Virus record (IMG/VR): IMGVR_UViG_3300025128_000023
DNA length: 64,000 bases
From: an uncultured virus (IMG/VR IMGVR_UViG_3300025128_000023)
Taxonomy: Duplodnaviria; Heunggongvirae; Uroviricota; Caudoviricetes
Direction: 5' to 3' (one strand)
Position numbers and translations under genes: made by a program
Notes under the pieces: model-generated
Seen by the model: the letters and a program-made list of their open reading frames with translations, nothing else
Told to the model about the DNA's origin: nothing
Database searches by the model: none
Shown: positions 1 through 64,000 of the stretch, piece by piece
Layout of the letters: each line of letters begins with the position of its first letter
Position numbering within the stretch: position 1 is the first letter of the stretch

Positions 1-250
1 GAAAGCCCTTTTCCCACTCCACAATATTATAGTTATGTGAAGAGTCATTTCCTTGTTCAATCTCATTTAAATAATATTGTTCTTCCTTTGCACTGGCTTC
101 AATGTTTTCATCAATTCTTTTATTTTGTGCCTCTAAGATGAAGTTATAAAAGCCCATAGCCATAATAAATTCCTCTTCATCTTGGTTGTTTCTTTCTTCT
201 ACTTTAGCATAATATTGCTCCCATAGTAAGTTGAAATCTAAATCTTTCAT
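1..250 (-). CDS. Hypothetical early protein, runs off the window edge
   Basis: Manual translation MKDLDFNLLWEQYYAKVEERNNQDEEEF..., open to position 1; not in the ORF track. Confidence 0.7.
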   Translation of the reverse strand, partial: MKDLDFNLLWEQYYAKVEERNNQDEEEFIMAMGFYNFILEAQNKRIDENIEASAKEEQYYLNEIEQGNDSSHNYNIVEWEKGF

Positions 251-270
251 TTTAATTGTTTTTTAGTGTT

Positions 271-332
271 AAATCTGACACCGAAAAAATCGGTGTTTCG
301 TAGGTGTTTAAACCTTTACTCATCGGAGATTT
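271..332 (-). ncRNA. Type I hammerhead ribozyme (core variant CCGAUGA)
   Basis: Minus strand reads AAAUCU-CCGAUGA-GUA(AA)GGU UUAAAC ACCUAC-GAAA-CACCGA UUUUU UCGGUG-UC-AGAUUU. Stems I, II and III pair; GUC cleavage triplet present. Confidence 0.8.
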
Positions 333-333
333 T

Positions 334-822
334 TTAACTTCTTTCAATTATTTCATCCTCGACTTCTTTTATTAGTTCTTCGGTTATTCTTTGCCCTCTA
401 AAATCACAGATGGCTTTGAGATTATACATCAATTCTTGCCCTCTCCAATATGCATAATGATTTACTAATTTTTCGGCATTGTCAAAGGTGTTGTTTATCT
501 CTCCAAAGTTTTCTTTTTCTTGCTCTTGGCAATATGTAATTAAATCGAATGTATTTAGATTATTTTCTTTTATAAATTGCTCGGCTTGATAATAGCCAAT
601 AATAAAATAATCTTCATTAAATAAATGATGGTGCAAGTCATCAAAATATTGCCCCTCATAATTTTCGATATTATCGGCAATATGATTAATTAAATCTAAG
701 TCGGCTTCTTGTGTGTGTGCATTCATATTAATTGTTGTTTGTGTTGGTTCTACTTTTGGAAATCTTTTTGCTATATATTTTTTTAGCTCTTCCCCTTTTA
801 ATTCTGTTGTTAAATTACTCAT
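334..822 (-). CDS. Acidic early protein, possibly Ocr (T7 gp0.3)-like antirestriction DNA mimic
   Basis: Acidic; DDLHHHLFNEDYFIIGYY resembles the Ocr DDLH...HYY segment; first substantial gene after the early promoter. Confidence 0.45.
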   Translation of the reverse strand: MSNLTTELKGEELKKYIAKRFPKVEPTQTTINMNAHTQEADLDLINHIADNIENYEGQYFDDLHHHLFNEDYFIIGYYQAEQFIKENNLNTFDLITYCQEQEKENFGEINNTFDNAEKLVNHYAYWRGQELMYNLKAICDFRGQRITEELIKEVEDEIIERS

Positions 823-956
823 AGTTATAAATTTAAATTGTTAATAAAGTTTTCTAATTCTTGGCAGTTATTTTGAATGGTTGCAAGTTCCATTTCATAA
901 GATAAATTTTTCATAATGTGTTATAATTAAGTTTTAATTAATTTCTATTTCTGTTC

Positions 957-964
957 CAAAACTA
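957..964 (-). promoter_or_regulatory. Bacteroidota sigma70 -7 element (TAGTTTTG) for leftward early genes
   Basis: Matches TAnnTTTG on the minus strand in an AT-rich intergenic region. Confidence 0.55.
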
Positions 965-1135
965 TGAATAACAATCGGAATAAAAAAATTTATTTCTATT
1001 TTATTTCTAAATTAATTTATAAGTGATTGAGTTACAGCTGTTTATGTCATCAAAAATAGATCTAAAATGGGGTTAATTTGTTTGGGTTTTGTGGGTGTCG
1101 GTGTGGGGTTAAGAGATTCCTCTCTGTGTTTGTGT

Positions 1136-1169
1136 GGGGTGTAAGTGGGGGAAGGTGGGAGAATGGGGG
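1136..1169 (+). other. Canonical G-quadruplex-forming motif in the divergent non-coding region
   Basis: GGGG-tgtaagt-GGGGG-aaggt-GGG-agaat-GGGGG. Confidence 0.5.
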
Positions 1170-1398
1170 AAGGTTAGCCGATAATGAGAGGGAAGGAGAG
1201 CAACAACAAGAGCAGACAAGAGGAGAAGGGAGGAGAGGCAAGGAGGAGGAGGGCAAAAGTTGAAAAAGTTGCAGAAAAAATTTTAAATAGTCGAGGGGGT
1301 AGGCAAAAAAAATCGGTTTTCGATTGGGGGGGTGGCGACTGTAAACCCATATATAACCCTCAACCCCTATGTATCTGAACACATAAAAATATTTTTAG

Positions 1399-1406
1399 TA
1401 TCTTTG
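1399..1406 (+). promoter_or_regulatory. Bacteroidota -7 promoter element TATCTTTG
   Basis: Consensus match 15 nt upstream of ATG 1422. Confidence 0.7.
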
Positions 1407-1421
1407 TTCAAAACGAAAGAC

Positions 1422-1637
1422 ATGGCAATGAAAAACGCAACATACTTTAACAATGGTCTTTATATAAAAGATGGCAGATTGGTAAACTACCAAATGGATC
1501 CAGGAATGACTGGAATTAGCCAAGCATCATTGTATAGAAAACAAATGAAAAAACAATATAAGATAGATTGTATCGCAGATGGTATCGAAAGAGCCAAGAT
1601 GAGAATGGATGGCGATAAAAATATCTTTGAGTATTAA
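1422..1637 (+). CDS. Hypothetical protein
   Basis: ORF; start moved to ATG 1422, downstream of the promoter. Confidence 0.7.
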   Translation: MAMKNATYFNNGLYIKDGRLVNYQMDPGMTGISQASLYRKQMKKQYKIDCIADGIERAKMRMDGDKNIFEY

Positions 1638-1676
1638 AAAGAAATTCCCAATTGTTCTGTTTTGATTATTTGTGAG

Positions 1677-1705
1677 AGAGGTTCTAATGAACCTCTTTTC
1701 TTTTT
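1677..1705 (+). terminator. Rho-independent terminator
   Basis: AGAGGTTC-TAAT-GAACCTCT followed by a T-rich tract. Confidence 0.7.
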
Positions 1706-1711
1706 GTACCT

Positions 1712-1907
1712 ACTTCAACACTATATCCCAACTTCAACACACTTCAACACTAAATCAACACATCATAACTTACTCTATTTCAGTATATTATATTATTTGT
1801 GTTAGTTGTGTTGAAAAAAACATTAAATTTGTAGACAAGTAACAATATATAATATAGAAAATACTATAGTGCAAAAAAAAAGGACAAACATTAACACAAT
1901 CAACACA
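1712..1907. repeat. Iteron-like TCAACAC/GTGTTGA array, origin-like element copy 1
   Basis: ACTTCAACAC at 1712, 1731 and 1741; TCAACAC 1755; GTGTTGA 1808; TTAACACAATCAACACA 1891-1907. Confidence 0.65.
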
Positions 1908-1961
1908 GATATTAAAATAATATATGTATCTTTACTTCATTATAATTAAATAAAATCTTAA

Positions 1962-3599
1962 ATGAGCAACCAAGGATATATCCCTAAAGACTTAACCTTT
2001 GATAGCAAAGGCAGACAAAAGCTAATTGAAGGAATCACCAAAATTTCCAAAGCAGTTAAGAGTACACTCGGCCCACGCGGGAAGACAGTGTTAATAGAAT
2101 CCCCTGATCACTTAGGAGGAATTACAATTACTAAGGATGGAGTGACTGTTGCTAAAAGTATTTACTTAGACGATCCAGTTGAGAACCTATCAATTCAAAT
2201 GATGAAGGATGCAGCCAACCGAACCGCAAGTGTTGCAGGTGATGGGACAACAACTGCTATTGTTTTGACTGAGGCTTTGATAAAAGCTGGTAACATTCAC
2301 ATTACTCCCGATATGAATACCACTGAAGTGATTCGACACATAAACAAAGTCAGTGAGTATATACTTTCAGTATTGAAACGAAGAGCAGTCGATGTAGATG
2401 ACAAAGCATTAGTAGAGGTTGCAAGTATATCAGCTAACAATGATGTAGAGATTGGTGAGATAATTAGTAAAGCATATGAAAAAGTTGGGAAGCATGGAAT
2501 CGTTACAGTTGAAAAGTCTATGACTTCGGAAACATATGCGGAAGTTACTAATGGAATTAAAGTAGATAGAGGATATACATCCAACCTATTTATAAACGAC
2601 CAAAGAAAAGATGAATGTATACTTGAAGATGTAAAAGTTTTAGTGTGTGATACTGAGATTAGCAACATACTACAAATTGAAACTATACTTAAACCAATCA
2701 TTCAACAAAATCAAAAGCTACTTATCATTGGACAATGCTCACAAAATGTAATAAACACTTTGGCCGCGAATGTTGTTCGTAATGGCTTGAAGCTATGTAA
2801 TATTATTCCACCAAACTTTGGATATAAGAAAAATGAATTAATGCAAGACATTGCAGTATCAGTAGGTGCTAAGTATTTTTCAGAATCTACTGGTGATGAC
2901 TTGAGTTTGATTACACCCAACGACCTGGGATATGCAGATAAAATTATTGTAGGTAAAGAATCATCAGTAATAATTAAACACAATCAACTTACTGAAGAAA
3001 TAAAACAAAGAATAGAAGAACTAAAAGAACAACAAGAAAACACAAAGCATAATGAAGAAAAGAAATTTATCAATGAAAGGATCGCAAGTCTTAGTGGTGC
3101 AATTGGTTGTATTTATGTTGGAGGTAACAGTGATGTAGAACAAAAAGAAAAATTTGACCGAGTCGATGACTCGGTATGCGCTGTCAAATCTGCACTTGAT
3201 GAAGGTATCATCGCGGGTGGAGGAATAGCCTTGTGGGAAATTGCCGATGGACTTGGTGGAGTTGCACCTTTAGATAAAGACAAGGAAGCATCTAAAGAAG
3301 AAAAGGTTGCATACCACATAATGCATGAAACTATAAGAACCCCTTTAATTCAGATATTAGAAAATGCAGGTAAGGATTATAGTAAGATAACCAACGAGTT
3401 TAAAAAAGCAAAAAACAAAAACAAGATATGTTATGGATATGATGCCAAGAACGAAAAGTATGGAAACATGTTTAAGTTAGGAATCATCGATCCTTTAAAA
3501 GTAACCAAGAATGCATTAATAAATGCAGTCAGTGTAGCGACTACTATACTATCTACGAATGCTATAGTAACTCATGCACGAATAAACCAAAAGAAATAA
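1962..3599 (+). CDS. groEL: Chaperonin GroEL (Cpn60)
   Basis: TLGPRG, ITKDGVTVAK, AGDGTTTA and GIIDPLKVTK motifs; no GGM tail. Confidence 0.97.
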   Translation: MSNQGYIPKDLTFDSKGRQKLIEGITKISKAVKSTLGPRGKTVLIESPDHLGGITITKDGVTVAKSIYLDDPVENLSIQMMKDAANRTASVAGDGTTTAIVLTEALIKAGNIHITPDMNTTEVIRHINKVSEYILSVLKRRAVDVDDKALVEVASISANNDVEIGEIISKAYEKVGKHGIVTVEKSMTSETYAEVTNGIKVDRGYTSNLFINDQRKDECILEDVKVLVCDTEISNILQIETILKPIIQQNQKLLIIGQCSQNVINTLAANVVRNGLKLCNIIPPNFGYKKNELMQDIAVSVGAKYFSESTGDDLSLITPNDLGYADKIIVGKESSVIIKHNQLTEEIKQRIEELKEQQENTKHNEEKKFINERIASLSGAIGCIYVGGNSDVEQKEKFDRVDDSVCAVKSALDEGIIAGGGIALWEIADGLGGVAPLDKDKEASKEEKVAYHIMHETIRTPLIQILENAGKDYSKITNEFKKAKNKNKICYGYDAKNEKYGNMFKLGIIDPLKVTKNALINAVSVATTILSTNAIVTHARINQKK

Positions 3600-3600
3600 T

Positions 3601-3756
3601 ATGCCAATACACAATTACATTTTCGACTCTTATAGACAAGAAGTAAAAAAGATTAACGAAGCTATTGAACTTTTAGAAAACCATGGATATATGGTTTATA
3701 ATAAAGATAAAAAATATGACTCCCATAGGAAAGTATATAGTAATTCAGAAGATTAA
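3601..3756 (+). CDS. Small hypothetical protein (51 aa)
   Basis: MPIHNYIFDSYRQEVKKINEAIELLENHGY...; ATG directly after the groEL stop. Confidence 0.5.
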   Translation: MPIHNYIFDSYRQEVKKINEAIELLENHGYMVYNKDKKYDSHRKVYSNSED

Positions 3757-3973
3757 CGAAGAAAAGAAAACAAAGTCAGGACTGTTACTTTCATCAGAAG
3801 ATGTTGAATCCTTTAGATATCAAAAAGGACAAGTAGTAAAACCTGGTACTGATGTTTCTGTTATTAATGAAGGAGATGTTATATTCTATGATAAAGCCGC
3901 TGGTCACAGCATGTTTATCAAGGATGAAACATTTACTATTATTTCTGAGAGAGATGTCGTTGTTGTTTTATAG
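3716..3973 (+). CDS. groES: Co-chaperonin GroES (Cpn10)
   Basis: MTPIGKYIVI...KTKSGLLL...GQVVKPG...GDVIFY...ISERDVVVVL. Confidence 0.9.
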   Translation: MTPIGKYIVIQKINEEKKTKSGLLLSSEDVESFRYQKGQVVKPGTDVSVINEGDVIFYDKAAGHSMFIKDETFTIISERDVVVVL

Positions 3974-4415
3974 TATTGTTTAAATCTTTTATAAAGTTTT
4001 TAAATACCTTTTGCATATAACTTGCATCATGTTTAAATAATGGATTAGTTGACTCAGGTATCTCTTCACCATTCAACTTCTTATATACACTATTAATCAT
4101 TCGTTTCGCTTTATATGTTAACTCATATAATGTAGTTTCGTTACCAGTTCTCTTTCTCCAAACATGAATCCAACCATCTCGTAATAACATACGAAACCTT
4201 TTCTCATCCCAGGACATTAATTCATTATATTCTTCAAACTTAGTTTTATTAAAAACTTGTTCACTATATAAGAATAATAACATATCTAAATCAGGTGTAC
4301 CAATACCATAAGTAGCTTTTACCCAAAACCTTACAACCCTCCAATACTTGAGATAATCGTGATCTGGAGTCACACGAGCTTGTGCTTTTCTGATGTGAAG
4401 ACCCTTAAATTTCAT
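3939..4415 (-). CDS. Putative winged-helix (MarR-like) DNA-binding protein
   Basis: LDMLLFLY...LLRDGWIHVWR...LYELTYKAKRMI pattern. Confidence 0.5.
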   Translation of the reverse strand: MKFKGLHIRKAQARVTPDHDYLKYWRVVRFWVKATYGIGTPDLDMLLFLYSEQVFNKTKFEEYNELMSWDEKRFRMLLRDGWIHVWRKRTGNETTLYELTYKAKRMINSVYKKLNGEEIPESTNPLFKHDASYMQKVFKNFIKDLNNTIKQQRHLSQK

Positions 4416-4429
4416 TAAACTAAATTATA

Positions 4430-4437
4430 TATCTTTG
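4430..4437 (+). promoter_or_regulatory. -7 promoter element TATCTTTG
   Basis: Consensus match upstream of the basic-protein cluster. Confidence 0.7.
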
Positions 4438-4463
4438 TAAAGATACAAACAAAAAAATAAATC

Positions 4464-4832
4464 ATGGGTGTAAGGGTTAGACCAAAACGAACAAAAAGCG
4501 CGTCAAAGCGAATAGACAAATTAAGCAAAAAGATTAACAAATCTAATGTTAAAGGGAAAGTCAAACGTGCAACCCGACTTGCCAAAAGACAAGCTAAAAT
4601 AGTTAAGACTGGAAAAAGAGGAACTGGAAGAGCAGTTTCTAAAGTTAAAAAGGCAGTTAAAAAAATTCAAGGAAGTAAACTTGGTAAAATTGTTACTGCT
4701 GCATCTAAAGTTTATAGCAATGTAAAGAAAGGTAAAGTTAAAGGAGTTATAGATTCAGGAAAAAAATTAGTTTCTGCAGTTAAGTCAAAAAGAAGTTACC
4801 CTAAAAAAAGAAAGACTCGTAAAAGAGCATAA
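4464..4832 (+). CDS. Lys/Arg-rich small basic protein
   Basis: ORF with extreme K/R content. Confidence 0.8.
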   Translation: MGVRVRPKRTKSASKRIDKLSKKINKSNVKGKVKRATRLAKRQAKIVKTGKRGTGRAVSKVKKAVKKIQGSKLGKIVTAASKVYSNVKKGKVKGVIDSGKKLVSAVKSKRSYPKKRKTRKRA

Positions 4833-4837
4833 ATAAA

Positions 4838-5134
4838 ATGGCAACAAAAAGAAATTCAAGAGTAATTGCTCGTAAAGTAAAAGCCACAAGGCGTAAGTAT
4901 AATAAGGTTAAAAAGAGTGAATCTAAAATTGCAAAAAAAGCTTCAAAACTTTTAAAACAATTAGGACCTAAGAAATATGAAAAGCTAAGAACAAGTAATG
5001 TTAAAGGATTAAGTAGTGGTCAAAGAAAAAGTGTAACTAAAATAAATGCACTTGCAAAAAAGAATGCTCGAAAGAAAAAAGCAATTAAAAGAAAAGAAGT
5101 TAAAATTAATAAAAGACTAAGTAGAAAAAAATAA
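4838..5134 (+). CDS. Lys/Arg-rich small basic protein
   Basis: ORF with extreme K/R content. Confidence 0.8.
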   Translation: MATKRNSRVIARKVKATRRKYNKVKKSESKIAKKASKLLKQLGPKKYEKLRTSNVKGLSSGQRKSVTKINALAKKNARKKKAIKRKEVKINKRLSRKK

Positions 5135-5140
5135 AAAATC

Positions 5141-5488
5141 ATGAGCGACTATATACTAAAAGCTAAAAATAAAAAGAAAAAAGTAAAAGGTACGAAGAGG
5201 CGACAATACAAGAAATCGGTTACTAAATCACTTGACTCAAGAACTAATAGGCTTGAAAAAAGAAAGAACAAATATCCTTCTAAAGGTCGCTTAATTTCAC
5301 AACCTGGAAGTAAAACAAAATCTAAGATAGTTACAACTAAAAGAGCAGCAAGACTTAAAAAAAGAGCACAAGGTAGACCTTTAAAGAGAAAACTTAGCAC
5401 TGTAGGTCAAAGAGTAAAGAGAGTTGCAAAGAAAGCGGTAAGAAAAGTTGTAAGAGGTATGGGAAGTAAAACCAAAAGAAAAAAATAA
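5141..5488 (+). CDS. Lys/Arg-rich small basic protein
   Basis: ORF with extreme K/R content. Confidence 0.8.
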   Translation: MSDYILKAKNKKKKVKGTKRRQYKKSVTKSLDSRTNRLEKRKNKYPSKGRLISQPGSKTKSKIVTTKRAARLKKRAQGRPLKRKLSTVGQRVKRVAKKAVRKVVRGMGSKTKRKK

Positions 5489-5520
5489 ATAACTAATAAA
5501 TAACTAATAAATATAACACA

Positions 5521-5751
5521 ATGGCTGATAGAGTAACAAGAATATTGCGTAGATCCGATAGAATCGGTAATCGTGCATACAAAGCTGCCAGTAAAGGCAA
5601 AAGCAGAAAAGCAGATAGACTTAGAAGAAAATCTTCTAAAGTAGCGGCTAAAGCAAGAGGGGTAGCATGTAAAATCAATGCAAGAGGAAAAAAGGTTTGT
5701 AGAAAAAGCAGAAGAAACAATAATAGAGGATTTAACCCTCGTAAATACTAA
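5521..5751 (+). CDS. Arg/Lys-rich small basic protein
   Basis: ORF with extreme K/R content. Confidence 0.8.
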   Translation: MADRVTRILRRSDRIGNRAYKAASKGKSRKADRLRRKSSKVAAKARGVACKINARGKKVCRKSRRNNNRGFNPRKY

Positions 5752-5888
5752 TGGCAAGAAAGATAGTTAACAATTATAAAGTTACGCCACATAAAAAAAG
5801 ACCAGGAGTCCACAGTAAAAACCGATTTACTAAACAAGTTGGTGGAAAGTATTACAGTGGTAGATTATATCGTGGTCAAGGAAGATAA
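5751..5888 (+). CDS. Small basic protein (45 aa, ends YRGQGR)
   Basis: Manual translation MARKIVNNYKVTPHKKRPGVHSK...LYRGQGR; TAATG coupling to the upstream gene. Confidence 0.7.
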   Translation: MARKIVNNYKVTPHKKRPGVHSKNRFTKQVGGKYYSGRLYRGQGR

Positions 5889-5899
5889 AAAATAAAGTT

Positions 5900-6109
5900 A
5901 TGAGTGAAAGATGTAAAATTCAAGTATTAGGAAAAGACCCTAACGATTCTAAAAGACCTGCAAGGTTTTCTGATGATCCTAAAGTTAGAAGAAAACAAAA
6001 AATGGATTTAGCTGCATGTAGAAAAGGAAAGAGAGAAGATCTATTGAAGAAAGGTAAAGATAAAGTAAACGAGTTGTTTAACAAGAAAAAAGACTCGATA
6101 GATGGCTAA
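5900..6109 (+). CDS. Small basic protein
   Basis: ORF in a tightly packed operon. Confidence 0.7.
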   Translation: MSERCKIQVLGKDPNDSKRPARFSDDPKVRRKQKMDLAACRKGKREDLLKKGKDKVNELFNKKKDSIDG

Positions 6110-6302
6110 AAAAGAAAACCCATGTAAAGGCAAGAAAAAAGGAACTAAAGAGTTGCTTACTTGTCAATATAACAATAAAGTTATTTCTCAAAAGAAGTAT
6201 ATAAGAAAAATGAGAAAAATAACTGGAAAGAAACAAAGTCTTGCAGATATGAGTGGAATTAACTACACTATCTCTGGACAAGCCCTGAGAGGAAAAGAAT
6301 AA
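6102..6302 (+). CDS. Small basic protein
   Basis: ORF overlapping the previous stop. Confidence 0.7.
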   Translation: MAKKENPCKGKKKGTKELLTCQYNNKVISQKKYIRKMRKITGKKQSLADMSGINYTISGQALRGKE

Positions 6303-6308
6303 ATTAAC

Positions 6309-6316
6309 TATATTTG
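6309..6316 (+). promoter_or_regulatory. -7 promoter element TATATTTG
   Basis: TAnnTTTG match in an intergenic gap. Confidence 0.6.
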
Positions 6317-6340
6317 TATAAACATTAAAAATTAGAAATT

Positions 6341-6538
6341 ATGGCACAAGGTTATAATGCAAGACTTGATGAATCATTAGGTGGAAGACACAAAGGTAAG
6401 CACAAACAATCCTTCAAAGATAGAAGAGATGAAAGTAAAGCAATGTCTAAGAAAAAGTATGGACATGCATATGGAGCTGATAAAGGAATGTCTTACAGAC
6501 ATAAGTCCACTTGGAAGGCTCACAGTTTTAAAAGATAA
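6341..6538 (+). CDS. Small basic protein (MAQGYNARLDESLG)
   Basis: ORF. Confidence 0.75.
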   Translation: MAQGYNARLDESLGGRHKGKHKQSFKDRRDESKAMSKKKYGHAYGADKGMSYRHKSTWKAHSFKR

Positions 6539-6543
6539 ATAAA

Positions 6544-6729
6544 ATGGCAACAGGTTTCCCACAAATCAAAAAATCAAGACAAGGTGCATTTACATCTTGG
6601 GCGAAAAAAAATGGATTCAAAGATGCGTGTAGTGCGGCTAATGCAGTCATGAAGAAAAAAGACAAATATTCTTCAAAGGTTGTTTCAATGGCCAACTATG
6701 CAAAGAACTTTGGATGCAGTATGAAATAA
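6544..6729 (+). CDS. Small basic protein
   Basis: ORF (GAFTSWAKKNG...ANYAKN). Confidence 0.75.
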   Translation: MATGFPQIKKSRQGAFTSWAKKNGFKDACSAANAVMKKKDKYSSKVVSMANYAKNFGCSMK

Positions 6730-6744
6730 CTTAAATTTAATTAC

Positions 6745-6945
6745 ATGGCGAAAACTAAAAAACCAGTTTCGAAAAAAAAGGCAGTGGTAAAAAAACCAGT
6801 GGCTAAAAAAGAAACAAAAAAGAAAATAGTAAAACAAAAGGCGGAGATCAACATCAAAGCTGGACCAGTGCATGTAGCATATGTTCCAAGAAGAATTGAT
6901 AAGTTGCCTCCACCAGAAGTATATTTAAAAAAACAAAATGGGTAA
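6745..6945 (+). CDS. Small basic protein with histone-H1-like N-terminus
   Basis: KKPVSKKKAVVKKPVAKK. Confidence 0.7.
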   Translation: MAKTKKPVSKKKAVVKKPVAKKETKKKIVKQKAEINIKAGPVHVAYVPRRIDKLPPPEVYLKKQNG

Positions 6946-7081
6946 ATTATTTGTAAAATTAGGACTATGGATTCAAAACTCTTGGATAAAATTATTATGC
7001 AAGTGGAATTGGTTAGTCTCAAAATTAATAGTTGACGTACAAACTTGCCCAGTGGCAGAGTGCGTTTGTAAAAAAAAATAA
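6938..7081 (+). CDS. Small amphipathic Trp/Cys-rich peptide (47 aa)
   Basis: Manual translation MGKLFVKLGLWIQNSWIKLLCKWNWLVSK...CPVAECVCKKK. Confidence 0.55.
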   Translation: MGKLFVKLGLWIQNSWIKLLCKWNWLVSKLIVDVQTCPVAECVCKKK

Positions 7082-7082
7082 A

Positions 7083-7238
7083 ATGAAATCAAGAGGCTTA
7101 GGCGATAGTATAGAAAAATTTACAAAAGCAACAGGAATTAAAAGTGTTGTTAATAGAGTAAGCAAAGCAACTGGAAGCGATTGCGGTTGTGATAAAAGGA
7201 GAGATACATTAAATAGAGTTTTTCCTTATGATAGATAA
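7083..7238 (+). CDS. Small phage protein (GLGD...DCGC type)
   Basis: MKSRGLGDSIEKFTKATGIK...DCGCDKRRDTLN; start moved to ATG 7083. Confidence 0.75.
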   Translation: MKSRGLGDSIEKFTKATGIKSVVNRVSKATGSDCGCDKRRDTLNRVFPYDR

Positions 7239-7268
7239 AGAGATTTTTAACCCTCTAAATAAATAAAA

Positions 7269-7802
7269 ATGGCATATCCAAAAATAACGGTTAACACCAA
7301 CAAAGCACTTGCGGTTATAGCAAGTGATAATTATCCAATCCCTTCACCAAATGCAGTACAATTATCAGGTACAGCTTCTGCAACTACAGCAAATAAGTTA
7401 GTAGCAGCAGCATCTAATTTTAGTAATGTAGTTGTTGGGGATATTATATATAATACAACAGACAATACAGTTACACAAGTAACTGCAGTGGACAGTAATA
7501 CAACATTATCAGTAGATGATAATATTTTTGCTAACAATGAAAACTTTATTGTATTCCAAGCTGGACCTCACTTCGAACAAAGAATAGACTCATCAACTGG
7601 ATGTATTCTATATGTTGGAAGTAGTGAAGCTACTATGGATGTAGCAAAATCTTTTGTAGATGTAAAAGTAAAAACAGTAGGTGGAGATATAGTTACATTT
7701 AGTAACTTCCCAGTAGGTGATTACCTACCCCTACAAATTTTACACTTATATGCAACTGGCACAGATGCGGCAGCAGATAATAATTGTTTAGCAATCTGGT
7801 AA
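7269..7802 (+). CDS. Putative virion structural protein
   Basis: Beta-rich, small-residue composition; shares a domain with 30906..31919. Confidence 0.6.
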   Translation: MAYPKITVNTNKALAVIASDNYPIPSPNAVQLSGTASATTANKLVAAASNFSNVVVGDIIYNTTDNTVTQVTAVDSNTTLSVDDNIFANNENFIVFQAGPHFEQRIDSSTGCILYVGSSEATMDVAKSFVDVKVKTVGGDIVTFSNFPVGDYLPLQILHLYATGTDAAADNNCLAIW

Positions 7803-7881
7803 TAATAAATAAAATGAAATATACTCAAACAAACACTATAAGTGATAAAATAACATTTAACTATATATATGTAGAAAAGAA

Positions 7882-8187
7882 ATGAGCAAAGTAGATCTAA
7901 CTCCAGACAGTAAGTTTAGTTTAACGATAAAAGAATTAGTTGCTGCAGCAGTTGGATTCTCATCTCTTATTGCAATGTATTTTACACTACAAGCTGACAT
8001 AGCAAAAGCTATGGAGCTACCTGAACCAGAAGTTCAAAAAATTGAGTTCGATTATAAGGATCAATTGGTAAGATCGACCATTGAACTCACTCAAGAAGAT
8101 GTCAAAACTATTAAAGCCGACATCACTGAAATCAAGGAACAATTAAATAAAATGGATGAAAGACTTTATGAAATAAGTAGAAAATGA
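7882..8187 (+). CDS. Single-TM coiled-coil membrane protein
   Basis: Hydrophobic LVAAAVGFSSLIAMYF followed by a heptad-rich C-terminus. Confidence 0.65.
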   Translation: MSKVDLTPDSKFSLTIKELVAAAVGFSSLIAMYFTLQADIAKAMELPEPEVQKIEFDYKDQLVRSTIELTQEDVKTIKADITEIKEQLNKMDERLYEISRK

Positions 8188-8519
8188 AAACATGGATAAT
8201 ATTATTGTTATTTCCCATCTTCCTAAATGCTCAGAATTTTAAATCAGACATTTCGGTAGTACAGTTTTCTGCTCCTTTCACTAAAGATTCTGAAATTTCA
8301 CTTAAACCTTTCAAAGACTATAATACTTATACTTTTTGTATAACTGAAAAACCTAAATTTTTTCAAAAAGAAAAAATACTTTTTCTTCCTACTCTTATAT
8401 TATATTATAATGAAAAAGAGATTGTAAGACTTGAAAGTGATATTTCACTTAAATTACCTGAAAATGCTGTAGACACAATACAGCAACATATTGATGAAAT
8501 TATAGAAAGTAAATTTTAA
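8184..8519 (+). CDS. Exported thioredoxin-like fold protein lacking CxxC
   Basis: Signal peptide MKTWIILLLFPIFLNA; VVQFSAPF...ILFLPTLILY pattern. Confidence 0.5.
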   Translation: MKTWIILLLFPIFLNAQNFKSDISVVQFSAPFTKDSEISLKPFKDYNTYTFCITEKPKFFQKEKILFLPTLILYYNEKEIVRLESDISLKLPENAVDTIQQHIDEIIESKF

Positions 8520-8521
8520 CT

Positions 8522-9691
8522 ATGAAAAAACTAATAACACTAATACTATTAATGATGTCCTTCAATATGCAAGGACAATTTTTAAAAGAGCTATATAAAG
8601 ATGTATTTAAATATGCAACTGTATATGTAGCTGGAGACATAGGTAATGCATATGAAACACAAAGACCAGATTACTTTGTAAGAACTGATCCTGATAATTT
8701 ATATGGAGTTCCACAAGTTATAGATAATACTGTATATCATCCTTACGATTATAGAATAGGTATAGGTATAAGAAAGTTAGCTCGATTTGATTACGAAATA
8801 AAAGGTAAACACTACTACGATGGAACTGAAAACAATAAAGCATTGTCTTCACCAACTGCCGCAGTAAAAGGATTTGAGTATTTACTTCATTACGAAAAAG
8901 AACGAGAAAGATCAGAAGAATTTGTAAACTCAAGATTTTTTATCAGACACACTGGAAAAAATCATATAGTAAAACTGGAACAAAGAGAACAAGGAAATGT
9001 AGGTTTTAAATATCAAAGCGCAGAAGTTAGATTTAGACTACCTATTGGAAAAAAATTTAGTATAAGTGCGGGTGCAATAGCAAGATCACATCAAAAAGCA
9101 TATGGGTATAATCCAATTGAAATATGGCTTAATGAACTTGATGATAGTGGAAACCCAGTAAATCCTTGGTACACATTAGGATTTGAGTATGGATATGATG
9201 ATATATACTATTCTTCGACTGATGAATTTGGCAACAATATATATGACTGGTATTGGATAGATGCCGATGGAAGTATAGTAGCTCATACAGATGTGCAGTT
9301 TAGAGATTTAATCTTTGGTGACTTGATGAATAGATACAATAATGAGATATGGGATCAATTAGACGCATATGCGGAAGTTGCTCCTATTGTAGGTTTTGAT
9401 GTATATCATCACACTGATAAGTATTGGTTACATTCATATGCTAACTGGATATTACCATATCATAAATATTTTAAAGGAGATTCTGATTTCAATTATTTAA
9501 ATAGAAATAATTGGGGTCTTGGAGGTTTAAAAGAAGATTCTTCACCAGAACAATGGTCTGACTATCAATTCGGTTTAATCACTGGATGGAAAATTAGTAA
9601 AACATTAGGATTTTTTATAGAGGGAGAATATTTAAAAATGTGGGACTCTAAAATTTTTAATTCTTCAATAGGTATAAATATAAGATTATGA
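8522..9691 (+). CDS. Signal-peptide protein, putative outer-membrane beta-barrel
   Basis: Sec signal peptide; aromatic-rich amphipathic strands; C-terminal strand FNSSIGINIRL. Confidence 0.6.
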   Translation: MKKLITLILLMMSFNMQGQFLKELYKDVFKYATVYVAGDIGNAYETQRPDYFVRTDPDNLYGVPQVIDNTVYHPYDYRIGIGIRKLARFDYEIKGKHYYDGTENNKALSSPTAAVKGFEYLLHYEKERERSEEFVNSRFFIRHTGKNHIVKLEQREQGNVGFKYQSAEVRFRLPIGKKFSISAGAIARSHQKAYGYNPIEIWLNELDDSGNPVNPWYTLGFEYGYDDIYYSSTDEFGNNIYDWYWIDADGSIVAHTDVQFRDLIFGDLMNRYNNEIWDQLDAYAEVAPIVGFDVYHHTDKYWLHSYANWILPYHKYFKGDSDFNYLNRNNWGLGGLKEDSSPEQWSDYQFGLITGWKISKTLGFFIEGEYLKMWDSKIFNSSIGINIRL

Positions 9692-9990
9692 CAACATACG
9701 TATCAAGTAAAAGTACAATTAAACAAAAAGGTAAACCTGGTAAAAGATTTAAATCTAAATACAAATCTAAGTCAGTGGTACAGGATTACACTAAAGACAG
9801 CAAGGTTAAAAGCACTTCGGTTTTAAAACAAAAAGGAAAAGATGGGGGTAAATTTAAATCTAAAACAAAAAGTGTAAGTTTAGGAAATGGCAAGTATAGA
9901 GTGTGTAAAGTAAGAGATGGTGGTAAATCTAAATGTAGAGTTATAACTAAAAAGTCTGCATCAAGAAAAACAAGAAGAATGATTAAATGA
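9688..9990 (+). CDS. Lys-rich basic protein with internal repeat
   Basis: KQKGK..(G)K.FKSK.KS repeated twice. Confidence 0.75.
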   Translation: MTTYVSSKSTIKQKGKPGKRFKSKYKSKSVVQDYTKDSKVKSTSVLKQKGKDGGKFKSKTKSVSLGNGKYRVCKVRDGGKSKCRVITKKSASRKTRRMIK

Positions 9991-10448
9991 ACAAATTAAC
10001 TCCACACATTACTCTTGCAGAAGCAACACATTCTAATACAGCAAAAAGATTAGACATAGAAAACAAACCTACTGATGAACATTTAGGTAATATGCTTACT
10101 ATAGGGCAAATGATATTTGAGCCTCTACGCGAGTATGTGGGTGGACCTATAAAGATAAATTCATTTTATCGTTCTCCAGCTTTAAATAAAGCTATTGGAG
10201 GATCGGCTAAATCACAACACTGTAAAGGACAAGCGATTGATATTGATGATGTATATGGGCATAAAACCAATGCTCAAATGTATGAATGGATAAAAGAAAA
10301 TTTAGACTTCGACCAAATGATTTGGGAGTTTGGAGATAAGCATAATCCATCATGGGTACATGTATCTTATGTAGATGCTCAACTAAATCGCAACAGATGT
10401 TTGAAGGCTTATAAAAAAAATGGTAAAACTCGTTATTCAGTAATTTAG
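9987..10448 (+). CDS. Peptidase M15 endolysin
   Basis: SFYRS..LN..IGG...SQH..GQAIDID and WVHVS Zn-ligand motifs. Confidence 0.9.
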   Translation: MNKLTPHITLAEATHSNTAKRLDIENKPTDEHLGNMLTIGQMIFEPLREYVGGPIKINSFYRSPALNKAIGGSAKSQHCKGQAIDIDDVYGHKTNAQMYEWIKENLDFDQMIWEFGDKHNPSWVHVSYVDAQLNRNRCLKAYKKNGKTRYSVI

Positions 10449-10456
10449 TAAATTTG
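10449..10456 (+). promoter_or_regulatory. -7 promoter element TAAATTTG
   Basis: TAnnTTTG 4 nt before ATG 10461. Confidence 0.5.
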
Positions 10457-10460
10457 TATT

Positions 10461-10607
10461 ATGAAGAAAAAAGGAAAAAAAGTTTGTTGGCAATATGGAA
10501 AAGGAAAATATTGTGGAACATTAATATCAAGTATGGAAACATCTACACATAGATATGCTCGTACAGAAAATGGTAAAGTAAAGTCTTTACCTAAAAACAA
10601 AAAATAA
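10461..10607 (+). CDS. Small basic protein (48 aa)
   Basis: Manual translation MKKKGKKVCWQYGKGKYCGTLI...YARTENGKVKSLPKNKK; TAATG-coupled to the next ORF. Confidence 0.7.
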   Translation: MKKKGKKVCWQYGKGKYCGTLISSMETSTHRYARTENGKVKSLPKNKK

Positions 10608-10828
10608 TGGCAAAAGGAAAGTCTAAAAAAAAACCAAAAGGAGAAATAAGAGACATTACACCAGAAATGAAAAAGAAAGCAAGACTTGGTGCTGAGGGGC
10701 ATATAGGTATGGTAATGTCTGGAGGTGGTAAGCTCCTTGTAAGAGGTGCAAAAGCTCTAAAAAAACTTGTAGCGAAAAAAGTTATAAATAAAATGAGCAA
10801 TAGAAAGAAAAAGAAAAAGAAAAAATAA
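10607..10828 (+). CDS. Lys-rich basic protein
   Basis: ORF with poly-K C-terminus. Confidence 0.7.
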   Translation: MAKGKSKKKPKGEIRDITPEMKKKARLGAEGHIGMVMSGGGKLLVRGAKALKKLVAKKVINKMSNRKKKKKKK

Positions 10829-11112
10829 TGGCAATACGCAGAACTACTAAAGGCAAAGGGGCTAACTATAGATCCACAAAATCAGGAGCAGGTATGACTC
10901 AAAAAGGAGTAGCTGCATATAGAAGAGCTAATCCTGGTTCTAAATTAAAAACTGCAGTTACTGGCAAAGCTAAAGCTGGAAGTAAAAGAGCTAAAAGGAG
11001 AAAGTCTTATTGTGCTCGTAGTTTAGGACAACTAAAAAGAAGTAGTGCTGCAACAAGAAATAATCCTAACTCGAGAATAAGACAAGCTCGAAGAAGATGG
11101 AAATGTAATTAA
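10828..11112 (+). CDS. Basic phage protein (RRKSYCARS...ARRRWKC type)
   Basis: GMTQKGVAAYRRANPGSKLKTAVT motif, of a kind recurrent in aquatic phages. Confidence 0.8.
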   Translation: MAIRRTTKGKGANYRSTKSGAGMTQKGVAAYRRANPGSKLKTAVTGKAKAGSKRAKRRKSYCARSLGQLKRSSAATRNNPNSRIRQARRRWKCN

Positions 11113-11113
11113 T

Positions 11114-11524
11114 ATGAAAGAAATATTATTAAAAATATTTGGAGGTGCTGCAGGAGGTGTAGCAGATAAACTAACTAATGTAGTAGACAAATTTGTTAGA
11201 ACTAAAGATGAAAAAGCTGAGTTTGAAAAAGAAATGACTCAAATTTTTATTCAAGCAGAATCTGAACAACAAAAAAATGTTACTGAGAGATGGAAGTCAG
11301 ATATGGCATCTGATAATAAATTATCAAAATCAGTTAGACCTTTAGTTTTAATCTTCTTATTTGTATCTACAGTTTTGCTTATCTTTATTGACTCAGGATT
11401 TATTAACTTTGCAGTTGATGATGAATGGAAGGAACTTTTAAAAATGTTGCTTATAACAATAACTGCTGCCTACTTCGGAGGGCGTAGTTACGAAAAGGGA
11501 GCTTCAATAAAAAAAAATAAATAG
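11114..11524 (+). CDS. Holin (GTA 3TM-holin-like)
   Basis: RWKSDM.SD..LSKSVRP, two TM helices, AYFGGRS.EK. Confidence 0.75.
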   Translation: MKEILLKIFGGAAGGVADKLTNVVDKFVRTKDEKAEFEKEMTQIFIQAESEQQKNVTERWKSDMASDNKLSKSVRPLVLIFLFVSTVLLIFIDSGFINFAVDDEWKELLKMLLITITAAYFGGRSYEKGASIKKNK

Positions 11525-12277
11525 ATGGCCAGAATAGCAACATATGTAAATGACACTAATGTAGTCGGTGCTGATAAATGGATTGGCTCGGATTCCCAAA
11601 ACAATTGGCAAACCAAAAACTTTACTGCACAAGATGTAGCTAATTTTATTCATGGAGCTGGTAATGAAAGCCAAATATTCAAGTACAAATATGAACAAGC
11701 GGGTGCACCTGGAACAGTCCGACCTGCGGGAAGTTTAACTTTCAATGCAGGTGGAGCTCAAACTGTAGCTTTAAATACAGTCACAGGTTGTGTGTTAAGT
11801 GTATCTACAGAAAACCAAGGTGGACAAACATTAAATGTATCTACATGGTACAACTCACCATTAGTTGGTTCTGATATATTATTATCACAATGTGATGATA
11901 TAACACAGTGGGGAATATACCGATGGGTATCTGCAACACAGAAGGCTGATCCTTTGTTTTATGACATTGTATTGACTCACACCAACAGCAATGGGAGCTT
12001 AACAGCGGGTAAAGATTATTTTATATCTTTGCTTACATATAATGCGGCTGGAGCTGGAGGTGATAAAAATGAGGTGAGTGCCCAGTTTACAGTGCCCCCT
12101 GGAGGAGGCTTTGTAAATGTTGACCATACTCTTAATAAATTTCCATCAGTGCAAATAAGTGAAGGTTCTCAAGCGAGTCCAACACAAATTATAAATTGTA
12201 AAATAACTTATGTGAACACCTCACGAGTTAGGTTAGATTTCGATCAAGGCTTTACAGGGGTGGCAGTTTTAAACTAA
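11525..12277 (+). CDS. Tail-associated structural protein
   Basis: Beta-rich; C-terminal HTLNKFPSVQ motif of the H.L...P.V type seen in tail-fibre domains. Confidence 0.6.
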   Translation: MARIATYVNDTNVVGADKWIGSDSQNNWQTKNFTAQDVANFIHGAGNESQIFKYKYEQAGAPGTVRPAGSLTFNAGGAQTVALNTVTGCVLSVSTENQGGQTLNVSTWYNSPLVGSDILLSQCDDITQWGIYRWVSATQKADPLFYDIVLTHTNSNGSLTAGKDYFISLLTYNAAGAGGDKNEVSAQFTVPPGGGFVNVDHTLNKFPSVQISEGSQASPTQIINCKITYVNTSRVRLDFDQGFTGVAVLN

Positions 12278-12284
12278 AAAAATT

Positions 12285-14669
12285 ATGGCAATAAAATATT
12301 TATCTAATATAGACTTAACCAATGGTCAATTAAAAAACTTTAAAGTTGACAATGTTACTTCTGATCCTTCAGTTTCTGGTGAAGGACAATTAATTTATAG
12401 GTCTGACACCAATGTACTAAAGTATTATAATGGTAGTGCATGGCAGACCGTAGGAACAAGTGGTGGTTCGGTAACTTCAGTAGCATTATCTATGCCTGCA
12501 GCATTTTCTGTAGCTGGTTCACCAATAACAACAAATGGTACATTCACAGTTACTGGAGCTGGAACTTCTTCACAAGTAATTTTAGGAGATGGTTCATTAG
12601 GAACATATTCTACTGGTACAATGTCAAGCTTTACTTTGACTGCAGACAGTGGAAGTAATCAAACAATAACCGATGGCAATACTTTAGATATTGCAGGTAC
12701 TGGTGGAAGAGTAACAACTGTAGTTGGAAACACCGATACAGTTACTATTGATTTAGCAACAAGTGGTGTGACTGCAGGAAGTTATACATCGGCTGATATT
12801 ACAGTTGATGCATATGGTAGAATAACTACTGCTGCAAGTGGTGGTGGAGGAACGATGACTTCATGGACATTATCTGGAGACAGTGGATCATCTCAAACTA
12901 TTAGCGATGGAAATACTGTAGATATTGAAGGAGGAACAGCCATTTCTACTGTAGCTGGAGCAACAGATAAATTAACAATTAACTTAGATGATACTGCGGT
13001 AACACCAGGCTCATACACTTATGCAAGTTTAACAGTAGACCAACAAGGTAGACTAACTGCAGCATCTTCAGGGGCAACTCCTGGAACGATGTCTTCATGG
13101 ACATTAAGTGGAGATAGTGGTAGTAACCAAACAATAAGTAATGGCAATACAGTTGATATTGCTGGAGGAGCTTATATACAAACTGCTGCAGGTGCAACCG
13201 ATACACTAACTGTAACTCACAGTGCGACATCAAGAAGTGATACTACAAGTTCTGCTTCACCAGGATATGGTGGAACAGTTGATGTAGTAGATAGTGTAAC
13301 AACTAATGCTACTGGACACGTTACTGCAATTAATGTAGAAACTGTTACTTTTCCAAGTGCAGAAAATTATTCATGGACTTTAGCTGGAGATAGTGGTTCT
13401 TCACAAGCAATAGCAAGTGGTAACACCGCAACTATTGCAGGTGGTACTGCATTAACTTCTGTGGCTGGAGCAACCGATACTGTAACGATAAGCTTAGATG
13501 ACACAGCAGTAACTGCTGGCTCATATACATTAGCGAGTATTACTGTGGATGCACAAGGTAGAATTACTGCCGCAAGTAATGGTTCATCTGGAACTATGAC
13601 TTCTTGGACACTAAGTGCGGACAGTGGATCAAATCAAACAATAAGTGATGGTAACACAGTAGATATAGCTGGTGGTAGTGGTATTACAACTGCCGCAAGT
13701 AGCACTGATACAGTTACAGTTAATCTTGATATTAATGGATTAACTGGTCATACAGTAGTACCAGCAGATTTTGTTCCTGTTTATGATGTAAATGGAGGAG
13801 CAAATAAGAAATCTGCACTACAAGATATTCACTTAAATATTTTAGGTGCTGCCGAAGCGGATATTGATTTTGGAACAAACAAATTATTACAAGTAAAAAC
13901 TGGTACTGCAGCTTCTGATGGTGTAAACTTAGGTCAAGTACAATCTCTTGTAGCTGGAGTTGGTGTATTCCAAGGCGGCTATAATGCAAGTACAAACTCT
14001 CCTGCATTAACAGGAGGAAGTAATGTAGCTTTAGATCAAGGTGACTTCTATGTAGTAACTACAGGAGGTTCTTTCTTTACTGAAACATTAGAAGTTGGTG
14101 ATTTAATTTTTGCTAATGCGGATATTGCAGCAAGTTCAACACCGTCTTTATCTGACTATACAGTTGTAATCGCAGACCAAAACATTGCAGGAGATGGATC
14201 GACAGATGGTGGTACAACAAAAGGTGTAGCTGGATTTGATAGTGGAAACTTTGGTGTTACTGCTAATGGTTGGGTAACTTTAGATAATACTGGAGTAAGT
14301 GCTGGTAGTGTTGGTGGTGCAGCTAAATCACTTTCTGCTACAGTAACTGCAAAAGGTTTATTATCTTCGTTAAGTGAACAAGCGATTGCAATTACAGCAT
14401 CTCAAGTAACTGATTTTTGTACAGCGGTTAGCACATGTGTTGCTGCCAACGAACAATATGCAGTAAGCATTGGTAATGGAAATGATGTTTCATTTGCAGT
14501 TAGCCATGGCTTGGGCACAAGAGATGTTATAGTACAACTTTACGATAATAGTACATATGATACAGTATATGCTGGCGTTGTTAGAAATAGCACATCACAA
14601 GTAACAATATCATTTAACAGTGCACCTGCAACAAATGACATTAGAGTGTTAGTGAGTAAGTGTACATAA
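12285..14669 (+). CDS. Tail fibre protein with internal repeats
   Basis: About 5 copies of S(W/F)TL..DSGS.Q.I..GNT..I.G plus GSYT.A.ITVD..GR.T.A repeats; Gly/Thr/Ser-rich. Confidence 0.85.
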   Translation: MAIKYLSNIDLTNGQLKNFKVDNVTSDPSVSGEGQLIYRSDTNVLKYYNGSAWQTVGTSGGSVTSVALSMPAAFSVAGSPITTNGTFTVTGAGTSSQVILGDGSLGTYSTGTMSSFTLTADSGSNQTITDGNTLDIAGTGGRVTTVVGNTDTVTIDLATSGVTAGSYTSADITVDAYGRITTAASGGGGTMTSWTLSGDSGSSQTISDGNTVDIEGGTAISTVAGATDKLTINLDDTAVTPGSYTYASLTVDQQGRLTAASSGATPGTMSSWTLSGDSGSNQTISNGNTVDIAGGAYIQTAAGATDTLTVTHSATSRSDTTSSASPGYGGTVDVVDSVTTNATGHVTAINVETVTFPSAENYSWTLAGDSGSSQAIASGNTATIAGGTALTSVAGATDTVTISLDDTAVTAGSYTLASITVDAQGRITAASNGSSGTMTSWTLSADSGSNQTISDGNTVDIAGGSGITTAASSTDTVTVNLDINGLTGHTVVPADFVPVYDVNGGANKKSALQDIHLNILGAAEADIDFGTNKLLQVKTGTAASDGVNLGQVQSLVAGVGVFQGGYNASTNSPALTGGSNVALDQGDFYVVTTGGSFFTETLEVGDLIFANADIAASSTPSLSDYTVVIADQNIAGDGSTDGGTTKGVAGFDSGNFGVTANGWVTLDNTGVSAGSVGGAAKSLSATVTAKGLLSSLSEQAIAITASQVTDFCTAVSTCVAANEQYAVSIGNGNDVSFAVSHGLGTRDVIVQLYDNSTYDTVYAGVVRNSTSQVTISFNSAPATNDIRVLVSKCT

Positions 14670-14684
14670 ACACTTTAATAAAAT

Positions 14685-17600
14685 ATGGCAATACAATATT
14701 TATCCAGTCTTAATATAGATGGAGGTATAACAACTGGCAGCTCATCCACAATTGCTGGAGCAACATTTACTTCAGGATTAGCGATGAGTACAAATAAGAT
14801 TACTGGTGTCGGTGATCCTACCCAAGCTCAAGATGCTGCAACTAAAAACTATGTAGATAGTTTGTCTGTGGGGGTAACCGAAGTAGATGCTTCTGGAACT
14901 AAAAATGGACTTACATTAACTACATCTCCTGCAACTGGAATTGTTTCTACAGGATCAGTTGTATTAGGAGGAACTTTAGCTATAAATAATAGTGACTGGA
15001 GTGGAAATGATTTATCTATTGCCAATGGTGGTACAGGAGCTTCAACCGCAGCTAATGCCCTTATAAATTTAGGTGGATCTAATGTAGGTATAAATATATT
15101 TGAAGCCACTGATCCAAGTGCGGTTACTTTCCTAAGAGCAAACGCAGATAATAGTGTAAGTTTTTTAAGTGCTTCTGCATTCAGAACAGCTATCGGAGCT
15201 GGTACAGGCTCTGGCTCAATGAGTAGTTGGATTATTTCAGCCGACAATGCAGGAACTGCTACTGTAACAGATGGAGAAACTGTAAATATTGGTGGTGGAA
15301 CTAATATTACAACATCTCGTACTGGAAACGCAGTTACTATTACTAATGATATTACCAACTTAAACCAATTAACAAATGGTCCTGGATATACAACAAATAC
15401 AGGAACAGTTACAAGTGTAGGGTTTACTCACCAAGGAGATGCTTTTACTGTAGGAGGTCAACCAGTAACAAGTTCTGGTACTCTTGCTATAACAATGGCA
15501 GGAACTTCCTCACAATATATAGATGGTGCAGGTAATTTAACCACATTCCCATCAATACCTCAAGGAGATATTACAGGAGTATCAGCTTCAACAAACGATA
15601 ATTATTTAGGTATTACTGTAGCTAATTCAACAGGTCCTGTCCCACAAGTGGGTATAAATATATCAGGTTTAACAGCATTGAGTGCCACACCAGCAGATGA
15701 AGATGAATTAATAATTTATGATGAAGGTGCTCCTAAAAACAAAAAAATTACTGTACAAAATCTAATGGCGGCAGCACCTCAAGGTGATATTACAGCAGTA
15801 GTGGCGGGAACAGGAATGAGTGGTGGAGGCACAAGCGGTTCTGTTACTTTAAATTGTTCTATTACAAATAATAATCAACTTACTAATGGAGCTGGCTATA
15901 CCACATTTGCAGAACCAGGAATATTTAGTGGTGGTGGTACACCAACTTTAGCATCTGGTGTAACTGGGGCAGAAATAAGATCTTTAATAGGTGCAGGAAC
16001 AGGAACAGGTTCGGTAACTTCAGTAGCTACAGGTGCTGGTTTAACTGGAGGAACTATTACTGGAAGCGGAACTGTAGCAATAGATTATGCAGGAAGTGAC
16101 AATTTAGTATTAGCAGCCACTGAAGCTACTATAGGAAATACTTCTTCCATAATATATAACCAAAGTAATAATGCGTATAGAGCTTTATTAAGTGATATAG
16201 GTTTATCTAAATTTAGTAATGATTCAGGATTTACAACAAATACAGGAACTGTTACTTCAGTAACTGTAAGTGCTGGTTCTGGACTTGGTGGTGGTGGAAC
16301 AGTAACTACTTCAGGAACAATTACATTAACTGCGGATGTTACCGCTTCTTCATCAACCACATTTACTAATAAATCGGGTAACATTTCTCAATGGACTAAT
16401 GATAGTGGATATACTACTAATGTAGGAGATATTACTGCAGTAAATGCAGGAACAGGAATGAGTGGTGGAGGTTCAAGTGGAAGTGTAACATTAAATTGTA
16501 CTGTAGTTGGTGATACTGGGGTCCCTGCCATATTAAGTAATGGTAGTACACCTTCATTAAACTCAGGTATTACAGGAGCTGAAGTAAGAAGTTTAATCGG
16601 AGCTGGAACCAGTTCAAGTTCAGGTGTTACAAGCGTAGGCGCAACTGCACCAGTAACCTCTACAGGAGGAACAACCCCAACGATTGGTGTTGATACTGCA
16701 GCGGTAAGTGGTGCTTCATCAAAATTAGCAACAGGCGCACAAATACAAACTGCTATTAATTCGGCTATTGCAAATGTACCTTCAGGATTAGCCTTTGAAG
16801 GAAATTGGAATGCCAGTACCGACAATCCGGACTTATCTGGACTCTCTCCTGATAATGGTCAATTTTGGATAGTATCAGTAGCTGGTTCTACAAACTTAGA
16901 TGGTATTACAGATTGGAAAGTTGGTGACTGGGCTATCTATGTAGATAATGGAGCAGGTACAGATGCATGGCAAAAAGTGGATAATACTTCAATATTATCG
17001 GGTAGTGGATCATCTGCACAAGTAGCGGTATGGTCAGGCTCTGCAAGTTTAGTTGGAGATGCTGGACTTACTTATAATACAGCAAGTAATAATTTAGTAG
17101 TCTCAGGTGGTATTACTTGGTCGGGTGGTGGATCAACAGAGTCTAATTCTGCATATGACAATATGATAACTGGATTTTCCGATTCAGGCTCATCAACAGT
17201 TACTTTAACATTAACTCAACAAGATGGAGGTACACTAACAACTTCATTTGCTGTACCACAAGGAGATATAACAGCAGTTACTGCTGGCACTGGTATGAGT
17301 GGAGGAGGAACTTCAGGATCAGTTACCTTAACCAATACAGATTTAGGTTCTTCACAAAACATATACAAAAACTTTAGTGCCGACAATGGTGGTACTGCAA
17401 CAGCAAACAGTAACAACGATACTTTAACAATAACAGGAGGTACAAATATTAATACTGCTCGTTCAGGTGATACTTTTACTATCAATAACGAAATTACTAA
17501 CAACAATCAGTTAACTAATGGTGCAGGTTATACTACTAATGTAGGGGATATAACTGGAGTTACTGCGGGTACAGGAATGAGTGGTGGAGGAACAAGTGGA

Positions 17601-19169
17601 ACAGTAACATTAAATTGTTCTATTACAAATAACAACCAGCTAACTAATGGAGCTGGATATGTAACAAGTTCAGGAGTAACTTCGATAGGAACAGGAACTG
17701 GATTAGATGGTGGAGTTATTACTGGAAGTGGTACAATTACTTTAGATTTATCTGAATTAACTGCAACCACAACAATGGTAGCCTCAGATGAGTTTATAGT
17801 ATTGGATGCGGATGCAGAAAGAAAAATTGAAGCTTCTGATATAGGACTTAGTATATTTAATAATGATGCTGGCTTTACAAGTAGCACTGGAGATATAACT
17901 AATGTATCTACAACTTCTCCAATTAGTGGAGGAGGCTCAAGTGGATCAGTAACAATATCACACGCTAACTCTGGAGTTACTGCTAATACATATACCAATG
18001 CAACTGTTACAGTAAATGCATCTGGACACATTACTTCTGCATCAAGTGGTACTGATAATCAAGGTGTAACATCGGTTGCAACAGGAACAGGATTAACTGG
18101 AGGAACTATTACTGGAAGTGGTACTATATCTTTAGATTTAGAAGGTTTATCAGTCACTTCAAACTCAGGTAATGCAGATTGGTTTCCAATTATAAATACT
18201 TCAGGAAATCAATATAGAATAGCACCTGGAGATATTGATTTGTCCACATTTAATAATGACAGTGGATGGACAACAAACAATGGAGATATTACAGCAGTAG
18301 TTGCTGGAACAAACTTGACTGGTGGTGGTACAAGTGGATCAGTTACAATAAATATGGGACTTGGTGGTGTTGGTGCAGGTACTTATGGTAGTACATCAAA
18401 TTCTACTAAAATAGATAATATAACTGTAGATGCCTATGGAAGAGTAACTAATATAACAACTGGAGGAACTGGTAGTGGTGATGGAGATATTACAGCAGTA
18501 GTTGCAGGAACTGGATTAAGTGGTGGTGCATCTTCAGGTAGTGCTACAGTAAATTTAGATGTAGGTTCATCGGGAGACTGGTGGGATAAAGCAATGTATG
18601 TAGCATCTGATGGTGTTATGGAGGCAGGTAAATATATGGACTGGCATGATGCAGATGGCGATACTTCAGACTTTGATGTTAGAATGACTTGTGTTGGTTC
18701 TCAAATGCAATTTAGTGGTGATATATTAGCATCAAGTACAATTAATTCAAATGCAGATTTAAGAGCTCCAATCTTTTATGACTCAGCTAATACCAGTTAT
18801 TATTTTGATGGAAGCAATACTGGAGATTCAATTAGAGTTGCTGGAGACATTGTAGCTTACTATTCAGATGAAAGACTAAAAGATATACAAGGTAACATAC
18901 CAGATGCTTTAAATAAAGTAAAACAACTTAATGGTTTCTATTATACAGCTAATGAAAAAGCTCAAGAGTATGGTTACGAAGCAGACAAAAAAGTTGGATT
19001 ATCTGCACAAGAAGTAGAGTCGGTATTACCCGAAATTATAAAAGAAGCACCGATCGGTGATGGTTATAAAACTGTTGATTATGCTAAGGTTGTGCCTTTA
19101 CTTGTTGAAGCGATAAAAGACTTATCGAAAGAATTAGATGAAGTAAAGAAACAACTTAAACATAACTAA
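14685..19169 (+). CDS. Long tail fibre with C-terminal peptidase S74 intramolecular chaperone
   Basis: Repeated GDITAV.AGTGMSGGG.SG.VTL units; C-terminal YYSDERLKDI...GLSAQEVE...VDYAKVVPLLVEAIKDL. Confidence 0.9.
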   Translation: MAIQYLSSLNIDGGITTGSSSTIAGATFTSGLAMSTNKITGVGDPTQAQDAATKNYVDSLSVGVTEVDASGTKNGLTLTTSPATGIVSTGSVVLGGTLAINNSDWSGNDLSIANGGTGASTAANALINLGGSNVGINIFEATDPSAVTFLRANADNSVSFLSASAFRTAIGAGTGSGSMSSWIISADNAGTATVTDGETVNIGGGTNITTSRTGNAVTITNDITNLNQLTNGPGYTTNTGTVTSVGFTHQGDAFTVGGQPVTSSGTLAITMAGTSSQYIDGAGNLTTFPSIPQGDITGVSASTNDNYLGITVANSTGPVPQVGINISGLTALSATPADEDELIIYDEGAPKNKKITVQNLMAAAPQGDITAVVAGTGMSGGGTSGSVTLNCSITNNNQLTNGAGYTTFAEPGIFSGGGTPTLASGVTGAEIRSLIGAGTGTGSVTSVATGAGLTGGTITGSGTVAIDYAGSDNLVLAATEATIGNTSSIIYNQSNNAYRALLSDIGLSKFSNDSGFTTNTGTVTSVTVSAGSGLGGGGTVTTSGTITLTADVTASSSTTFTNKSGNISQWTNDSGYTTNVGDITAVNAGTGMSGGGSSGSVTLNCTVVGDTGVPAILSNGSTPSLNSGITGAEVRSLIGAGTSSSSGVTSVGATAPVTSTGGTTPTIGVDTAAVSGASSKLATGAQIQTAINSAIANVPSGLAFEGNWNASTDNPDLSGLSPDNGQFWIVSVAGSTNLDGITDWKVGDWAIYVDNGAGTDAWQKVDNTSILSGSGSSAQVAVWSGSASLVGDAGLTYNTASNNLVVSGGITWSGGGSTESNSAYDNMITGFSDSGSSTVTLTLTQQDGGTLTTSFAVPQGDITAVTAGTGMSGGGTSGSVTLTNTDLGSSQNIYKNFSADNGGTATANSNNDTLTITGGTNINTARSGDTFTINNEITNNNQLTNGAGYTTNVGDITGVTAGTGMSGGGTSGTVTLNCSITNNNQLTNGAGYVTSSGVTSIGTGTGLDGGVITGSGTITLDLSELTATTTMVASDEFIVLDADAERKIEASDIGLSIFNNDAGFTSSTGDITNVSTTSPISGGGSSGSVTISHANSGVTANTYTNATVTVNASGHITSASSGTDNQGVTSVATGTGLTGGTITGSGTISLDLEGLSVTSNSGNADWFPIINTSGNQYRIAPGDIDLSTFNNDSGWTTNNGDITAVVAGTNLTGGGTSGSVTINMGLGGVGAGTYGSTSNSTKIDNITVDAYGRVTNITTGGTGSGDGDITAVVAGTGLSGGASSGSATVNLDVGSSGDWWDKAMYVASDGVMEAGKYMDWHDADGDTSDFDVRMTCVGSQMQFSGDILASSTINSNADLRAPIFYDSANTSYYFDGSNTGDSIRVAGDIVAYYSDERLKDIQGNIPDALNKVKQLNGFYYTANEKAQEYGYEADKKVGLSAQEVESVLPEIIKEAPIGDGYKTVDYAKVVPLLVEAIKDLSKELDEVKKQLKHN

Positions 19170-19171
19170 CA

Positions 19172-19888
19172 ATGGCAGTACCTTCAAGTGGAACATTAGA
19201 AATGTTAGGAATAGCTCAAGAGTGTATGTATGCTACATATGGCTCAGGGACTATAACAGGTGGTATACATATAGACTGTCTTGTTAATGGTGGACAGTGT
19301 GCACCTGGAACAATGACATACCCAACTATAAACACCGCTTCTCCATCACATCCCAATACCACTGTTCCTTACGAGTTTTCTGAATTTTATGGATATGATA
19401 AAGATGCTACATCATCTATTCAACGATTTAGAACCAGTGGAACTTATCCTAAAAAAGTATTTGGTTGTTTTCAAACTTGTTCTACTTCAATGTATACCTC
19501 TGGTGCAGTTGCAGTAGGAGTTAATGTATACACCAACTCAGCCCTAACCACTCCCATAGGTAATGGTAACTGGGGAGGGGCTGGAACATCTTCTGGAGCA
19601 TCATCTACTTATGTTTTTACTATTGTATTTGGAACTGGGTATTTATCTGCCATATTATTATGTAGTGGTCCATCTGATGAAAGATTAAAAAAGAATATAA
19701 AAAAAATAGGTGTTTCACGAAAAGGTGTAAACATCTATGAATTTGAATATAAATACCCCGAAATAGATTTTGGTGGTAAATTTCAAGGTGTTCTTGGACA
19801 TGAAGTTCCTTGGGCGGCTACTGAAGCTGAAAATGGATATTTGTATGTAGATTATTCAAAAGTAGATGTAATTTGTAAATCAATATGA
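19172..19888 (+). CDS. Small tail-associated protein with C-terminal S74-like domain
   Basis: PSDERLKKNIKKIG...IYEFEY...GVLGHEV...YVDYSKV. Confidence 0.75.
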   Translation: MAVPSSGTLEMLGIAQECMYATYGSGTITGGIHIDCLVNGGQCAPGTMTYPTINTASPSHPNTTVPYEFSEFYGYDKDATSSIQRFRTSGTYPKKVFGCFQTCSTSMYTSGAVAVGVNVYTNSALTTPIGNGNWGGAGTSSGASSTYVFTIVFGTGYLSAILLCSGPSDERLKKNIKKIGVSRKGVNIYEFEYKYPEIDFGGKFQGVLGHEVPWAATEAENGYLYVDYSKVDVICKSI

Positions 19889-20397
19889 AAATAGAAGTAT
19901 TAAAACTACAGCAATACGAAGGAGAAAACTTTAGTGTTACTAAAAGTCAAGGAAAAGCTACAATGCATTTTGGAGATAATTATATTGAGAATGAAGATTA
20001 TTATGCTGATTATATGTTAGGGCAGTGTGAATGCCCAGGCATTTCACAACTGTTTGATGGAGTAGAAACTAATAGTATACTTATCTGTGGTTTAGGAATG
20101 GGATTAGTTCCATTATTAGCTAACACTTTGTATAAAAAAGTAGATGTTATTGACAATGACCAAGAGTTAATAGATTATGCAATTAACAGAGAAATAATAC
20201 CAGTTGGTGTAGGGTTGTTTTATGCAGATGCATACACTTACACTCCTTCACAAAAATATGATGTTATTTTAGTTGATTTATGGTGGGATGCTGATGATAT
20301 AAGTGATGAGGAAAAAGACATGTTGTTATCTAACTATGAAAACTATTTAAATGAAGGTGGAAAAATTATATTGCCTGTTACACTTAACTCATTGTAA
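19885..20397 (+). CDS. Class I SAM-dependent methyltransferase (spermidine-synthase-like)
   Basis: ILICGLGMG, VDVID, YDVILVD and LNEGG motifs. Confidence 0.75.
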   Translation: MKIEVLKLQQYEGENFSVTKSQGKATMHFGDNYIENEDYYADYMLGQCECPGISQLFDGVETNSILICGLGMGLVPLLANTLYKKVDVIDNDQELIDYAINREIIPVGVGLFYADAYTYTPSQKYDVILVDLWWDADDISDEEKDMLLSNYENYLNEGGKIILPVTLNSL

Positions 20398-20409
20398 ATT
20401 AATTTTTAC

Positions 20410-20417
20410 TATCTTTG
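20410..20417 (+). promoter_or_regulatory. -7 promoter element TATCTTTG
   Basis: Intergenic consensus match. Confidence 0.7.
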
Positions 20418-20451
20418 TCCAATAAATGTTTAACAATTTAAATTAAATACA

Positions 20452-20712
20452 ATGGCAAAAAATTTGACAGAAGAAGAATTAAAAAGTATTCAAGATATAA
20501 ATCAAAGATTTATGAATACTAAGGTAGCAATTGCAGACGCAGTTGTAAGTCAAAAACAAATGATAGAAGCTTTAGACACTATACAAGAAGAGTTTAGAGA
20601 TTTAGAAAAAGGACTCACTAAAAAGTATGGAGAGAATGCGACTATCGATTTAAGAACTGGAGAGGTAAAAGACCCTGAACCAGTTGTAGAGAAAGAAGAA
20701 AAGAAAAAGTAA
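20452..20712 (+). CDS. Coiled-coil hypothetical protein
   Basis: Heptad-rich; KYG...IDL.TGE. Confidence 0.75.
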   Translation: MAKNLTEEELKSIQDINQRFMNTKVAIADAVVSQKQMIEALDTIQEEFRDLEKGLTKKYGENATIDLRTGEVKDPEPVVEKEEKKK

Positions 20713-21237
20713 ATGGCGAGAATAAGTAACACATCTGCATATCCAAATGTTGTAGCTCCAACTATTACTGACTATTTAGTGTTAACTGATCAATCAGATA
20801 ACTTAGTAACTAAAAGTTGTACATTAGGAGATTTACAAGATTTATATGGGGTAGATACTTTGGTTGCTCATGTTCAAGTTAATTCTGCTGAACAATTACT
20901 ATTATCAACAACACCTAAAGAGTTAATTGCAGCTCCAGGAGCTAACAAAGTTATTGATGTAATGGATGTGGCTATCTATGTAGATGCTGGTTCAAGTGCA
21001 TATAACTATGGAAATAACTTAGTTGTAAAGAATGGTAATGCTTATGATTTGTTTTCTATCACTGCTCAGACCGCAAACTTTGCTACAGATATTGTAAAAA
21101 AGTTTCAAATTGCTACAGGGGTATTACCACAAAACACAGCAGTCACTTTGAACACAGCCGCAAACCCAACCCAAGGTAATGGTGTGCTATACTTAAACTT
21201 ATATTACCGAGTTCTCAATATTGGAACTTCATTTTAA
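20713..21237 (+). CDS. Putative virion structural protein
   Basis: MARIS-type N-terminus similar to 11525; beta-rich. Confidence 0.6.
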   Translation: MARISNTSAYPNVVAPTITDYLVLTDQSDNLVTKSCTLGDLQDLYGVDTLVAHVQVNSAEQLLLSTTPKELIAAPGANKVIDVMDVAIYVDAGSSAYNYGNNLVVKNGNAYDLFSITAQTANFATDIVKKFQIATGVLPQNTAVTLNTAANPTQGNGVLYLNLYYRVLNIGTSF

Positions 21238-21241
21238 TTAA

Positions 21242-21460
21242 ATGGACATACGAAAAATATCTATAGGAGCAGACTATAAGTCTGGTGCAATGCATTATAT
21301 AGTCGGACAAGAAGTCTTGGGTGGCAAGTATGTAATCCATTTAATACAACAAGAAACAGAAGCATATAAAATTTGGATCATAAAAGGCGAAGAAGTTTTG
21401 CTTTGGAAAGAGTTCAAATATACTATGCCTGTATCGTTGGAATACAATATACACTTTTAA
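21242..21460 (+). CDS. Hypothetical protein
   Basis: ORF MDIRKISIGADYK. Confidence 0.75.
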   Translation: MDIRKISIGADYKSGAMHYIVGQEVLGGKYVIHLIQQETEAYKIWIIKGEEVLLWKEFKYTMPVSLEYNIHF

Positions 21461-22023
21461 TGAAGTCCCCCTTTTCTTTTTTAGTATCTCCTATTAATAA
21501 TAGAAGATATAACAATATTAAAAAAATTGGAGATGTTGATTTTATAACAAGCGCATCTGAAGAAGACCATAAATCATCTAATAGGTTTGCTACAGTAAAA
21601 GCAACCCCCATAAATTATAAAGGAGAAATAGAAGTTGGTGACACTTTAGTTGTTCATCACAATGTATTTAAATTTTATAATGATATGTATGGAAGAAGAC
21701 AAAGTGGAAGGAGTTTTTTAAGAGATGATTTGTTTATTGTTGACAACGATCAGTTTTTTCTATATAAAAAAGATGGTGTATGGAAAGGACATGATAAATA
21801 TTGTTTTATAAAGCCATCTCAAAAAAAAGAAAGCTTTATAGAAAAAGGTGGCAGTATCGAACCTTTAGTTGGTGTAATTAAATATATTAACAAAGAACTT
21901 GAAGACTTAGGTTTACAAGTGGGTGATGAAATAGCCTACCAACCTGATAGTGAATATGAATTTATAATTGATGATGAAGTATTGTACAGAATGTTTACTT
22001 CACATATAACTGTAAAACTATAA
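21460..22023 (+). CDS. Tandem GroES-fold-like protein
   Basis: Two units (F.V.P...A/G.V...(I/L).VGD.(L/I)...); start moved to TAATG-coupled ATG 21460. Confidence 0.55.
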   Translation: MKSPFSFLVSPINNRRYNNIKKIGDVDFITSASEEDHKSSNRFATVKATPINYKGEIEVGDTLVVHHNVFKFYNDMYGRRQSGRSFLRDDLFIVDNDQFFLYKKDGVWKGHDKYCFIKPSQKKESFIEKGGSIEPLVGVIKYINKELEDLGLQVGDEIAYQPDSEYEFIIDDEVLYRMFTSHITVKL

Positions 22024-22298
22024 TGGAAACAAGAGATATTAAGTTAGAAATTATAAAAGCAGGTGAAAGAGCTGTAAGACAACTAATTAAAGTTGCAAAA
22101 GAAGAAATAATCAAACCAGATCCCGAGGATGAGTTAGCCGCAGATAGATTAAAAAATGCCGCAGCTACAAAAAAATTAGCCATCTTTGATGCTTTTGAAA
22201 TACTCAAAAGAATAGAAGATGAAAAATTATTATTAGAAGGTAATGAAGTTACAAAAACAAAAACGCCTCAAGGATTTGCAGAATCACGGTCAAGATAG
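22023..22298 (+). CDS. Putative terminase small subunit
   Basis: Small helical protein immediately upstream of TerL. Confidence 0.45.
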   Translation: METRDIKLEIIKAGERAVRQLIKVAKEEIIKPDPEDELAADRLKNAAATKKLAIFDAFEILKRIEDEKLLLEGNEVTKTKTPQGFAESRSR

Positions 22299-24519
22299 TT
22301 TATATACTATCATAAAAGACGTTGTTCCAAAAAATGTTATGTCTCGAAAAAATAAAGCTCGAGCATGGCAGCCTGGGTATAATGAAAAATATGATATAGT
22401 AGTTATATCTACTGATGGCACTATTGGTGATGTATATGATATCAACAATGTAAAGATAGCTTTGCCTTCTACTCCAAAACTTACTTCTAAGTTAGAAAAA
22501 ACTAAACAGTATTGGAAACCACAAGAATATCCTAAAGAACTTAAAAGAGTACAAACTATATTTCAATGGCATGAAGCACCACCTCAGTTTAAAAATAAAT
22601 GGGTGGATTATATTGAAACAGAGTTTAATAGAAGAGAACAAGGATATTGGTTTTTAAATAATGGCATCCCTACATATATAACTGGCACACACTATATGTA
22701 TTTACAATGGACTAAAATCGATGTAGGACATCCTGATTTTAGAGAAGCTAATAGAATATTTTATATATACTGGGAAGCTTCTAAATTAGATAAAAGAAGT
22801 TTTGGAATGTGTTATTTAAAAATAAGAAGATCAGGGTTTTCTTTTATGAGTTCTTGTGAAGGTGTCAATACTGCAACTATTTCTAAAGATTCACGAATAG
22901 GTATTTTATCTAAAACTGGTTCAGATGCTAAAAAAATGTTTACTGACAAGGTTGTTCCTATCTCTAATAATTATCCTTTCTTTTTTAAACCTATTCAAGA
23001 TGGTATGGACAAACCTAAAACCGAATTAGCTTATAGAGTTCCAGCTTCTAAGATTACTAAGAAAAATATGTTTGATCAAGGTGAAGAAGAATTAGAGGGT
23101 TTAGATACCACTATTGACTGGAAGAATACGTCTGACAACAGTTATGATGGAGAAAAGCTACAATTATTATTACATGATGAGAGTGGTAAATGGGAAAGAC
23201 CTGAAAATATTTTAAATAACTGGAGGGTAACTAAAACTTGTTTAAGATTAGGAAGTAAAATTATTGGTAAATGTATGATGGGTTCTACCTCTAATGCATT
23301 AGATAAAGGAGGGGGAAATTTTAAGGCATTATTTTATGATTCTGATCCATCAAAAAGAAATCAAAATGGACAAACAAAATCAGGGCTATATAATTTATTT
23401 ATTCCAATGGAATGGAATATGGAAGGTTTTATCGATAGATATGGTATGCCAGTATTAAAAAATCCCGAAACATATGTGGTTGGAATAGATGGAGAAAACA
23501 TTTATCAAGGCGCTATTGATTATTGGGAAAATGAAGTAGAGTCATTAACTATTGATCCTGATGCACTTAATGAATATTATAGACAATTTCCTCGTTCTGA
23601 GTCACATGCATTTAGAGATGAGAGTAAACAGTCTTTATTTAATCTTACAAAAATTTATCAACAAATTGATTATAATGACTCATTAATAATGAAACACCAT
23701 ATGGTTCAAGGTAGTTTTCATTGGAAAGATGGCATACAAGATACTAAAGTAATTTGGACTCCAAATACAAGAGGCAGATTTTTTGTATCTTATCTACCTA
23801 AACCTGAACAACAAAACAGAGTTATTGCTAAGAATGGAAGGAAACTTCCAGGTAATGAACACTTAGGTTCGTTTGGGTGTGACTCTTATGATATTTCAGG
23901 AGTAACAGTGGGTAGCGGTTCTAATGGATCATTACATGGTATGACTAAGTTTAATATGGATGAGTGGCCAAGTAATCACTTTTTTTTAGAATACATAGCT
24001 CGACCACAAACTGCTGAGATATTTTTTGAAGAAGTCTTAATGGCATGTGTTTTTTATGGTATGCCAATATTGGTTGAAAATAACAAACCTCGATTACTTT
24101 ATCATTTTAAAAATAGAGGGTATAGAGGATTTAGTTTAAACAGACCAGATAAAACATTTAATAAACTATCTAAAACTGAAAAAGAATTAGGAGGTATACC
24201 AAATACATCAGAGGATGTTAAACAAGCTCATGCATCTGCAATTGAGTCTTATATAGAAAAACATATAGGTTTAGATATGGAGGGTACTTTCCGAGAAAAA
24301 GATGATATGGGTATGATGTATTTTCAAAGAACATTAGAAGACTGGGCTAAGTTTGATATTAATAACAGAACAAGGTTTGATGCTGCTATAAGTAGTGGGT
24401 TGGCCATCATGGCAAATCAAAAACACTTATACACTCCGACAAAAGAAAAGTCAAAAATTAGCATTAACTTTGCAAGGTATAACAACAAAAGTTCAGTAAG
24501 TCAATTACTTAATAGATGA
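22243..24519 (+). CDS. terL: Terminase large subunit
   Basis: LKIRRSGFS Walker A region, LLLHDESGKW Walker B, MGST coupling motif, nuclease GCDSYD / VENN / FDAAIS; exact start uncertain. Confidence 0.9.
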   Translation: MKLQKQKRLKDLQNHGQDSLYTIIKDVVPKNVMSRKNKARAWQPGYNEKYDIVVISTDGTIGDVYDINNVKIALPSTPKLTSKLEKTKQYWKPQEYPKELKRVQTIFQWHEAPPQFKNKWVDYIETEFNRREQGYWFLNNGIPTYITGTHYMYLQWTKIDVGHPDFREANRIFYIYWEASKLDKRSFGMCYLKIRRSGFSFMSSCEGVNTATISKDSRIGILSKTGSDAKKMFTDKVVPISNNYPFFFKPIQDGMDKPKTELAYRVPASKITKKNMFDQGEEELEGLDTTIDWKNTSDNSYDGEKLQLLLHDESGKWERPENILNNWRVTKTCLRLGSKIIGKCMMGSTSNALDKGGGNFKALFYDSDPSKRNQNGQTKSGLYNLFIPMEWNMEGFIDRYGMPVLKNPETYVVGIDGENIYQGAIDYWENEVESLTIDPDALNEYYRQFPRSESHAFRDESKQSLFNLTKIYQQIDYNDSLIMKHHMVQGSFHWKDGIQDTKVIWTPNTRGRFFVSYLPKPEQQNRVIAKNGRKLPGNEHLGSFGCDSYDISGVTVGSGSNGSLHGMTKFNMDEWPSNHFFLEYIARPQTAEIFFEEVLMACVFYGMPILVENNKPRLLYHFKNRGYRGFSLNRPDKTFNKLSKTEKELGGIPNTSEDVKQAHASAIESYIEKHIGLDMEGTFREKDDMGMMYFQRTLEDWAKFDINNRTRFDAAISSGLAIMANQKHLYTPTKEKSKISINFARYNNKSSVSQLLNR

Positions 24520-26951
24520 AGAAGGTAAATATAGATATTAAGGCTGCTGCATTTCCAGATCAATTTGTTTCTGATTCCGAAAAAGCTACAGTAGAATATG
24601 GGTTACAAGTAGGTCAAGCTATACAGTACGAATGGTTTCGTAGAGATAGTAACTCTTGTAGATTTTATAGCCAATGGGCAGAGTTTAATAAATTAAGACT
24701 CTATGCTCGTGGAGAGCAGTCTATTGCTAAATATAAAAATGAATTAGCAATAGATGGTGATTTATCTTATCTTAATTTAGACTGGACACCAGTTCCTATT
24801 ATTCCTAAGTTTATTGATATTGTAGTTAATGGAATGCAAGATCGTATGTTCAAAGTAAAAACATATGCTCAAGACGCGTTGTCTGCAGAAAAAAGAAGTC
24901 AGTTTCAAGAAATGGTAGAAGGAGATATGTTAGCAAAACCTATCTTAACACAAATGACTCAAGATTTTGGCATTGATGTATTCAATGTTCCTGAAGAAGA
25001 ATTACCTGAAACTGGAGAAGAACTTGAGTTGTTTATGAATTTAAAATATAAACCTGCAATAGAAATAGCTTGTGAAGAAGCAGTTAATACATTATTAGCT
25101 GAAAATCATTATGATGATACTCGTAAAAGAGTTGATTATGATATGGCTACTTTAGGTATCGGTATTACTAAACACGAGTTTTTGCAAGGACAAGGTGTAA
25201 AAATAAGTTATGTTGATCCTGTTAATGTGGTTTATAGTTACACAGAAGACCCATACTTTAAAGATTGTTTTTATTGGGGGGAAATTAAAACAGTTCCTAT
25301 AGGAGAATTACTTAAAATTGATCCAGAGTTAACTAATGAAGATTTAGAAGAAATATCTAAATATAGTCAATCGTGGTATAACTATTATCAAACTGCACAG
25401 ATGTATGAAAACAGTATGTTTTATAGAGACACTGCAACTTTGATGTATTTTAATTATAAAAGCACTAATTCTTTTGTTTATAAAAGAAAAAGAATGGAAG
25501 ATGGTACATATAAAACTGTAGAAAAAGATGATCAGTTTAATCCTCCAGCAGAAATGATGGAAGAAGGAAAGTTTGAAAAGGTAGAAAAAAAGATTGATGT
25601 ATGGTATGAAGGTGTAATGGTAATGGGTACAAATATTATTTTGCAGTGGCAAATGATGGAGAATATGGTAAGACCAAAATCTGCAAATCAATTTGCTATG
25701 CCAAATTATGTGGCTTGTGCACCAAGAAGTTACAAAGGTATGATGGAGTCATTGTGTAAAAGAATGATACCTTTCGCTGACTTAATTCAAATTACTCATT
25801 TGAAAATCCAACAAGTAGTTTCCAGAGTTGTACCTGATGGTGTATTTATTGATGCCGATGGTTTAAACGAAGTAGACTTAGGAACTGGACAAGCCTATAA
25901 TCCTGAAGATGCGTTACGATTATATTTTCAAACTGGTAGTGTTGTAGGTAGAAGTTACACTGGTGATGGCGAATTTAATAATGCAAGAGTTCCTATTCAA
26001 CAGTTAACTGCTAACAGTGGAGGTGGAAAACTTCAAATGTTAATTGGCAACTACAATCATTACTTAGATATGATTCGTACTGTTACTGGTTTAAATGAAG
26101 CTCGAGACGCTTCAGTACCAGATCCAAATTCTTTGGTTGGTGTACAAAAGTTAGCTGCACTTAATTCTAATGTAGCAACAAGACATATATTAGATGGAAG
26201 TTTATTTATTGCAAGAAGAATGGCAGAGTGTTTAACAATAAGAACTGCTGATATTTTAAAGTATGCAGATTTCAAAGATGAGTTTGCGATGCAAATAGGA
26301 AAATATAATCTTGCAATATTAGAAGACATAAAAGATTTATATATCTATGATTTTGGTGTGTTTATAGAACTTGCTCCTGATGAAGAGCAAAAAGCAATGT
26401 TAGAACAAAACATTCAAATGGCATTATCAAAAGAAAATATTAGTTTAGAAGATGCTATTGATATTAGAGAAATACATAATATTAAAATGGCTAATCAATT
26501 GTTGAAAGTTAAGAGAAAGAAAAAACAAGAAGCTGAGCAACAACAACAAATGATGCAACAACAAATGCAGGCCCAACAAGCTATGCAACAACAACAAGCT
26601 GCAGCAGAGATTGCAATGCAGAAACAAAAAATGGAGACTGAAGGTAAAATTGCAGTAGAACAAGCTAAGATACAGTATGAAATACAAAAGCTGACTGCAG
26701 AGAAAGAACTTAAATTAGCTCTAATGGCGGAGGAGTTTTCTTACAATATGCAACTAAAAGGCTTGGAACAACAAGCAATTGATACAAGAGAAGAAGCTAA
26801 AGAGCAAGGTAAGTCAGAGAGAATCAGTCAACAATCTACAGAAACATCTAAAATGATTGAACAGAAGAAAAGAGATTTACCTTCTATTAATTTTGAATCA
26901 AATGAAGATAGTTTAGATGGGTTTGATATGGCGGAGTTCGATCCAAGATAA
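24516..26951 (+). CDS. Portal protein
   Basis: 811 aa following TerL; PIIPKFIDIVVNG; Q-rich C-terminal coiled coil. Confidence 0.85.
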   Translation: MKKVNIDIKAAAFPDQFVSDSEKATVEYGLQVGQAIQYEWFRRDSNSCRFYSQWAEFNKLRLYARGEQSIAKYKNELAIDGDLSYLNLDWTPVPIIPKFIDIVVNGMQDRMFKVKTYAQDALSAEKRSQFQEMVEGDMLAKPILTQMTQDFGIDVFNVPEEELPETGEELELFMNLKYKPAIEIACEEAVNTLLAENHYDDTRKRVDYDMATLGIGITKHEFLQGQGVKISYVDPVNVVYSYTEDPYFKDCFYWGEIKTVPIGELLKIDPELTNEDLEEISKYSQSWYNYYQTAQMYENSMFYRDTATLMYFNYKSTNSFVYKRKRMEDGTYKTVEKDDQFNPPAEMMEEGKFEKVEKKIDVWYEGVMVMGTNIILQWQMMENMVRPKSANQFAMPNYVACAPRSYKGMMESLCKRMIPFADLIQITHLKIQQVVSRVVPDGVFIDADGLNEVDLGTGQAYNPEDALRLYFQTGSVVGRSYTGDGEFNNARVPIQQLTANSGGGKLQMLIGNYNHYLDMIRTVTGLNEARDASVPDPNSLVGVQKLAALNSNVATRHILDGSLFIARRMAECLTIRTADILKYADFKDEFAMQIGKYNLAILEDIKDLYIYDFGVFIELAPDEEQKAMLEQNIQMALSKENISLEDAIDIREIHNIKMANQLLKVKRKKKQEAEQQQQMMQQQMQAQQAMQQQQAAAEIAMQKQKMETEGKIAVEQAKIQYEIQKLTAEKELKLALMAEEFSYNMQLKGLEQQAIDTREEAKEQGKSERISQQSTETSKMIEQKKRDLPSINFESNEDSLDGFDMAEFDPR

Positions 26952-26977
26952 GCCCAAAATTTAGAAAAATAAATGTA

Positions 26978-26985
26978 TAACTTTG
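26978..26985 (+). promoter_or_regulatory. -7 promoter element TAACTTTG
   Basis: Consensus match upstream of scaffold and capsid genes. Confidence 0.7.
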
Positions 26986-27007
26986 TAAAAATTAAATTTA
27001 ATATAAT

Positions 27008-28123
27008 ATGGAATTAAAAGTAAGAGCCATAGATGGCAACGAAAACAAATCGAAAGCTGAAATAGAAGAACAACTTCTACAAAAGCATGAAGATGAAACA
27101 AAACAAGAACAGCCACAACAAGTAGAAGAAGTGGTAGAGGAACAACCTAAGAGTGAGGTTGAAGAGAAAACTCCCTCATCAGAGTTAAGTGATGAAGACG
27201 TTCTTTCTTTTTTGAAGAATAGATATGACAAAGAAATAAATTCAGTTGATGAACTTTTTACAGAAAAAGAAGTAAATGAACCATTACCTGAAGATGTTTC
27301 TGCGTATTTAAAGTATAAGCAAGAAACTGGTCGTGGCATCAGTGATTTCTATAATTTACAAAGAGATTACGATGCTATGGAAGATGATGCTGTACTTGCC
27401 GACTATATTGCAACCCAAGAAGATGGGTTAGATGCAATTGACATTCAAGATGTCATGGAGGATAAATTTAGTTTCGATGAGGAACTTGATGATCCAAAAG
27501 ACATTAAGAAGAAGAAGTTGGCTAAAAAACGAGAACTCGCAAAAGCGAAGAAGTTTTTTAATGAACAAAAAGATAAGTATAAAATTCCTCTTGAGTCAAG
27601 TGGGGGTGGATTATCAGAAGATCAAGAAAAACAACTTAATGCTTATAAAGAGGCTCTTGAGAAATCTCAAACGCAAGTTGAGGCAAATAAAAAAATAAGA
27701 GATTATTTCCAAGAAGAAACTCAAAAGGTTTTTTCCGATGACTTCAAAGGTTTTGATGTTACTGTAGGAGATGATAATTATACGTATAAGCCAGGTACTG
27801 CACAAGAATTATATAATGTTCAATTGGACTTTAACAATTTTGTGCAAAAGTTTGTAGATGATAAAGGTTTGATAAAAGATGCAAATGCATACCACAAAGC
27901 TTTATCTGTTGCAAGTAATCCTGACAAATTTGCCAAATACTTTTATGACTTAGGGATGTCACAGGCTGTAGAAAATGTTTCTAAAAAATCTAAAAACATT
28001 AATATGGATGTGAGAAAAGCCCCAAGTTATGTTACTAAGGATGGTTTAAAAATTAGAGCTGTTCAAAGTAGCAATAATGATAGTGGAAGAGGACTCAAAA
28101 TTAGAAGTATTAAAAAAATGTAA
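27008..28123 (+). CDS. Putative capsid scaffolding protein
   Basis: Acidic, helical; lies between portal and capsid. Confidence 0.65.
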   Translation: MELKVRAIDGNENKSKAEIEEQLLQKHEDETKQEQPQQVEEVVEEQPKSEVEEKTPSSELSDEDVLSFLKNRYDKEINSVDELFTEKEVNEPLPEDVSAYLKYKQETGRGISDFYNLQRDYDAMEDDAVLADYIATQEDGLDAIDIQDVMEDKFSFDEELDDPKDIKKKKLAKKRELAKAKKFFNEQKDKYKIPLESSGGGLSEDQEKQLNAYKEALEKSQTQVEANKKIRDYFQEETQKVFSDDFKGFDVTVGDDNYTYKPGTAQELYNVQLDFNNFVQKFVDDKGLIKDANAYHKALSVASNPDKFAKYFYDLGMSQAVENVSKKSKNINMDVRKAPSYVTKDGLKIRAVQSSNNDSGRGLKIRSIKKM

Positions 28124-28144
28124 AACAATTTAAAAATTAAAATT

Positions 28145-29611
28145 ATGGCAGTAAATGTAGCCCCTGGTTTTGATTTGCAACCAAGTAGTCAGCAAGTACC
28201 GCTTTCTACAAATTATATTACAGACTTTAATTTCTTGAATCAGTATTTACCTGATACATTTGAAAAAGAGTTTGAAAGATATGGCAATCGATCAATAGCT
28301 TCCTTCCTAAGAATGGTAGGAGCTGAAATGCCTTCTAACTCTGACCTTATTAAATGGGCAGAGCAAGGAAGACTACACGTTAAATATCAGAATTGTACTT
28401 CAGGTGCAGGAGCAGCCGCAGCAAATGGTGTGTGGACAATTCCTAATAACATTACTAACTTTAACCCTGCATTAGCTGGTTCTCCAAATTCTGCAGCTCT
28501 TAGAGTTGGTCAAACTGTAATGATTTCTGACAAGACTGCAGGTTCAAACCTCAGTAACAAAGGAATCGTAACTGTTGGACCTGGTTCTGGTGGTAATGCA
28601 GTTAATCAAGTAACAATTGCTTACTATGAGGCTGGAGGCCAAGCAGTAGCAGCAGCAGTTGCTTGTGATATTTTCGTATATGGTTCTGAATTTAACAAAG
28701 GAACTAATGGAATGCAAGGATCTCTTGAAGCTGATGACTTCATCTTTGACAACAAGCCAATTATTATCAAGGACAAATACAATGTATCTGGTTCTGATAT
28801 GGCTCAAATCGGATGGATTGAAGTTACTACAGAAAATGGAGCATCTGGATATTTATGGTATCTAAAGTCTGAGCATGAAACAAGACTAAGATTCGAAGAT
28901 TACTTAGAAACTGCAATGATTGAAGCAGTTCCTGCAGAAGCAGCTTCTGGTGCTGGTGACTTCTTACAAGGAGTTGGTGCTGGTGCGTCTGTAGCAAACC
29001 TTAATGGTTCTGATGGTATCTTCTTCGTAGTAGGAGCAAGAGGTAATGTTTGGGGTGGAGGAAATCCTTCTTCTCTTGCAGACTTCGACTCAGTTATTTC
29101 AAGATTAGACAAGCAAGGTTCTATTGAGGAAAATGTAATTTTCTTAAACAGAAACTTCTCGTTTGATATCGATGATATGTTAGCACAGCAAAATTCTTAT
29201 GGAGCTGGTGGTACATCTTATGGATTATTTGACAATGATGAAGAAATGGCACTTAATCTTGGATTCACTGGATTCAGAAGAGGCTATGACTTCTACAAGT
29301 CAGACTGGAAATATCTAAACGATCCTACAATGAGAGGTGGTATCGTAGGTGGAAAAGTTAATGGACTATTAGTCCCTGCTGGTTCTACTACAGTATACGA
29401 TCAAATCTTAGGTAAAAATGCTAAGAGACCATTCTTACATGTAAGATATAGAGCTTCCGAAACTGAAGACAGAAGATATAAAACTTGGATCACTGGTTCT
29501 GCTGGTGGAGCAAGAACTTCTGACTTAGATGCGATGGAAGTAAACTTCTTGAGTGAGAGAGCTGTATGTACTTTAGGTGCAAACAACTTCTTCTTATTCC
29601 AAGATGCTTAA
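28145..29611 (+). CDS. Major capsid protein
   Basis: Position after the scaffold, size, strong terminator downstream; WAEQGRLH and GSEF.KG motifs. Confidence 0.85.
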   Translation: MAVNVAPGFDLQPSSQQVPLSTNYITDFNFLNQYLPDTFEKEFERYGNRSIASFLRMVGAEMPSNSDLIKWAEQGRLHVKYQNCTSGAGAAAANGVWTIPNNITNFNPALAGSPNSAALRVGQTVMISDKTAGSNLSNKGIVTVGPGSGGNAVNQVTIAYYEAGGQAVAAAVACDIFVYGSEFNKGTNGMQGSLEADDFIFDNKPIIIKDKYNVSGSDMAQIGWIEVTTENGASGYLWYLKSEHETRLRFEDYLETAMIEAVPAEAASGAGDFLQGVGAGASVANLNGSDGIFFVVGARGNVWGGGNPSSLADFDSVISRLDKQGSIEENVIFLNRNFSFDIDDMLAQQNSYGAGGTSYGLFDNDEEMALNLGFTGFRRGYDFYKSDWKYLNDPTMRGGIVGGKVNGLLVPAGSTTVYDQILGKNAKRPFLHVRYRASETEDRRYKTWITGSAGGARTSDLDAMEVNFLSERAVCTLGANNFFLFQDA

Positions 29612-29627
29612 TATTTAATCAATAATT

Positions 29628-29660
29628 AGGGGAGGATGTCTCCTCCCCTTTTTATTTTAT
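29628..29660 (+). terminator. Rho-independent terminator after the capsid gene
   Basis: AGGGGAGGA-TGTC-TCCTCCCCT plus T tract. Confidence 0.85.
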
Positions 29661-29684
29661 TTAATCAAATTAAAATTTAATATA

Positions 29685-30446
29685 ATGAAAAAGACAAAAA
29701 AACAACCTTTGGTAGATAAATTCTACAAATTAAAAAGAGATGCCGCACCACTTACCTATATGTTGGCATCGAGAAACTCAGCAAGATATCCTTTAATGTG
29801 GTTTGATGAAGAACAAAACGTCAATAGACCACTTAGGTATGCTAAAAATCAAAAGTCACCTTTTGAAGATGAACAAGATGGAAATGCAATCTTAGAACCA
29901 ATTCTGTTTGAAGATGGTATTTTACATGTTGCTAAAACCAATCAAGTATTACAACAATTTTTATATTATCATCCACAAAGAAACTATGTGTATGAAGAAA
30001 TAAACAAGGAGCAAGATGCTGCGGAAGAATTAGAAATAGTAGAGTTAGGTTTAGATGCTCAAGTTATGGCGAAAAACTTAGAGTTTGAAAAACTTGTTTC
30101 TGTATGTAGAGTTCTTCTTGGCAGTGGTGTAGATAAGAAAACTTCAACTGAATTGAAAAGAGATATATTATTATATGCTAAAAACAATCCTATTGATTTC
30201 TTAGACACACTTAACGATCCGATGTTAGATTTACAAGATGATGTATATAAGTTTTTTGATAATGGGTTCTTAACATTTAGAAACCAATCTAAAGATGTAT
30301 ACTTTGATTTACCAAAAAATAAAAAGAAACTATTAACAGTTCCTTTTGGTGAAGACCCATACTTTATAGTTGCATCACACTTTCAAAGTGATGATGGTGT
30401 TGAGATATATAAACTCTTACAAAGAAGGCTTAAAAAAGATAAATAA
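29685..30446 (+). CDS. Hypothetical protein following the capsid gene
   Basis: Long ORF; RPLRYAKNQKSPFEDEQ. Confidence 0.8.
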   Translation: MKKTKKQPLVDKFYKLKRDAAPLTYMLASRNSARYPLMWFDEEQNVNRPLRYAKNQKSPFEDEQDGNAILEPILFEDGILHVAKTNQVLQQFLYYHPQRNYVYEEINKEQDAAEELEIVELGLDAQVMAKNLEFEKLVSVCRVLLGSGVDKKTSTELKRDILLYAKNNPIDFLDTLNDPMLDLQDDVYKFFDNGFLTFRNQSKDVYFDLPKNKKKLLTVPFGEDPYFIVASHFQSDDGVEIYKLLQRRLKKDK

Positions 30447-30453
30447 GGTTTCA

Positions 30454-30461
30454 TATCTTTG
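30454..30461 (+). promoter_or_regulatory. -7 promoter element TATCTTTG
   Basis: Intergenic consensus match. Confidence 0.65.
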
Positions 30462-30493
30462 TGGTATTGTTTAACCCATTAAAATTTTTAACT

Positions 30494-30823
30494 ATGGTAA
30501 AATATCTAAAAGTCAGTTTAAGCGACGCTTATCATTTAATTCCTATTCAAAGTATTTTAGGAATTGAAGTAGGAGCAAATACGGAAGTAAAAATCCTTAC
30601 TCACAATGTGGGACATACTGCTACAGGTGTATCTGAAGTTTTAGGCTACAAAATCACTGCTACTACAGCAGCAGATGCAGCTAAGACTAAAGAGCAACTT
30701 AACAGTATTGTGGATGCTATCGAAGATGCACTACAGACAAGCTGGACAAACCCTTACTATTTACTTGAGCCTAAGTATGCTATTACAGCTATTGCTCAAA
30801 TAGAAGAAGAGTGGTCTGCATAA
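30494..30823 (+). CDS. Hypothetical protein, possibly structural, in its own transcription unit
   Basis: Flanked by its own promoter and terminator; start moved to ATG 30494. Confidence 0.7.
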   Translation: MVKYLKVSLSDAYHLIPIQSILGIEVGANTEVKILTHNVGHTATGVSEVLGYKITATTAADAAKTKEQLNSIVDAIEDALQTSWTNPYYLLEPKYAITAIAQIEEEWSA

Positions 30824-30843
30824 GACAACTTAACTAAAGGTAG

Positions 30844-30878
30844 AAAGGGGCTTAAATATTTAGGCCTCTTTTTTTTTT
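30844..30878 (+). terminator. Rho-independent terminator
   Basis: AAAGGGGCTTAA-ATAT-TTAGGCCTCTTT plus long T run. Confidence 0.75.
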
Positions 30879-30880
30879 AT

Positions 30881-30888
30881 TATCTTTG
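30881..30888 (+). promoter_or_regulatory. -7 promoter element TATCTTTG
   Basis: Consensus match 17 nt upstream of ATG 30906. Confidence 0.7.
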
Positions 30889-30905
30889 TACAAACTCAAC
30901 TTACA

Positions 30906-31919
30906 ATGATAAACGAAGTAAGAAACACAGTATTAGCTATTGCTAATAAGAACAACTATGGCTACATATCTCCACAAGATTTTAATCTATATTGTGAACA
31001 AGCACAGTTGGATATATTTGAAGATTATTTTTATCAATATAACAATTGGATTAATAAAGAGAACGCGAGAATATCAGGAACAGGATATGCAAACATAGTT
31101 AAAGGTTTAGAAGAAGTAGCAGATAGTTTTTCAGCTGAGGTATTTTTAGATCAGACTGTGGCTAATTTAAATAATGCCAACCTTTATAATCTACCTCAAG
31201 ATTACTATTTAATAAATAAAGTTTTTTATTATCCCTCTGCAAGATTTAGTGGTACTACGACTGGAGCTCAGGGTTACAAGTTAATAGATGCAACTGGTGG
31301 TTTTGTGCCTTCACCGGCAAATCCTTTATTTGAGCAAAATCCACCCATAGGGAGCATTATAGTTAACACCTCTTCTAACCCCATCTCACAAGCATATGTT
31401 ACTGCAGTGGATAGTACCACAACTTTAAGTTTAAGTGCAGATATAACTAATGCTGTAGCACAGAATTATGTGGTATACACTAATACCAATATAACTGAAG
31501 TAGAAAGGGTTAATCAACAGAAAATATATATGTTGACAAGCTCTAACTTGACTTCCCCTACAACTCAGTTTCCCGCGTATGTTTTAGGCGGAGCTACATC
31601 TAATGTACAAGCTGGACCTAACTCTGCAATAGGAAATACTATTACAGTTTATCCAAGTACAATTAGACAAAAGGGAGCAGTACAAGTACAGTATATAAGA
31701 TATCCAGTTACACCAAATTGGACATATGTAACATTAACTGGTGGTGAGCCTTTATTTAATGATACTGCAGCAGACTATCAAGACTTTGAATTACCATTGT
31801 CTGATCAACCAGGTTTGATTGCAAAAATATGTCAATACATTGGTGTAGAGATTAGAGAAGCAGATGTCTATGAGTTTGGAAAACAAGAAATAGTCCAAGA
31901 CAACCAAATACAAACATAA
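30906..31919 (+). CDS. Head-tail adaptor / tail ring protein
   Basis: NK...GYISPQDFN...AQLDIF N-terminus; YIRYP..P.W.Y; position after capsid. Confidence 0.65.
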   Translation: MINEVRNTVLAIANKNNYGYISPQDFNLYCEQAQLDIFEDYFYQYNNWINKENARISGTGYANIVKGLEEVADSFSAEVFLDQTVANLNNANLYNLPQDYYLINKVFYYPSARFSGTTTGAQGYKLIDATGGFVPSPANPLFEQNPPIGSIIVNTSSNPISQAYVTAVDSTTTLSLSADITNAVAQNYVVYTNTNITEVERVNQQKIYMLTSSNLTSPTTQFPAYVLGGATSNVQAGPNSAIGNTITVYPSTIRQKGAVQVQYIRYPVTPNWTYVTLTGGEPLFNDTAADYQDFELPLSDQPGLIAKICQYIGVEIREADVYEFGKQEIVQDNQIQT

Positions 31920-31922
31920 AAG

Positions 31923-32837
31923 ATGGCATATATAACACAATATACATATTACGAAAATAATGGTAACACTCCCACAGATGCTAATCTTGGTTCTTATCAG
32001 TATGTTTCTTTGCAAGATATAGTCAATAACTTTATGTTAATATATCAAGGTAATCACGAACTGGTAAATAACTTAGAAAGATATCAAGTTTTATTTCATG
32101 CTAAAAGAGGTATACAAGAATTGAACTATGATGCGATGAAAGAAATTAAAGTTCTTCAGTTAACTTTAGACCATAACTTTAGCTATCCTTTACCATCTGA
32201 TTATGTTAACTGGGTGAGAATATCTCAGTATAAGGATGGGGTACTTTACCCTTTGACTGAAAATATACAAACTAATTTTAGTTCAGCTTATCTACAAGAC
32301 AACAACTCTGAGTTGTTGTTTGATCAGAATGGTAATGTTTTAAGACCACAAGATTCTCAAGTAGATTTAAGTAGAGCAACAAGATCAATTTATCTTAACA
32401 ATGACAGTGATTTTGATGGGTGTGAGGGGTATTGCATAGATGGGTGTTGGTATTTTGATTATAGAGTAGGAGCAAGATTTGGACTTAATACTGAAACTGC
32501 TAATATAAACCCTACATTTAAAGTTGATAAACAAGCAGGTAAAATTTATTTTAGCTCTGCGGCAGGAACAGATTCAATAGTATTAGAATATGTGTCCGAT
32601 GGTATGGAAAATGGTGATGACTCACAAGTCAGTGTCAATAAGTTGTTCGAAGAATATTTGTATGCTTATATAAAGTATGCCATTTTAAATGGTCGATTTG
32701 GAGTTCAAGAGTACATTGTTAATAGAGCAAGAAAAGATAAGTCTTCTTTATTAAGAAATGCAAAACTAAGATTAAGTAATATACATCCTGGTAGACTCTT
32801 AATGAATTTAAGAGGCCAGAATAAATGGATTAAATAA
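31923..32837 (+). CDS. Tail ring / tubular structural protein
   Basis: LPSDYVNWVRI and IVLEYVSDG motifs; position. Confidence 0.65.
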   Translation: MAYITQYTYYENNGNTPTDANLGSYQYVSLQDIVNNFMLIYQGNHELVNNLERYQVLFHAKRGIQELNYDAMKEIKVLQLTLDHNFSYPLPSDYVNWVRISQYKDGVLYPLTENIQTNFSSAYLQDNNSELLFDQNGNVLRPQDSQVDLSRATRSIYLNNDSDFDGCEGYCIDGCWYFDYRVGARFGLNTETANINPTFKVDKQAGKIYFSSAAGTDSIVLEYVSDGMENGDDSQVSVNKLFEEYLYAYIKYAILNGRFGVQEYIVNRARKDKSSLLRNAKLRLSNIHPGRLLMNLRGQNKWIK

Positions 32838-35800
32838 TGGCATTAGAAAATGTAGTATTTGTACAAGGTAGAATGAATAAGTCTATCGATGAAAGGCTTC
32901 TACCTCAAGGAGAGTATATAGATGCTCAGAATGTTCGTTTGGGTTCAACTGAAACCACAGAGGTTGGTGCAGTAGAAAACTCACGAGGCAATACACAATT
33001 AACTACATTAGCTTTTGGAGGACAAAATTTTTCAGTTAATGCTACATGTATTGGTGCATATGAAGATGGTATAACTGAAACTATATATTGGTTTGTGCAC
33101 GATCCTAATAACCCAACAAGTGGTGGTAGATTAGATGCTATTGTTTCTTATAACACACAAAATCAAAGTATAACTTATCATGTTGTTTCTTCAAGTATTT
33201 TAAACTTTCAACCTACTTATTTAATTACTGGAGTAAATCTTATTGATGATTTATTATTTTTTACAGATGATATAAATCCCCCAAGAAAAATAAATATAAA
33301 TAGAAGTTATCCATATCCACCAAGCCCAGGATATGCAGATGTTTTAGTTGAAGAAGATTTTAATGTAATACAAAAGATACCAGGCTATGGAGCTGCAGAT
33401 ACTTTATCTGCTCCTTCCTTAGAATTAGTAACTGTAAATGGACAAGAAAATTATTTAGAAAATAGATTTATTTCATTTGCATATAGATATAGATATCAAG
33501 ATGATGAATATAGTGCTACATCTTTATTTAGTTTACCTGCATTTCAACCTAATAATTTTTTATTTAGTCCTTCTAATTATGTAAATGAAGGAATGTTAAA
33601 TAGGTTTAATGCAGTTAATGTATCATTTAATACTGGTTCTTCAAGAGTAAAACAAGTAGACTTGTTATACAAAGACTCAAACACTAATAGTATATATGTA
33701 ATAGAGAGATTTGATAAAGATGATTATGGATGGGCAAATAATACCACACAAACATTTTTGTTTACTAACAGTAAAATTTATACAACATTAGGATCAGATG
33801 AGTTATTAAGACTTTATGATAATGTACCCAGGACTTCAAAAGCCCAAACCATTATGGGTAACAGACTTATCTATGGTAACTATGTGGATGGGTATAATAT
33901 GACTAATGCAAATGGTGGAAGAATATCGGTAGATTATAGTACATCATTAAAGTCTGAAGATATAGATTTTGAAATATTACCTGATGCAACATTATCCCAA
34001 GGTATTGCATATACTTTGTCAGGTTCAAGTATACAGTACAACAATTCATTAGCTACATTTAATTTAACTGACATTGCTGATAAGTTAAAAAAAGATGGTA
34101 TCATAAGATTTGTATTTAGAGTTACAACCGATCAGTTAAATGGAGATACAGCTAACCCTTGTTACTTACCAACTTTTAGTAATGGTGATGTACAACTTAC
34201 ATTAAACTTTACTTTACCATCTGATTATAATAGTGTATATGATATGGTTAATAGTAGTGAGTTTCAAGCAAGATTAGGAACTGTATTAAACTCTAATTTT
34301 CAACCTATTTCAACTTGTGCAAATGGCACATCAGTAACTGATAATTTTAACTGTGCTCTTTCTGTACCTACTAACTGTCCTGGATGGACTAAACATAATA
34401 GTAGTATTACTGACGCAAGTTCTCAACAAGGATGGGCTCTAACAACATCACCTGGTTCAAACAATGTTTCATTTCAACCTATTGCAATGAACTTTAGAGA
34501 AACCAATGCTCCAGTAACAAACTTATTTGAATACTTTAGGTTTGAATCTGCATCGGTTACTTTCAGTGCTATATCTGATATGGGTAGTTTACATAGTAAC
34601 AGAGACTATGAAACTGGTATTGTATATATGGACAACTATGGTAGAGCTTCTACTGTAATGGTTTCTGAATACAACACAATATTTGTACCTGCAGAAAATG
34701 CAGATAAAAAAAATTCTATACAAGCTCGTATTAGTAGTTTACCACCTTCGTGGGCTTCAAGATATAAGTTTGTAGTAAAGCCAAGTAAAGGTAATTATGA
34801 AATTATATATAGTAATTTCTTTTATGTGAGACCAAGTAACAATGTGGTTTACTTTAAATTAGAAGGTGATAATCAAAACAAATGTAAAAAAGGAGATACA
34901 CTTATTGTAAAAAGAGATGTTAATGGTCCAAGACAATCATTAACTGAGTGTGAAGTATTAGATATATCTGCAGAAGGTGAAGACTTTTTAGCTACACAAA
35001 ATGAATTAGGAACTTCAAGTCATCAGATAGCTGGCTTATACATGCAAATAAAAGCACAGAACTTTGCAGTTCAAGGTGATTTAGCTAATCCAGTTATTGA
35101 AAATGGAGTTGAAAATTATAGAAGTAAAAATGAAAATAGATGTAATGCTCAAGTAAACTATCCAGCATTTATAACAGAAACCAGTGGACCTACATATGAA
35201 GTATATGATGTACCTGCGGGTAGTATTATTGATATAAGATGTGAGTATGGTAGAAATGATAGAAGTGGACAAAACTGTCCTGGTAGGAGATATGTTTTTG
35301 ATAAACAATATGTAGCATCTCAAAACTTTATTAACTTATATGAGTGGGCAGTAGGAGATGATTTTAATCCAAATACTGGTATTTGGGAGTCAGGAAGTGA
35401 ACTAACAAGTGTCTTTGTTTCTACTATTGCAGATTCAGCAGCAAATATACAATGTACAAGTCCTAATCCTGCAGAACCAGTGTGGCAGTTTTGGCAGGCT
35501 GGATATGCTGGAACAATTGATCCTGCTCAACCATTATACTTATCAGTAAGAAGTGGTATAAAAGGATGTGATAATGTCTTTGGCGATTCATATTCTTACA
35601 TAGAGTTAGAAATTGTAGTAACAAGAGCAAATGAATTAATAGTTTGGGAGACAGAACCTATTGAAGCAAATGATGAAATATTCTTTGATGCATCTAAAGA
35701 CTTTCCTATTACAGGAGGTTTTCATATAAGTGGTACTGCTGATGGAGATCAAAACCAAACTGCAACTCAAGATGCAGTAGTAGATATACCATTTATTAAT

Positions 35801-37558
35801 TGTTATACTTTTGGTAATGGAGTTGAAAGTTTTAAAATCTTAGACAAGATAGCTACCAAAAGCTTAGTAATGGGGCAAAGAGCACTTGCGGTTTCTAATG
35901 CAGATTATAAAGAAGCTGATAGATTTGCAGGGTTAACATATAGTGGAGTGTTTAGTTATTCTACAAACACTAACAACTTAAATGAATTTAATTTAGGTTT
36001 AGTAAACTTTATGGACTTAGAGCAAAACTTCGGACCAGTAATGAAATTACATGGTAGAGAAACAGATATACTCGTACTACAAGAAGATAAAATTAGTTAT
36101 GTACAACAAGGTAAAGACTTGTTAAGTGATGCAGTTGGTGGAGGAGCAGTTGTTTCTACCCCTGAAGTTTTAGGTAAACAAATAGCAAGAATAGAGGAAT
36201 ATGGTATAAGTTTTAATCCTGAAAGTTTTATTCAATGGGGTGAGACTATGTATTTTACAGACACTAAAAGGTCTGCAGTAATACAATTAGGAGCACAAGG
36301 GCAAGTTGGTAGTCCAATAAACATTGTGTCTGATATCGGTATGAGGTCTTGGTTTAGAGATCAATTTGTTGAACACCTTACAACACAAAAGTTAGGTGCA
36401 TACGATCCATATATGGATGAGTATGTATTAACAACTAATGATATACAAGTACCTTTTCCTACCACACCAATCAAATGTGGTACTACAGTAACAATAAATA
36501 ATTGTACTGCAGCTAAAACATTTACTATAGATTTCGGTGAGGTAATCGATAGTACAACTACAGTTAGTTTTACAGTGACTGGAACTGCATCTATAACTGG
36601 AGTATGGAATGGAAATAATGCAACTCCTAACCCTTTAAATTTAACTAATGCAACTGGTACATTAACATTTAATAAAAACTTAAATACACCAACTACTGCT
36701 GAAGTAACTATAACACCAACTGGCAGTTGTTCATTTACATTTACTCCAAATTGTCCAGATGAGACTACTTTAACTATTGTTCAAGTGGTATTAAACTCAA
36801 GTCAAGATTCTGGAGACCAAATACATGTAGAATATGGATGGAGTGATACTCAAACAATAAGCCCAATAGCAAGTACCCAATCTACTTTTGGTTCGGTTAG
36901 TACAGTAGCATCTACATTTTTCTCTCAGTCAGGGGTTAGATCATTAGGTATATTTCCATATAATGGTGCTAATTTTATGTTGAGAACAAATAAATTAGAG
37001 GCAGATAATTATAATGTTGGAGATGGTTCTTATAAATTTAGTTTCTTATCCAGTAACACTCAGTATAATAATACTGTTGCGGATATAGCAACTCTTACAT
37101 CAAGTGCAAATTTAATTGGTAGTGGTTTAATTACAACCCCTACACCAGATATTTACAAAGCAGACTTAACACCTGCAACAAATCCAGCATTTAATATACC
37201 AAGTGGAAATCAATACTTATATTTGATATATGATTTTAGAACAGTAAGTGCACAACCACTATGTTATGACTCAGCTTCTACTACAGATGCTTGTTGTGAT
37301 TGTACATTTACATGTACTTCTTGGAGTGCTGGATCAAGACAAGATAGTGTGGCAGTAGCATGTCAACAACCATTAAATAAAACATATTATTTTTTAAATC
37401 AAGCTACTCCACTAACCTATCCAACTGTAGGAAGTTTAGTATATACAAGCTCAGCCTGTGATGCAACAACTGTATTACCAGCAGGGTTTTATAAATATAC
37501 ATTAGGTTATTTTAAAGTTGACAATAATGGAATAGTAATACAACAAGGAACATGTTAA
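32837..37558 (+). CDS. Tail stabilisation / nozzle protein (P22 gp10-like) with Cys-rich C-terminal extension
   Basis: GRMNKSIDERLLPQGEYIDAQN N-terminus; NNLNEFN, YGISFNPESF and YFTD.KR motifs. Confidence 0.75.
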   Translation: MALENVVFVQGRMNKSIDERLLPQGEYIDAQNVRLGSTETTEVGAVENSRGNTQLTTLAFGGQNFSVNATCIGAYEDGITETIYWFVHDPNNPTSGGRLDAIVSYNTQNQSITYHVVSSSILNFQPTYLITGVNLIDDLLFFTDDINPPRKININRSYPYPPSPGYADVLVEEDFNVIQKIPGYGAADTLSAPSLELVTVNGQENYLENRFISFAYRYRYQDDEYSATSLFSLPAFQPNNFLFSPSNYVNEGMLNRFNAVNVSFNTGSSRVKQVDLLYKDSNTNSIYVIERFDKDDYGWANNTTQTFLFTNSKIYTTLGSDELLRLYDNVPRTSKAQTIMGNRLIYGNYVDGYNMTNANGGRISVDYSTSLKSEDIDFEILPDATLSQGIAYTLSGSSIQYNNSLATFNLTDIADKLKKDGIIRFVFRVTTDQLNGDTANPCYLPTFSNGDVQLTLNFTLPSDYNSVYDMVNSSEFQARLGTVLNSNFQPISTCANGTSVTDNFNCALSVPTNCPGWTKHNSSITDASSQQGWALTTSPGSNNVSFQPIAMNFRETNAPVTNLFEYFRFESASVTFSAISDMGSLHSNRDYETGIVYMDNYGRASTVMVSEYNTIFVPAENADKKNSIQARISSLPPSWASRYKFVVKPSKGNYEIIYSNFFYVRPSNNVVYFKLEGDNQNKCKKGDTLIVKRDVNGPRQSLTECEVLDISAEGEDFLATQNELGTSSHQIAGLYMQIKAQNFAVQGDLANPVIENGVENYRSKNENRCNAQVNYPAFITETSGPTYEVYDVPAGSIIDIRCEYGRNDRSGQNCPGRRYVFDKQYVASQNFINLYEWAVGDDFNPNTGIWESGSELTSVFVSTIADSAANIQCTSPNPAEPVWQFWQAGYAGTIDPAQPLYLSVRSGIKGCDNVFGDSYSYIELEIVVTRANELIVWETEPIEANDEIFFDASKDFPITGGFHISGTADGDQNQTATQDAVVDIPFINCYTFGNGVESFKILDKIATKSLVMGQRALAVSNADYKEADRFAGLTYSGVFSYSTNTNNLNEFNLGLVNFMDLEQNFGPVMKLHGRETDILVLQEDKISYVQQGKDLLSDAVGGGAVVSTPEVLGKQIARIEEYGISFNPESFIQWGETMYFTDTKRSAVIQLGAQGQVGSPINIVSDIGMRSWFRDQFVEHLTTQKLGAYDPYMDEYVLTTNDIQVPFPTTPIKCGTTVTINNCTAAKTFTIDFGEVIDSTTTVSFTVTGTASITGVWNGNNATPNPLNLTNATGTLTFNKNLNTPTTAEVTITPTGSCSFTFTPNCPDETTLTIVQVVLNSSQDSGDQIHVEYGWSDTQTISPIASTQSTFGSVSTVASTFFSQSGVRSLGIFPYNGANFMLRTNKLEADNYNVGDGSYKFSFLSSNTQYNNTVADIATLTSSANLIGSGLITTPTPDIYKADLTPATNPAFNIPSGNQYLYLIYDFRTVSAQPLCYDSASTTDACCDCTFTCTSWSAGSRQDSVAVACQQPLNKTYYFLNQATPLTYPTVGSLVYTSSACDATTVLPAGFYKYTLGYFKVDNNGIVIQQGTC

Positions 37559-37562
37559 AATT

Positions 37563-38768
37563 ATGGCTGGAACTATAGGAACATATTATTTTGATGGAAC
37601 AAGCTTTGCTAATGCAACTATGCTTTACACTGATGCTACATTATCTACAGTAGCACCTAATGGATATTATCAACAAAACGACATTATAAGACAATTAGTC
37701 GGTGGACCTGGTAATCCTGTGTTATTACAACCACAAGCATGTGTTTCCTGTAGTGTACCCTGTGGTAGTGGTGTAAATGGTAATGGTGGTACTGGAAAAT
37801 ATTTATTATCTATGAATTTAGGTAATTCAATAGGAGCAGTAAAAGTAACATTTAATCCACAATCAGTGCCCGACAAATGTTCTTGGACATATGATGGAAC
37901 AACAAAAAGCGAGTATTCTACATCAAGCGAAGGATATTTACAAGGTGTTGTAGGAAAAATAAGCTCTGCTGCTTCATGTACATTAACTATGGATAATGCA
38001 AATGGTAGTAATAATCAAACAACAACTGGAACAACTTATTTATATGATGCAGGTAGTAACACTTTTGTAAATCAAGGAACACCAGCAACTTTAGGACCTT
38101 ATGCTAATCAAGCAGGTGGAGGGGTAACCTTTACAAATAATCCTCCTGGTAACTGTATTATGGTTGTACCAAAACCTAATGCAACACCTGAGACTGTAGA
38201 TTTTGTTATTGAAGGACCTTGTAGTGGTACAGCTTGGAGCATAGCAGTAGAATGTCCTGCAGCCCTAACAAGTTTTCAAGGAAGTGCGGGAGCTGCATCA
38301 AGTAATTTAGCTTGTGCTCAAGACGCAACTACTAATACTTATTACAATATGCCAGTAGGGAGTGGTAGTAGCCCAGGTACTCCGGTGACAACTGACTGGA
38401 TATTTACTGATGCTAATGGTGTAAACACCGCGGCAGATAATTATTATAAAATAAGTGGAAATAGATATATGCATGTTACAGATGGAGTATGTAGAGGTAT
38501 ATCACCTTGTGTTACGAGTTATTTATCAAGCTCATCAGGAGTCTTTAATGATGTGTGTGGAGGACCAACACCTGGAGTACCAACTCAAACTTACTATCAT
38601 ACAGGTAATGGTGCACTTCCAACGACTGGAGACTTTGCATATTCAAACCCACAAGGTACTGCCGCACTATCTGATGGTTATTATTATTTAGGTGGCACTT
38701 CACCAAACAGATATTATATTAGAATAACTGGAGGTGCAGGAGAAGTAACAACACAATCAACTTGTTAA
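37563..38768 (+). CDS. Cys-rich virion surface protein with repeated modules
   Basis: Repeated TYY...P..GD..(Y/F)...G......GYY...C modules. Confidence 0.65.
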   Translation: MAGTIGTYYFDGTSFANATMLYTDATLSTVAPNGYYQQNDIIRQLVGGPGNPVLLQPQACVSCSVPCGSGVNGNGGTGKYLLSMNLGNSIGAVKVTFNPQSVPDKCSWTYDGTTKSEYSTSSEGYLQGVVGKISSAASCTLTMDNANGSNNQTTTGTTYLYDAGSNTFVNQGTPATLGPYANQAGGGVTFTNNPPGNCIMVVPKPNATPETVDFVIEGPCSGTAWSIAVECPAALTSFQGSAGAASSNLACAQDATTNTYYNMPVGSGSSPGTPVTTDWIFTDANGVNTAADNYYKISGNRYMHVTDGVCRGISPCVTSYLSSSSGVFNDVCGGPTPGVPTQTYYHTGNGALPTTGDFAYSNPQGTAALSDGYYYLGGTSPNRYYIRITGGAGEVTTQSTC

Positions 38769-38772
38769 AATT

Positions 38773-39549
38773 ATGGCAACTTATACATTAACATATACAA
38801 ATAATTCAGGAGTCGATGGAAGAGGTGGATGGCCATCCTTCTATTCGTTTTACCCTGAGTTTATGATAGGAATGAATAGTTACTTTTATTCTTTTAATGA
38901 AGGTAATTTATATCGACACAACACCAATAATACAAGAAACGAATATTATGGGCAAGATTATGCTTCTACTATAACAAGTGTATTCAACCCAAGACCTATA
39001 AAAGATATTAAGTTGTTTAAAACTATGTCTTACGAAAGTAATCAAGCGTGGTCTTGTACTCAATTAGCTACAGATTTAAGTGCTGGTTCTATGTTAGGAA
39101 CATACTTTGAACAGAAAGAAGGAGAGTGGTTTACATTTATTAGAAACAATGATGGTGTTGTAAATTGGAGAGAAAGATCTGCAAATGGTATTGGGCAGTG
39201 TACAACAGTGGTAGGACCTGCCGCAGCAACTGTAGTGAGTTTTGCATCTGCAGTAGGTAGTATTATAAGTATAGGTGATTTAGCATATGCGGGTACTGGT
39301 ACACCAGCCTTAGCAGGGGAGATTATAGAAATAGATAATACTGCTCCTGATTTTAGTATAACTTTAGATACCACAATAGCAGGTGCAGTAGTTCCAGCAC
39401 CTAATACATTTATAGCATATATTAAAAATAGTGTAGCCGAATCACATGGAGCAAGAGGATATTATATGGAGTTTACCTTATCTAATGCACTAACTGTCCC
39501 AGTTGAGTTATATTCTGTCGGAAGTAGTGTGATGAAAAGTTATCCATAG
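38773..39549 (+). CDS. Tail protein resembling the C-terminal part of stabilisation proteins
   Basis: TLTY...GWPSFYSF.PE...FYSF..GNLYRHN; KLFKTMSYE; KEGEWF; RGYYM. Confidence 0.65.
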   Translation: MATYTLTYTNNSGVDGRGGWPSFYSFYPEFMIGMNSYFYSFNEGNLYRHNTNNTRNEYYGQDYASTITSVFNPRPIKDIKLFKTMSYESNQAWSCTQLATDLSAGSMLGTYFEQKEGEWFTFIRNNDGVVNWRERSANGIGQCTTVVGPAAATVVSFASAVGSIISIGDLAYAGTGTPALAGEIIEIDNTAPDFSITLDTTIAGAVVPAPNTFIAYIKNSVAESHGARGYYMEFTLSNALTVPVELYSVGSSVMKSYP

Positions 39550-39557
39550 TTTTTTAT

Positions 39558-39565
39558 TATCTTTG
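39558..39565 (+). promoter_or_regulatory. -7 promoter element TATCTTTG
   Basis: Consensus match 7 nt before ATG 39573. Confidence 0.65.
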
Positions 39566-39572
39566 TCTTATA

Positions 39573-39983
39573 ATGCAATTAAATATACATCCACTCAAAA
39601 CCACTGACTATGAGGAAATATTATGTAAGTGGTGGAAAGATTGGAGATGGACACCTCCACCTCAAGATTTTTTACCAGAGAATGGTACTGGGGGACTGAT
39701 GGTTTATGATGAAGACACACCAGTTGTAGCTGGTTATTTATATAATACCAACTCAAATGTTGTATGGATAGATTTTATAGTATCTAATTTTCAATATAAA
39801 GATAAGAAAAATAGAAAACTTGCAATCAAATTATTAATTTTAGCATTAGAAGAAAGAACAAAACAATTAGGTAAATATATTTGTTATGCACTCATTAAAA
39901 ATAAAAGCTTAGTTTCTATATATAAAGAATTAGGTTATACTCAAGGTGATGCATACAGTACCGAATTAATAAAAAGAATATAG
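39573..39983 (+). CDS. GNAT-like protein
   Basis: PVVAGYLY...WIDFIVS...YKELGY; positioned before the ejection genes. Confidence 0.55.
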   Translation: MQLNIHPLKTTDYEEILCKWWKDWRWTPPPQDFLPENGTGGLMVYDEDTPVVAGYLYNTNSNVVWIDFIVSNFQYKDKKNRKLAIKLLILALEERTKQLGKYICYALIKNKSLVSIYKELGYTQGDAYSTELIKRI

Positions 39984-39984
39984 A

Positions 39985-40602
39985 ATGGCAGGATTTACTA
40001 CAATAGCAGCGGGTATCGGAGCAGCCACATCTTTGGGTGGTGGGCTTATGTCTTTTGGTCAGTCCGCAAAAGCATCTAAACAAGCTGCAGATGCACAAAA
40101 AAAAGCAGATAGATTAATGGCTCAAGCTCGAAGAGATGCACAGAAAGATGTGTACGAAAAACTTCAAGTTCCATTAGATGCATTTAATGAACAATATAGA
40201 CAAACCAATCAAGCGGCTACTGCTGGTATACAAGCTTTACAAGAAGGAGATGCAAGAACCCTTGCTGCTGGTATTGGAAATATAACTGGCCAAGTTAATG
40301 AGGCTACAGAGAAAACAAGAATAGATAAAGCAGAAGCTTTATTTGGTTTAGATCAAACGAAAGCTACTTCAAAAGAAAACATAAAGCAACAACTTATAGC
40401 AATGGATGTAGGTGCAGCTAAAGATGCTGAAATGAAAGCTGCAGATAAAGAAGAAATAGCAGCCCAAAGTTTACAACAAGGTATTTCACAAGCGGGTAAA
40501 GGATTAGTCGGTGTGGCTGGTGCAACAAGTAAACTATATGGTGACAAAAAAGAATTGACACCTGAAGAGTTAGATGCACTGTTGAAATACATGGGTAGTT
40601 AA
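39985..40602 (+). CDS. Putative ejection (internal virion) protein
   Basis: Gly/Ala hydrophobic N-terminus followed by an Ala/Gln helical body. Confidence 0.6.
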   Translation: MAGFTTIAAGIGAATSLGGGLMSFGQSAKASKQAADAQKKADRLMAQARRDAQKDVYEKLQVPLDAFNEQYRQTNQAATAGIQALQEGDARTLAAGIGNITGQVNEATEKTRIDKAEALFGLDQTKATSKENIKQQLIAMDVGAAKDAEMKAADKEEIAAQSLQQGISQAGKGLVGVAGATSKLYGDKKELTPEELDALLKYMGS

Positions 40603-40613
40603 AAAAAGATTTT

Positions 40614-42650
40614 ATGGCAATATCAGAAAAAAATTTTCAACCTGCAGATTATCAGAAGTATGTAGAAAGAGGTCCTGATTCCTATGTGAATTGGGAAGAG
40701 ATGTCTACTAAAGTAACCAAACTGTTTACAGATGAGGCTACTCGTAGAGAAAACATAAAAGCTGATATTGATGAGAGAACTCAATCTTTATACGATCAGT
40801 TAGCAGAAGTTGAAGTCAACCAGGATGGAAAGTGGAGTGATGAAGTTATATCCTCTGCAAATCAAATTCGTAAAGCATTATCTACATATAATAGTTTATT
40901 AAAAAAAGGATCAATCTCTGTTACAGAATATAAAACTCAGATGGAAAGAGTCAAAGGACAAATGTCTGAGTTAAATATTATTACTAAAGAATTAGGGACT
41001 TCTTACAATGCTCACACTGAGAGGTTGGCAGTAGGAGAAAATGGAGAGATATTAGCAGCTCCCGATGAGATAGCGGTATTTAACTCTGCAAGTGGATATG
41101 GTAAACTAAAAAACACCAAGCTATATATTGATCCAGTTACTATGAATGCATTTATGTATAAGATAAATGAGGATGGAAGTATACCTGATTTTACTAAAAA
41201 TCCTGAAAAGTTTATGGCTATAAACAATGCCAGGTCTATAATGAATTATACTAATGACAGAAATCAATATGTGGTTTCAGATGTTGCTAAAGGTTTTGCC
41301 GATCAAGTTGGTACTTTTATCAATGAAAAATTAATAAAATATATAGGAACAAATAGAGATGGAACATATGTATTGAGTGAAGAAGGAGTGAGATTGATGG
41401 AAAGTGATCCAGATATAAAGGCAGATTTTGATGATATAAAAAGTATTGTTTTTGAAAAACTAACTGCAGAAGGTGAAAAAGGTATTGCTAATACCATCGC
41501 TACATTAGATGGTAATTACATTATGGCAATGAGTGAAGATGAGTTCAAAGCTAAAGGTGGTACTGACTTAAAATATTTTATTAAAATAAATCCTGATGCG
41601 GCGGATGGTATGACATATGAGTTTAGTAGTGCTGCTGCAAGAGATGAGGCTATAACTAAAATTGAAGATAATGTATCTGACAATTTAGAAATAATGTTAG
41701 GTAAGAAGGTGGAGAAGACAAATGTAAGTTATGAACCAGATGAATCATCTATAGATAAAAGTGAAGCATCAACAAATGAAAACATTGGAGGTTACTTCCA
41801 AGACTTAAAGAATATTGTTGGAGGTGGTGAAGGTGATTTCAGTGCATCAGTTGAAGACTTGAAAGATAGAGCTAACAAAAGATTAGGTAAGGATGGAGAA
41901 GGAGTACAGATTACTGATATAACAAGAGAGAAAAACTTTATTACAGTAACTTTTGTAGATGAGGATGGTAATGAAACTACAAAAACTATAGATAGATACA
42001 AAAAAGATGAGAATGATCAATACACAGATGAAAAGATAAGTGATTCAGTAATTTATCAAAAACTTAATACTGAGTTGAGACCGAATGACTACACTGATTT
42101 ATCTTATGATGATTTAGAAAGAAGAGCTAACGAATCAGGGTTTAGTTTTGATTTCGAAGAAGGGACATACTTTGGTGATGAAACCCGAACTAATGTTCCT
42201 GCATATACTGAGAAGAACCACAAACCATTTAATGAGCAATCAACAGCAAGTATACCTAAGGGTGGAGGCGATCCAGTAGCAATGACCTATGAAGATAAGA
42301 TAAACGAGAAGTTAATTTCTTCAAGTTATAGTGGACAGTTGGCTGAATTGAAAACCGTAATACCAAGTGAACTGCAGAGTGCTTTAGAAAAATCTGGTAT
42401 AGATATGGTAGCAAGTGACTTCACGATAACTGGTACAGATTTATCAGGTGGTAATAATGAATTTACTATAACATATACGAATCCATATAATGGTGCTACA
42501 AATACAAGGTCATTTATATTTAACAGTAAGACATCCCCTAATGGAACTAATAACATCATGGCAGCGATGGATGAAGTAATGCAAGATATATTTACACAGG
42601 CTAATCAGAATAAAGGGAAAAAGAAAAAAGATGATGATCAAGCACCATAG
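40614..42650 (+). CDS. Putative ejection (internal virion) protein
   Basis: Large acidic helical protein in the ejectosome position. Confidence 0.55.
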   Translation: MAISEKNFQPADYQKYVERGPDSYVNWEEMSTKVTKLFTDEATRRENIKADIDERTQSLYDQLAEVEVNQDGKWSDEVISSANQIRKALSTYNSLLKKGSISVTEYKTQMERVKGQMSELNIITKELGTSYNAHTERLAVGENGEILAAPDEIAVFNSASGYGKLKNTKLYIDPVTMNAFMYKINEDGSIPDFTKNPEKFMAINNARSIMNYTNDRNQYVVSDVAKGFADQVGTFINEKLIKYIGTNRDGTYVLSEEGVRLMESDPDIKADFDDIKSIVFEKLTAEGEKGIANTIATLDGNYIMAMSEDEFKAKGGTDLKYFIKINPDAADGMTYEFSSAAARDEAITKIEDNVSDNLEIMLGKKVEKTNVSYEPDESSIDKSEASTNENIGGYFQDLKNIVGGGEGDFSASVEDLKDRANKRLGKDGEGVQITDITREKNFITVTFVDEDGNETTKTIDRYKKDENDQYTDEKISDSVIYQKLNTELRPNDYTDLSYDDLERRANESGFSFDFEEGTYFGDETRTNVPAYTEKNHKPFNEQSTASIPKGGGDPVAMTYEDKINEKLISSSYSGQLAELKTVIPSELQSALEKSGIDMVASDFTITGTDLSGGNNEFTITYTNPYNGATNTRSFIFNSKTSPNGTNNIMAAMDEVMQDIFTQANQNKGKKKKDDDQAP

Positions 42651-42652
42651 AT

Positions 42653-45600
42653 ATGAATAATAAATATTTAGAACAACTTTATGGATGGATAGACTCAAAG
42701 GATAGTTCTTTTAGTGGAAGATACAAGCTGGAAGACTTCGTTACCAATATGGATAATGAAGAGTATGCAGTAAAGATGTATGAGTGGATAGCAAAGAAAG
42801 ACCCCACATTTCAAAAAAGATACACCTTAGACCTTTTCATTGAGAAGGTAAAAAAAAAAGATTTATCTCCCGACGATCCTATATCAGAAAGCATGGACGA
42901 TGCTGGACTTGGGGAAGATTCGGAAGAACAGGGTACAGTGTCACCCTCTATACCTTCTGTTTCCCAACCTTCAGAAGGAGAAAGTATTGAATTTGATGAG
43001 GAATCATTTAGTATAAATGAAGGAGAAGTAGACAAAGAAACATTCCAAGAATATGATGAGCTACAACAAGAGGAACAAAAGATAAGTGCAGATCCTTTTG
43101 AGAATGCACTTAACAATATTACACCCGAATTATTAGCACAAGATGAGGAAGAGTTAGTTCCTGACTTAGCCTACAGATTTGAAAGATATGGCTTTAAGTT
43201 TGACCAAGCAGAAATATTTAGGGACTTCGTTAAAATTTCTTCAGACCAAATCGATCCTACCACTGGTAAGCCTTACGAAATCAAAGTTAAGGTAGATAAC
43301 AAAGATGAAGCAAAAAACCTTCAAGCTGCAAAAGATATCCAAGACTTTATTAGAAAGTATCAAAAGGTAGATACCAGGTTTGAAAAAACCGAAAAAAATT
43401 TAGCAGTAAAAGACAGATTACTTCAAAGTGATGCCGAAGTTGAAAACCAGTTTAAAATACTAAACATTGAAGCAGAAGCATTTAATAACAGAGTACAAGC
43501 TTATATAAAAAAGAGAAGAGTATATCTACAAAAAAAGGCACAAGCAGACAGTCTAACTCAAGAACAAATCAATACAGATATTGGTCAAAGATTCTTAAAA
43601 GACTTAGAACAAGCAAGAGTAATGTTAGATGGTGAAAAAGCAGATTTGTATGCACAGGATGCGTCACTAACAAATAGAGGGTATGAGATAGATATGTTGG
43701 TGGGTAAATACTCTGAGATGAAAGCTAAAAAGGGTAGTTTCTTAGGAGCTACATGGAATGGTATTACTTATGGTATATCAAGAATGTCTGAGAGTTATAT
43801 AGACTATGGTATTACTGCTATGGTAAATGCTATGCCATTTAGCATGATGCTTGGTCAACCTCAATATGAAAAGTCATTTGCTAAGAGAGCTGAAGAGTTA
43901 GGTTTCTTTAATCCTGATGATATAAAAGAACCTTTTGAAAGTTTTGAAGCATTTAAACAATCTTTTTCTCCCGAACAAATAAGTGAAATAAATGCTTATA
44001 TCGAAGACAGAGTATTAAAAAGCAGTAAGTATGATAACATAGAATTTAATGATGATGGTTCAATAACTACTAAACAACTCGATGCTGGAACAAGATACTC
44101 TGATTCATACCTAAAAGATAATATTGGTAAGCTTACTGAAGATGGTATGATGAATTTAGTTAGAGAGGGATATATGATGGCTATTGGTAATGAATCCACT
44201 ACTGCTGAATATAGTGATATGATGAGAGAAGGATTTTGGGGTGGAGCATGGTTAGGACTTGCCGAATCTCTTCCAGCTTTTATTGGACCAGGTGGTTGGG
44301 TAGGAAGAACAGCAAAAATGTTTGCACAAGTAGATAGTCATTTACGAGATGAAATGATGAGAGATCCTGACTTTGCAGATATTAGTGAAGCAGAAAGAAA
44401 AGCAGTAAGCCTTCCAATTGCAGTTACAGTAGGAGCTTTAGAGTATTTTGGTTTGAGGAATGTAATGAATCAAAAAGGTTTACTAAATAAATATGTCTTA
44501 AAAGGATTACAAAAATATAAAGGTGCACATCAAACTCAAGGATTGACATTTAGACAAGTGGTATTAAATGAAATAGAAAGTGATATAGCAAAAGGAGTTC
44601 TTATTATTGGGGCAGGTGGATTAGCAGAATTTGAAACTGGTGTTGCTCAAGAGATAGCTGATATCAGTGGTAAAGTGATTTACAATGAAATCAAAGAGAA
44701 AGACATGTTTCAAACACCTGAATCAGTTAGAGATGCTATTGGACAAATTATGTATGCTGGAGCACAAGAAGCTGTTGGTGGTTGGGTAATGAGTACAGTT
44801 CCTGCAGTTGCTGCGGGTTATGTTGGTAAAGATTATACAGCCATATCCGATCCTATGTTTGAAACTTTTGAAGATATAAGTAATGATGGTACTTTCTATA
44901 AAGCATATGTTCAAAAAATTAAAAATGATATTAACAAGGGTGATATTAATAAAGCAGAAGGGCAGTCTTTGTTAGATGCAGTACAAGACATAAGAGGTAT
45001 AGTACCTAAAGTACCTCAAGACCTCGACACAGAAAGTCGAAAAAAAGCTGTAGGTTTGTTATATAATAAAGCCATCTTACAAAGACAAAGAGAAGCCATT
45101 GCTCCTGAGTTAAGAGGAAAGATAGATAAAGAGATAGGGAAAATTGATACTCAGTTAAAAAATTTAATTGAAGGGGCGAGTGCAGTTAAAGGTACTGAAG
45201 CTAACATCGAACAAGAAGAAGAGATTACCGATACTCAAGCAAAACAGTACATAGAAAAAGAAAATAAAACAAGGGTTAAGTTAGGTTTACCCCCTATAAA
45301 GATGAGCCCTAAGTCTATTGAAGAAGCTAAAGTTGAATTAAAAAAACAAAGAGATGCCAGTAAAGAGCAAAGCCCAGTTCAGGAAACTGGCGAAGTCGAA
45401 TCCCAATCTACTGAAGAAGTGGCTGAAGGAGTACCCGACCCAGTATCAGAGTCTACCGGAACGAGTAACCAAAAAGGCAAAGGTAAAGTTACCCCGAAGA
45501 AAGAGGCGGAAATAGAAGAAGAGGTTGGTGATATACAAGAGTTTGTTGGAGAAACCGAAACTGAAACCGAAGGAGATGTAGTTACACCAACAACTGAGTT

Positions 45601-48600
45601 AGGAGTACAAGAAGAAGTAGATATTGAAACAGAGAATGTTACCAAAGATGGTAAAGTAAAAAGAAGTAAATCTACTACACCAATAGAGACTGAAGTAGAA
45701 GGTAAATTTGATGGTATAGTTAAATTTGCAACTCGAGCTGCAAAAGCAGTCAAAAGAATATTACCTAAAGTAAATATAGTTTTACATGAGTCATCTGAAA
45801 ACTTTCAGAAAGCCACTGGTAAAACTGGTAGAGGTTTCTATAATCCTACAGATCAAACCATACATGTTGATTTAACAAAAGGAAGCAACCGAACAGTTGC
45901 TCATGAAATGTTTCATGCATTGTTATTAAATTCTGTTAAAACTAATGCACAGGCAAGAGAGTTAACTAAAAGAATGGTAAAAGCAGTTGCTAAAGCAAAA
46001 GGTTTAACTAAAGAACAGAAACAAAAGATTGATAACTTCATTAAAAACTATGATACTGATATACAGAATGAAGAGAAGTTAGCAGAAATATTAGGGGTTT
46101 TAGCCGATGGTTATACTAAATTAGATGCTCCTACTAAAAGTAGAATTAGACAATGGGTAGAAAAGATTGCGGCTAAATTAGGTCTTGACATATCATCCTT
46201 TACACAATCAGATCAAGACATAGTTGATTTAATGAATACTGTAGCTCAGAAGATTAGAACTGGAGAAACTATTACTCAAAAAGATGTTAAGGCTCTCAAG
46301 CCTAAAAAGAAAACGCAAAAGCAAAAAGTCAAAGATGTATTGGGTAAAGTTGAAGTTGCTACTATAAAACAAATCACAGAGATAACTGGTTTACCTGAGC
46401 CTACTGTAAGAAGAATATTAGGACAAGGAGCAAAAAGTGGTGAGCTTTCAAGAGTTGCGGCAGGTGTATACACATTAAAAACTAAAGATGGTAAGACTGC
46501 GGCAGTTGTTCAAGGAGCAAATGCTTTGGCTGAAATAAAAAAATTAGTCAAAGAAGGAGCTAAGTTTGATATGATATTCTTAGACCCTCCATACATAATA
46601 CCAGGTGCTCGTGGTGGTAACAGAAACTTAACTAAATACAAACTTATATCACCAGAACAATTCAATGAGTTTGTTGGTGATGTTGTTAAATTACTACAGA
46701 ATCCCGACACACCAGTATTCTTTATGTTTAGTGCATCTAAGTCTAACAAAAAACAATTAGCTAAATACTATGATGCGTTTACTAAAAATGGATTGAAACC
46801 TTCTTCAGTTGCTGCACAGTTTGGTAAACTGGACAAACAAGGTAAACCTAAACAGATGTTCGGTATACCATTGAAAGAATGGATATTTGCATTTAGTCAA
46901 AGTGGTAATCAAAGAACTGATATGGACTTCAGTTTTGATAGAGAGTATGCTTTTGGGCAAGACTCTAATTATCAAACTGCCAAGCCTGTTGCTTTGTTAG
47001 AAGCTATTATAAAAGCATCTACTAAAGCTGGTGAGTTGATACTTGATCCATTTGCTGGTAGTGGTTCGACCGCAAAAGCTGCAGTAAAAACTGGCAGGTC
47101 TGTAGTGACAATAGAAGAAAATGTAGAACAAGCAGAAAACATTAAGAAAGAAGTAAAGCAAGAACAACAAAAGAAAAAAGAAAAAGGAGATCAGTTAGAT
47201 ATCTTCGAAGGCAGAGAACAGAAAGAATCTAAACCCATAGCCGATAGGTATATGATGAGTGCTCGTGGATTTATAAACCCAAGAGCATTGTTTGATACTT
47301 CAAAACTCAGAAGAGAATTAGAAAACATTGGAATGAGATTAGGAACTGCAAGGAATGAGTTTACTGGTGAGATAACTGGTTACTATTTCCAAAAGGTTTC
47401 AAAGAGAGGTAAGCCATATTTTTATAATCCATATGGTAGACAACAAAAAGATATTGATAAAGCGGGAAGTGGTATTTCCAACATTGCAGAACTTATAGTA
47501 AAGTTGAGAGAAACTAACTTTAACCCTGAAGCTATCAAGAAATATTTGTTAGAAAAGAAAAAGATAGCTACTAATGTAGTTAACAAACTAACTGATGCCA
47601 GTACATTTGTATTGAGTAGAATGCCTGAGTCATTCCAAAAACTAAAAGGTGGATTCCTTACTGGTGTAAGACTGTTTGAAAAAATATCTAAGTACAAAGA
47701 CAGACTAACCAACACTAACTTAACTTCTTATGGCAAATCAATAGTAGAATTACAACAAGAGTTAGAAGTTTTACAATCTCAGAAAAATAAAAAGAGAGCT
47801 ATTGCAGCTAAACAAAAAGAGATAGATAATTTAAAAGCAAAAAACCCAGGAGCTAAAATATATAAACTCACCAACACTGAGATAATGACTAAGACTATTG
47901 AGTTTATGAGAAAACAACCTGAGTATATAGCTGTTAAGGATAAGAAAGGATTATCTGTGCTACAAGCTCAGATGGAGATGCAGTTAGAAAAATCTTTCTA
48001 TCAAGCTCCTACTAAAGATATGGCTAATCAAATTAGATTGGCAAGAGCTGTAGTAAACATGCAAACTAAAAATGTTAAGAGTTTGGAGAGGGTAAAATCA
48101 GCTTTAAGAAACTTTATAAGAGTGGTATTCCCTGCAGATATGTATACTAAACCCGAAACATTAAAGTTAGTACAAGAGGTTCAAAATGCAACTTTAGAAA
48201 ATATAAAAGAAGTAAAATCTAAGTTAATGGATATGGCAACAACAAAAATTGTCAAAGGCTTAGAATCAAAGATTGAGAAATTATTAAATAAAGACTTTGC
48301 TAAGGTAGAGGGTGGTAGATTAAAAGCTAAGTTGGTAGACTCACAAACTATAAAACTATTAGAGCAAGTTAAAAGTATTTTTAGTAATGTTCGAAATATA
48401 AAAGATAATCCAAAAAAGATTGAAGCATTAATTCAGAAAAATTTAGATAGAATAGGTAAGTTACAGTCTCAGTCGCTTCAAAACGAAAATACATTTGCAG
48501 AGATTGCTGCATTGGAAATGATTAATGATTATGCTAATACACAGTTGGAGGAAGACTCCAGCTTTGAGAAAGTAGCAGGTTTAAATAGAGTTTTCGAACA

Positions 48601-51157
48601 GTTAAATGAAACAGTAAATGAAGGAAGAAACACATTAGAAGCACAGAAAAGAAGAAGATATCACAGATATCTACGAGACATTGAAATTGCTTGGGAAAGT
48701 ATCACTGGCAACAAAATAGAAATGTTAGTTCCTAATACTAACTACGATCCCCAGTTACCTGAGACTAAAAGTAATTTGAAGATGGTGGTAAACCCTGATG
48801 CTAAAAACATCATGAAAGAGTTTCAGAATCTTACTGATGCAAAGAAAAGACAAGCTAAGTCATTACCAGCTCGAATGGTAAATAGTATAACTGGATGGAT
48901 TAAAAGAAATCAAATAGCTAACATAATGGACTTAACTACTCTTGTTGAGTATATCACTAAAACTCCTGGTAGAATATTTGGAGGTCCTTTCCAAGATATT
49001 ACTGCTCGACTTGTTGATGATGCATCTATAGTTCATAAAGGTTTTCAAATGGAAGATAGAGCAGAGATTGAAACTAATTTACAAGAGATATATGGTAAAG
49101 GGTGGATAGGTAAAATGGAAAATGATTCTTTACTTAGAGATACTGGTATAGCTACAGACTTAGATAAATATAACAAAGCTAAAGCTGAATACAATAGAAA
49201 CAAAACACCTGAAAACAAAATAAAAATGGAGGCTTTACAAATTCATTTATCTCCATACCAAATGGCTTATCACCTAAATCAATATAGAGATCCTGCAAAC
49301 CATGCTTCATATGAAGCTAAGTATGGCAAAGATTATAAAAGAGTAATGAAAGAGATGAGAGAATATATGGAGGCTAATAATTCAGAGGCTTTGGTGTTAG
49401 CTGACTATATGGTAGAACAAGCATATCCAAGATTGTATGAGAGATATAATAAAACCTATAGAGCAGTATATGGTATGGACTTACCTTGGAGTAAAAACTA
49501 TGGTGGGCAAATATTTAGAGAGGGAGTAGAACCAGGTGAAATTAATTTATTAGCTGATGGAGGAGGAGCATTTGCTGGAATGGCTGCACCATCCTCATCA
49601 AAAGTTAGAAGTAAAAACAAGATACCTATTAGAGATATGGATTTGATGAGAAGCTTTATAGCTTATCAAGAACAAATGAACTGGTTTGCTGCATATGCAC
49701 CATCTTTAAATAGAATAAATAAATTGTTTAGAAACCCTAACATAAGCGAAGCTATTGAATCACAATACCCTGATGGTTTTTATAACATGATACTAAATCA
49801 AATAGAAACTTTAAACACTAAAGGTATCAGTAGCACTCGATCAGAACAGTGGTTGAACATAGCAACTACTTACTTTGTAGTAGGTAGGCTTGGTGTGAAC
49901 CCAACTATCTTCTTGAAACAGTTAGTGTCCTTCCCTACATATGCGAATGATATAGGTTATAGAAACTGGAGTAAAAATGCAGCTCTGAGTATAGGAGAGA
50001 TAAGGACTTTAATTAAAGAAATAATGAATAACTCTGTGTATATACAAGACAGATATGGTAAAGCTATAATTAAAAACTTAGAAAACTTTGTACCGAGCTC
50101 TGACTTCGAATCGAAACTGACTACTGGTACATTCCAAAAAATACTTGATGGAACTATGTGGTTGGTAAAACAAGGAGATAAGGGAGCAATACTTATTGGT
50201 GGAGTACCATTGTATAAATATCATAAAAATAAAATAAGAAAAGAAAACCCAGGTCTTACTGAGCAACAAGTGATTGATAGAGCTATAAGAGAATTTGAAA
50301 TAGCAACAAGACAAACACAGCAGTCTACTGATTTACAAAACAGAGACTATACACAAACAAGAGGTATCTTCCAAAGGACAATGAATATGTTTAAAACCTC
50401 TATCAGATCTTATTTAAGAAAAGAAATTATATATGGAAGAAATATGTATAAGATAATAAGATCGTTTGGTAAAGAAGGAAGAGGTACATTCGGACAAAAC
50501 TTGAGAGGATTATTTACTTATCATGTGGTGCTTCCAGTATTCTTCCAATACTTGTCGGCTGGACTACCTGGTGTATTAGCACCATGGGATGATGAAGATA
50601 AAACTGATCTTACAAGAGCAGCTCTTATTGGTAACTTAAATGCATTGTTTGTTATGGGTGATATATTAGCAATGTTTGCTGATGCTATTACTGGCAAACC
50701 TTGGGAGGCAGATGTAACCGACATACCATTTATTGAACAAATGGAACTGTTAGCTAATTTAGTTAAAAGAATTGAAACCACAGAAGATGAAGAAAAAAGA
50801 AAAGAACTTTATCAGAAGTTCTTTATGGAAGACTTACCAGGTTTCTTTGGTTTAAACTTAAAATCTCTTAAAAGATACAAGAAGAATATAGAACAAATTA
50901 TGAAGGATTCTTCAGATCCTAAAGAAGTTTTATTAAGATTGTTTAACTTTAGTGAGTTCCAAATAAAAAGCGATGAAGAAAGAAAGAGAAAGAAGCCAAA
51001 GAAAATGAGCAAGAGTGATTTGAAAAAATATTTCCCTGAACTCTACAAACAGATAGAAGAAAAAAGAAAGATGCCTGATGATGTACAAGATCAGATAGAT
51101 AAAATTAAAAGAGAACAGAAAAGGTTAAGAGAAGAAGCATTAGAAAAATCATCATGA
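42653..51157 (+). CDS. Giant polyvalent/ejection protein with zincin-like HExxH, winged-helix and N6/N4 DNA methyltransferase domains
   Basis: HEMFH at ~45902; wHTH at ~46340-46480; DPPY at 46583; KPVALL...ILDPFAGSGST at ~46980-47070. Confidence 0.8.
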   Translation: MNNKYLEQLYGWIDSKDSSFSGRYKLEDFVTNMDNEEYAVKMYEWIAKKDPTFQKRYTLDLFIEKVKKKDLSPDDPISESMDDAGLGEDSEEQGTVSPSIPSVSQPSEGESIEFDEESFSINEGEVDKETFQEYDELQQEEQKISADPFENALNNITPELLAQDEEELVPDLAYRFERYGFKFDQAEIFRDFVKISSDQIDPTTGKPYEIKVKVDNKDEAKNLQAAKDIQDFIRKYQKVDTRFEKTEKNLAVKDRLLQSDAEVENQFKILNIEAEAFNNRVQAYIKKRRVYLQKKAQADSLTQEQINTDIGQRFLKDLEQARVMLDGEKADLYAQDASLTNRGYEIDMLVGKYSEMKAKKGSFLGATWNGITYGISRMSESYIDYGITAMVNAMPFSMMLGQPQYEKSFAKRAEELGFFNPDDIKEPFESFEAFKQSFSPEQISEINAYIEDRVLKSSKYDNIEFNDDGSITTKQLDAGTRYSDSYLKDNIGKLTEDGMMNLVREGYMMAIGNESTTAEYSDMMREGFWGGAWLGLAESLPAFIGPGGWVGRTAKMFAQVDSHLRDEMMRDPDFADISEAERKAVSLPIAVTVGALEYFGLRNVMNQKGLLNKYVLKGLQKYKGAHQTQGLTFRQVVLNEIESDIAKGVLIIGAGGLAEFETGVAQEIADISGKVIYNEIKEKDMFQTPESVRDAIGQIMYAGAQEAVGGWVMSTVPAVAAGYVGKDYTAISDPMFETFEDISNDGTFYKAYVQKIKNDINKGDINKAEGQSLLDAVQDIRGIVPKVPQDLDTESRKKAVGLLYNKAILQRQREAIAPELRGKIDKEIGKIDTQLKNLIEGASAVKGTEANIEQEEEITDTQAKQYIEKENKTRVKLGLPPIKMSPKSIEEAKVELKKQRDASKEQSPVQETGEVESQSTEEVAEGVPDPVSESTGTSNQKGKGKVTPKKEAEIEEEVGDIQEFVGETETETEGDVVTPTTELGVQEEVDIETENVTKDGKVKRSKSTTPIETEVEGKFDGIVKFATRAAKAVKRILPKVNIVLHESSENFQKATGKTGRGFYNPTDQTIHVDLTKGSNRTVAHEMFHALLLNSVKTNAQARELTKRMVKAVAKAKGLTKEQKQKIDNFIKNYDTDIQNEEKLAEILGVLADGYTKLDAPTKSRIRQWVEKIAAKLGLDISSFTQSDQDIVDLMNTVAQKIRTGETITQKDVKALKPKKKTQKQKVKDVLGKVEVATIKQITEITGLPEPTVRRILGQGAKSGELSRVAAGVYTLKTKDGKTAAVVQGANALAEIKKLVKEGAKFDMIFLDPPYIIPGARGGNRNLTKYKLISPEQFNEFVGDVVKLLQNPDTPVFFMFSASKSNKKQLAKYYDAFTKNGLKPSSVAAQFGKLDKQGKPKQMFGIPLKEWIFAFSQSGNQRTDMDFSFDREYAFGQDSNYQTAKPVALLEAIIKASTKAGELILDPFAGSGSTAKAAVKTGRSVVTIEENVEQAENIKKEVKQEQQKKKEKGDQLDIFEGREQKESKPIADRYMMSARGFINPRALFDTSKLRRELENIGMRLGTARNEFTGEITGYYFQKVSKRGKPYFYNPYGRQQKDIDKAGSGISNIAELIVKLRETNFNPEAIKKYLLEKKKIATNVVNKLTDASTFVLSRMPESFQKLKGGFLTGVRLFEKISKYKDRLTNTNLTSYGKSIVELQQELEVLQSQKNKKRAIAAKQKEIDNLKAKNPGAKIYKLTNTEIMTKTIEFMRKQPEYIAVKDKKGLSVLQAQMEMQLEKSFYQAPTKDMANQIRLARAVVNMQTKNVKSLERVKSALRNFIRVVFPADMYTKPETLKLVQEVQNATLENIKEVKSKLMDMATTKIVKGLESKIEKLLNKDFAKVEGGRLKAKLVDSQTIKLLEQVKSIFSNVRNIKDNPKKIEALIQKNLDRIGKLQSQSLQNENTFAEIAALEMINDYANTQLEEDSSFEKVAGLNRVFEQLNETVNEGRNTLEAQKRRRYHRYLRDIEIAWESITGNKIEMLVPNTNYDPQLPETKSNLKMVVNPDAKNIMKEFQNLTDAKKRQAKSLPARMVNSITGWIKRNQIANIMDLTTLVEYITKTPGRIFGGPFQDITARLVDDASIVHKGFQMEDRAEIETNLQEIYGKGWIGKMENDSLLRDTGIATDLDKYNKAKAEYNRNKTPENKIKMEALQIHLSPYQMAYHLNQYRDPANHASYEAKYGKDYKRVMKEMREYMEANNSEALVLADYMVEQAYPRLYERYNKTYRAVYGMDLPWSKNYGGQIFREGVEPGEINLLADGGGAFAGMAAPSSSKVRSKNKIPIRDMDLMRSFIAYQEQMNWFAAYAPSLNRINKLFRNPNISEAIESQYPDGFYNMILNQIETLNTKGISSTRSEQWLNIATTYFVVGRLGVNPTIFLKQLVSFPTYANDIGYRNWSKNAALSIGEIRTLIKEIMNNSVYIQDRYGKAIIKNLENFVPSSDFESKLTTGTFQKILDGTMWLVKQGDKGAILIGGVPLYKYHKNKIRKENPGLTEQQVIDRAIREFEIATRQTQQSTDLQNRDYTQTRGIFQRTMNMFKTSIRSYLRKEIIYGRNMYKIIRSFGKEGRGTFGQNLRGLFTYHVVLPVFFQYLSAGLPGVLAPWDDEDKTDLTRAALIGNLNALFVMGDILAMFADAITGKPWEADVTDIPFIEQMELLANLVKRIETTEDEEKRKELYQKFFMEDLPGFFGLNLKSLKRYKKNIEQIMKDSSDPKEVLLRLFNFSEFQIKSDEERKRKKPKKMSKSDLKKYFPELYKQIEEKRKMPDDVQDQIDKIKREQKRLREEALEKSS
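45354..45515 (+). CDS. Overprinted small basic protein (53 aa) in the +1 frame
   Basis: MPVKSKAQFRKLAKSNPNLLKKWLKEYPTQYQSLPERVTKKAKVKLPRRKRRK; A-rich leader; locally raised GC. Confidence 0.6.
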   Translation: MPVKSKAQFRKLAKSNPNLLKKWLKEYPTQYQSLPERVTKKAKVKLPRRKRRK

Positions 51158-51429
51158 AAAAACTAAAACAATTTAGTATAGAAGACTTTGATGAATACTC
51201 TTGTATGTATAACAGTTATTTGGTTCTAACTGGTAAAGCTACTTATGAAGAGATATTAGAAAAAGATGATGGGGCGGCTTTTATTTTTAACCCTACCAAA
51301 CATTATGTTCCCTTAGATGATGATGCCTATGATATACTTATGGAATACTTTAGCGAAATAGAAGAGTATGAAATGTGTGGAGAACTATCCAAAGCTAAAT
51401 CTTTAGCATCTGTAATATCTCTTATTTAA
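51154..51429 (+). CDS. Hypothetical protein
   Basis: ATGA-coupled ORF; C-terminal YF...EEYE.C..L. Confidence 0.7.
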   Translation: MKKLKQFSIEDFDEYSCMYNSYLVLTGKATYEEILEKDDGAAFIFNPTKHYVPLDDDAYDILMEYFSEIEEYEMCGELSKAKSLASVISLI

Positions 51430-51745
51430 AATTATGCTTATAATTTTTTCGTTCTGCTTCTAACTTATAATGTTGGAATGCAAAGAAACCATGTACATGA
51501 GAATCAGTTGGAAAGAAATACTTCCAACCTTTCGATCTTCCTTTATTAATATAATAACAAAAAGCTACTGCTAATTTACCAGTTGATTTCTTAAAATTAA
51601 TTACTGCAGAATCATCAGAGATAGGGATGACTTCATCAACTAAGAAGGTTTCGTTGTTGACATTACCTGATCTGTTAAAGTTAGAAAATCTTTCTGCTAC
51701 TGTCGTAGCAAATTGACTGAGCTCTACCACTCGTTCTTTTCTCAT
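51422..51745 (-). CDS. Hypothetical protein
   Basis: ORF. Confidence 0.75.
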   Translation of the reverse strand: MRKERVVELSQFATTVAERFSNFNRSGNVNNETFLVDEVIPISDDSAVINFKKSTGKLAVAFCYYINKGRSKGWKYFFPTDSHVHGFFAFQHYKLEAERKNYKHNFK

Positions 51746-51933
51746 ATTTCATCGGTTAAGGACTGAATTAATTCAGCACAAACCTTACAGATGTGTTGAG
51801 CATGTAGCTTTGCAGCTTCATGGTCTCTATCCATTAAATCCTCATATAGTTCATCGACAGAGTCGTGTAGACTATTAGACACATGGTTAACATGTGCTAT
51901 TGCATTTAAATCATCTGCCGATATTTTGGCCAT
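51742..51933 (-). CDS. Hypothetical protein
   Basis: ORF with ATGA overlap. Confidence 0.7.
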   Translation of the reverse strand: MAKISADDLNAIAHVNHVSNSLHDSVDELYEDLMDRDHEAAKLHAQHICKVCAELIQSLTDEI

Positions 51934-51936
51934 CTA

Positions 51937-52587
51937 TTAATCCATTGATGTTAGTAACAATGTCCCAATTGCTGCATCAATCTTTTTGATGGTTCTGTAT
52001 ATTATTTTTGATTTTTGTTTTACTTCTTTGCGTTCACTCATTGTTGAATCACACCCTAAGTTACAATATAAATTGCAATCTACTTGTAAAAGTGTATCAA
52101 TTTTTCTTTTTTTAGACCAAGTTTTATATTCATAGATTTTTTCCGCATCATCAACAGTGTATTTACAATCTTTTTTTGCCCATACTTCCATATTATCTAT
52201 TTTAGTTTTCAAAAAGTTATCATTTAAATTAAGGATTTCATTTTGTTTTTCCAAAGATTTGAGTCTTTTTTGTAATTTATTTAGAACATTATTAGGATTT
52301 TCTTGTACAATTCCACTCCATTCCTCTAAAATAGAGAGGTATTTGACTTCTAAATGAGGATTAGCTTTTATCATATATGGAAACTCTTTCAGTGCATGAA
52401 TGATTGTTGCATGGTTTTTAGAAAAGACATTAGCTATGTCTTTTAGTTTATAACTACCATACCTTCTCAGTATTGTGTATATAATAGCACGAGCTTCTAT
52501 GTATCTTATTTGTCTGCTTTTAGAAAATATATCAGGCAACAATAGATGTTGTGATGTGATGTTGATTAATGAGTCTATTTTTTTCAT
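51937..52587 (-). CDS. Protein with DnaA domain IV-like HTH
   Basis: KSRQIRYIEARAI...LKDIANVFSKNHATIIHA. Confidence 0.75.
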   Translation of the reverse strand: MKKIDSLINITSQHLLLPDIFSKSRQIRYIEARAIIYTILRRYGSYKLKDIANVFSKNHATIIHALKEFPYMIKANPHLEVKYLSILEEWSGIVQENPNNVLNKLQKRLKSLEKQNEILNLNDNFLKTKIDNMEVWAKKDCKYTVDDAEKIYEYKTWSKKRKIDTLLQVDCNLYCNLGCDSTMSERKEVKQKSKIIYRTIKKIDAAIGTLLLTSMD

Positions 52588-52903
52588 TTGATTTGATATA
52601 ACTATTTAAATTAATTAAGTCTAAGTAATCATCTAATGTAATCATTATTAAATTACTTAGTGTTGTAACCATCCCAGGTTCTTTTACTATCTCAAGAGCA
52701 AAGGGTTGTGCCACATTATCTATATGAACTACACCACCTAATACATAGGATCTTAATTCATTTGGTGGAAGATCGGTTACATGATCTTCTATAAACTTTC
52801 CTATTTTAAAAGCAACCAATGGATGTAATATATGAAGTGCATCCATAAAATCATCTTCCATTTCATATCCACTATCCTTTATATATTTCTGTTCTAACAC
52901 CAT
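52532..52903 (-). CDS. Hypothetical protein
   Basis: ORF; start uncertain. Confidence 0.6.
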   Translation of the reverse strand: MVLEQKYIKDSGYEMEDDFMDALHILHPLVAFKIGKFIEDHVTDLPPNELRSYVLGGVVHIDNVAQPFALEIVKEPGMVTTLSNLIMITLDDYLDLINLNSYIKSNEKNRLINQHHITTSIVA

Positions 52904-53111
52904 GGTTGTCTAATTCTTTTAATCTATACTCTTGCAACTTAGACACTTTACCTTCTGGTTTTTTTATTTCAGAAAACAAAACATCACAGTTTGGTGGTAT
53001 AGCTATTAAATCTGGTATGCCATTCTTGTTGGTCTTTAATAATTTAATAACATAGTACCCTTCATCCTCTAACTCTTTAATTCTTTTAGCTTGTATCTTC
53101 TGCTCTGTCAT
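52872..53111 (-). CDS. VRR-NUC-like nuclease
   Basis: E..IQ...GIPDL...FSEIKKPEGKVSKLQ. Confidence 0.8.
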   Translation of the reverse strand: MTEQKIQAKRIKELEDEGYYVIKLLKTNKNGIPDLIAIPPNCDVLFSEIKKPEGKVSKLQEYRLKELDNHGVRTEIYKG

Positions 53112-53114
53112 ATT

Positions 53115-53477
53115 TTAATTACCTCTTTTACCAGGATTAACTGGGGTTGGGGGAGGGTTTACTCCACTTGGAGCAGGCTTAATAACTGGCTGAGAATTAT
53201 TGTTTGAATTACTATTATTAGGTATTGGGTTGGGTTTATTCCAACTTGGGGAATAAGTTGGAGCACCATTCCAATGATAATAATTCCAATATCTTGGATA
53301 GGAATGAACATTATCATAAATACGATATATGTTTGTTGGCTTGATGGCTTCAATAGGAATTTTTAAAGTATCACCTTCTTCTGTTACAGCTAAGACATGA
53401 CTTACCTTTATATCCTTTTGGTAATATATAGGTGAACAACCTATAAACAACAACATAAAAATTATATACTTTCTCAT
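53115..53477 (-). CDS. Putative lipoprotein
   Basis: MRKYIIFMLLFIGC lipobox; Pro/Asn-rich tail. Confidence 0.65.
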   Translation of the reverse strand: MRKYIIFMLLFIGCSPIYYQKDIKVSHVLAVTEEGDTLKIPIEAIKPTNIYRIYDNVHSYPRYWNYYHWNGAPTYSPSWNKPNPIPNNSNSNNNSQPVIKPAPSGVNPPPTPVNPGKRGN

Positions 53478-53478
53478 A

Positions 53479-54711
53479 CTACAAAGTTAATAAATCCTTT
53501 TTGAAGTGAGTTAGCGTGTAATCCTTCTTCTTAACTACTGCTTTGTATATCTGATCCTCAATGCCTCCCTTGGAAAAAATCCAATATACTTTATTATATA
53601 ACCTATCCTTTGTAGTCATCCTATCTCGTGACTGCCAGTAACTCGTAGCACTAAAGTCAATGTTATAATATACTAATGCTACTGCTTGTTTTAAACTTAT
53701 ACCTTCTCTTCCACTTACTATCTGTAAAGCAATGCTTTTGTCAGTGTTACAAAACTCTTCCAGTGTGTTACATATTGATTCACCAAACACATCTTTGATA
53801 GCTTCATACTCTGCAGTAAACTTATAGAAGATAGCAATCTTTTTATTTTTAAACATACTTTGTATAAACTTAGCTTTGGTTAAATCTAATACCATAGACT
53901 TACCACTCTCAAACTTTACAGTACCTGAATATAGTTGATGTGTTTTAGACATCAGCTTCACTGCTGTGTCGGCTAACACCACCTGATCCTTACCTTCTAT
54001 AACTCTATCAGTGCTAAGTCTTTTAATTATATTTCTTAAATCACTGGGCACATCAACATATAATATTTCCTCATTTGTTTGAACTTTGAATCCAGCTTCT
54101 TTCTGTGTATAAGATATAGTATATGGCTTCATCATATCTATAATAGATTGAAGTCCTTTACTGTAATCATTAATATAATTACCATTAATTTTTCTTTGTC
54201 GTACATCCACATATGTTTTAGCAAATGCATAGAAGTTATTAAACTTTCTAAAAGGATTGTTTCGTATTCCACACACTTGATGATACATCTGACTGTATGA
54301 TTCAGGAGTAGGAGTGCCTGAAAGCAGTATGGTATATGGCTCATGAGACAGTAATATATCCATAATCTGTCTCGCCCTCTTACTTTTTTTAGGAAAAGCA
54401 CCTAAAGTGTGTGCTTCATCACAAATTAATGCGTCCCATGAGACATCACTTGGAACTTTATGAAGACTCTCGTAGTTAATTACTAATAAATTATAAGTGT
54501 GGTTTAATTGTTGATAGTCATTCTCAATACTTGAGATAGCTTTTTTCTTAGTAACAAATAGACAGTTCGTGACTGGCAGAAGGCTCACCATACTCAAACT
54601 CGTAGCTGTCTTACCAGTACGAACCTCCATAGCAAGATACAAAAATTTATGATCTTCTAATATAGGTAAACCTTTATTTACTATCTGTTGTTGGTAATCT
54701 CTTAGCTTCAA
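53479..54711 (-). CDS. SF2 (SNF2-like) helicase
   Basis: LRDYQ, RTGKT, DEAH, LSGTP, GREGISL and QSRDR motifs. Confidence 0.85.
   Translation of the reverse strand: MKLRDYQQQIVNKGLPILEDHKFLYLAMEVRTGKTATSLSMVSLLPVTNCLFVTKKKAISSIENDYQQLNHTYNLLVINYESLHKVPSDVSWDALICDEAHTLGAFPKKSKRARQIMDILLSHEPYTILLSGTPTPESYSQMYHQVCGIRNNPFRKFNNFYAFAKTYVDVRQRKINGNYINDYSKGLQSIIDMMKPYTISYTQKEAGFKVQTNEEILYVDVPSDLRNIIKRLSTDRVIEGKDQVVLADTAVKLMSKTHQLYSGTVKFESGKSMVLDLTKAKFIQSMFKNKKIAIFYKFTAEYEAIKDVFGESICNTLEEFCNTDKSIALQIVSGREGISLKQAVALVYYNIDFSATSYWQSRDRMTTKDRLYNKVYWIFSKGGIEDQIYKAVVKKKDYTLTHFKKDLLTL
53482..53489 (-). promoter_or_regulatory. -7 promoter element TAACTTTG
   Basis: TAnnTTTG 4 nt upstream of the lipoprotein ATG. 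Confidence 0.5.
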
Positions 54712-56051
54712 AGTATATCTTTTAATTGTTGAACAACTGCATATACCACATCTACTGTCACTGCATTACCACATGTCTTATATCTTTGAGTATTACTAAC
54801 TGTTTTTATTTCTCCATTATAATCCCCCATTTTTGTCCAATCATCAGGAAAACCCTGTAGTCTTTCACATTCAATAGGTGTTAATCTTCTTATTTTACCA
54901 GTAGTTTTCTCTAATTTTTTTAACATAGACAAATACTCTGAAGAAGATCCTCCTCTTCCTATTGCCCCAGTAAGTGTGCCACTTACTGATTCATCTACCT
55001 TTAAGTTGTCCATTTTATCTTGTTGATTATCATTTAATATGATTCCATTTGGCTCAGAAGAACGAATAGTAAAAGCATCATCCCCTTCTTGTTTGATAGC
55101 ATTACCATAGTTTTTAGAATTACCTAATTGTGTAGGCACTACCACACTATCCAAGGGGTGTGTAGTTACTGCATTAGAAACATCATCTTCCCTAATTTCT
55201 AATCTCTTAGACCTATTATCTTCTTCTCCTTTAGGTTTTTGTCTTGGGTAAGTTCTTAGTGCTCCTGAAATAGCCAGTGGTGGCATAGTGCTAATATCTT
55301 TTTCACTATGTCTTCTTGCAGATAAACAAGGGCTTTCATCATCTTCTCTTATTCTCAGACCTTCATCATTTCGATAGTCTGCCATCTTTACATAAGTATC
55401 AGAAGAGCCCATCTTCCAATACCTGGCAGTTATTGTTCGTGCAGATCGAGGTCTCCCACTTGAAAGTTCCCCTTCTTTGTCCCCTGTCGATCCATTAGGA
55501 ACTGTGTCATCTTTTTGGATAGGAAAAATTCCTTTCCAATCTCTTGGGGGGTCTGCAGAATATCCGACAAGGTAGATTCTCTCTCTGTTTTGGGGTAAAA
55601 ACCACGATGTATTACACAGTTGCCATTCAAGTCTATAGCCCCCAATGTCGGTAAAGGCTTGGAGGATTGCCGCAAAGTCTTCGCCAGAGTTTGAGGAGAA
55701 AGTTCCTTTAACATTTTCCCAGATAAAAACTCTTGGTCTGCATTCCCGAATGAGCCTAATTGCTTCAAGGATAAGGCTTGATCTTTCGCCATCCATCCCC
55801 CTACGCTTTCCTGCCAAGCTAAAGTCTTGACAAGGGCTTCCAAAGGTGATAACATCGATTTTTGGTAATTGTTCTCTTCGAACATCTGTAACTGATCCGA
55901 CATATGTACTATTTTTAAAGTTATGTTTATATATTGCTATAGCATGTTGGTCTACCTCAGAAAAATAAGAGTCACATTCATAGCCAGCTCTTTCAAATCC
56001 AAGTTTAAAACCTCCAATACCTGAAAATAAATCTAATATATTTAATTTCAT
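54708..56051 (-). CDS. DNA cytosine-5 methyltransferase
   Basis: DLFSGIGG, GSPCQDFS, ENVKG, PQNRERIY, RRLTPIECERLQGFP and GNAV motifs. Confidence 0.95.
   Translation of the reverse strand: MKLNILDLFSGIGGFKLGFERAGYECDSYFSEVDQHAIAIYKHNFKNSTYVGSVTDVRREQLPKIDVITFGSPCQDFSLAGKRRGMDGERSSLILEAIRLIRECRPRVFIWENVKGTFSSNSGEDFAAILQAFTDIGGYRLEWQLCNTSWFLPQNRERIYLVGYSADPPRDWKGIFPIQKDDTVPNGSTGDKEGELSSGRPRSARTITARYWKMGSSDTYVKMADYRNDEGLRIREDDESPCLSARRHSEKDISTMPPLAISGALRTYPRQKPKGEEDNRSKRLEIREDDVSNAVTTHPLDSVVVPTQLGNSKNYGNAIKQEGDDAFTIRSSEPNGIILNDNQQDKMDNLKVDESVSGTLTGAIGRGGSSSEYLSMLKKLEKTTGKIRRLTPIECERLQGFPDDWTKMGDYNGEIKTVSNTQRYKTCGNAVTVDVVYAVVQQLKDIL
55430..55903 (-). CDS. Nested alternative-frame ORF inside the C5 methylase (putative beta-polypeptide)
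   Basis: 157-codon open frame with ESTLSDILQ...KEFFLS. Confidence 0.5.
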   Translation of the reverse strand: MSDQLQMFEENNYQKSMLSPLEALVKTLAWQESVGGWMAKDQALSLKQLGSFGNADQEFLSGKMLKELSPQTLAKTLRQSSKPLPTLGAIDLNGNCVIHRGFYPKTERESTLSDILQTPQEIGKEFFLSKKMTQFLMDRQGTKKGNFQVGDLDLHEQ

Positions 56052-56052
56052 A

Positions 56053-58461
56053 TTAAAATGGGAAGTCTGATTGTTCTTCCAGTTTATGTTTACTTATAAA
56101 TCTAATCCATTTTCCTGGATTATCTCTTCCTTCTTGTGGTGCACATTCCCATTTAAACTCTGCGAAAGCACACAACCATTTGTAGAATCTTCTACGAGGT
56201 ACTGTCATCTTAGACTTTGGAGCAAAGTCAGGGTTCTCTTCTATAAAATCTAAATACAAATCATTCAGAAATATCTTGGTGTTTAACACCAACTTGTCGT
56301 TGACTGTACCACCTACAACACCACACCATTCAATAAACTCGTGGCATGTTTCGGCAGATAATTTTCTAACCTTCAAGTTAACAAAATCACTTTGGATTAA
56401 TCCATACTGCAAGTAGAGTTGAAGACATTCAATCATAAACACATCGAACTGACACCACTCCTCATCATCCCATTCACCAAACATCATCTTGCCAAACTCT
56501 TTTAATGGAGTAAAATCTTTCGTATAATACTGGGCTAATTCTAACTCCCACTTTCTTCTTTCGAAGGATGAGCCTTTACCTTTGATAGCATAGTTAGTTG
56601 TAATAGCTACCTTTGGACTCTTGGCAAATGGTATCTTAATTGCATCTTTGTTTTTCTTTTCAAGAGTTAATCCTTCTGTAACTACAGAGAATAATCTTTC
56701 AAAGTTAAAGTGTTTGCTTACATCATCAAAGCATAGTATCTGTGTGTCTGCACTAACTAACTGATATGCAAAGCTTCTTTCAAAGTTAAATGACTTACCA
56801 TCAATTACGACTACCTTCTTCATCTGTGATATCCCATTCATAAATAAACCCTTACCAGTACCCCCTTCTGGATTGTCTGATATAACCTCATCATTTAAGA
56901 TTGTAGCTGGGCAGTATGCTAAATTTTTATAAGCATGAAGTAGATATCCTATTGTAGATTTCATCGATCTGACTCTACTTTCATCTTGACCACATATGTT
57001 TGTAATAAAGGTACGATAATCACAAGCCTGTACCTCACACTCTGTAAACACTCTATCAATGACATGATCCTTCCATACATACCCCCCTATATCGAGGTAG
57101 TCTATGATGGTTAGAGCCTCATGCGAAATTTTTACAGCTCCATTTTTATAATATAAATATGCAGTGTCTTTATCATCTTCTATAAAGTACACATCTATAG
57201 AACTAAGCAAGGTCAAGAACTCCTCTCGAAAATACCTGGTGTTCTCTGCAAAGTAATTATAAATAGATAAGTCATCCATCTCTTGTAGATATTCTAAAAT
57301 AAAATCTTTGATTTCTTTTTCTGAGGTGTGGTCAATTAGATTGTTTGTTACCCTTACAAATACATAGTTCTTACTACCTTCAGGATTAAATTTATAAAAG
57401 CCATTCTCCTCTAAGAAATGTTTAAATAATATGTGTACTATTTTTATAGTACCCTTATCATTCTTAGTCCAAAACTTATGATTGGATTGTTCTTCCTCTA
57501 TCCTATTGATTACATTGTCTATTGTAACTTCATCTATTTCCTTCTCTTTTAATTGAGTTCTTATATCTTTTTTAGAGACACCTCTTTTTAGTTTATGTCT
57601 TATCTGATTTACTTTATCTTCATCTTCATAATACTTTTTGCCAAAGTTTTGTTGTTGAGCATATGCACTATCTATAGTTCTTTTAATTTCAGATCTGTCA
57701 AAGTTTCTTGACTCATATTGATTTAAAATATACTCTGCTAAGTTTTGATTAATACCATAATCATTGAAAGCTGCAGCCAATACATATGTGTGATGGTTTC
57801 TTTGCCCTTCATTCATAGGATATTTTTTCTCCCACCACTTAACTAATATCTCTACAATTTTATTTTCATCAGTGACTGGTATCGTTGCTTTATCTACATG
57901 CTTAATATACTCAGTGTATTCCTCTTCTTCTATTCTATCCCAAGTGCTTGATGTTTCATTTATAAATATAAGTGGATCATAAGATTCATAACACACCCTT
58001 GATATATTTTTACTGGTAGTGTCAAAGTTTGGAGACTTAAAATACTTTTCTAAACTTTTAAAATAATTAATATGTTGTTCAGGATCGGTAGGAATCTTCA
58101 CTAATGCTTTTAAACCCTTACCACTGGGAGATATAAATACTGAGTAGATATATTTATTTTTTGTTAGTCTTTCTTTTTCCTGGAGCATGTCTCGATTTGC
58201 ACCATACCCATCAAAGTCTAAGCAAATCAAACCACTGTGTTGATTTAGGGAGTTGTCATTTCGTTGAGTGAATGTTCCAGAAAAACATATAGATGGAAGG
58301 TTTTGTTTTAGTTTATTTCTTTGTTCCTTGTCCTTAGTGTTTCTTATCTTCTTAACTAATTCTTTGGAAGATCCATCTTTTATCCTTTGTAATATAACAT
58401 CAACTGATCTGTAGAAAGGCTGACTGGTATCTTTTATATCCTTGAAGATAGTTATGTTCAT
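56053..58461 (-). CDS. Primase-helicase (VirE-N/BT4734-like primase, PriCT-like region, P-loop ATPase)
   Basis: LP...FSG.F...HSGLICLDFD, FISPSGKGLK, GQRN, GGTGKG and CFDD motifs. Confidence 0.85.
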   Translation of the reverse strand: MNITIFKDIKDTSQPFYRSVDVILQRIKDGSSKELVKKIRNTKDKEQRNKLKQNLPSICFSGTFTQRNDNSLNQHSGLICLDFDGYGANRDMLQEKERLTKNKYIYSVFISPSGKGLKALVKIPTDPEQHINYFKSLEKYFKSPNFDTTSKNISRVCYESYDPLIFINETSSTWDRIEEEEYTEYIKHVDKATIPVTDENKIVEILVKWWEKKYPMNEGQRNHHTYVLAAAFNDYGINQNLAEYILNQYESRNFDRSEIKRTIDSAYAQQQNFGKKYYEDEDKVNQIRHKLKRGVSKKDIRTQLKEKEIDEVTIDNVINRIEEEQSNHKFWTKNDKGTIKIVHILFKHFLEENGFYKFNPEGSKNYVFVRVTNNLIDHTSEKEIKDFILEYLQEMDDLSIYNYFAENTRYFREEFLTLLSSIDVYFIEDDKDTAYLYYKNGAVKISHEALTIIDYLDIGGYVWKDHVIDRVFTECEVQACDYRTFITNICGQDESRVRSMKSTIGYLLHAYKNLAYCPATILNDEVISDNPEGGTGKGLFMNGISQMKKVVVIDGKSFNFERSFAYQLVSADTQILCFDDVSKHFNFERLFSVVTEGLTLEKKNKDAIKIPFAKSPKVAITTNYAIKGKGSSFERRKWELELAQYYTKDFTPLKEFGKMMFGEWDDEEWCQFDVFMIECLQLYLQYGLIQSDFVNLKVRKLSAETCHEFIEWCGVVGGTVNDKLVLNTKIFLNDLYLDFIEENPDFAPKSKMTVPRRRFYKWLCAFAEFKWECAPQEGRDNPGKWIRFISKHKLEEQSDFPF

Positions 58462-58462
58462 T

Positions 58463-58624
58463 CTGTGTTGATTTAATTAAAGTTAATTTACTGACAATCA
58501 ATACTTTATATTTATTTGTGTTGATTGTGTTGAAAATATGTTAAAAAATATATAGAATAAAAATATTAAAAAAATATTTATTCTGATGTGTGAAAAGTGA
58601 AATTTTTATAACACAATTAACACA
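58463..58624. repeat. Iteron-like GTGTTGA/TAACAC array, origin-like element copy 2
   Basis: GTGTTGA at 58465, 58518 and 58527; TAACACAATTAACACA 58609-58624. Confidence 0.65.
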
Positions 58625-58630
58625 AGATGC

Positions 58631-58654
58631 AAAAAAAAGGGGAGATTACTCCCC
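58631..58654 (-). terminator. Rho-independent terminator
   Basis: GGGGAG-TAAT-CTCCCC followed by T8 on the minus strand. Confidence 0.75.
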
Positions 58655-58688
58655 AATTCATTGCACGCCTTTCGACTACCAAACAATC

Positions 58689-58964
58689 TTAAAATGGTAA
58701 GTCAGTTCGTGTGTCTGACTCTGCCACAGCTTGTGGTTGCTCTTTAGTCTCTCCTTGTGGTTTAGGTACAAATTGATCTAACTCCACATAAGGTTTACCT
58801 GAAGATGCAGTTAAAACATTTAGGTTAACCCAACCATTTCGAGCATTACTTTTAAGAAAAGGAATTGCATCCTCTACCTTAACACTTAAATTTCCGATTA
58901 CAAAATCGGGAGCATTTTCTCTTCTCTTGAAGGAAAAGCCATCTGCAAAAACTTTGTCTGCCAT
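58689..58964 (-). CDS. Putative ssDNA-binding protein
   Basis: APDFVIG...GWVNL...KPY.ELD; acidic DLPF C-terminus; next to the annealase and exonuclease. Confidence 0.6.
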   Translation of the reverse strand: MADKVFADGFSFKRRENAPDFVIGNLSVKVEDAIPFLKSNARNGWVNLNVLTASSGKPYVELDQFVPKPQGETKEQPQAVAESDTRTDLPF

Positions 58965-59111
58965 AATTATCTAATTTTAATATTACTCTCCAAGTGTTCA
59001 ATAGTAGCCAGGATGATTTCATCCTTCTCTTGTCTACTTTCACAGATGCTTGGAGTTTCCATCTGTATTATCTTCTTTCCATAGATTCTCTGTTTTAAGT
59101 TAAGACATAAC

Positions 59112-59849
59112 TTACAGAGTTTGTCTATGAATGTACGAATTAATATCATCGTTAGCCTCATCACTAAAAAATTTATTATATATTTCTGTTGCTTGTTCTA
59201 CTTTTCGTTGCCCCGATCTGAGAAATTCAGAAGAGCAATCATATATACCTAACCTGGTAGTGTTCTTACATATAACAAAGAACACCATTGGTTTACCAAA
59301 CATTCTTTGATACAGATATGCTTGACTATCATAATTATAGGTCTTAGCCGAGTACATAAATTTATCGATGTCCGAGCTGGTCTTAATGTCAATAAGATAT
59401 TCTGAATGTACGATATCAGCTTTACCTTTCCACCAATTACCCATAATTTGCTCTACTTGGGGCACTTCATATTCATTGCCCTCTGCATAAATAAAATCAT
59501 ACATCTCCAGGTTACCTTTCATCTTCTCGACCAGTGCATCGATGTGCTCTGCTTCGTGCCTTAACAAAAGTATGTCATCTTTTGGACACATTTCTTTGTA
59601 GGCTTTAGTCGATCTTGATGCAACATCTACGATTTGATAATCTTTAACTTTGTCAGGCTCAATCATACAAGCATGAAAGTAAGATCCTTGAATCATTGGC
59701 TTTGTCGTAAGTTGTGGTACTCTAAATTGTGTAGGATTTTTAAGTAGATATATTATGTCAGAGTTTGACAAATATTGTTTGCCATACTTACCATAATAAA
59801 ACTCATCATTCTTTAGTTTGTCTAAGGCTTGTGCTATAGGCTCTATCAT
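59112..59849 (-). CDS. RecE/ExoVIII-like PD-(D/E)XK exonuclease (DUF3799-like)
   Basis: LSNS, GS.FH...EP, KGKADI...IDIKT, Y..QAYLY. Confidence 0.85.
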   Translation of the reverse strand: MIEPIAQALDKLKNDEFYYGKYGKQYLSNSDIIYLLKNPTQFRVPQLTTKPMIQGSYFHACMIEPDKVKDYQIVDVASRSTKAYKEMCPKDDILLLRHEAEHIDALVEKMKGNLEMYDFIYAEGNEYEVPQVEQIMGNWWKGKADIVHSEYLIDIKTSSDIDKFMYSAKTYNYDSQAYLYQRMFGKPMVFFVICKNTTRLGIYDCSSEFLRSGQRKVEQATEIYNKFFSDEANDDINSYIHRQTL

Positions 59850-60439
59850 TATTTCAAATGTTTACCGAGTTCCTTCTTTACCGTAGTAGTAACCTTATAT
59901 TTAGTTGAAAGGTTTTTAACTATAGCACTCAGACCTAACTCTTTGTTAGCAACAACATACTTCAATACCTTATCCCAGTTATCATCATCTACTTGTAACT
60001 CATAAGTTACATTCTTTGGTTGAGAGATTTTTTTCTCAGTAGCACTTATAACATCTTCTCCAACCCATAAAGACAATCCTAATCCATGCATTGCCACTGC
60101 CTTAGCAGTAGACCTTTGAATAGCAGTGTTAACATCCATAGATGTAATCTTTTCTATTCTGATTGAATTGTTTCTGAAATCCATTATAGGTAGGTAATCG
60201 ATATGCTCTATATCATTTATAGTAATACCGACTTTAACATAAGCAGTTCTGCCATCAGTAAAAAAGTTCAAGCCAGTAGCCTGATCCTCATAAACATTTC
60301 TTTGTGCATTGGGATATCTTAATTTAACGAATGCCCAAGCATTAGCCCAAGATAAATAATCAAAGTTTCCTTTTTTCTCTACCTTATCTTTGATGTTGAC
60401 TTTAGCCAACTCTTCAAAATAATTGTTTTGTTTTGCCAT
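59849..60439 (-). CDS. Sak3/DUF1071-like single-strand annealing protein
   Basis: YLSWANAW, LPIMDFRN, QRS.AKA.AMHGLGL...GED. Confidence 0.85.
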   Translation of the reverse strand: MAKQNNYFEELAKVNIKDKVEKKGNFDYLSWANAWAFVKLRYPNAQRNVYEDQATGLNFFTDGRTAYVKVGITINDIEHIDYLPIMDFRNNSIRIEKITSMDVNTAIQRSTAKAVAMHGLGLSLWVGEDVISATEKKISQPKNVTYELQVDDDNWDKVLKYVVANKELGLSAIVKNLSTKYKVTTTVKKELGKHLK

Positions 60440-60445
60440 TTAATT

Positions 60446-60841
60446 TTAATTTAATTGATTTAACTTCTGTTTTAATTTAGTATACTTATTTAGTATATTT
60501 TCTCTTCTGTTTTTTAAGTTCTGTATATGCTTATCATTCTTCCTGGTGTTAACCTCAGTCTTAATTTTATCTTCAATCAATCCCAACTTAAACAAGCAGT
60601 TTGATATGGATAAATTAACAGAGCCTCTTCTCCAACCACCATGATAGAAGATATTATACTCATCTTCATCTAATATCTTATAGTAGTCTCCACCCTTATT
60701 CATATTGAGCATCTCAATCCTATCTCCAAATCTTTGCATCCTCACACCCGATCCGATAATCAACTCTCCCTTTGGGACTTGTTGTAGGACCGCCGATGCA
60801 TCCCCAAGTGCTTGTAACCATATCTCTTCTAAACTATACAC
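60446..60841 (-). CDS. Hypothetical protein
   Basis: ORF. Confidence 0.75.
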   Translation of the reverse strand: MYSLEEIWLQALGDASAVLQQVPKGELIIGSGVRMQRFGDRIEMLNMNKGGDYYKILDEDEYNIFYHGGWRRGSVNLSISNCLFKLGLIEDKIKTEVNTRKNDKHIQNLKNRRENILNKYTKLKQKLNQLN

Positions 60842-61130
60842 TCTCTTTTATTTTATTAACCAAGTGTTTGTAGTCAGGATCGTTGTCTATAAGTTTCTTT
60901 GCTCTTTCATATCCATGAAGGATAGAACTCATAGGAACATCATAGCCATGATCCTCTAAATAAGACTTAATAAATGTAAGTCTAATTGGTCGTTCCATAC
61001 ATAGCAGATATAATATCTGTCGTGCATCAACTTGGTTTCTTCTTTTAGATTTTTCGAACAACTTGTCCATTTCTAAATGAAATGCCTTCGCTACAGCTTT
61101 AGCATACTTTTCGAATATTTCTCTTTTCAT
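60834..61130 (-). CDS. DnaA domain IV-like HTH protein
   Basis: VAKAF...KSKRRNQVDARQILYLLC...SSILHG. Confidence 0.7.
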   Translation of the reverse strand: MKREIFEKYAKAVAKAFHLEMDKLFEKSKRRNQVDARQILYLLCMERPIRLTFIKSYLEDHGYDVPMSSILHGYERAKKLIDNDPDYKHLVNKIKESV

Positions 61131-61456
61131 TTAAATTCTTTTAATTTTTCTCGTTTTGATTCTAATAACTTATCTTTAATTACTTGGTCCTCTTTTAATA
61201 TTTGTACTTTAAGCAGAATTAAATATCCAATCAAATCTTTAAGTGTGTCCTCTGACTTCAAAGGATCATCAAAACCTAACTTCTTGATTCTACTTAACTT
61301 GTCATCTATTCGTGCCAAGATTCCTTCCTTAGCCGATAGCTTACTAAATATTTGTGGAGGATGATTGGCAGTGTCTCCATAGTTCTTGTTCTTTTCTATA
61401 AGTAACATCACTACTTCTCTTCCCACTTCTTTTATAAAGTCTGCAGTATTTTTCAT
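61127..61456 (-). CDS. Nucleotide modification associated domain 1 (DUF1599-like) protein
   Basis: KNKNYG...RIDDKLSRI...EDTLKDLIGY; start moved to ATG 61456. Confidence 0.75.
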   Translation of the reverse strand: MKNTADFIKEVGREVVMLLIEKNKNYGDTANHPPQIFSKLSAKEGILARIDDKLSRIKKLGFDDPLKSEDTLKDLIGYLILLKVQILKEDQVIKDKLLESKREKLKEFK

Positions 61457-61623
61457 TGTGTAAATAAAATTAGTAATAATGTTAAGACTAAACAAACAAA
61501 GGAGAAAGTAAACAACTTCATGTCTCTTGTATATCTCTGATCAGACTTGCCTTGTCTACTTCTAAATAGCCTTACTTTTTTTCTTTTCAGAATCTCCTTA
61601 CCCTCATTTATATAATGTTTCAT
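61453..61623 (-). CDS. Small membrane protein (56 aa)
   Basis: Manual translation ...FRSRQGKSDQRY...LFTFSFVCLVLTLLLILFTQ; ATGA overlaps at both ends. Confidence 0.6.
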   Translation of the reverse strand: MKHYINEGKEILKRKKVRLFRSRQGKSDQRYTRDMKLFTFSFVCLVLTLLLILFTQ

Positions 61624-61805
61624 TTTTTTGTTCTTAGCTTTTTAATAATTCTTATTGCTTGTTTCATTTTTTTGTCCAGGTGGTTTTCTAAAGCCTCTAC
61701 CCTGTGCACTAAAAAATTGATACGATCTTCGTTGTAATTCATAGCTTCTTTAAGTTTTTTGTTTTCGTTATATATTTTATCTATACTACTCATCTTTAAA
61801 TCCAT
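61620..61805 (-). CDS. Small coiled-coil protein
   Basis: ORF. Confidence 0.6.
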   Translation of the reverse strand: MDLKMSSIDKIYNENKKLKEAMNYNEDRINFLVHRVEALENHLDKKMKQAIRIIKKLRTKK

Positions 61806-61977
61806 ATACTATCCAGGACTTATCAGTTTCGCCTATGGCATCACTGATCCACCATTCATTATTTCTATTATTGAAATACTCAATCTCACTCATTAAGTGA
61901 TCTTGCTCAAACTCTTTCGAGATAATTACTTTGCCACTGTCCTTGACAGACCAAAGCTGTGTAAATAGGTCTTCCAT
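61786..61977 (-). CDS. Hypothetical early protein
   Basis: ORF. Confidence 0.6.
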   Translation of the reverse strand: MEDLFTQLWSVKDSGKVIISKEFEQDHLMSEIEYFNNRNNEWWISDAIGETDKSWIVYGFKDE

Positions 61978-62266
61978 CTACCACCACAAGCCCACACCTT
62001 TTGAGTGTGAGCTGGGCAGTTCTAAACTAACTAATTATAACACTTGATCCATAAGTAGACTAAATAAAGTAGTGTGGATCATCACTATCTTTATCGCTTT
62101 TATATTCTTTAATAGGAAAAAGGTCTGACAGAAATTTGTCAAAGACTTTCTCTTGGTACTTTATCAAGTTAGCTTGATTGTTCTTACTTTGTTTTGATTT
62201 AACCATAGATTTAATTTTAATTATAACACACTTGCAAATAAAAGGAATTTCTAAATCAATTCCAAA

Positions 62267-62452
62267 TTATTTCTTTTTAAATTTTATTATTTCAAAATTT
62301 TTAGCCCCAAAGGGTGCTTGTTGTTCTGCTTTTTGAATGGCTTGTCGAGGACTTATTGCCTCGACTTCCACTCTATCGTAATCGTAGCCACAATCTTCAT
62401 CTCCATGAAAATGCAGAAACCAATACTCAACTATATATTCCTTTATTGGCAT
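62267..62452 (-). CDS. Hypothetical early protein
   Basis: ORF; VEA.S...AI..A motif. Confidence 0.65.
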   Translation of the reverse strand: MPIKEYIVEYWFLHFHGDEDCGYDYDRVEVEAISPRQAIQKAEQQAPFGAKNFEIIKFKKK

Positions 62453-62841
62453 AATCCAGTCCCCCTTGTTATTCCAGTTTGAACAAACTCCATAACCTCT
62501 ATCTCATTGTGCTCTATATTGATTGTGCCCATATCATCAAACTCTTCTCCCCTCCATCTCACACGACCAGTGATTGAAAGGTTGTTGGGTTTGAAGAAAT
62601 ACTTTATTAAGTATTCTAACCAATCGATGTAGCTATAAAACTTCTCGCCCCCATCCCATATTAAATAATGAGTGTCGGCATATTCTTCTACAATCCATTG
62701 TAGCCATATTGAAGGCTTTCCATTTGGTTGATAACCATCTTCGTGCCTTGTTTCATAAAGAGTGTTCATTGCTTTTAACTCTTTCTTTGTCAGTTTACGA
62801 TTAAATTCAAACTGACCATCAAATTCTGTTGTATATCCCAT
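62443..62841 (-). CDS. Phage hypothetical protein
   Basis: MGYTTEF.G...WDGGEKFY.Y..WL.YLI...G.V.W.GE. Confidence 0.8.
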   Translation of the reverse strand: MGYTTEFDGQFEFNRKLTKKELKAMNTLYETRHEDGYQPNGKPSIWLQWIVEEYADTHYLIWDGGEKFYSYIDWLEYLIKYFFKPNNLSITGRVRWRGEEFDDMGTINIEHNEIEVMEFVQTGITRGTGLCQ

Positions 62842-62843
62842 AA

Positions 62844-63236
62844 TTATAAATTTTTATATTGTTTTAATTGATTATTAACTGAGTCCAGGAGATAGGTTGT
62901 TACCTCCGATTGCAGATCTGCAACATAGTCCCAAAAGTATTCAAGATGGTTGTCCAGATCCTCTACAGCTTTAAGACTAAGATTAGGATCATGCTCTCGG
63001 ATGTCTCCTAAAATTCTCATCACATAAGTATTTAATTCATTTTGAAGAAAATCTATTGGCTTCTTGTCATAGTTATGCAAGTGTGTCCACTCTATATTAA
63101 AGGTCAACAAACTTTCGTAGTCTTCCTTTTCTCTATATGAGTTGTGGTCTTCTAACCACTTATCGACATCATTTGTTACTCCTACTATATACTCTCTCCC
63201 AGTGGATTCAGTATATTTAATTATTGCTATTTTCAT
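62844..63236 (-). CDS. Hypothetical early protein
   Basis: ORF. Confidence 0.7.
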   Translation of the reverse strand: MKIAIIKYTESTGREYIVGVTNDVDKWLEDHNSYREKEDYESLLTFNIEWTHLHNYDKKPIDFLQNELNTYVMRILGDIREHDPNLSLKAVEDLDNHLEYFWDYVADLQSEVTTYLLDSVNNQLKQYKNL

Positions 63237-63247
63237 ATTAATTTAAA

Positions 63248-63463
63248 TTAATTTTTAATTATTTCAGTTACCTCTTCAATCTCCAAGTCTAACTCACTTG
63301 CCACATAATTAATGTGCTTTTGAGTTGTTTGAGACCAGTAGCCCAGTTGATAAAGTTTGTTATTAACTCCATCAATCTGAGCCACTCTCGTTGAATAAGA
63401 GTAGATGTCATCACCTACTCTTGTCAAGTTCGCTTTGTATTTGTCAAATTTTTCTATTGCCAT
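63248..63463 (-). CDS. Small phage early protein
   Basis: SYST.VA...(Y/W)S.TT.KHIN motif. Confidence 0.75.
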   Translation of the reverse strand: MAIEKFDKYKANLTRVGDDIYSYSTRVAQIDGVNNKLYQLGYWSQTTQKHINYVASELDLEIEEVTEIIKN

Positions 63464-63473
63464 ATCCTTTAAT

Positions 63474-63602
63474 TTAAATTGTTATACCTAAAAAGAATAC
63501 TGCATAAGACATATACACAATGCCAAAGCATGCTAATGTTCCCAAGATCCAAGCTACTCCCATAAAGAAGTAGTGTGTAATAATACTGATTTGATTTTTC
63601 AT
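63474..63602 (-). CDS. Small membrane protein (42 aa)
   Basis: Manual translation MKNQISIITHYFFMGVAWILGTLACFGIVYMSYAVFFLGITI. Confidence 0.6.
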   Translation of the reverse strand: MKNQISIITHYFFMGVAWILGTLACFGIVYMSYAVFFLGITI

Positions 63603-63621
63603 AAATTTAATTTTTAATTAT

Positions 63622-63698
63622 ACATTGACTTTCATTTGAAGGGGAGGCAACCTCCCCCATTTAAGTTTCGCCTTGCTCTCAAAGGCTCATCAGAATGT
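63622..63698 (-). ncRNA. Type I hammerhead ribozyme (canonical core)
   Basis: Minus strand reads ACAUU-CUGAUGA-GCCUU UGAGAGC AAGGC-GAAA-CUU...GGGGAGG UUG CCUCCCC...AAG-UC-AAUGU; GUC cleavage site. Confidence 0.92.
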
Positions 63699-63700
63699 TT

Positions 63701-63844
63701 CTAATCGTAAAATTTGTGACCTTGATTCTCGTGCCAACTATTAAAGGCATTTGGATATTCTCTCATCACATAGTTGTGAAGGTCCATCAACTCCTCGATT
63801 TCTTGTATCAATTCTTTTTTACTCATCTTTTTATAGTAATTCAT
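63701..63844 (-). CDS. Small hypothetical protein (47 aa)
   Basis: Manual translation MNYYKKMSKKELIQEIEELMDLHNYVMREYPNAFNSWHENQGHKFYD. Confidence 0.65.
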   Translation of the reverse strand: MNYYKKMSKKELIQEIEELMDLHNYVMREYPNAFNSWHENQGHKFYD

Positions 63845-63854
63845 ATTTATAGTT

Positions 63855-64000
63855 TTAAAATAATTCTTCTTGTGTTTTTTCCCACTTATCTATCTCAGAT
63901 CTGATCTGAGATTCTTGATCAAGAATATCTTTACAATATTCTATCAAGTCTTTTAGTGATTCTATTTCACTATCGGAGGTTGTTTCATAGTCTATGAAGT
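63855..64000 (-). CDS. Hypothetical protein, 3' part only
   Basis: Open frame ...FIDYETTSDSEIESLKDLIEYCKDILDQ...EELF*. Confidence 0.55.
   Translation of the reverse strand, partial: FIDYETTSDSEIESLKDLIEYCKDILDQESQIRSEIDKWEKTQEELF

Follow-up and report, generated by a model that had tools for sequence, protein, structure and literature searches.

A type I hammerhead ribozyme with a U-to-C change at core position 4 between two small genes of a marine tailed phage

The role of self-cleaving ribozymes in phages and bacteria has been described as 'largely elusive' (review, PMC6765202). The locus described here raises a specific question: does an RNA motif that lies between two small genes of a tailed phage, and that has the complete layout of a type I hammerhead with a C where the core consensus has a U, represent a genuine ribozyme, and what would the C mean for its function? 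We examined the motif in the 64,000-nt stretch of phage DNA under analysis (the window), together with its relatives in viral and metagenome contigs and published hammerhead cores.

The motif is found on the minus strand at 332..271, with stem I open. In reading order from 332 to 271 it consists of AAAUCU / CCGAUGA / GUA(AA)GGU-UUAAAC-ACCUAC / GAA / ACACCGA-UUUUU-UCGGUGU / C / AGAUUU. The TAA stop codon of the upstream 162-aa ORF (334..822, minus strand) occupies 334..336 and lies 1 nt (333) before stem I, whose 5′ strand (327..332) and 3′ strand (271..276) form 6 bp. Between these strands, the core segment C3-C4-G5-A6-U7-G8-A9 (320..326) is followed by the stem II hairpin (300..319; 3+3 bp around an AA bulge), the core letters G12-A13-A14 (297..299), which are invariant in our alignments A2 and A4, and the stem III hairpin (278..296; 7 bp, including A15.1 at 296 paired with U16.1 at 278). 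C17 stands at 277, and from the sequence the cut is predicted between 277 and 276. The 3′ strand of stem I, an assignment supported by sequence, descriptor and covariation, would thus be the 5′ end of the downstream fragment. This fragment begins with a 26-nt A-rich leader (276..251) and continues into the ATG (250..248) of the next ORF in the ORF list (2..250), which runs off the window. The stop codon ends 7 nt before C3, and the predicted cut lies 26 nt before the ATG.

Apart from position 4, all core letters are those of the consensus: C326, G324, A323, G321, A320, G299, A298, A297, the A296-U278 pair, and C277 (H17, not G). At position 4, in the uridine turn, C is found at 325 in place of the consensus U. 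We take C4 as a deviation within the hammerhead family and not as a ground for exclusion, because documented natural exceptions still self-cleave (PMC3088659, PMC9608096). The fixed AA bulge and the A-rich loop of stem II are candidates for a tertiary contact with stem I, which itself has no bulge. A sequence-only reading of this DNA had already drawn a second hammerhead here, and its stems, core, cut at 277/276 and distances to the TAA and the ATG are correct in every detail.

The other hammerhead of the window, at 63622..63698 on the minus strand, has the canonical core CUGAUGA. It starts 2 nt after a TAG stop codon (63701-63703), and its predicted cut lies 25 nt before the ATG at 63602. The earlier proposal that the element at 271..332 is not a recent duplicate of this copy is borne out, since the two have no stem sequence in common and recent duplication is thereby ruled out. 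The base of stem III in the 63622-63698 copy is only 4 bp and encloses a G+C-rich hairpin, GGGGAGG-UUGC-CCUCCCC, that a simple scan calls terminator-like on the opposite strand. In one related viral genome (G003), a hammerhead with the same stem I as this copy (ACAUU/AAUGU) and other stems II and III precedes a similar small gene.

Relatives of the 271..332 element were gathered with a pattern for its stem II (GATGAGTAAAGG..CCTACGAAA), which fixes that stem. It matched at 10 loci of viral contigs and at 66 of metagenome contigs, all of which share the stem II helix, the signature of the family, as the pattern required. A strict fold test was passed by 63 of the 66 metagenome loci, representing 38 distinct sequences; in the remaining three, either the stem III loop is 2 nt long or stem II has a single mismatch. 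The family is type I in nearly all its members. Two loci (L015 and L281) are type III, that is, circularly permuted, hammerheads whose stem II hairpin is identical to that of the type I members. Across the family (L009-L018, L276-L341) the 20-nt stem II is near-constant, with one or two loop letters varying, and stems I and III are wholly replaced between loci. This constancy is partly ascertainment by the search pattern; beyond that, recombination or a tertiary contact with the stem I minor groove could explain it. In one locus (L332), with every stem intact, core position 3 is A and not C (AUGAUGA); this is probably a disabled copy or an error.

Compensatory changes were counted in an alignment of the family members with short stem III. 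A first MAFFT alignment that included long stem III inserts (A1) lost its register at the 3′ end and was set aside. There are 28 distinct short-stem-III sequences, of which 21 were aligned with the window (A3) and seven were left out for length (L285, L294, L299, L301, L305, L308 and L321). Four more were dropped because MAFFT had shifted their 3′ ends (L276, L326, L312 and L010), giving alignment A4 of the window and 17 relatives. All 321 of 321 pair cells in A4 are standard pairs, in rows pre-selected by a descriptor that demanded at least 4 pairs in stems I and III. Both sides have changed in 10 of the 18 pairs, comprising 6/6 in stem I and 4/6 of those counted in stem III, with stem II invariant as the pattern required. 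The covariation score was 0.597 vs 0.139 in shuffles and was reached by 0 of 500 shuffles; in slid registers, only 28-40% of cells pair.

The distance from predicted cut to ATG is 19-31 nt, with a median of 24, in 38/38 distinct family members, and from the end of the upstream stop codon to C3 the median is 6 nt in the 29 of 38 members in which it could be measured. Since both distances are tight, the ribozyme and its short A-rich leader fill the whole intergenic spacer. The window element shares this placement, starting just after a stop codon with its predicted cut within 19-31 nt of an ATG. When window positions 246-342 were compared with L334, L335, L325, L288, L320 and L302, we observed the same stem I hammerhead and leader in flanks unlike the window genes (blastn and tblastx, ~170 nt per side). 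It seems that ribozyme and leader move as a unit without the genes beside them, or that they lie at the joints where genes are shuffled.

Could such a motif arise by chance? A type I descriptor applied to both strands of the 64-kb window matched exactly twice, at 271..332 and at 63622..63698, and a scan of the same window for type II hammerheads found none. Among 400 first-order Markov random 64-kb sequences with the dinucleotide statistics of the window, the position-4 variant occurred 0.015 times per sequence at a loose threshold, and with stems as long as those observed it occurred in 0/400. A covariance model (R1) was built from the 16 relatives that remain when the window and the C3-to-A variant L332 are removed from A4. 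This model scores 271..332 on the minus strand at 83.2 bits (E 9.9e-25) from end to end (1-62), more than any other of its 14 matches in 297 kb. A chance motif is ruled out by these two results.

Curated models do not see the element. Rfam gave 0 matches at gathering score over the whole window, and no hammerhead family on 150..450 even with E up to 10. Recognition of the canonical copy (63622..63698) is hardly better, with 27.7 bits for Hammerhead_3 (gathering 48.5) in the wrong register, and we therefore conclude that the Rfam models miss this family of marine-phage hammerheads as a whole. The silence of Rfam is a blind spot of the curated models and is not counted against the motif. A point against the motif is its folding energy, which is near but above the minimum free energy (MFE): for the 62-mer the hammerhead fold has -12.5 kcal/mol, 1 kcal/mol above the MFE, and it stays within 1-2 kcal/mol for the 62-mer and with 10- or 25-nt flanks. 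With 50-nt flanks it lies 5.9 kcal/mol above the MFE, and the z-score of the local fold is only -2.34. By anatomy, homology and covariation in relatives, 271..332 is a genuine type I hammerhead.

The window, the genome of an uncultured marine tailed phage, has a G+C content of 33.6%. Its plus strand carries GroEL, the large terminase, the portal and structural genes, and its minus strand carries replication and recombination genes along with many small ORFs. The GroEL-type chaperonin lies at 1962-3599 on the plus strand (phrog_5725, E 7e-134), and on the same strand 42653-51157 codes for a 2834-aa protein, one segment of which resembles a DNA methyltransferase. A long low-complexity pyrimidine-rich tract (C/T on the minus strand) is found at ~1100-1330, in a gene-poor region between divergent gene blocks; it is odd at 34% G+C and could mark an origin or a terminus or have a regulatory role. 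For the large terminase (TerL), identity is 80-85% to three viral records of 55-67 kb with same-family hammerheads, and ~43% to podophages of Flavobacterium, Cellulophaga, Tenacibaculum and Maribacter. With a terminase closest to podophages of Flavobacteriia, the phage probably has a marine member of this class as its host.

Each of the window's two hammerheads has small minus-strand ORFs, probably early genes, on either side. Type I hammerheads occur in the equivalent small same-strand gene block of three related genomes, with two in G002, two in G003 and nine in G005. The nine in G005 (L269-L272; ~60232-64638 and 249-669 of a 64.7-kb record) stand before nearly every small gene, and in most cases a conserved leader with AAAACUAUCAAnnAUG at its end comes next; eight of the ribozymes have a stem II of the GGAU..AUCC type and one of the GUAAAGG type, and a stretch of N interrupts one stem III. 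The nearest record (G001), a fragment of 44 kb, lacks both the locus and any hammerhead. A blastn search with window 1-1400 against phage records gave no match, a search of viral contigs for relatives of the 162-aa protein found none, and tblastn with both flanking proteins found none in G001, G002, G003 and G005. Orthologs of the locus came only from the metagenome pattern scan. Scans for terminators and sigma-70 promoters near the element found no terminator and one weak promoter-like site, inside an ORF.

The 162-aa product of the upstream ORF had been labelled 'Ocr-like', a label of which only the acidity holds up (D+E 32 vs K+R 15). No similarity to Ocr or ArdA was found in Pfam, PHROGs, PDB sequences or the ESM Atlas. 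Pfam gave no family above cut-off, with only DUF234 below it; the PHROGs match is phrog_10208, of unknown function; PDB sequences gave 0 matches at E up to 1; and the ESM Atlas gave no usable match, the protein's own model having a pLDDT of 0.47.

We then asked whether the C at 325 is real. Twenty runs from 15 studies of marine metagenomes contain most of window 1-1400. In the contigs of all four runs that we compared (four studies, 2017-2022), positions 271-332 are identical to the window, with the reservation that one of the four may be the window's own source and that contigs hide rare variants. These contigs differ from the window only at 40, 91, 122, 418, 1031 and 1337. An error of assembly or sequencing at 325, or a look-alike arising by chance, would account for a single-base deviation in an otherwise perfect motif and for the silence of Rfam. 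We consider this extremely improbable, because the same letter recurs in contigs of 4 runs from 4 studies and because the random sequences (0/400) and the relatives' model (E ~1e-24) speak against a look-alike. The core change is thus real, as the sequence-only reading had supposed pending a check for assembly error.

The polarity of the change is also clear. Relatives that share stem I AAAUCU/AGAUUU have U4 in 8/8 cases. These include a positional ortholog (L283), 90.0% identical over window 97-527 and homologous on both flanks; two further loci, L300 (87.7%) and L295 (72.5%), have the upstream gene in common with the window. L334 has the same stems as the window element and differs from it only by U4, one letter of loop III and one extra stem I pair. 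Across the family, positions 3-4 are CT in 65/66 metagenome loci (AT in L332) and in 10/10 viral loci, with C4 in 0/66 and 0/10, and a C4-specific family pattern found 0 loci in metagenome contigs, where the window's own records may be left out. With U4 in all eight same-stem-I relatives, including the positional ortholog, C4 is not conserved: it is a real and young single-base substitution, specific to this phage lineage, in which it recently arose from U. Conservation of the core, which had been named beforehand as a check on the element, therefore holds in part; the rest of the core is invariant in the relatives, and C4 itself is not conserved.

Because C4 is unique within the family, selection normally keeps U at this position. 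This bears on the possibility that the hammerhead was recently disabled, the U4-to-C change having ended useful cleavage so that the two genes stay on an unprocessed bicistronic RNA and the element is at most an inert structured spacer. The absence of C4 from 76 other family loci and from the eight same-stem-I relatives is what would be expected if selection removes it, and U4C 'considerably decreases activity in vitro' according to Perreault et al. (PMC3088659). Early genes and their ribozymes also turn over fast, the flanking genes being without homologs in three related genomes and the hammerheads varying from 2 to 9, and the singleton C3-to-A change of L332 demonstrates that the loci sampled include damaged copies. 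Besides C4, the only difference between the ribozyme and its nearest relatives lies in loop III; too little time has passed for decay or compensation to become visible, so the intact stems are no proof of continued function. Against a disabled element stands the presence of C4 in the contigs of all four runs compared, across four studies and the years 2017-2022; with most of the stretch contained in 20 runs from 15 studies, C4 is not strongly harmful. We regard recent loss of function, the main rival to a working ribozyme, as possible, though not probable, and the occurrence of C4 in other hammerheads also argues against it.

These occurrences come first from a second phage family, with stem II GUAUYUGAAAAUURAUAC, for which the list of 22 viral loci is complete. 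Six of these loci have C4 and 16 have U4. The C4 copies stand in two different stem I/III contexts, and in one of these the stem I strands CCACC, CUACC and CCAUC all still pair with GGUGG. C4 thus persists in this family in two stem contexts with pair-preserving changes. One C4 member (L003, the same as L350) has a weakened stem III. Loci L181/L344 and L217/L347 have the same stem I and a similar stem III; what separates them is U4 vs C4 and a compensatory change from C-G to U-A in the top pair of stem II. A tie between C4 and this U-A pair was considered and rejected, as two U4 loci also have U-A.

Wider pattern searches were each taken as a sample of 80 loci that gives fractions and not totals. 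With positions 3-4 left free (80 loci of at least 118 stretches), the loci that fold as a hammerhead are 8/10 for CT, 3/5 for CC, 0/5 for CA and 0/5 for CG, with a marginal 1/55 for the other dinucleotides. A C4-specific pattern (80 loci of at least 121 stretches) yielded at least two further C4 hammerheads, L083 of type III and L087 of type I. The patterns fixed the other core letters and so give no ranking of C4 tolerance relative to other core transitions; U-to-C is, moreover, a common type of mutation. Judged from these sequences, C4 is tolerated elsewhere as a minority state and is compatible with maintained hammerheads.

U4C is known in print from a PLMVd variant (peach latent mosaic viroid; Ambros and Flores 1998, as cited in PMC3088659 and PMC9608096), Navarro et al. 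describe a CCGA core in CtaHVd-LR1 (PMC9608096), and CCGA cores are reported in zeta viruses and betaviroid-like RNAs (2026 preprint, bioRxiv 10.64898/2026.09.16.752053). C4 thus persists in replicating viroid-like RNAs that depend on their ribozymes (PMC9608096, bioRxiv 10.64898/2026.09.16.752053), a further point against a change that ends cleavage. No inactivating mutation at U4 came out of an MS2-based selection (PMC4075628). Our literature search for C4 in hammerheads of DNA phages found none; the CCGA papers concern viroid-like RNAs.

Taken together, we favour, with a probability of about 60%, a working but slower type I hammerhead that separates two cistrons of a small-gene operon. Cleavage, its rate and its consequences for the two mRNAs are what we infer here, with the anatomy, homology, covariation, U-to-C polarity and independent samples as the observed basis. 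The RNA would fold during transcription and cut itself after C17, between 277 and 276. Hammerhead chemistry leaves a 2′,3′-cyclic phosphate on one side of the cut, here 277, and a 5′-OH on the other, here 276. The upstream fragment would carry the 162-aa ORF and the whole ribozyme body as a structured 3′ end terminating in the cyclic phosphate, and the downstream fragment would carry the 5′-OH, 26 nt of unstructured A-rich leader and then the ATG. The weak, A/U-rich 6-bp stem I would let the fragments part. Two cistrons would in this way become separate mRNAs with separate fates and different stabilities; different stabilities have been proposed for bacterial hammerheads in general (PMC6765202). 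The downstream gene would then be translated from its A-rich leader, which would fit a host among the Bacteroidota. Members of this phylum largely do without Shine-Dalgarno pairing.

The expectation of a slower ribozyme comes from the structure of the core. U4 belongs to the uridine turn, and C lacks the N3 proton. The phosphate between A6 and N7 interacts with U4 (Perreault et al., PMC3088659). With this contact involving U4 and no N3 proton on C, a slower ribozyme is to be expected; the most likely effect of C4 is loss of the U4 contact in the uridine turn, which would slow the ribozyme without killing its activity. Translation may add to this effect. The stop codon ends 1 nt upstream of the element, so terminating ribosomes would cover stem I and the core; under such ribosomes a slow ribozyme may rarely cut, and the penalty may be larger in vivo than in vitro.

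A special case of the slower ribozyme, raised by the sequence-only reading, is that C4 is itself an adaptive setting, in which a lower cleavage rate gives partial processing and sets the ratio of processed to unprocessed RNA. The recurrence of C4 in unrelated phage hammerheads and viroid-like RNAs would fit such a role, as would the fixation of the allele in the sampled population of this phage. C4 is, however, conserved neither at the locus nor in the family, and recurrent U-to-C change is also expected from mutation bias with mild tolerance. We find tuning of this kind quite unlikely.

A broader proposal, also unlikely, is that the hammerhead and its fixed 19-31 nt A-rich leader form a portable expression cassette in marine Flavobacteriia-type phages, with C4 as a natural 'slow' setting. 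The cut would make the 5′ end of a short-leader mRNA without a Shine-Dalgarno sequence, and the speed of the ribozyme would set translation of the downstream early gene. As the same ribozyme and leader are found beside unrelated genes, the invariant 32-nt centre could also be a recombination joint for early-gene shuffling.

The locus matters in three respects. The U4 alleles (L334, L283, L300) and the C4 allele of the window have identical stems, providing a clean natural experiment on the cost of C4. The tight spacing from cut to ATG and the arrays of up to nine copies per early operon make it possible to test whether cleavage is tied to expression of the gene that follows. Finally, curated models miss this whole family of marine-phage hammerheads.

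Among known systems, the placement of the element just upstream of a start codon resembles that of the type I hammerheads that fungal and plant RNA viruses have in their 5′ UTRs, where the cut creates the 5′ end of the translated RNA (PMC13725137). Cleavage enables translation initiation in those viruses (PMC13725137), which serves as a working analogy for the 19-31 nt spacing. However, the RNA-virus system is eukaryotic, cap-independent and experimentally tested, whereas ours is bacterial and its spacing is an observation only.

The closest counterpart for a core deviation in a phage is the A6C hammerhead of Bcep176, likewise intergenic and with a single change in the uridine turn (PMC3088659; Naghdi et al. 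2020, PMC7151607). Its activity and metal preference were measured in that work; the activity is low but detectable, so that a core change can alter a phage hammerhead without abolishing it. The window element differs in that its deviation is at position 4 and not 6, and in that it is known from sequence alone. For the substitution itself, the counterparts are the viroid-like hammerheads described above (the PLMVd variant, CtaHVd-LR1, and the zeta-virus and betaviroid-like RNAs), in which CUGA has likewise become CCGA in an otherwise canonical core. In these RNAs, as reported, U4C is a minority variant among U4 relatives and the replicon stays viable. Unlike the window element, which is type I and lies between cistrons of a dsDNA phage, they are type III and serve rolling-circle processing of RNA replicons.

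In its setting, the element is most like the intergenic hammerheads of phages and prophages (Perreault et al. 2011, PMC3088659), which are small self-cleaving motifs between co-directional genes of polycistronic phage transcripts. As in that set, several can occur per genome, here two in the window and nine in G005. Some of the hammerheads described there flank anti-restriction genes, and rare single core deviations are tolerated; the phage core variants named in PMC3088659 are A6C, A6a, U13a, U3-A8 and U15.1-A16.1, and not C4. The family of the window differs from that set in being type I, with stem I open, short and perfectly paired and with a bulged stem II that is fixed (GUAAAGG...CCUAC), and in being missed by Rfam. 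Intergenic phage hammerheads (2011) and U4C in viroid-like RNAs were thus both known already, and the window element is a further case.

Follow-up and report, generated by a model that had tools for sequence, protein, structure and literature searches.

The early polycistronic RNA of phage T7 is cut by host RNase III, which leaves 5′-phosphate and 3′-OH ends. Cleavage by ribozymes of the hammerhead class leaves a 5′-OH and a 2′,3′-cyclic phosphate instead, and a synthetic ribozyme insulator placed at promoter junctions, RiboJ, removes the upstream context and standardises the 5′ end. In phages and prophages, Perreault et al. described in 2011 clustered hammerheads on either side of single genes or of short blocks of genes, for which the text of their paper proposes processing into single-gene mRNAs and reports that three clustered arrays cleave in vitro and one in E. 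coli (PMC3088659). A 2019 review repeats the processing idea and calls for more work, and its readable text leaves open what the hundreds of hammerheads of bacteria and phages are for (PMC6765202). According to the open text of a 2026 paper, type I hammerheads located just upstream of start codons in the RNA viruses of fungi and plants are tied to the initiation of translation (PMC13725137). In the main text of the openly readable literature, we found nothing specific on the phage group or the exact layout described here. The original prediction knew of no described function for the arrangement; to judge from the open text of both papers, arrangement and processing hypothesis were in print in 2011 (PMC3088659) and again in 2019 (PMC6765202). 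The explanation has thus been known since 2011, and the two hammerheads reported here, HH-A and HH-B, are an annotation gain for the window and not a discovery.

The window, the whole 64,000-nt stretch of DNA that was analysed, is almost the entire genome of an uncultured marine podophage of the Bacteroidota-infecting kind, since complete relatives measure 60–65 kb; by comparison with one of them (L004), about 1 kb of this phage's genome would lie outside. Minus-strand blocks at 1–1900 and 51422–64000 form one leftward early arm across the window ends. The first early operon reads leftward from about 1900, crosses the window start and re-enters at 64000, and in its transcript HH-B comes before HH-A. 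Elsewhere, the window encodes a BT4734-type primase-helicase, a Sak annealing protein, a PD-(D/E)XK protein, a C5 methylase and a SNF2 helicase. A full-length GroEL-type chaperonin is encoded right after the divergent control region, and a C-rich low-complexity tract lies between the divergent early and late arms (Table 1). Nineteen DNA sequencing runs contain most of the window; one metatranscriptome shares 0.06 of the words. Pfam and PHROGs gave no family of known function for the ORFs flanking the hammerheads, which leaves the host-takeover and antirestriction roles originally proposed for these genes without support.

Table 1. Positions of the hammerheads, their parts and neighbours, and of other features in the window
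Feature	Position	Strand	Description or basis
HH-B, type I hammerhead, core CCGAUGA	271–332	−	descriptor, covariance models, orthologues
HH-B stem I	332–327 with 276–271	−	AAAUCU paired with AGAUUU
HH-B core CCGAUGA	326–320	−	C at 325 in place of the expected U4
HH-B stem II	319–300	−	GUAAAGGUUUAAACACCUAC, bulged (GUA-AA-GGU ... ACC-UAC)
HH-B GAAA	299–296	−	
HH-B stem III	296–278	−	7 bp
HH-B predicted cut	between 277 and 276	−	
ORF upstream of HH-B	334–822	−	162 aa, phrog_10208, stop TAA 336–334
Leader on the predicted downstream product of HH-B	251–276	−	26 nt, AU-rich, SD-less, ATG at 250
ORF downstream of HH-B	2–250	−	83 aa visible, runs past the window start; no family
HH-A, type I hammerhead, canonical core CUGAUGA ... 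GAAA ... GUC	63621–63699	−	descriptor, covariance models, orthologue
HH-A stem I	63698–63694 with 63626–63622	−	ACAUU paired with AAUGU
HH-A core CUGAUGA	63693–63687	−	
HH-A stem II	63686–63670	−	5 bp and a 7-nt loop
HH-A GAAA	63669–63666	−	
HH-A stem III, inner GC hairpin	63657–63641	−	GGGGAGG/CCUCCCC, lengthens the 4 bp of stem III
HH-A GUC	63629–63627	−	
HH-A predicted cut	between 63627 and 63626	−	
ORF upstream of HH-A	63701–63844	−	47 aa, stop TAG 63701–63703; homologue before the orthologous hammerhead in L004
Leader on the predicted downstream product of HH-A	63603–63626	−	24 nt, AU-rich, SD-less, ATG at 63602
ORF downstream of HH-A	63474–63602	−	42 aa, very hydrophobic, start ATG 63602
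GTGTTATAA sites	62221–62229, 62035–62043, 58606–58614	−	5 exact matches in the window
GTGTTGA/GTGTTAAT repeats	1720–1900 and 58470–58640		related to GTGTTATAA
Intrinsic-terminator-like hairpin	58639–58654	−	GGGGAGTAATCTCCCC and eight T
GroEL-type chaperonin	1962–3599	+	Cpn60_TCP1, E 1.1e-63
C-rich tract, non-coding	~1100–1340	−	CTCC and CCCAC runs
Weak descriptor match, rejected	51071–51179	+	stems 4/3/3

HH-A carries the conserved hammerhead nucleotide at every core position (C3 U4 G5 A6 N7 G8 A9 ... G12 A13 A14 A15.1, with A15.1-U16.1 and H17), and HH-B does so at all of them but U4. Both begin 1 nt past the stop codon of the upstream ORF (TAG for HH-A, TAA for HH-B) and fill about three quarters of the gap between the genes (77 of 98 nt and 62 of 83 nt, respectively). 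Neither leader contains a GGAGG-like run, and the first 5 nt of the HH-A leader are the 3′ strand of stem I. The layout as first described, a stop codon followed by the ribozyme, the cut, an SD-less leader of about 25 nt and an ATG, is accurate for both elements. The product of the very hydrophobic ORF that follows HH-A is probably a small membrane protein.

How secure is the assignment? A descriptor made of the hammerhead core and three stems in type I order gave three matches in the window: HH-A, HH-B and the weak match listed last in Table 1. In 300 dinucleotide-preserving shuffles, 0.0067 matches of comparable quality were expected per window against the two observed; one such match occurred in 2 of the 300 shuffles and two in none. 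A covariance model built from four type I copies in relatives (R1), run with filters off, found only HH-A and HH-B in the window, with the next best match at E 0.28. Rebuilt from 19 matches (R2), the model scored HH-B at 40.5 bits (E 1.4e-8) and HH-A at 35.5 bits (E 5.8e-7). The shuffles and the covariance-model E-values thus exclude chance. HH-A and HH-B are genuine hammerheads, as the original prediction held on motif grounds and as covariation among relatives confirms (see below). The third descriptor match lies in coding DNA spanning the end of a 2834-aa ORF, is supported by neither covariance model and is probably a chance occurrence. Single-sequence folding reproduced stems II and III, and also stem I when the element was folded in isolation; the folds were not significantly more stable than those of shuffles (z −1.0 to −2.0).

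Rfam at gathering thresholds gave no match anywhere in the window. In E-value mode, HH-A reached 27.7 bits against Hammerhead_3 (RF00008; cut-off 48.5) in a permuted and mismatched register, RAGATH-1-hammerhead (RF03152) scored 16.3 bits against a cut-off of 56.3, and HH-B had no hammerhead match in Rfam at E up to 10. Such sub-threshold scores are a limit of the curated models for variants of this kind, and standard annotation at Rfam thresholds misses the hammerheads of this phage group entirely. No other ribozyme class was found in 51000–64000 at E up to 1.

Fast hammerhead cleavage at cellular Mg2+ needs a tertiary contact between stem I and stem II, by loop–loop interaction, bulge or pseudoknot. 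In these type I copies we identified no partner for a loop–loop contact or pseudoknot, so their activity at cellular Mg2+ is putative. Among HH-B orthologues, stem II and its loop are identical and stems I and III vary, and the constant stem II and loop hint at a possible tertiary contact. In the same ribozyme variant, stem III carries insertions of ~50–70 nt in some relatives and is a minimal hairpin in others (L097, L098, L100).

The core change of HH-B sets it apart: U4 is present in all 18 other aligned copies, and U4C was absent from the seven IMG/VR contigs found to share the HH-B stem II by an exact-pattern scan, which was not exhaustive (it missed the L010 contig, where the pattern is present). 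Because this change is seen in none of the seven contigs with the same stem II, HH-B activity may be reduced. As stated in the passages of Perreault et al. on core variants, U4C considerably lowers hammerhead activity in vitro, and a viroid carrying it is still infectious (PMC3088659). HH-B with U4C may be a slow cutter, a decaying element or the product of an assembly error.

A query with the primase retrieved 186 IMG/VR contigs and, at low identity, phages of Flavobacterium, Polaribacter, Cellulophaga and Nonlabens. Eighty of the contigs were taken with up to 10 kb of flank, and in these loci the type I descriptor gave many matches, all on the primase strand. Searching the window and the 80 loci on both strands (1.46 Mb), R2 gave 22 matches at E up to 1.4e-5; every one of them is intergenic, has the orientation of the primase and lies upstream of it. 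With a descriptor for the type III order, 17 loci yielded 38 distinct copies, likewise all intergenic and on the primase strand, a count that leaves out two alternative registers and a doubtful match in L030. Nine weaker R2 matches are partial matches to these compact type III hammerheads (~51 nt), and two loci (L032 and L037) carry both types in one operon. Several further candidates had neither a proper core nor model support and were left out of the counts: the weak descriptor matches L015:2450 and L023:2451 (6/3/3) and L030:6415, and the R2 matches L012:7989, L051:71 and L027:10851.

Searches of whole records gave the same picture. Among thirty related records, 9 contained strong type I matches (19 in all) and 10 contained type III matches to RF00008 (28 in all; 32–45 bits, every one below 48.5). 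In each genome these matches share the primase strand and cluster in a single stretch of a few kb. Copy number ranges from 0 to 9, with nine type I copies in ~5 kb of G004; at least one hammerhead is present in 18 of the 30 records and none in the other 12, so these elements are dispensable. The original prediction proposed scanning relatives for random positions or orientations, and we found none: all copies lie on the early-gene strand, between ORFs and upstream of the primase, in the same layout. Position and orientation thus support its reading of the elements as operon-processing sites. Its suggestion that further hammerheads may lie outside the window fared less well. The closest relative in which the region is available (L004/G002, primase 86% identical) has exactly two copies in its whole 55-kb record; they lie 1.8 kb apart and are the orthologues of HH-B and HH-A, so that a third copy in this phage is improbable. 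The nearest record of all (G001) is a 44-kb fragment that lacks the hammerhead region. Parts of MW202828.1 (17 kb) and of Flavobacterium phage elemoE_10-3D (25 kb) contained no hammerhead at E up to 0.1, and we found no cultured model carrying such hammerheads among the named relatives searched. A DNA search of 62400–64000 against GenBank phages gave no match.

Covariation in the stems is strong. In an alignment of 19 copies, 99.2% of cells were paired, compared to 66.6% in shuffles and 21–43% with slid partners, and 12 of 14 pairs had changed on both sides; fitting this alignment to the model biases it towards the structure, and independent descriptor matches and orthologue pairs agree with it. 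The HH-A orthologue (L004:1872–1929), for example, has the same stem I and the same upstream protein, and its stems II and III differ from those of HH-A by compensated changes.

Type I and type III copies sit in equivalent slots between genes. In 26 of 28 type I cases, the upstream stop codon is found between −20 and +4 nt relative to the ribozyme 5′ end, often as a TAA inside stem I (GAUUAA, GGUUAA) or as the UGA of the core, and the distance from cut to ATG is 19–32 nt in 27 of 29 copies, which are not all independent because L008 and G004 are near-identical relatives. Type III copies have the stop 13–68 nt before the cut (34 of 36) and the ATG 12–51 nt after the ribozyme. Values that place a type III stop inside the core (−22) are an artefact of choosing the nearest stop; ORFs started at ATG put the stops upstream of the cut. 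A stable hairpin abuts the 5′ side of the type III ribozyme in 37 of 37 copies (mean −13.9 kcal/mol versus −6.3 in shuffles). Its sequence is often GGGAGUGUCUUCAAAGACACUCCC and sometimes an unrelated one of the same shape (e.g., L054:1555–1594, L070:2391–2430 and L059:3830–3869). The upstream product would thus end in a stable stem-loop in both topologies, formed by this hairpin in type III and by the ribozyme body in type I, and the downstream product is predicted to start with a short, bare leader in type I and with the body of the ribozyme in type III. The other gaps in the hammerhead sub-operon of the window are 2–11 nt or overlaps, which makes the hammerhead gaps the sites that need independent initiation.

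Could the same boundaries be transcription start or stop sites? A Bacteroidota promoter consensus had five matches in the window versus 5.4 expected, none near the ribozymes, and a sigma-70 scan stayed below shuffle level, with no promoter-like site beside the ribozymes. The promoter and terminator checks beside the ribozymes thus gave no evidence against a polycistronic transcript. Elsewhere in the early arm, GTGTTATAA occurs exactly in three larger, hammerhead-free gaps (62207–62266, 61978–62059 and 58462–58688) and reads like an extended −10, TGTTATAAT. These sites and the related repeats (Table 1) could serve as internal promoters of the early arm or as sites for a regulator. A terminator-like hairpin lies just upstream of the primase gene, and because of it the early arm may hold more than one transcription unit.

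What do the ribozymes do? The best explanation, to which we assign a probability of roughly 0.7 on the sequence evidence, is that the hammerheads cut the early transcript between cistrons into single-gene or short mRNAs. HH-A and HH-B, both intercistronic and located in the hypervariable opening part of the early operon, would each fold during transcription just past the upstream stop codon and cut themselves 3′ of the GUC. The upstream product would keep its stop codon and have at its 3′ end the compact body of the ribozyme, made of stems II and III, and a 2′,3′-cyclic phosphate; the downstream product would start with a 5′-hydroxyl and an unstructured AU-rich leader of 24–26 nt, just enough for independent ribosome loading. 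Such a cut would part neighbouring cistrons physically, end their translational coupling and give every piece defined ends regardless of the adjacent gene, a self-contained counterpart of the RNase III processing of T7 early RNA by its host. The hammerhead motifs, the covariation of their stems, and where and in which direction they lie in relatives were observed directly; cleavage in vivo, the end chemistry at this locus (established for the class) and effects on stability and translation are inferred. As to the sign of the effect, we infer end protection and uncoupling; a 5′-OH can also mark decay, and a destabilised downstream RNA is as possible as the separately stabilised pieces first envisaged.

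A bolder version of intercistronic cutting, which we put forward tentatively and regard as possible without favouring it, is that the selected trait would be the pair of RNA ends beyond the mere cut, making each element a portable ‘gene punctuation’ cassette. A type I copy would leave its body on the upstream RNA and a bare leader of 19–32 nt on the downstream RNA, and a type III copy would bring its own 5′ hairpin for the upstream RNA and lend its body to the downstream RNA as a 5′ cap-like structure. In hosts that do not use Shine-Dalgarno pairing, a newly acquired early gene would in this way have its 3′ end protected, its 5′ end defined and its translation made independent. If true, this would explain why the ribozymes are concentrated in the most rapidly shuffled part of these genomes.

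The layout data fit equally well with active ribozymes that switch genes off, the 5′-hydroxyl RNA being degraded by a host nuclease or the upstream message being stripped of protection. Cutting could then limit the duration or strength of the first early genes, at a rate that could be tuned by U4C-like variants, upstream translation or ions. The glmS ribozyme offers a precedent, since its 5′-OH product is degraded by RNase J1. In a longer context, single-sequence folding of HH-A gives a competing hairpin of 7 bp into which the stop codon and some of the core are drawn, and a terminating ribosome could in principle affect HH-A folding because of it. Regulated or slow variants in phages are also suggested in the text of Perreault et al. 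(PMC3088659). We nevertheless judge silencing rather unlikely: stable hairpins are kept at the new ends in both topologies, with a dedicated 5′ hairpin in all type III copies, which looks like protection and not exposure, and up to nine copies per operon would be an odd way of silencing genes that the phage keeps.

The genes around the ribozymes change more than the ribozymes themselves. Synteny with relatives extends from the primase to about 62450 (the conserved region starting at 62452), and the ORFs from 62443 onward and at 2–822 are mostly without homologues. The proteins encoded beside the HH-B variant are unrelated between the window, L004, L010 and L008/G004; this argues for a role that depends on the RNA and not on any one gene, and the ribozymes persist as neighbour genes are replaced. 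Could the cassettes then matter mainly as DNA, as shared boundary sequences for recombination among early genes, with RNA cleavage incidental or the elements selfish passengers? Their location in the hypervariable early part, the same variant beside unrelated genes, the near-identical recurrence of whole leaders in G004 and L008 and the span of copy numbers noted above would all agree. We find a mainly DNA-level role improbable, however, as it leaves unexplained why the catalytic core is invariant, why all three stems show compensatory changes, why the strand bias is strict and why the distance to the start codon is fixed. The many compensated differences between orthologous copies further indicate that these are ancient and conserved as RNA elements. 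A role as DNA and a role as RNA are not exclusive.

Circularisation or splicing of the RNA between two ribozymes, by reverse hammerhead ligation or an RtcB-type ligase acting on 5′-OH and 2′,3′-cyclic phosphate ends (the right substrates by class chemistry) to give circular or rearranged messages, was raised in its RtcB form by the original prediction and is barely credible, given that HH-B stem I (AGAUUU) cannot pair with the HH-A 5′ strand (ACAUU), that consecutive stem I pairs in the nine-copy array are compatible in 3 of 8 cases versus 25% of other pairs, with no enrichment, and that Perreault et al. state, with data unshown, that spliced or circular products were sought and none detected (PMC3088659).

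What the present analysis adds is a quantified layout, the finding of two topologies in equivalent slots with an upstream stem-loop, and a location in the hypervariable early part of the genome. The phage group offers a dense natural series, with 0 to 9 copies, two topologies and one core variant, and it yields predictions on end protection and independent translation.

At the level of structure, these elements share with RF00008 and RF03152 the core and the three-way junction, and RAGATH-1, too, has a hairpin placed upstream of a hammerhead and joined to it; their scores stay below the gathering cut-offs of both families. Like RiboJ, they place a self-cleaving ribozyme just upstream of a translation start, and in contrast to that engineered device at promoter junctions they are natural and lie between cistrons. 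The hammerheads of eukaryotic RNA viruses, as described in the open text of PMC13725137, are similar in being type I with a long helix III, in filling a short intergenic region and in having the cut just a few nucleotides short of the following start codon; those viruses, however, use cap-independent translation, and their hammerheads are described there as lacking typical loop–loop contacts. Processing of T7 early RNA likewise cuts between early cistrons and leaves a stem-loop at upstream 3′ ends; RNase III is a host protein, whereas the RNA here would cut itself with no host factor and leave 5′-OH and 2′,3′-cyclic phosphate ends. The closest likeness is to the phage clusters of Perreault et al., which according to their text are also intergenic, co-oriented with the genes and present in several copies per operon (two here) beside varying genes, with natural core variants including U4C. 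The host group differs, being represented here by podophages of the marine Bacteroidota type. Beyond the passages of that paper in open text, the layout is tabulated here, with the stop inside or adjoining the ribozyme and a 19–32-nt leader, and type I and type III hammerheads are found in equivalent slots, the 5′ hairpin always accompanying type III.

Follow-up and report, generated by a model that had tools for sequence, protein, structure and literature searches.

A predicted type I hammerhead ribozyme in the early gene block of a marine podophage

The early gene block of a marine podophage related to Flavobacterium and Cellulophaga phages carries on its minus strand an element (63698..63622) that is very likely a genuine type I hammerhead ribozyme and would cut a long transcript after C17 into separate messages. 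The element was found in a stretch of 64,000 nucleotides (IMG/VR record IMGVR_UViG_3300025128_000023), which at its full length is referred to here as the window. Its hammerhead motif is complete, it is placed between two genes on the coding strand, and hammerheads in the same layout recur among related phages. Transcription would be expected to run through the site, and the RNA would then be cleaved, with probable effects on the stability or translation of the resulting messages. The assignment draws on reading of the sequence, a descriptor scan combined with shuffles, a constrained fold and Rfam matches that stay below cut-off.

Genes for a large terminase, a portal protein, virion proteins and a GroEL-like chaperonin lie on the plus strand of the window. 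Between about 64000 and 51900, the minus strand holds a block of small open reading frames (ORFs) followed by replication-side genes, i.e. those for a Sak-like annealing protein, an exonuclease, a primase/helicase, a methyltransferase and a helicase. Plus-strand genes are absent from the gene block of the hammerhead. The terminase is closest to that of an uncultured podovirus (71% identity) and next closest to those of podophages of Flavobacterium, Cellulophaga, Tenacibaculum and Maribacter, with 43% for the listed Flavobacterium phages. The G+C content of the window is 33.6%. DNA of the phage was present in at least 20 sequencing runs from 14 studies, mostly labelled as marine metagenome, and among the runs listed none is on record as RNA; the window itself may derive from some of these runs. 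A DNA search of named phage records with window positions 62800-64000 gave no match, and the nearest virus record (G001) covers neither of the two hammerhead regions of the window. No tRNA was found when the window was scanned for tRNAs; hence, there is no link of the hammerhead to tRNA processing. Two very large ORFs are located on the virion side of the plus strand, at 42653-51157 (2834 aa) and at 32837-37558 (1573 aa), and the shorter of them matches a PHROG virion structural protein.

On the minus strand, the element begins with the 5' strand of stem I (63698-63694), which leads into the core CUGAUGA (63693-63687; C3 U4 G5 A6 N7 G8 A9). Stem-loop II (63686..63670) comprises 5 bp, formed by 63686-63682 with 63674-63670 and closed by the pair G10.1-C11.1, and a 7-nt loop UGAGAGC (63681-63675). 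It is followed by GAA (G12 A13 A14; 63669-63667) and by stem III, whose first pair is A15.1 (63666)-U16.1 (63628). Stem III has 4 bp adjoining the core; beyond these, a constrained ViennaRNA fold placed a small internal loop, a 4-nt bulge and a G+C-rich tip hairpin of 8 bp with a UUG loop (63658..63640). The cleavage triplet GUC occupies 63629-63627, with C17 at 63627 so that nucleotide 17 is not G. The cut is predicted between 63627 and 63626, and the 5-nt 3' strand of stem I (63626-63622) completes the element. Hence, both core strands, the A15.1-U16.1 pair and a non-G position 17 are present, as are the core-adjoining pairs of all three helices (U2.1-A1.1 of stem I, G10.1-C11.1 and A15.1-U16.1). 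In agreement with the topology of type I, both ends of the RNA leave via stem I, with stems II and III forming closed hairpins. The stems, core, loop II, GAAA, GUC and cut site named in the original prediction were all borne out by this reading.

In the constrained fold stem I can be extended, beyond a 3/1 internal loop, by 5 further pairs (63706-63702 with 63620-63616); with this extension stem I overlaps the stop codon of the upstream ORF. The pair counts of the type I parse are thus 5+5 for stem I, 5 for stem II and 4+2+8 for stem III. The 3/1 internal loop of stem I, taken together with the design of the 7-nt loop II, gives a hint, and only a hint, of a possible tertiary contact between stem I and loop II.

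The element lies between two small minus-strand ORFs known from the ORF list and the sequence. The upstream ORF (63701..63844) encodes 47 aa and ends with a TAG stop codon (63703-63701) 2 nt ahead of stem I and within its possible extension. Its product has no PHROG match; the ORF is 100% identical in contig L131 and lies inside the 99.2% match of L139 to the window. The downstream ORF (63474..63602) encodes a hydrophobic protein of 42 aa and starts with an ATG at 63602. The gap between them measures 98 nt, the largest seen among the minus-strand ORFs listed for 60000-64000, and it is filled by the hammerhead in sense orientation. If the RNA is cut, an A/U-rich leader of 24 nt (63603..63626, as read from the sequence) would be left on the downstream message. 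The ORF list and the sequence thus agree with the predicted placement 2 nt after the TAG and with the AU-rich leader that reaches to the ATG at 63602. In a separate gap of 82 nt on the minus strand (61978-62059), a G+C-rich hairpin of about 17 pairs was observed just ahead of the ORF starting at 61977. The 91-nt stretch that includes it folds at -25 kcal/mol (z -2.1), and it has no Rfam match.

No Shine-Dalgarno motif was found in the leader (63603..63626). Leaders of this kind are consistent with a Bacteroidota host. Similar A/U-rich strings are located on the minus strand at 62208-62228, 63246-63266 and 63605-63625, each at or near the ATG of an early ORF; the last of them belongs to the leader that cleavage of the hammerhead would release. 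The search for such strings gave four matches, with 0.49 expected and an equally high count in one of 100 shuffles; the fourth match is on the plus strand (919-939). The strings at 62228-62208 and 63266-63246 precede ORFs that have no ribozyme. This likeness among leaders fits a common start-site module, upstream of which the ribozyme may have been added.

Hammerheads in the window and in related contigs were searched with a descriptor of our own, which comprises CUGANGA, stem II, GAAA, an A-U-closed stem III, a non-G base at the cut site and stem I. In the window it returned the hammerhead at 63698..63622 and one weak site with stems of 3/3/4 bp (51071-51179). Of 28 loci around homologues of the 132-aa gene (62443-62841), 11 contained complete type I hammerheads, encoded on the same strand as the gene, and six loci had two copies. 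When 20 of these loci were run against Rfam, five had a Hammerhead_1 match above cut-off, with compact copies scoring 35.9 versus 34 bits. Further, viral contigs were searched with a second pattern consisting of the fixed core plus the first three pairs of stem III. It was found in 14 contigs, 11 of which also have a paired stem I of at least 4 bp and a paired stem II of at least 3 bp. The related contigs hold one to three type I hammerheads per locus, several of them with two or three copies within 2.4 kb. Individual traits of the window's element recur as well. Stem III tips of G/C runs resembling its own are present in the hammerheads of L029 and L035, and its 17-nt stem-loop II design is found again in L038 and L039 (loop UGAGAG or UGAGAU plus one base) and in L037 (UGAAAU).

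The layout was counted over 28 hammerheads with distinct context, many of which come from related contigs and are thus not independent. In 19 of them, 0-10 nt separate C3 from the end of an upstream stop codon that closes an open frame, and in 22 an ATG that opens an ORF follows 21-35 nt past the cut. Pairing was assessed in an alignment of 21 elements over the 12 pairs that are unambiguously anchored by the core; MAFFT alignments of elements with mixed stem II and III lengths were structurally consistent only in the outer pairs. Pairs were formed in 96.8% of the cells of the 21-element alignment as compared to 65.5% in shuffles (none of 500 as high) and to 22-37% with the partners slid, and both sides change in 9 of the 12 pairs; since the elements had been chosen by a descriptor or pattern that demands part of this pairing, the figures to some extent reflect that choice and do not amount to an independent test.

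Other copies of the window's own element turned out to be identical to it. A metagenome scan yielded 17 loci, four of which pass the descriptor, and L131 and L139 hold the element letter for letter. In addition, contigs of four DNA runs showed no difference from the window inside the element when compared over 63000-64000. The exact 29-nt string of core plus stem II had no match in viral contigs, and the 130-aa neighbour protein (62844-63236) had no relatives there. No diverged ortholog of the copy at 63698..63622 was found, so its stems have no covariation support of their own. Conservation and covariation of the stems in related phage contigs, which had been proposed as a test, were therefore seen for the phage hammerhead family, and none was seen for this copy, of which the only other copies found are identical. 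The closest relative (contig L001/L043) shares 84-89% protein identity in the neighbouring genes and 89% in the 71-aa protein. Upstream of the 71-aa gene, L043 has a different ORF and no ribozyme, and 80 loci around homologues of the neighbouring 71-aa protein contained no hammerhead under the descriptor.

A second hammerhead-like element with type I layout is located on the minus strand at 332..271. It was recognized by its sequence, its fold and a covariance model (R1) that we built from five compact relatives and ran unfiltered over the whole window, where it gave the best match (333..270, minus strand; 24.7 bits, E 7e-4). In its core, CCGAUGA, the position of U4 is taken by C. Stem I has 6 bp, stem II has 3+3 bp with a 2-nt bulge, GAA is present, stem III has 6 bp and is A-U closed, and C17 is at 277. 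The element starts 1 nt past the TAA (336-334) of ORF 334..822, and a leader of 26 nt separates the cut from an ATG at 250. Both elements of the window thus share the order of stop codon, ribozyme, leader of about 25 nt and ATG. The Rfam model RAGATH-1-hammerhead matched the second element partially (21.7 bits; cut-off 56.3). No relatives of it were found in viral contigs by an exact-stem pattern or by way of the upstream 162-aa protein.

Changes of U4 strongly lower activity in minimal hammerheads. On this ground the second element may be slow or dead. No mention of a U4-to-C core variant was found in the portions of PMC3088659 and PMC7151607 that were available. Contigs of the phage in DNA runs are about 71 kb long, which places about 7.6 kb of it outside the window. 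If the genome is circular, the second element would lie upstream of the element at 63698..63622, in the same direction of transcription, across these approximately 7.6 kb.

Several of the hammerheads are located where related genomes cease to match. Contig L131 (1-1772) matches the window with 100% identity from 64000 through the last base (63600) of the ATG at 63602-63600, past which the two sequences are unrelated. From the same ATG, an unrelated ORF of 71 aa replaces the one for the 42-aa hydrophobic protein, i.e. the mosaic joint is at the start codon. Five further loci were compared at their first hammerheads (L004, L007, L012, L019 and L023, with C3 at 715, 450, 1469, 1207 and 473, respectively). 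The DNA past the hammerhead is similar in all ten pairs (80-98%). The 442 bases before it gave no match in six pairs, matches of 25-57 nt in three and a full match in one. The ribozyme marks the upstream edge of a conserved cassette in the five loci. Hammerheads of this phage clade thus sit at genome-mosaic joints; this may be coincidence since mosaic joints of phages fall at gene boundaries anyway.

To evaluate folding of the element, ViennaRNA was run with the three helices enforced and the core held open. Varying with the flank included, the hammerhead fold lay 1.0 to 4.2 kcal/mol higher than the unconstrained minimum-energy fold. A competing 7-bp hairpin (about 63705-63687) can cover the first five bases of the core, and the unconstrained optimum that contains it was better by 2.6-2.7 kcal/mol at two intermediate flanks and by 4.2 kcal/mol at the longest. 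Beside the core, stem III consists of just four A/U-rich pairs, followed by internal loops. The weak core-side part of stem III and the partly covered core would be expected if the element were a hammerhead by descent that is slow or inactive and decaying, with the G+C-rich hairpin and the gap serving only as intergenic spacer or stabiliser. Decay evidently does occur in this genome, given the U4-to-C change in the core of the second copy, and the closest relative, which lacks the element, shows it to be dispensable. Against decay, all core letters are intact in the copy at 63698..63622, and the element is unchanged in contigs of several metagenome runs and even where the downstream gene was swapped. 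Moreover, weak stems III are very common in active natural hammerheads, according to the sections of PMC3088659 used here. We therefore regard a decaying hammerhead as unlikely.

Among local structures the G+C-rich hairpin has the highest stability, and it is retained in the centroid fold, so that it might be the functional unit alone, acting as a terminator or as a barrier to 3' exonucleases next to incidental hammerhead letters. A terminator-like match does cover it (63641-63657), but on the plus strand; this match is weak, with one found versus 0.9 expected from shuffles, and the block has no plus-strand genes. On the sense strand the hairpin is trailed by only two U, and a terminator reading of the stem III hairpin was ruled out there as no terminator was called. 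Since a bare hairpin would leave the exact core, stems I and II and the cut-site triplet unexplained, it is very improbable that the hairpin is the whole of the functional unit.

How often a hammerhead of this quality arises by chance in A/T-rich phage DNA was estimated with the descriptor, counting as strong those hits with at least 5 bp in stem II, 4 bp in stem III and 5 bp in stem I. Strong hits were absent from 200 shuffles and occurred twice in 2200 dinucleotide-preserving shuffles, or about once in 1000 per window. This rate is not negligible over very many windows and is not decisive alone; the rest of the case is carried by the intergenic placement on the sense strand and by the relatives. 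The element lies exactly between a stop and a start codon, the 31 extra bases of its stem III themselves form a coaxial hairpin, and its loop II design recurs in other phage hammerheads. Relatives have hammerheads that pass Rfam in the same layout, and the same window contains the second hammerhead-like element in that layout. A chance match to the hammerhead consensus is thus highly improbable, even though no Rfam model passes on the element.

The Rfam search by which the original prediction was to be checked formally failed. At gathering scores, no match was obtained over the whole window. The best one was to Hammerhead_3, with 27.7 bits versus a cut-off of 48.5 (E 5e-4 over 301 bases and 0.11 over the window), and this partial match was the only ribozyme match in the window at E up to 5. 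No match of Hammerhead_1 (RF00163) was listed for 63698..63622, where it is outcompeted by the overlapping Hammerhead_3 within clan CL00010. The Hammerhead_1 model has the same topology, core and helix order as the window's copy but expects a short stem III. Of the Rfam models, RAGATH-1-hammerhead (RF03152) alone aligned the whole element, and did so in type I arrangement, at 14-16 bits versus a cut-off of 56.3. Its hammerhead half (model positions 22-77) aligns to both elements of the window with all three helices; its 5' part (positions 1-21) has no counterpart in them, and with scores below cut-off neither element is a member. Our own model R1 gave 12.8 bits (E 1.3) on 63698..63622.

The low scores can be attributed to the length of stem III, which is 39 nt. 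Well-formed type I hammerheads with stems III of 37-46 nt are present in L029, L035 and L042. In the records of L029 and L035 (G008 and G009), Hammerhead_1 found nothing at E up to 1; in that of L042 (G007) it gave only an 11.6-bit match, whose position was not matched up with the hammerhead there. In a Flavobacterium phage (genus Elemovirus) and one record of an uncultured podovirus, RF00163 found nothing above 12.7 bits. We therefore take the failed gathering score to reflect a shortcoming of the models and not of the element.

A type III hammerhead cutting after GUC at about 63720, inside the upstream ORF, is suggested by the best Rfam match, since the alignment to Hammerhead_3 spans 63725-63660, and is most unlikely: stem I would be a single closing pair around 22 unaligned bases, stem III would contain two non-standard pairs, and the score barely fell when the upstream part was withheld (26.4 bits compared to 27.7 bits for the full alignment), so that the score comes from core and stem II alone, which are all that the model really covers. 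The type I parse, with 5+5, 5 and 4+2+8 pairs, is the best one. The earlier assignment to type I is upheld by it, by the relatives in the same layout, of which five exceed the Hammerhead_1 cut-off, and by the type I alignment to RAGATH-1.

If the element at 63698..63622 is an active type I hammerhead, it would work on a long transcript of the minus strand, in which the stretch separating the 47-aa ORF's stop codon from the following start codon would fold into the three-helix ribozyme. Self-cleavage of the nascent polycistronic RNA would then take place after C17 (between 63627 and 63626). It would leave a 2',3'-cyclic phosphate on the upstream piece, which would keep the folded ribozyme with its stable G+C-rich hairpin as its 3' end. 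The downstream piece would begin with a 5'-hydroxyl and a short unstructured leader of 24 A/U-rich nucleotides, followed by the ATG. Neighbouring cistrons would thereby likely become separate messages, each with a stability and a translation start of its own. The folded ribozyme may shield the upstream message at its 3' end, the 5'-hydroxyl end of the downstream message may be attacked poorly by 5'-monophosphate-dependent decay, and the downstream start might be freed from its upstream context.

The recurrence at mosaic joints invites a further proposal, which we put forward tentatively and consider rather doubtful. The hammerhead together with the leader might be a portable boundary module at mosaic joints that insulates new cassettes, with stem III capping the upstream message and conserved letters aiding exchange. 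If so, the cut in the message would separate a newly acquired cassette from whatever is upstream of it, the upstream message would be protected at its 3' end by the long stem III with its G+C tip, and the conserved letters would serve as a homology patch for cassette exchange.

Perreault et al. (2011, PLoS Comput Biol, PMC3088659) described and tested phage and prophage hammerheads in intergenic positions, where they flank individual genes of polycistronic RNAs. As reported in the parts of that paper drawn on here, polycistronic prophage RNAs were cleaved in vitro as fragments of approximately 2 kb, and cleavage of the A. tumefaciens set was also observed in E. coli. The copy of haloviruses HF1/HF2 is located 13 nt before the start codon of an early gene, and a mapped 5' end falls within three nucleotides of the cut. 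The element of the window shares with these phage hammerheads, as far as they are covered there, the consensus core, the three helices, an intergenic site on the coding strand and multiple copies in related genomes. As in operon-punctuating hammerheads, it lies between phage genes of the coding strand, with a second copy in the window (332..271) and copies in related contigs. The role proposed there, cutting of long phage transcripts to gene-length messages, would be the same, and like the halovirus copy the hammerhead stands shortly ahead of the start codon of an early gene.

Differences from the systems in the available text of PMC3088659 are also apparent. That text stresses type II copies and pseudoknot contacts in bacteria, whereas the window's copy is of type I. 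The latter has a 39-nt stem III with a G+C-rich tip, and its activity is predicted here from the sequence. It comes from a marine podophage of the Flavobacteriia type, with leaders that have no Shine-Dalgarno motif.

The element is a further example of a kind of phage hammerhead known since 2011 and leaves existing knowledge unchanged. It adds a well-formed type I hammerhead to marine Flavobacteriia phages whose leaders have no Shine-Dalgarno motif. Moreover, because the Rfam models miss phage copies with a long stem III, model-based counts of phage hammerheads are too low. The layout described here also gives concrete material for addressing the biological role of phage hammerheads. With the fixed layout, the position at mosaic joints and a natural U4-to-C variant, insulation and stabilisation of single-gene messages by phage hammerheads could be put to the test.
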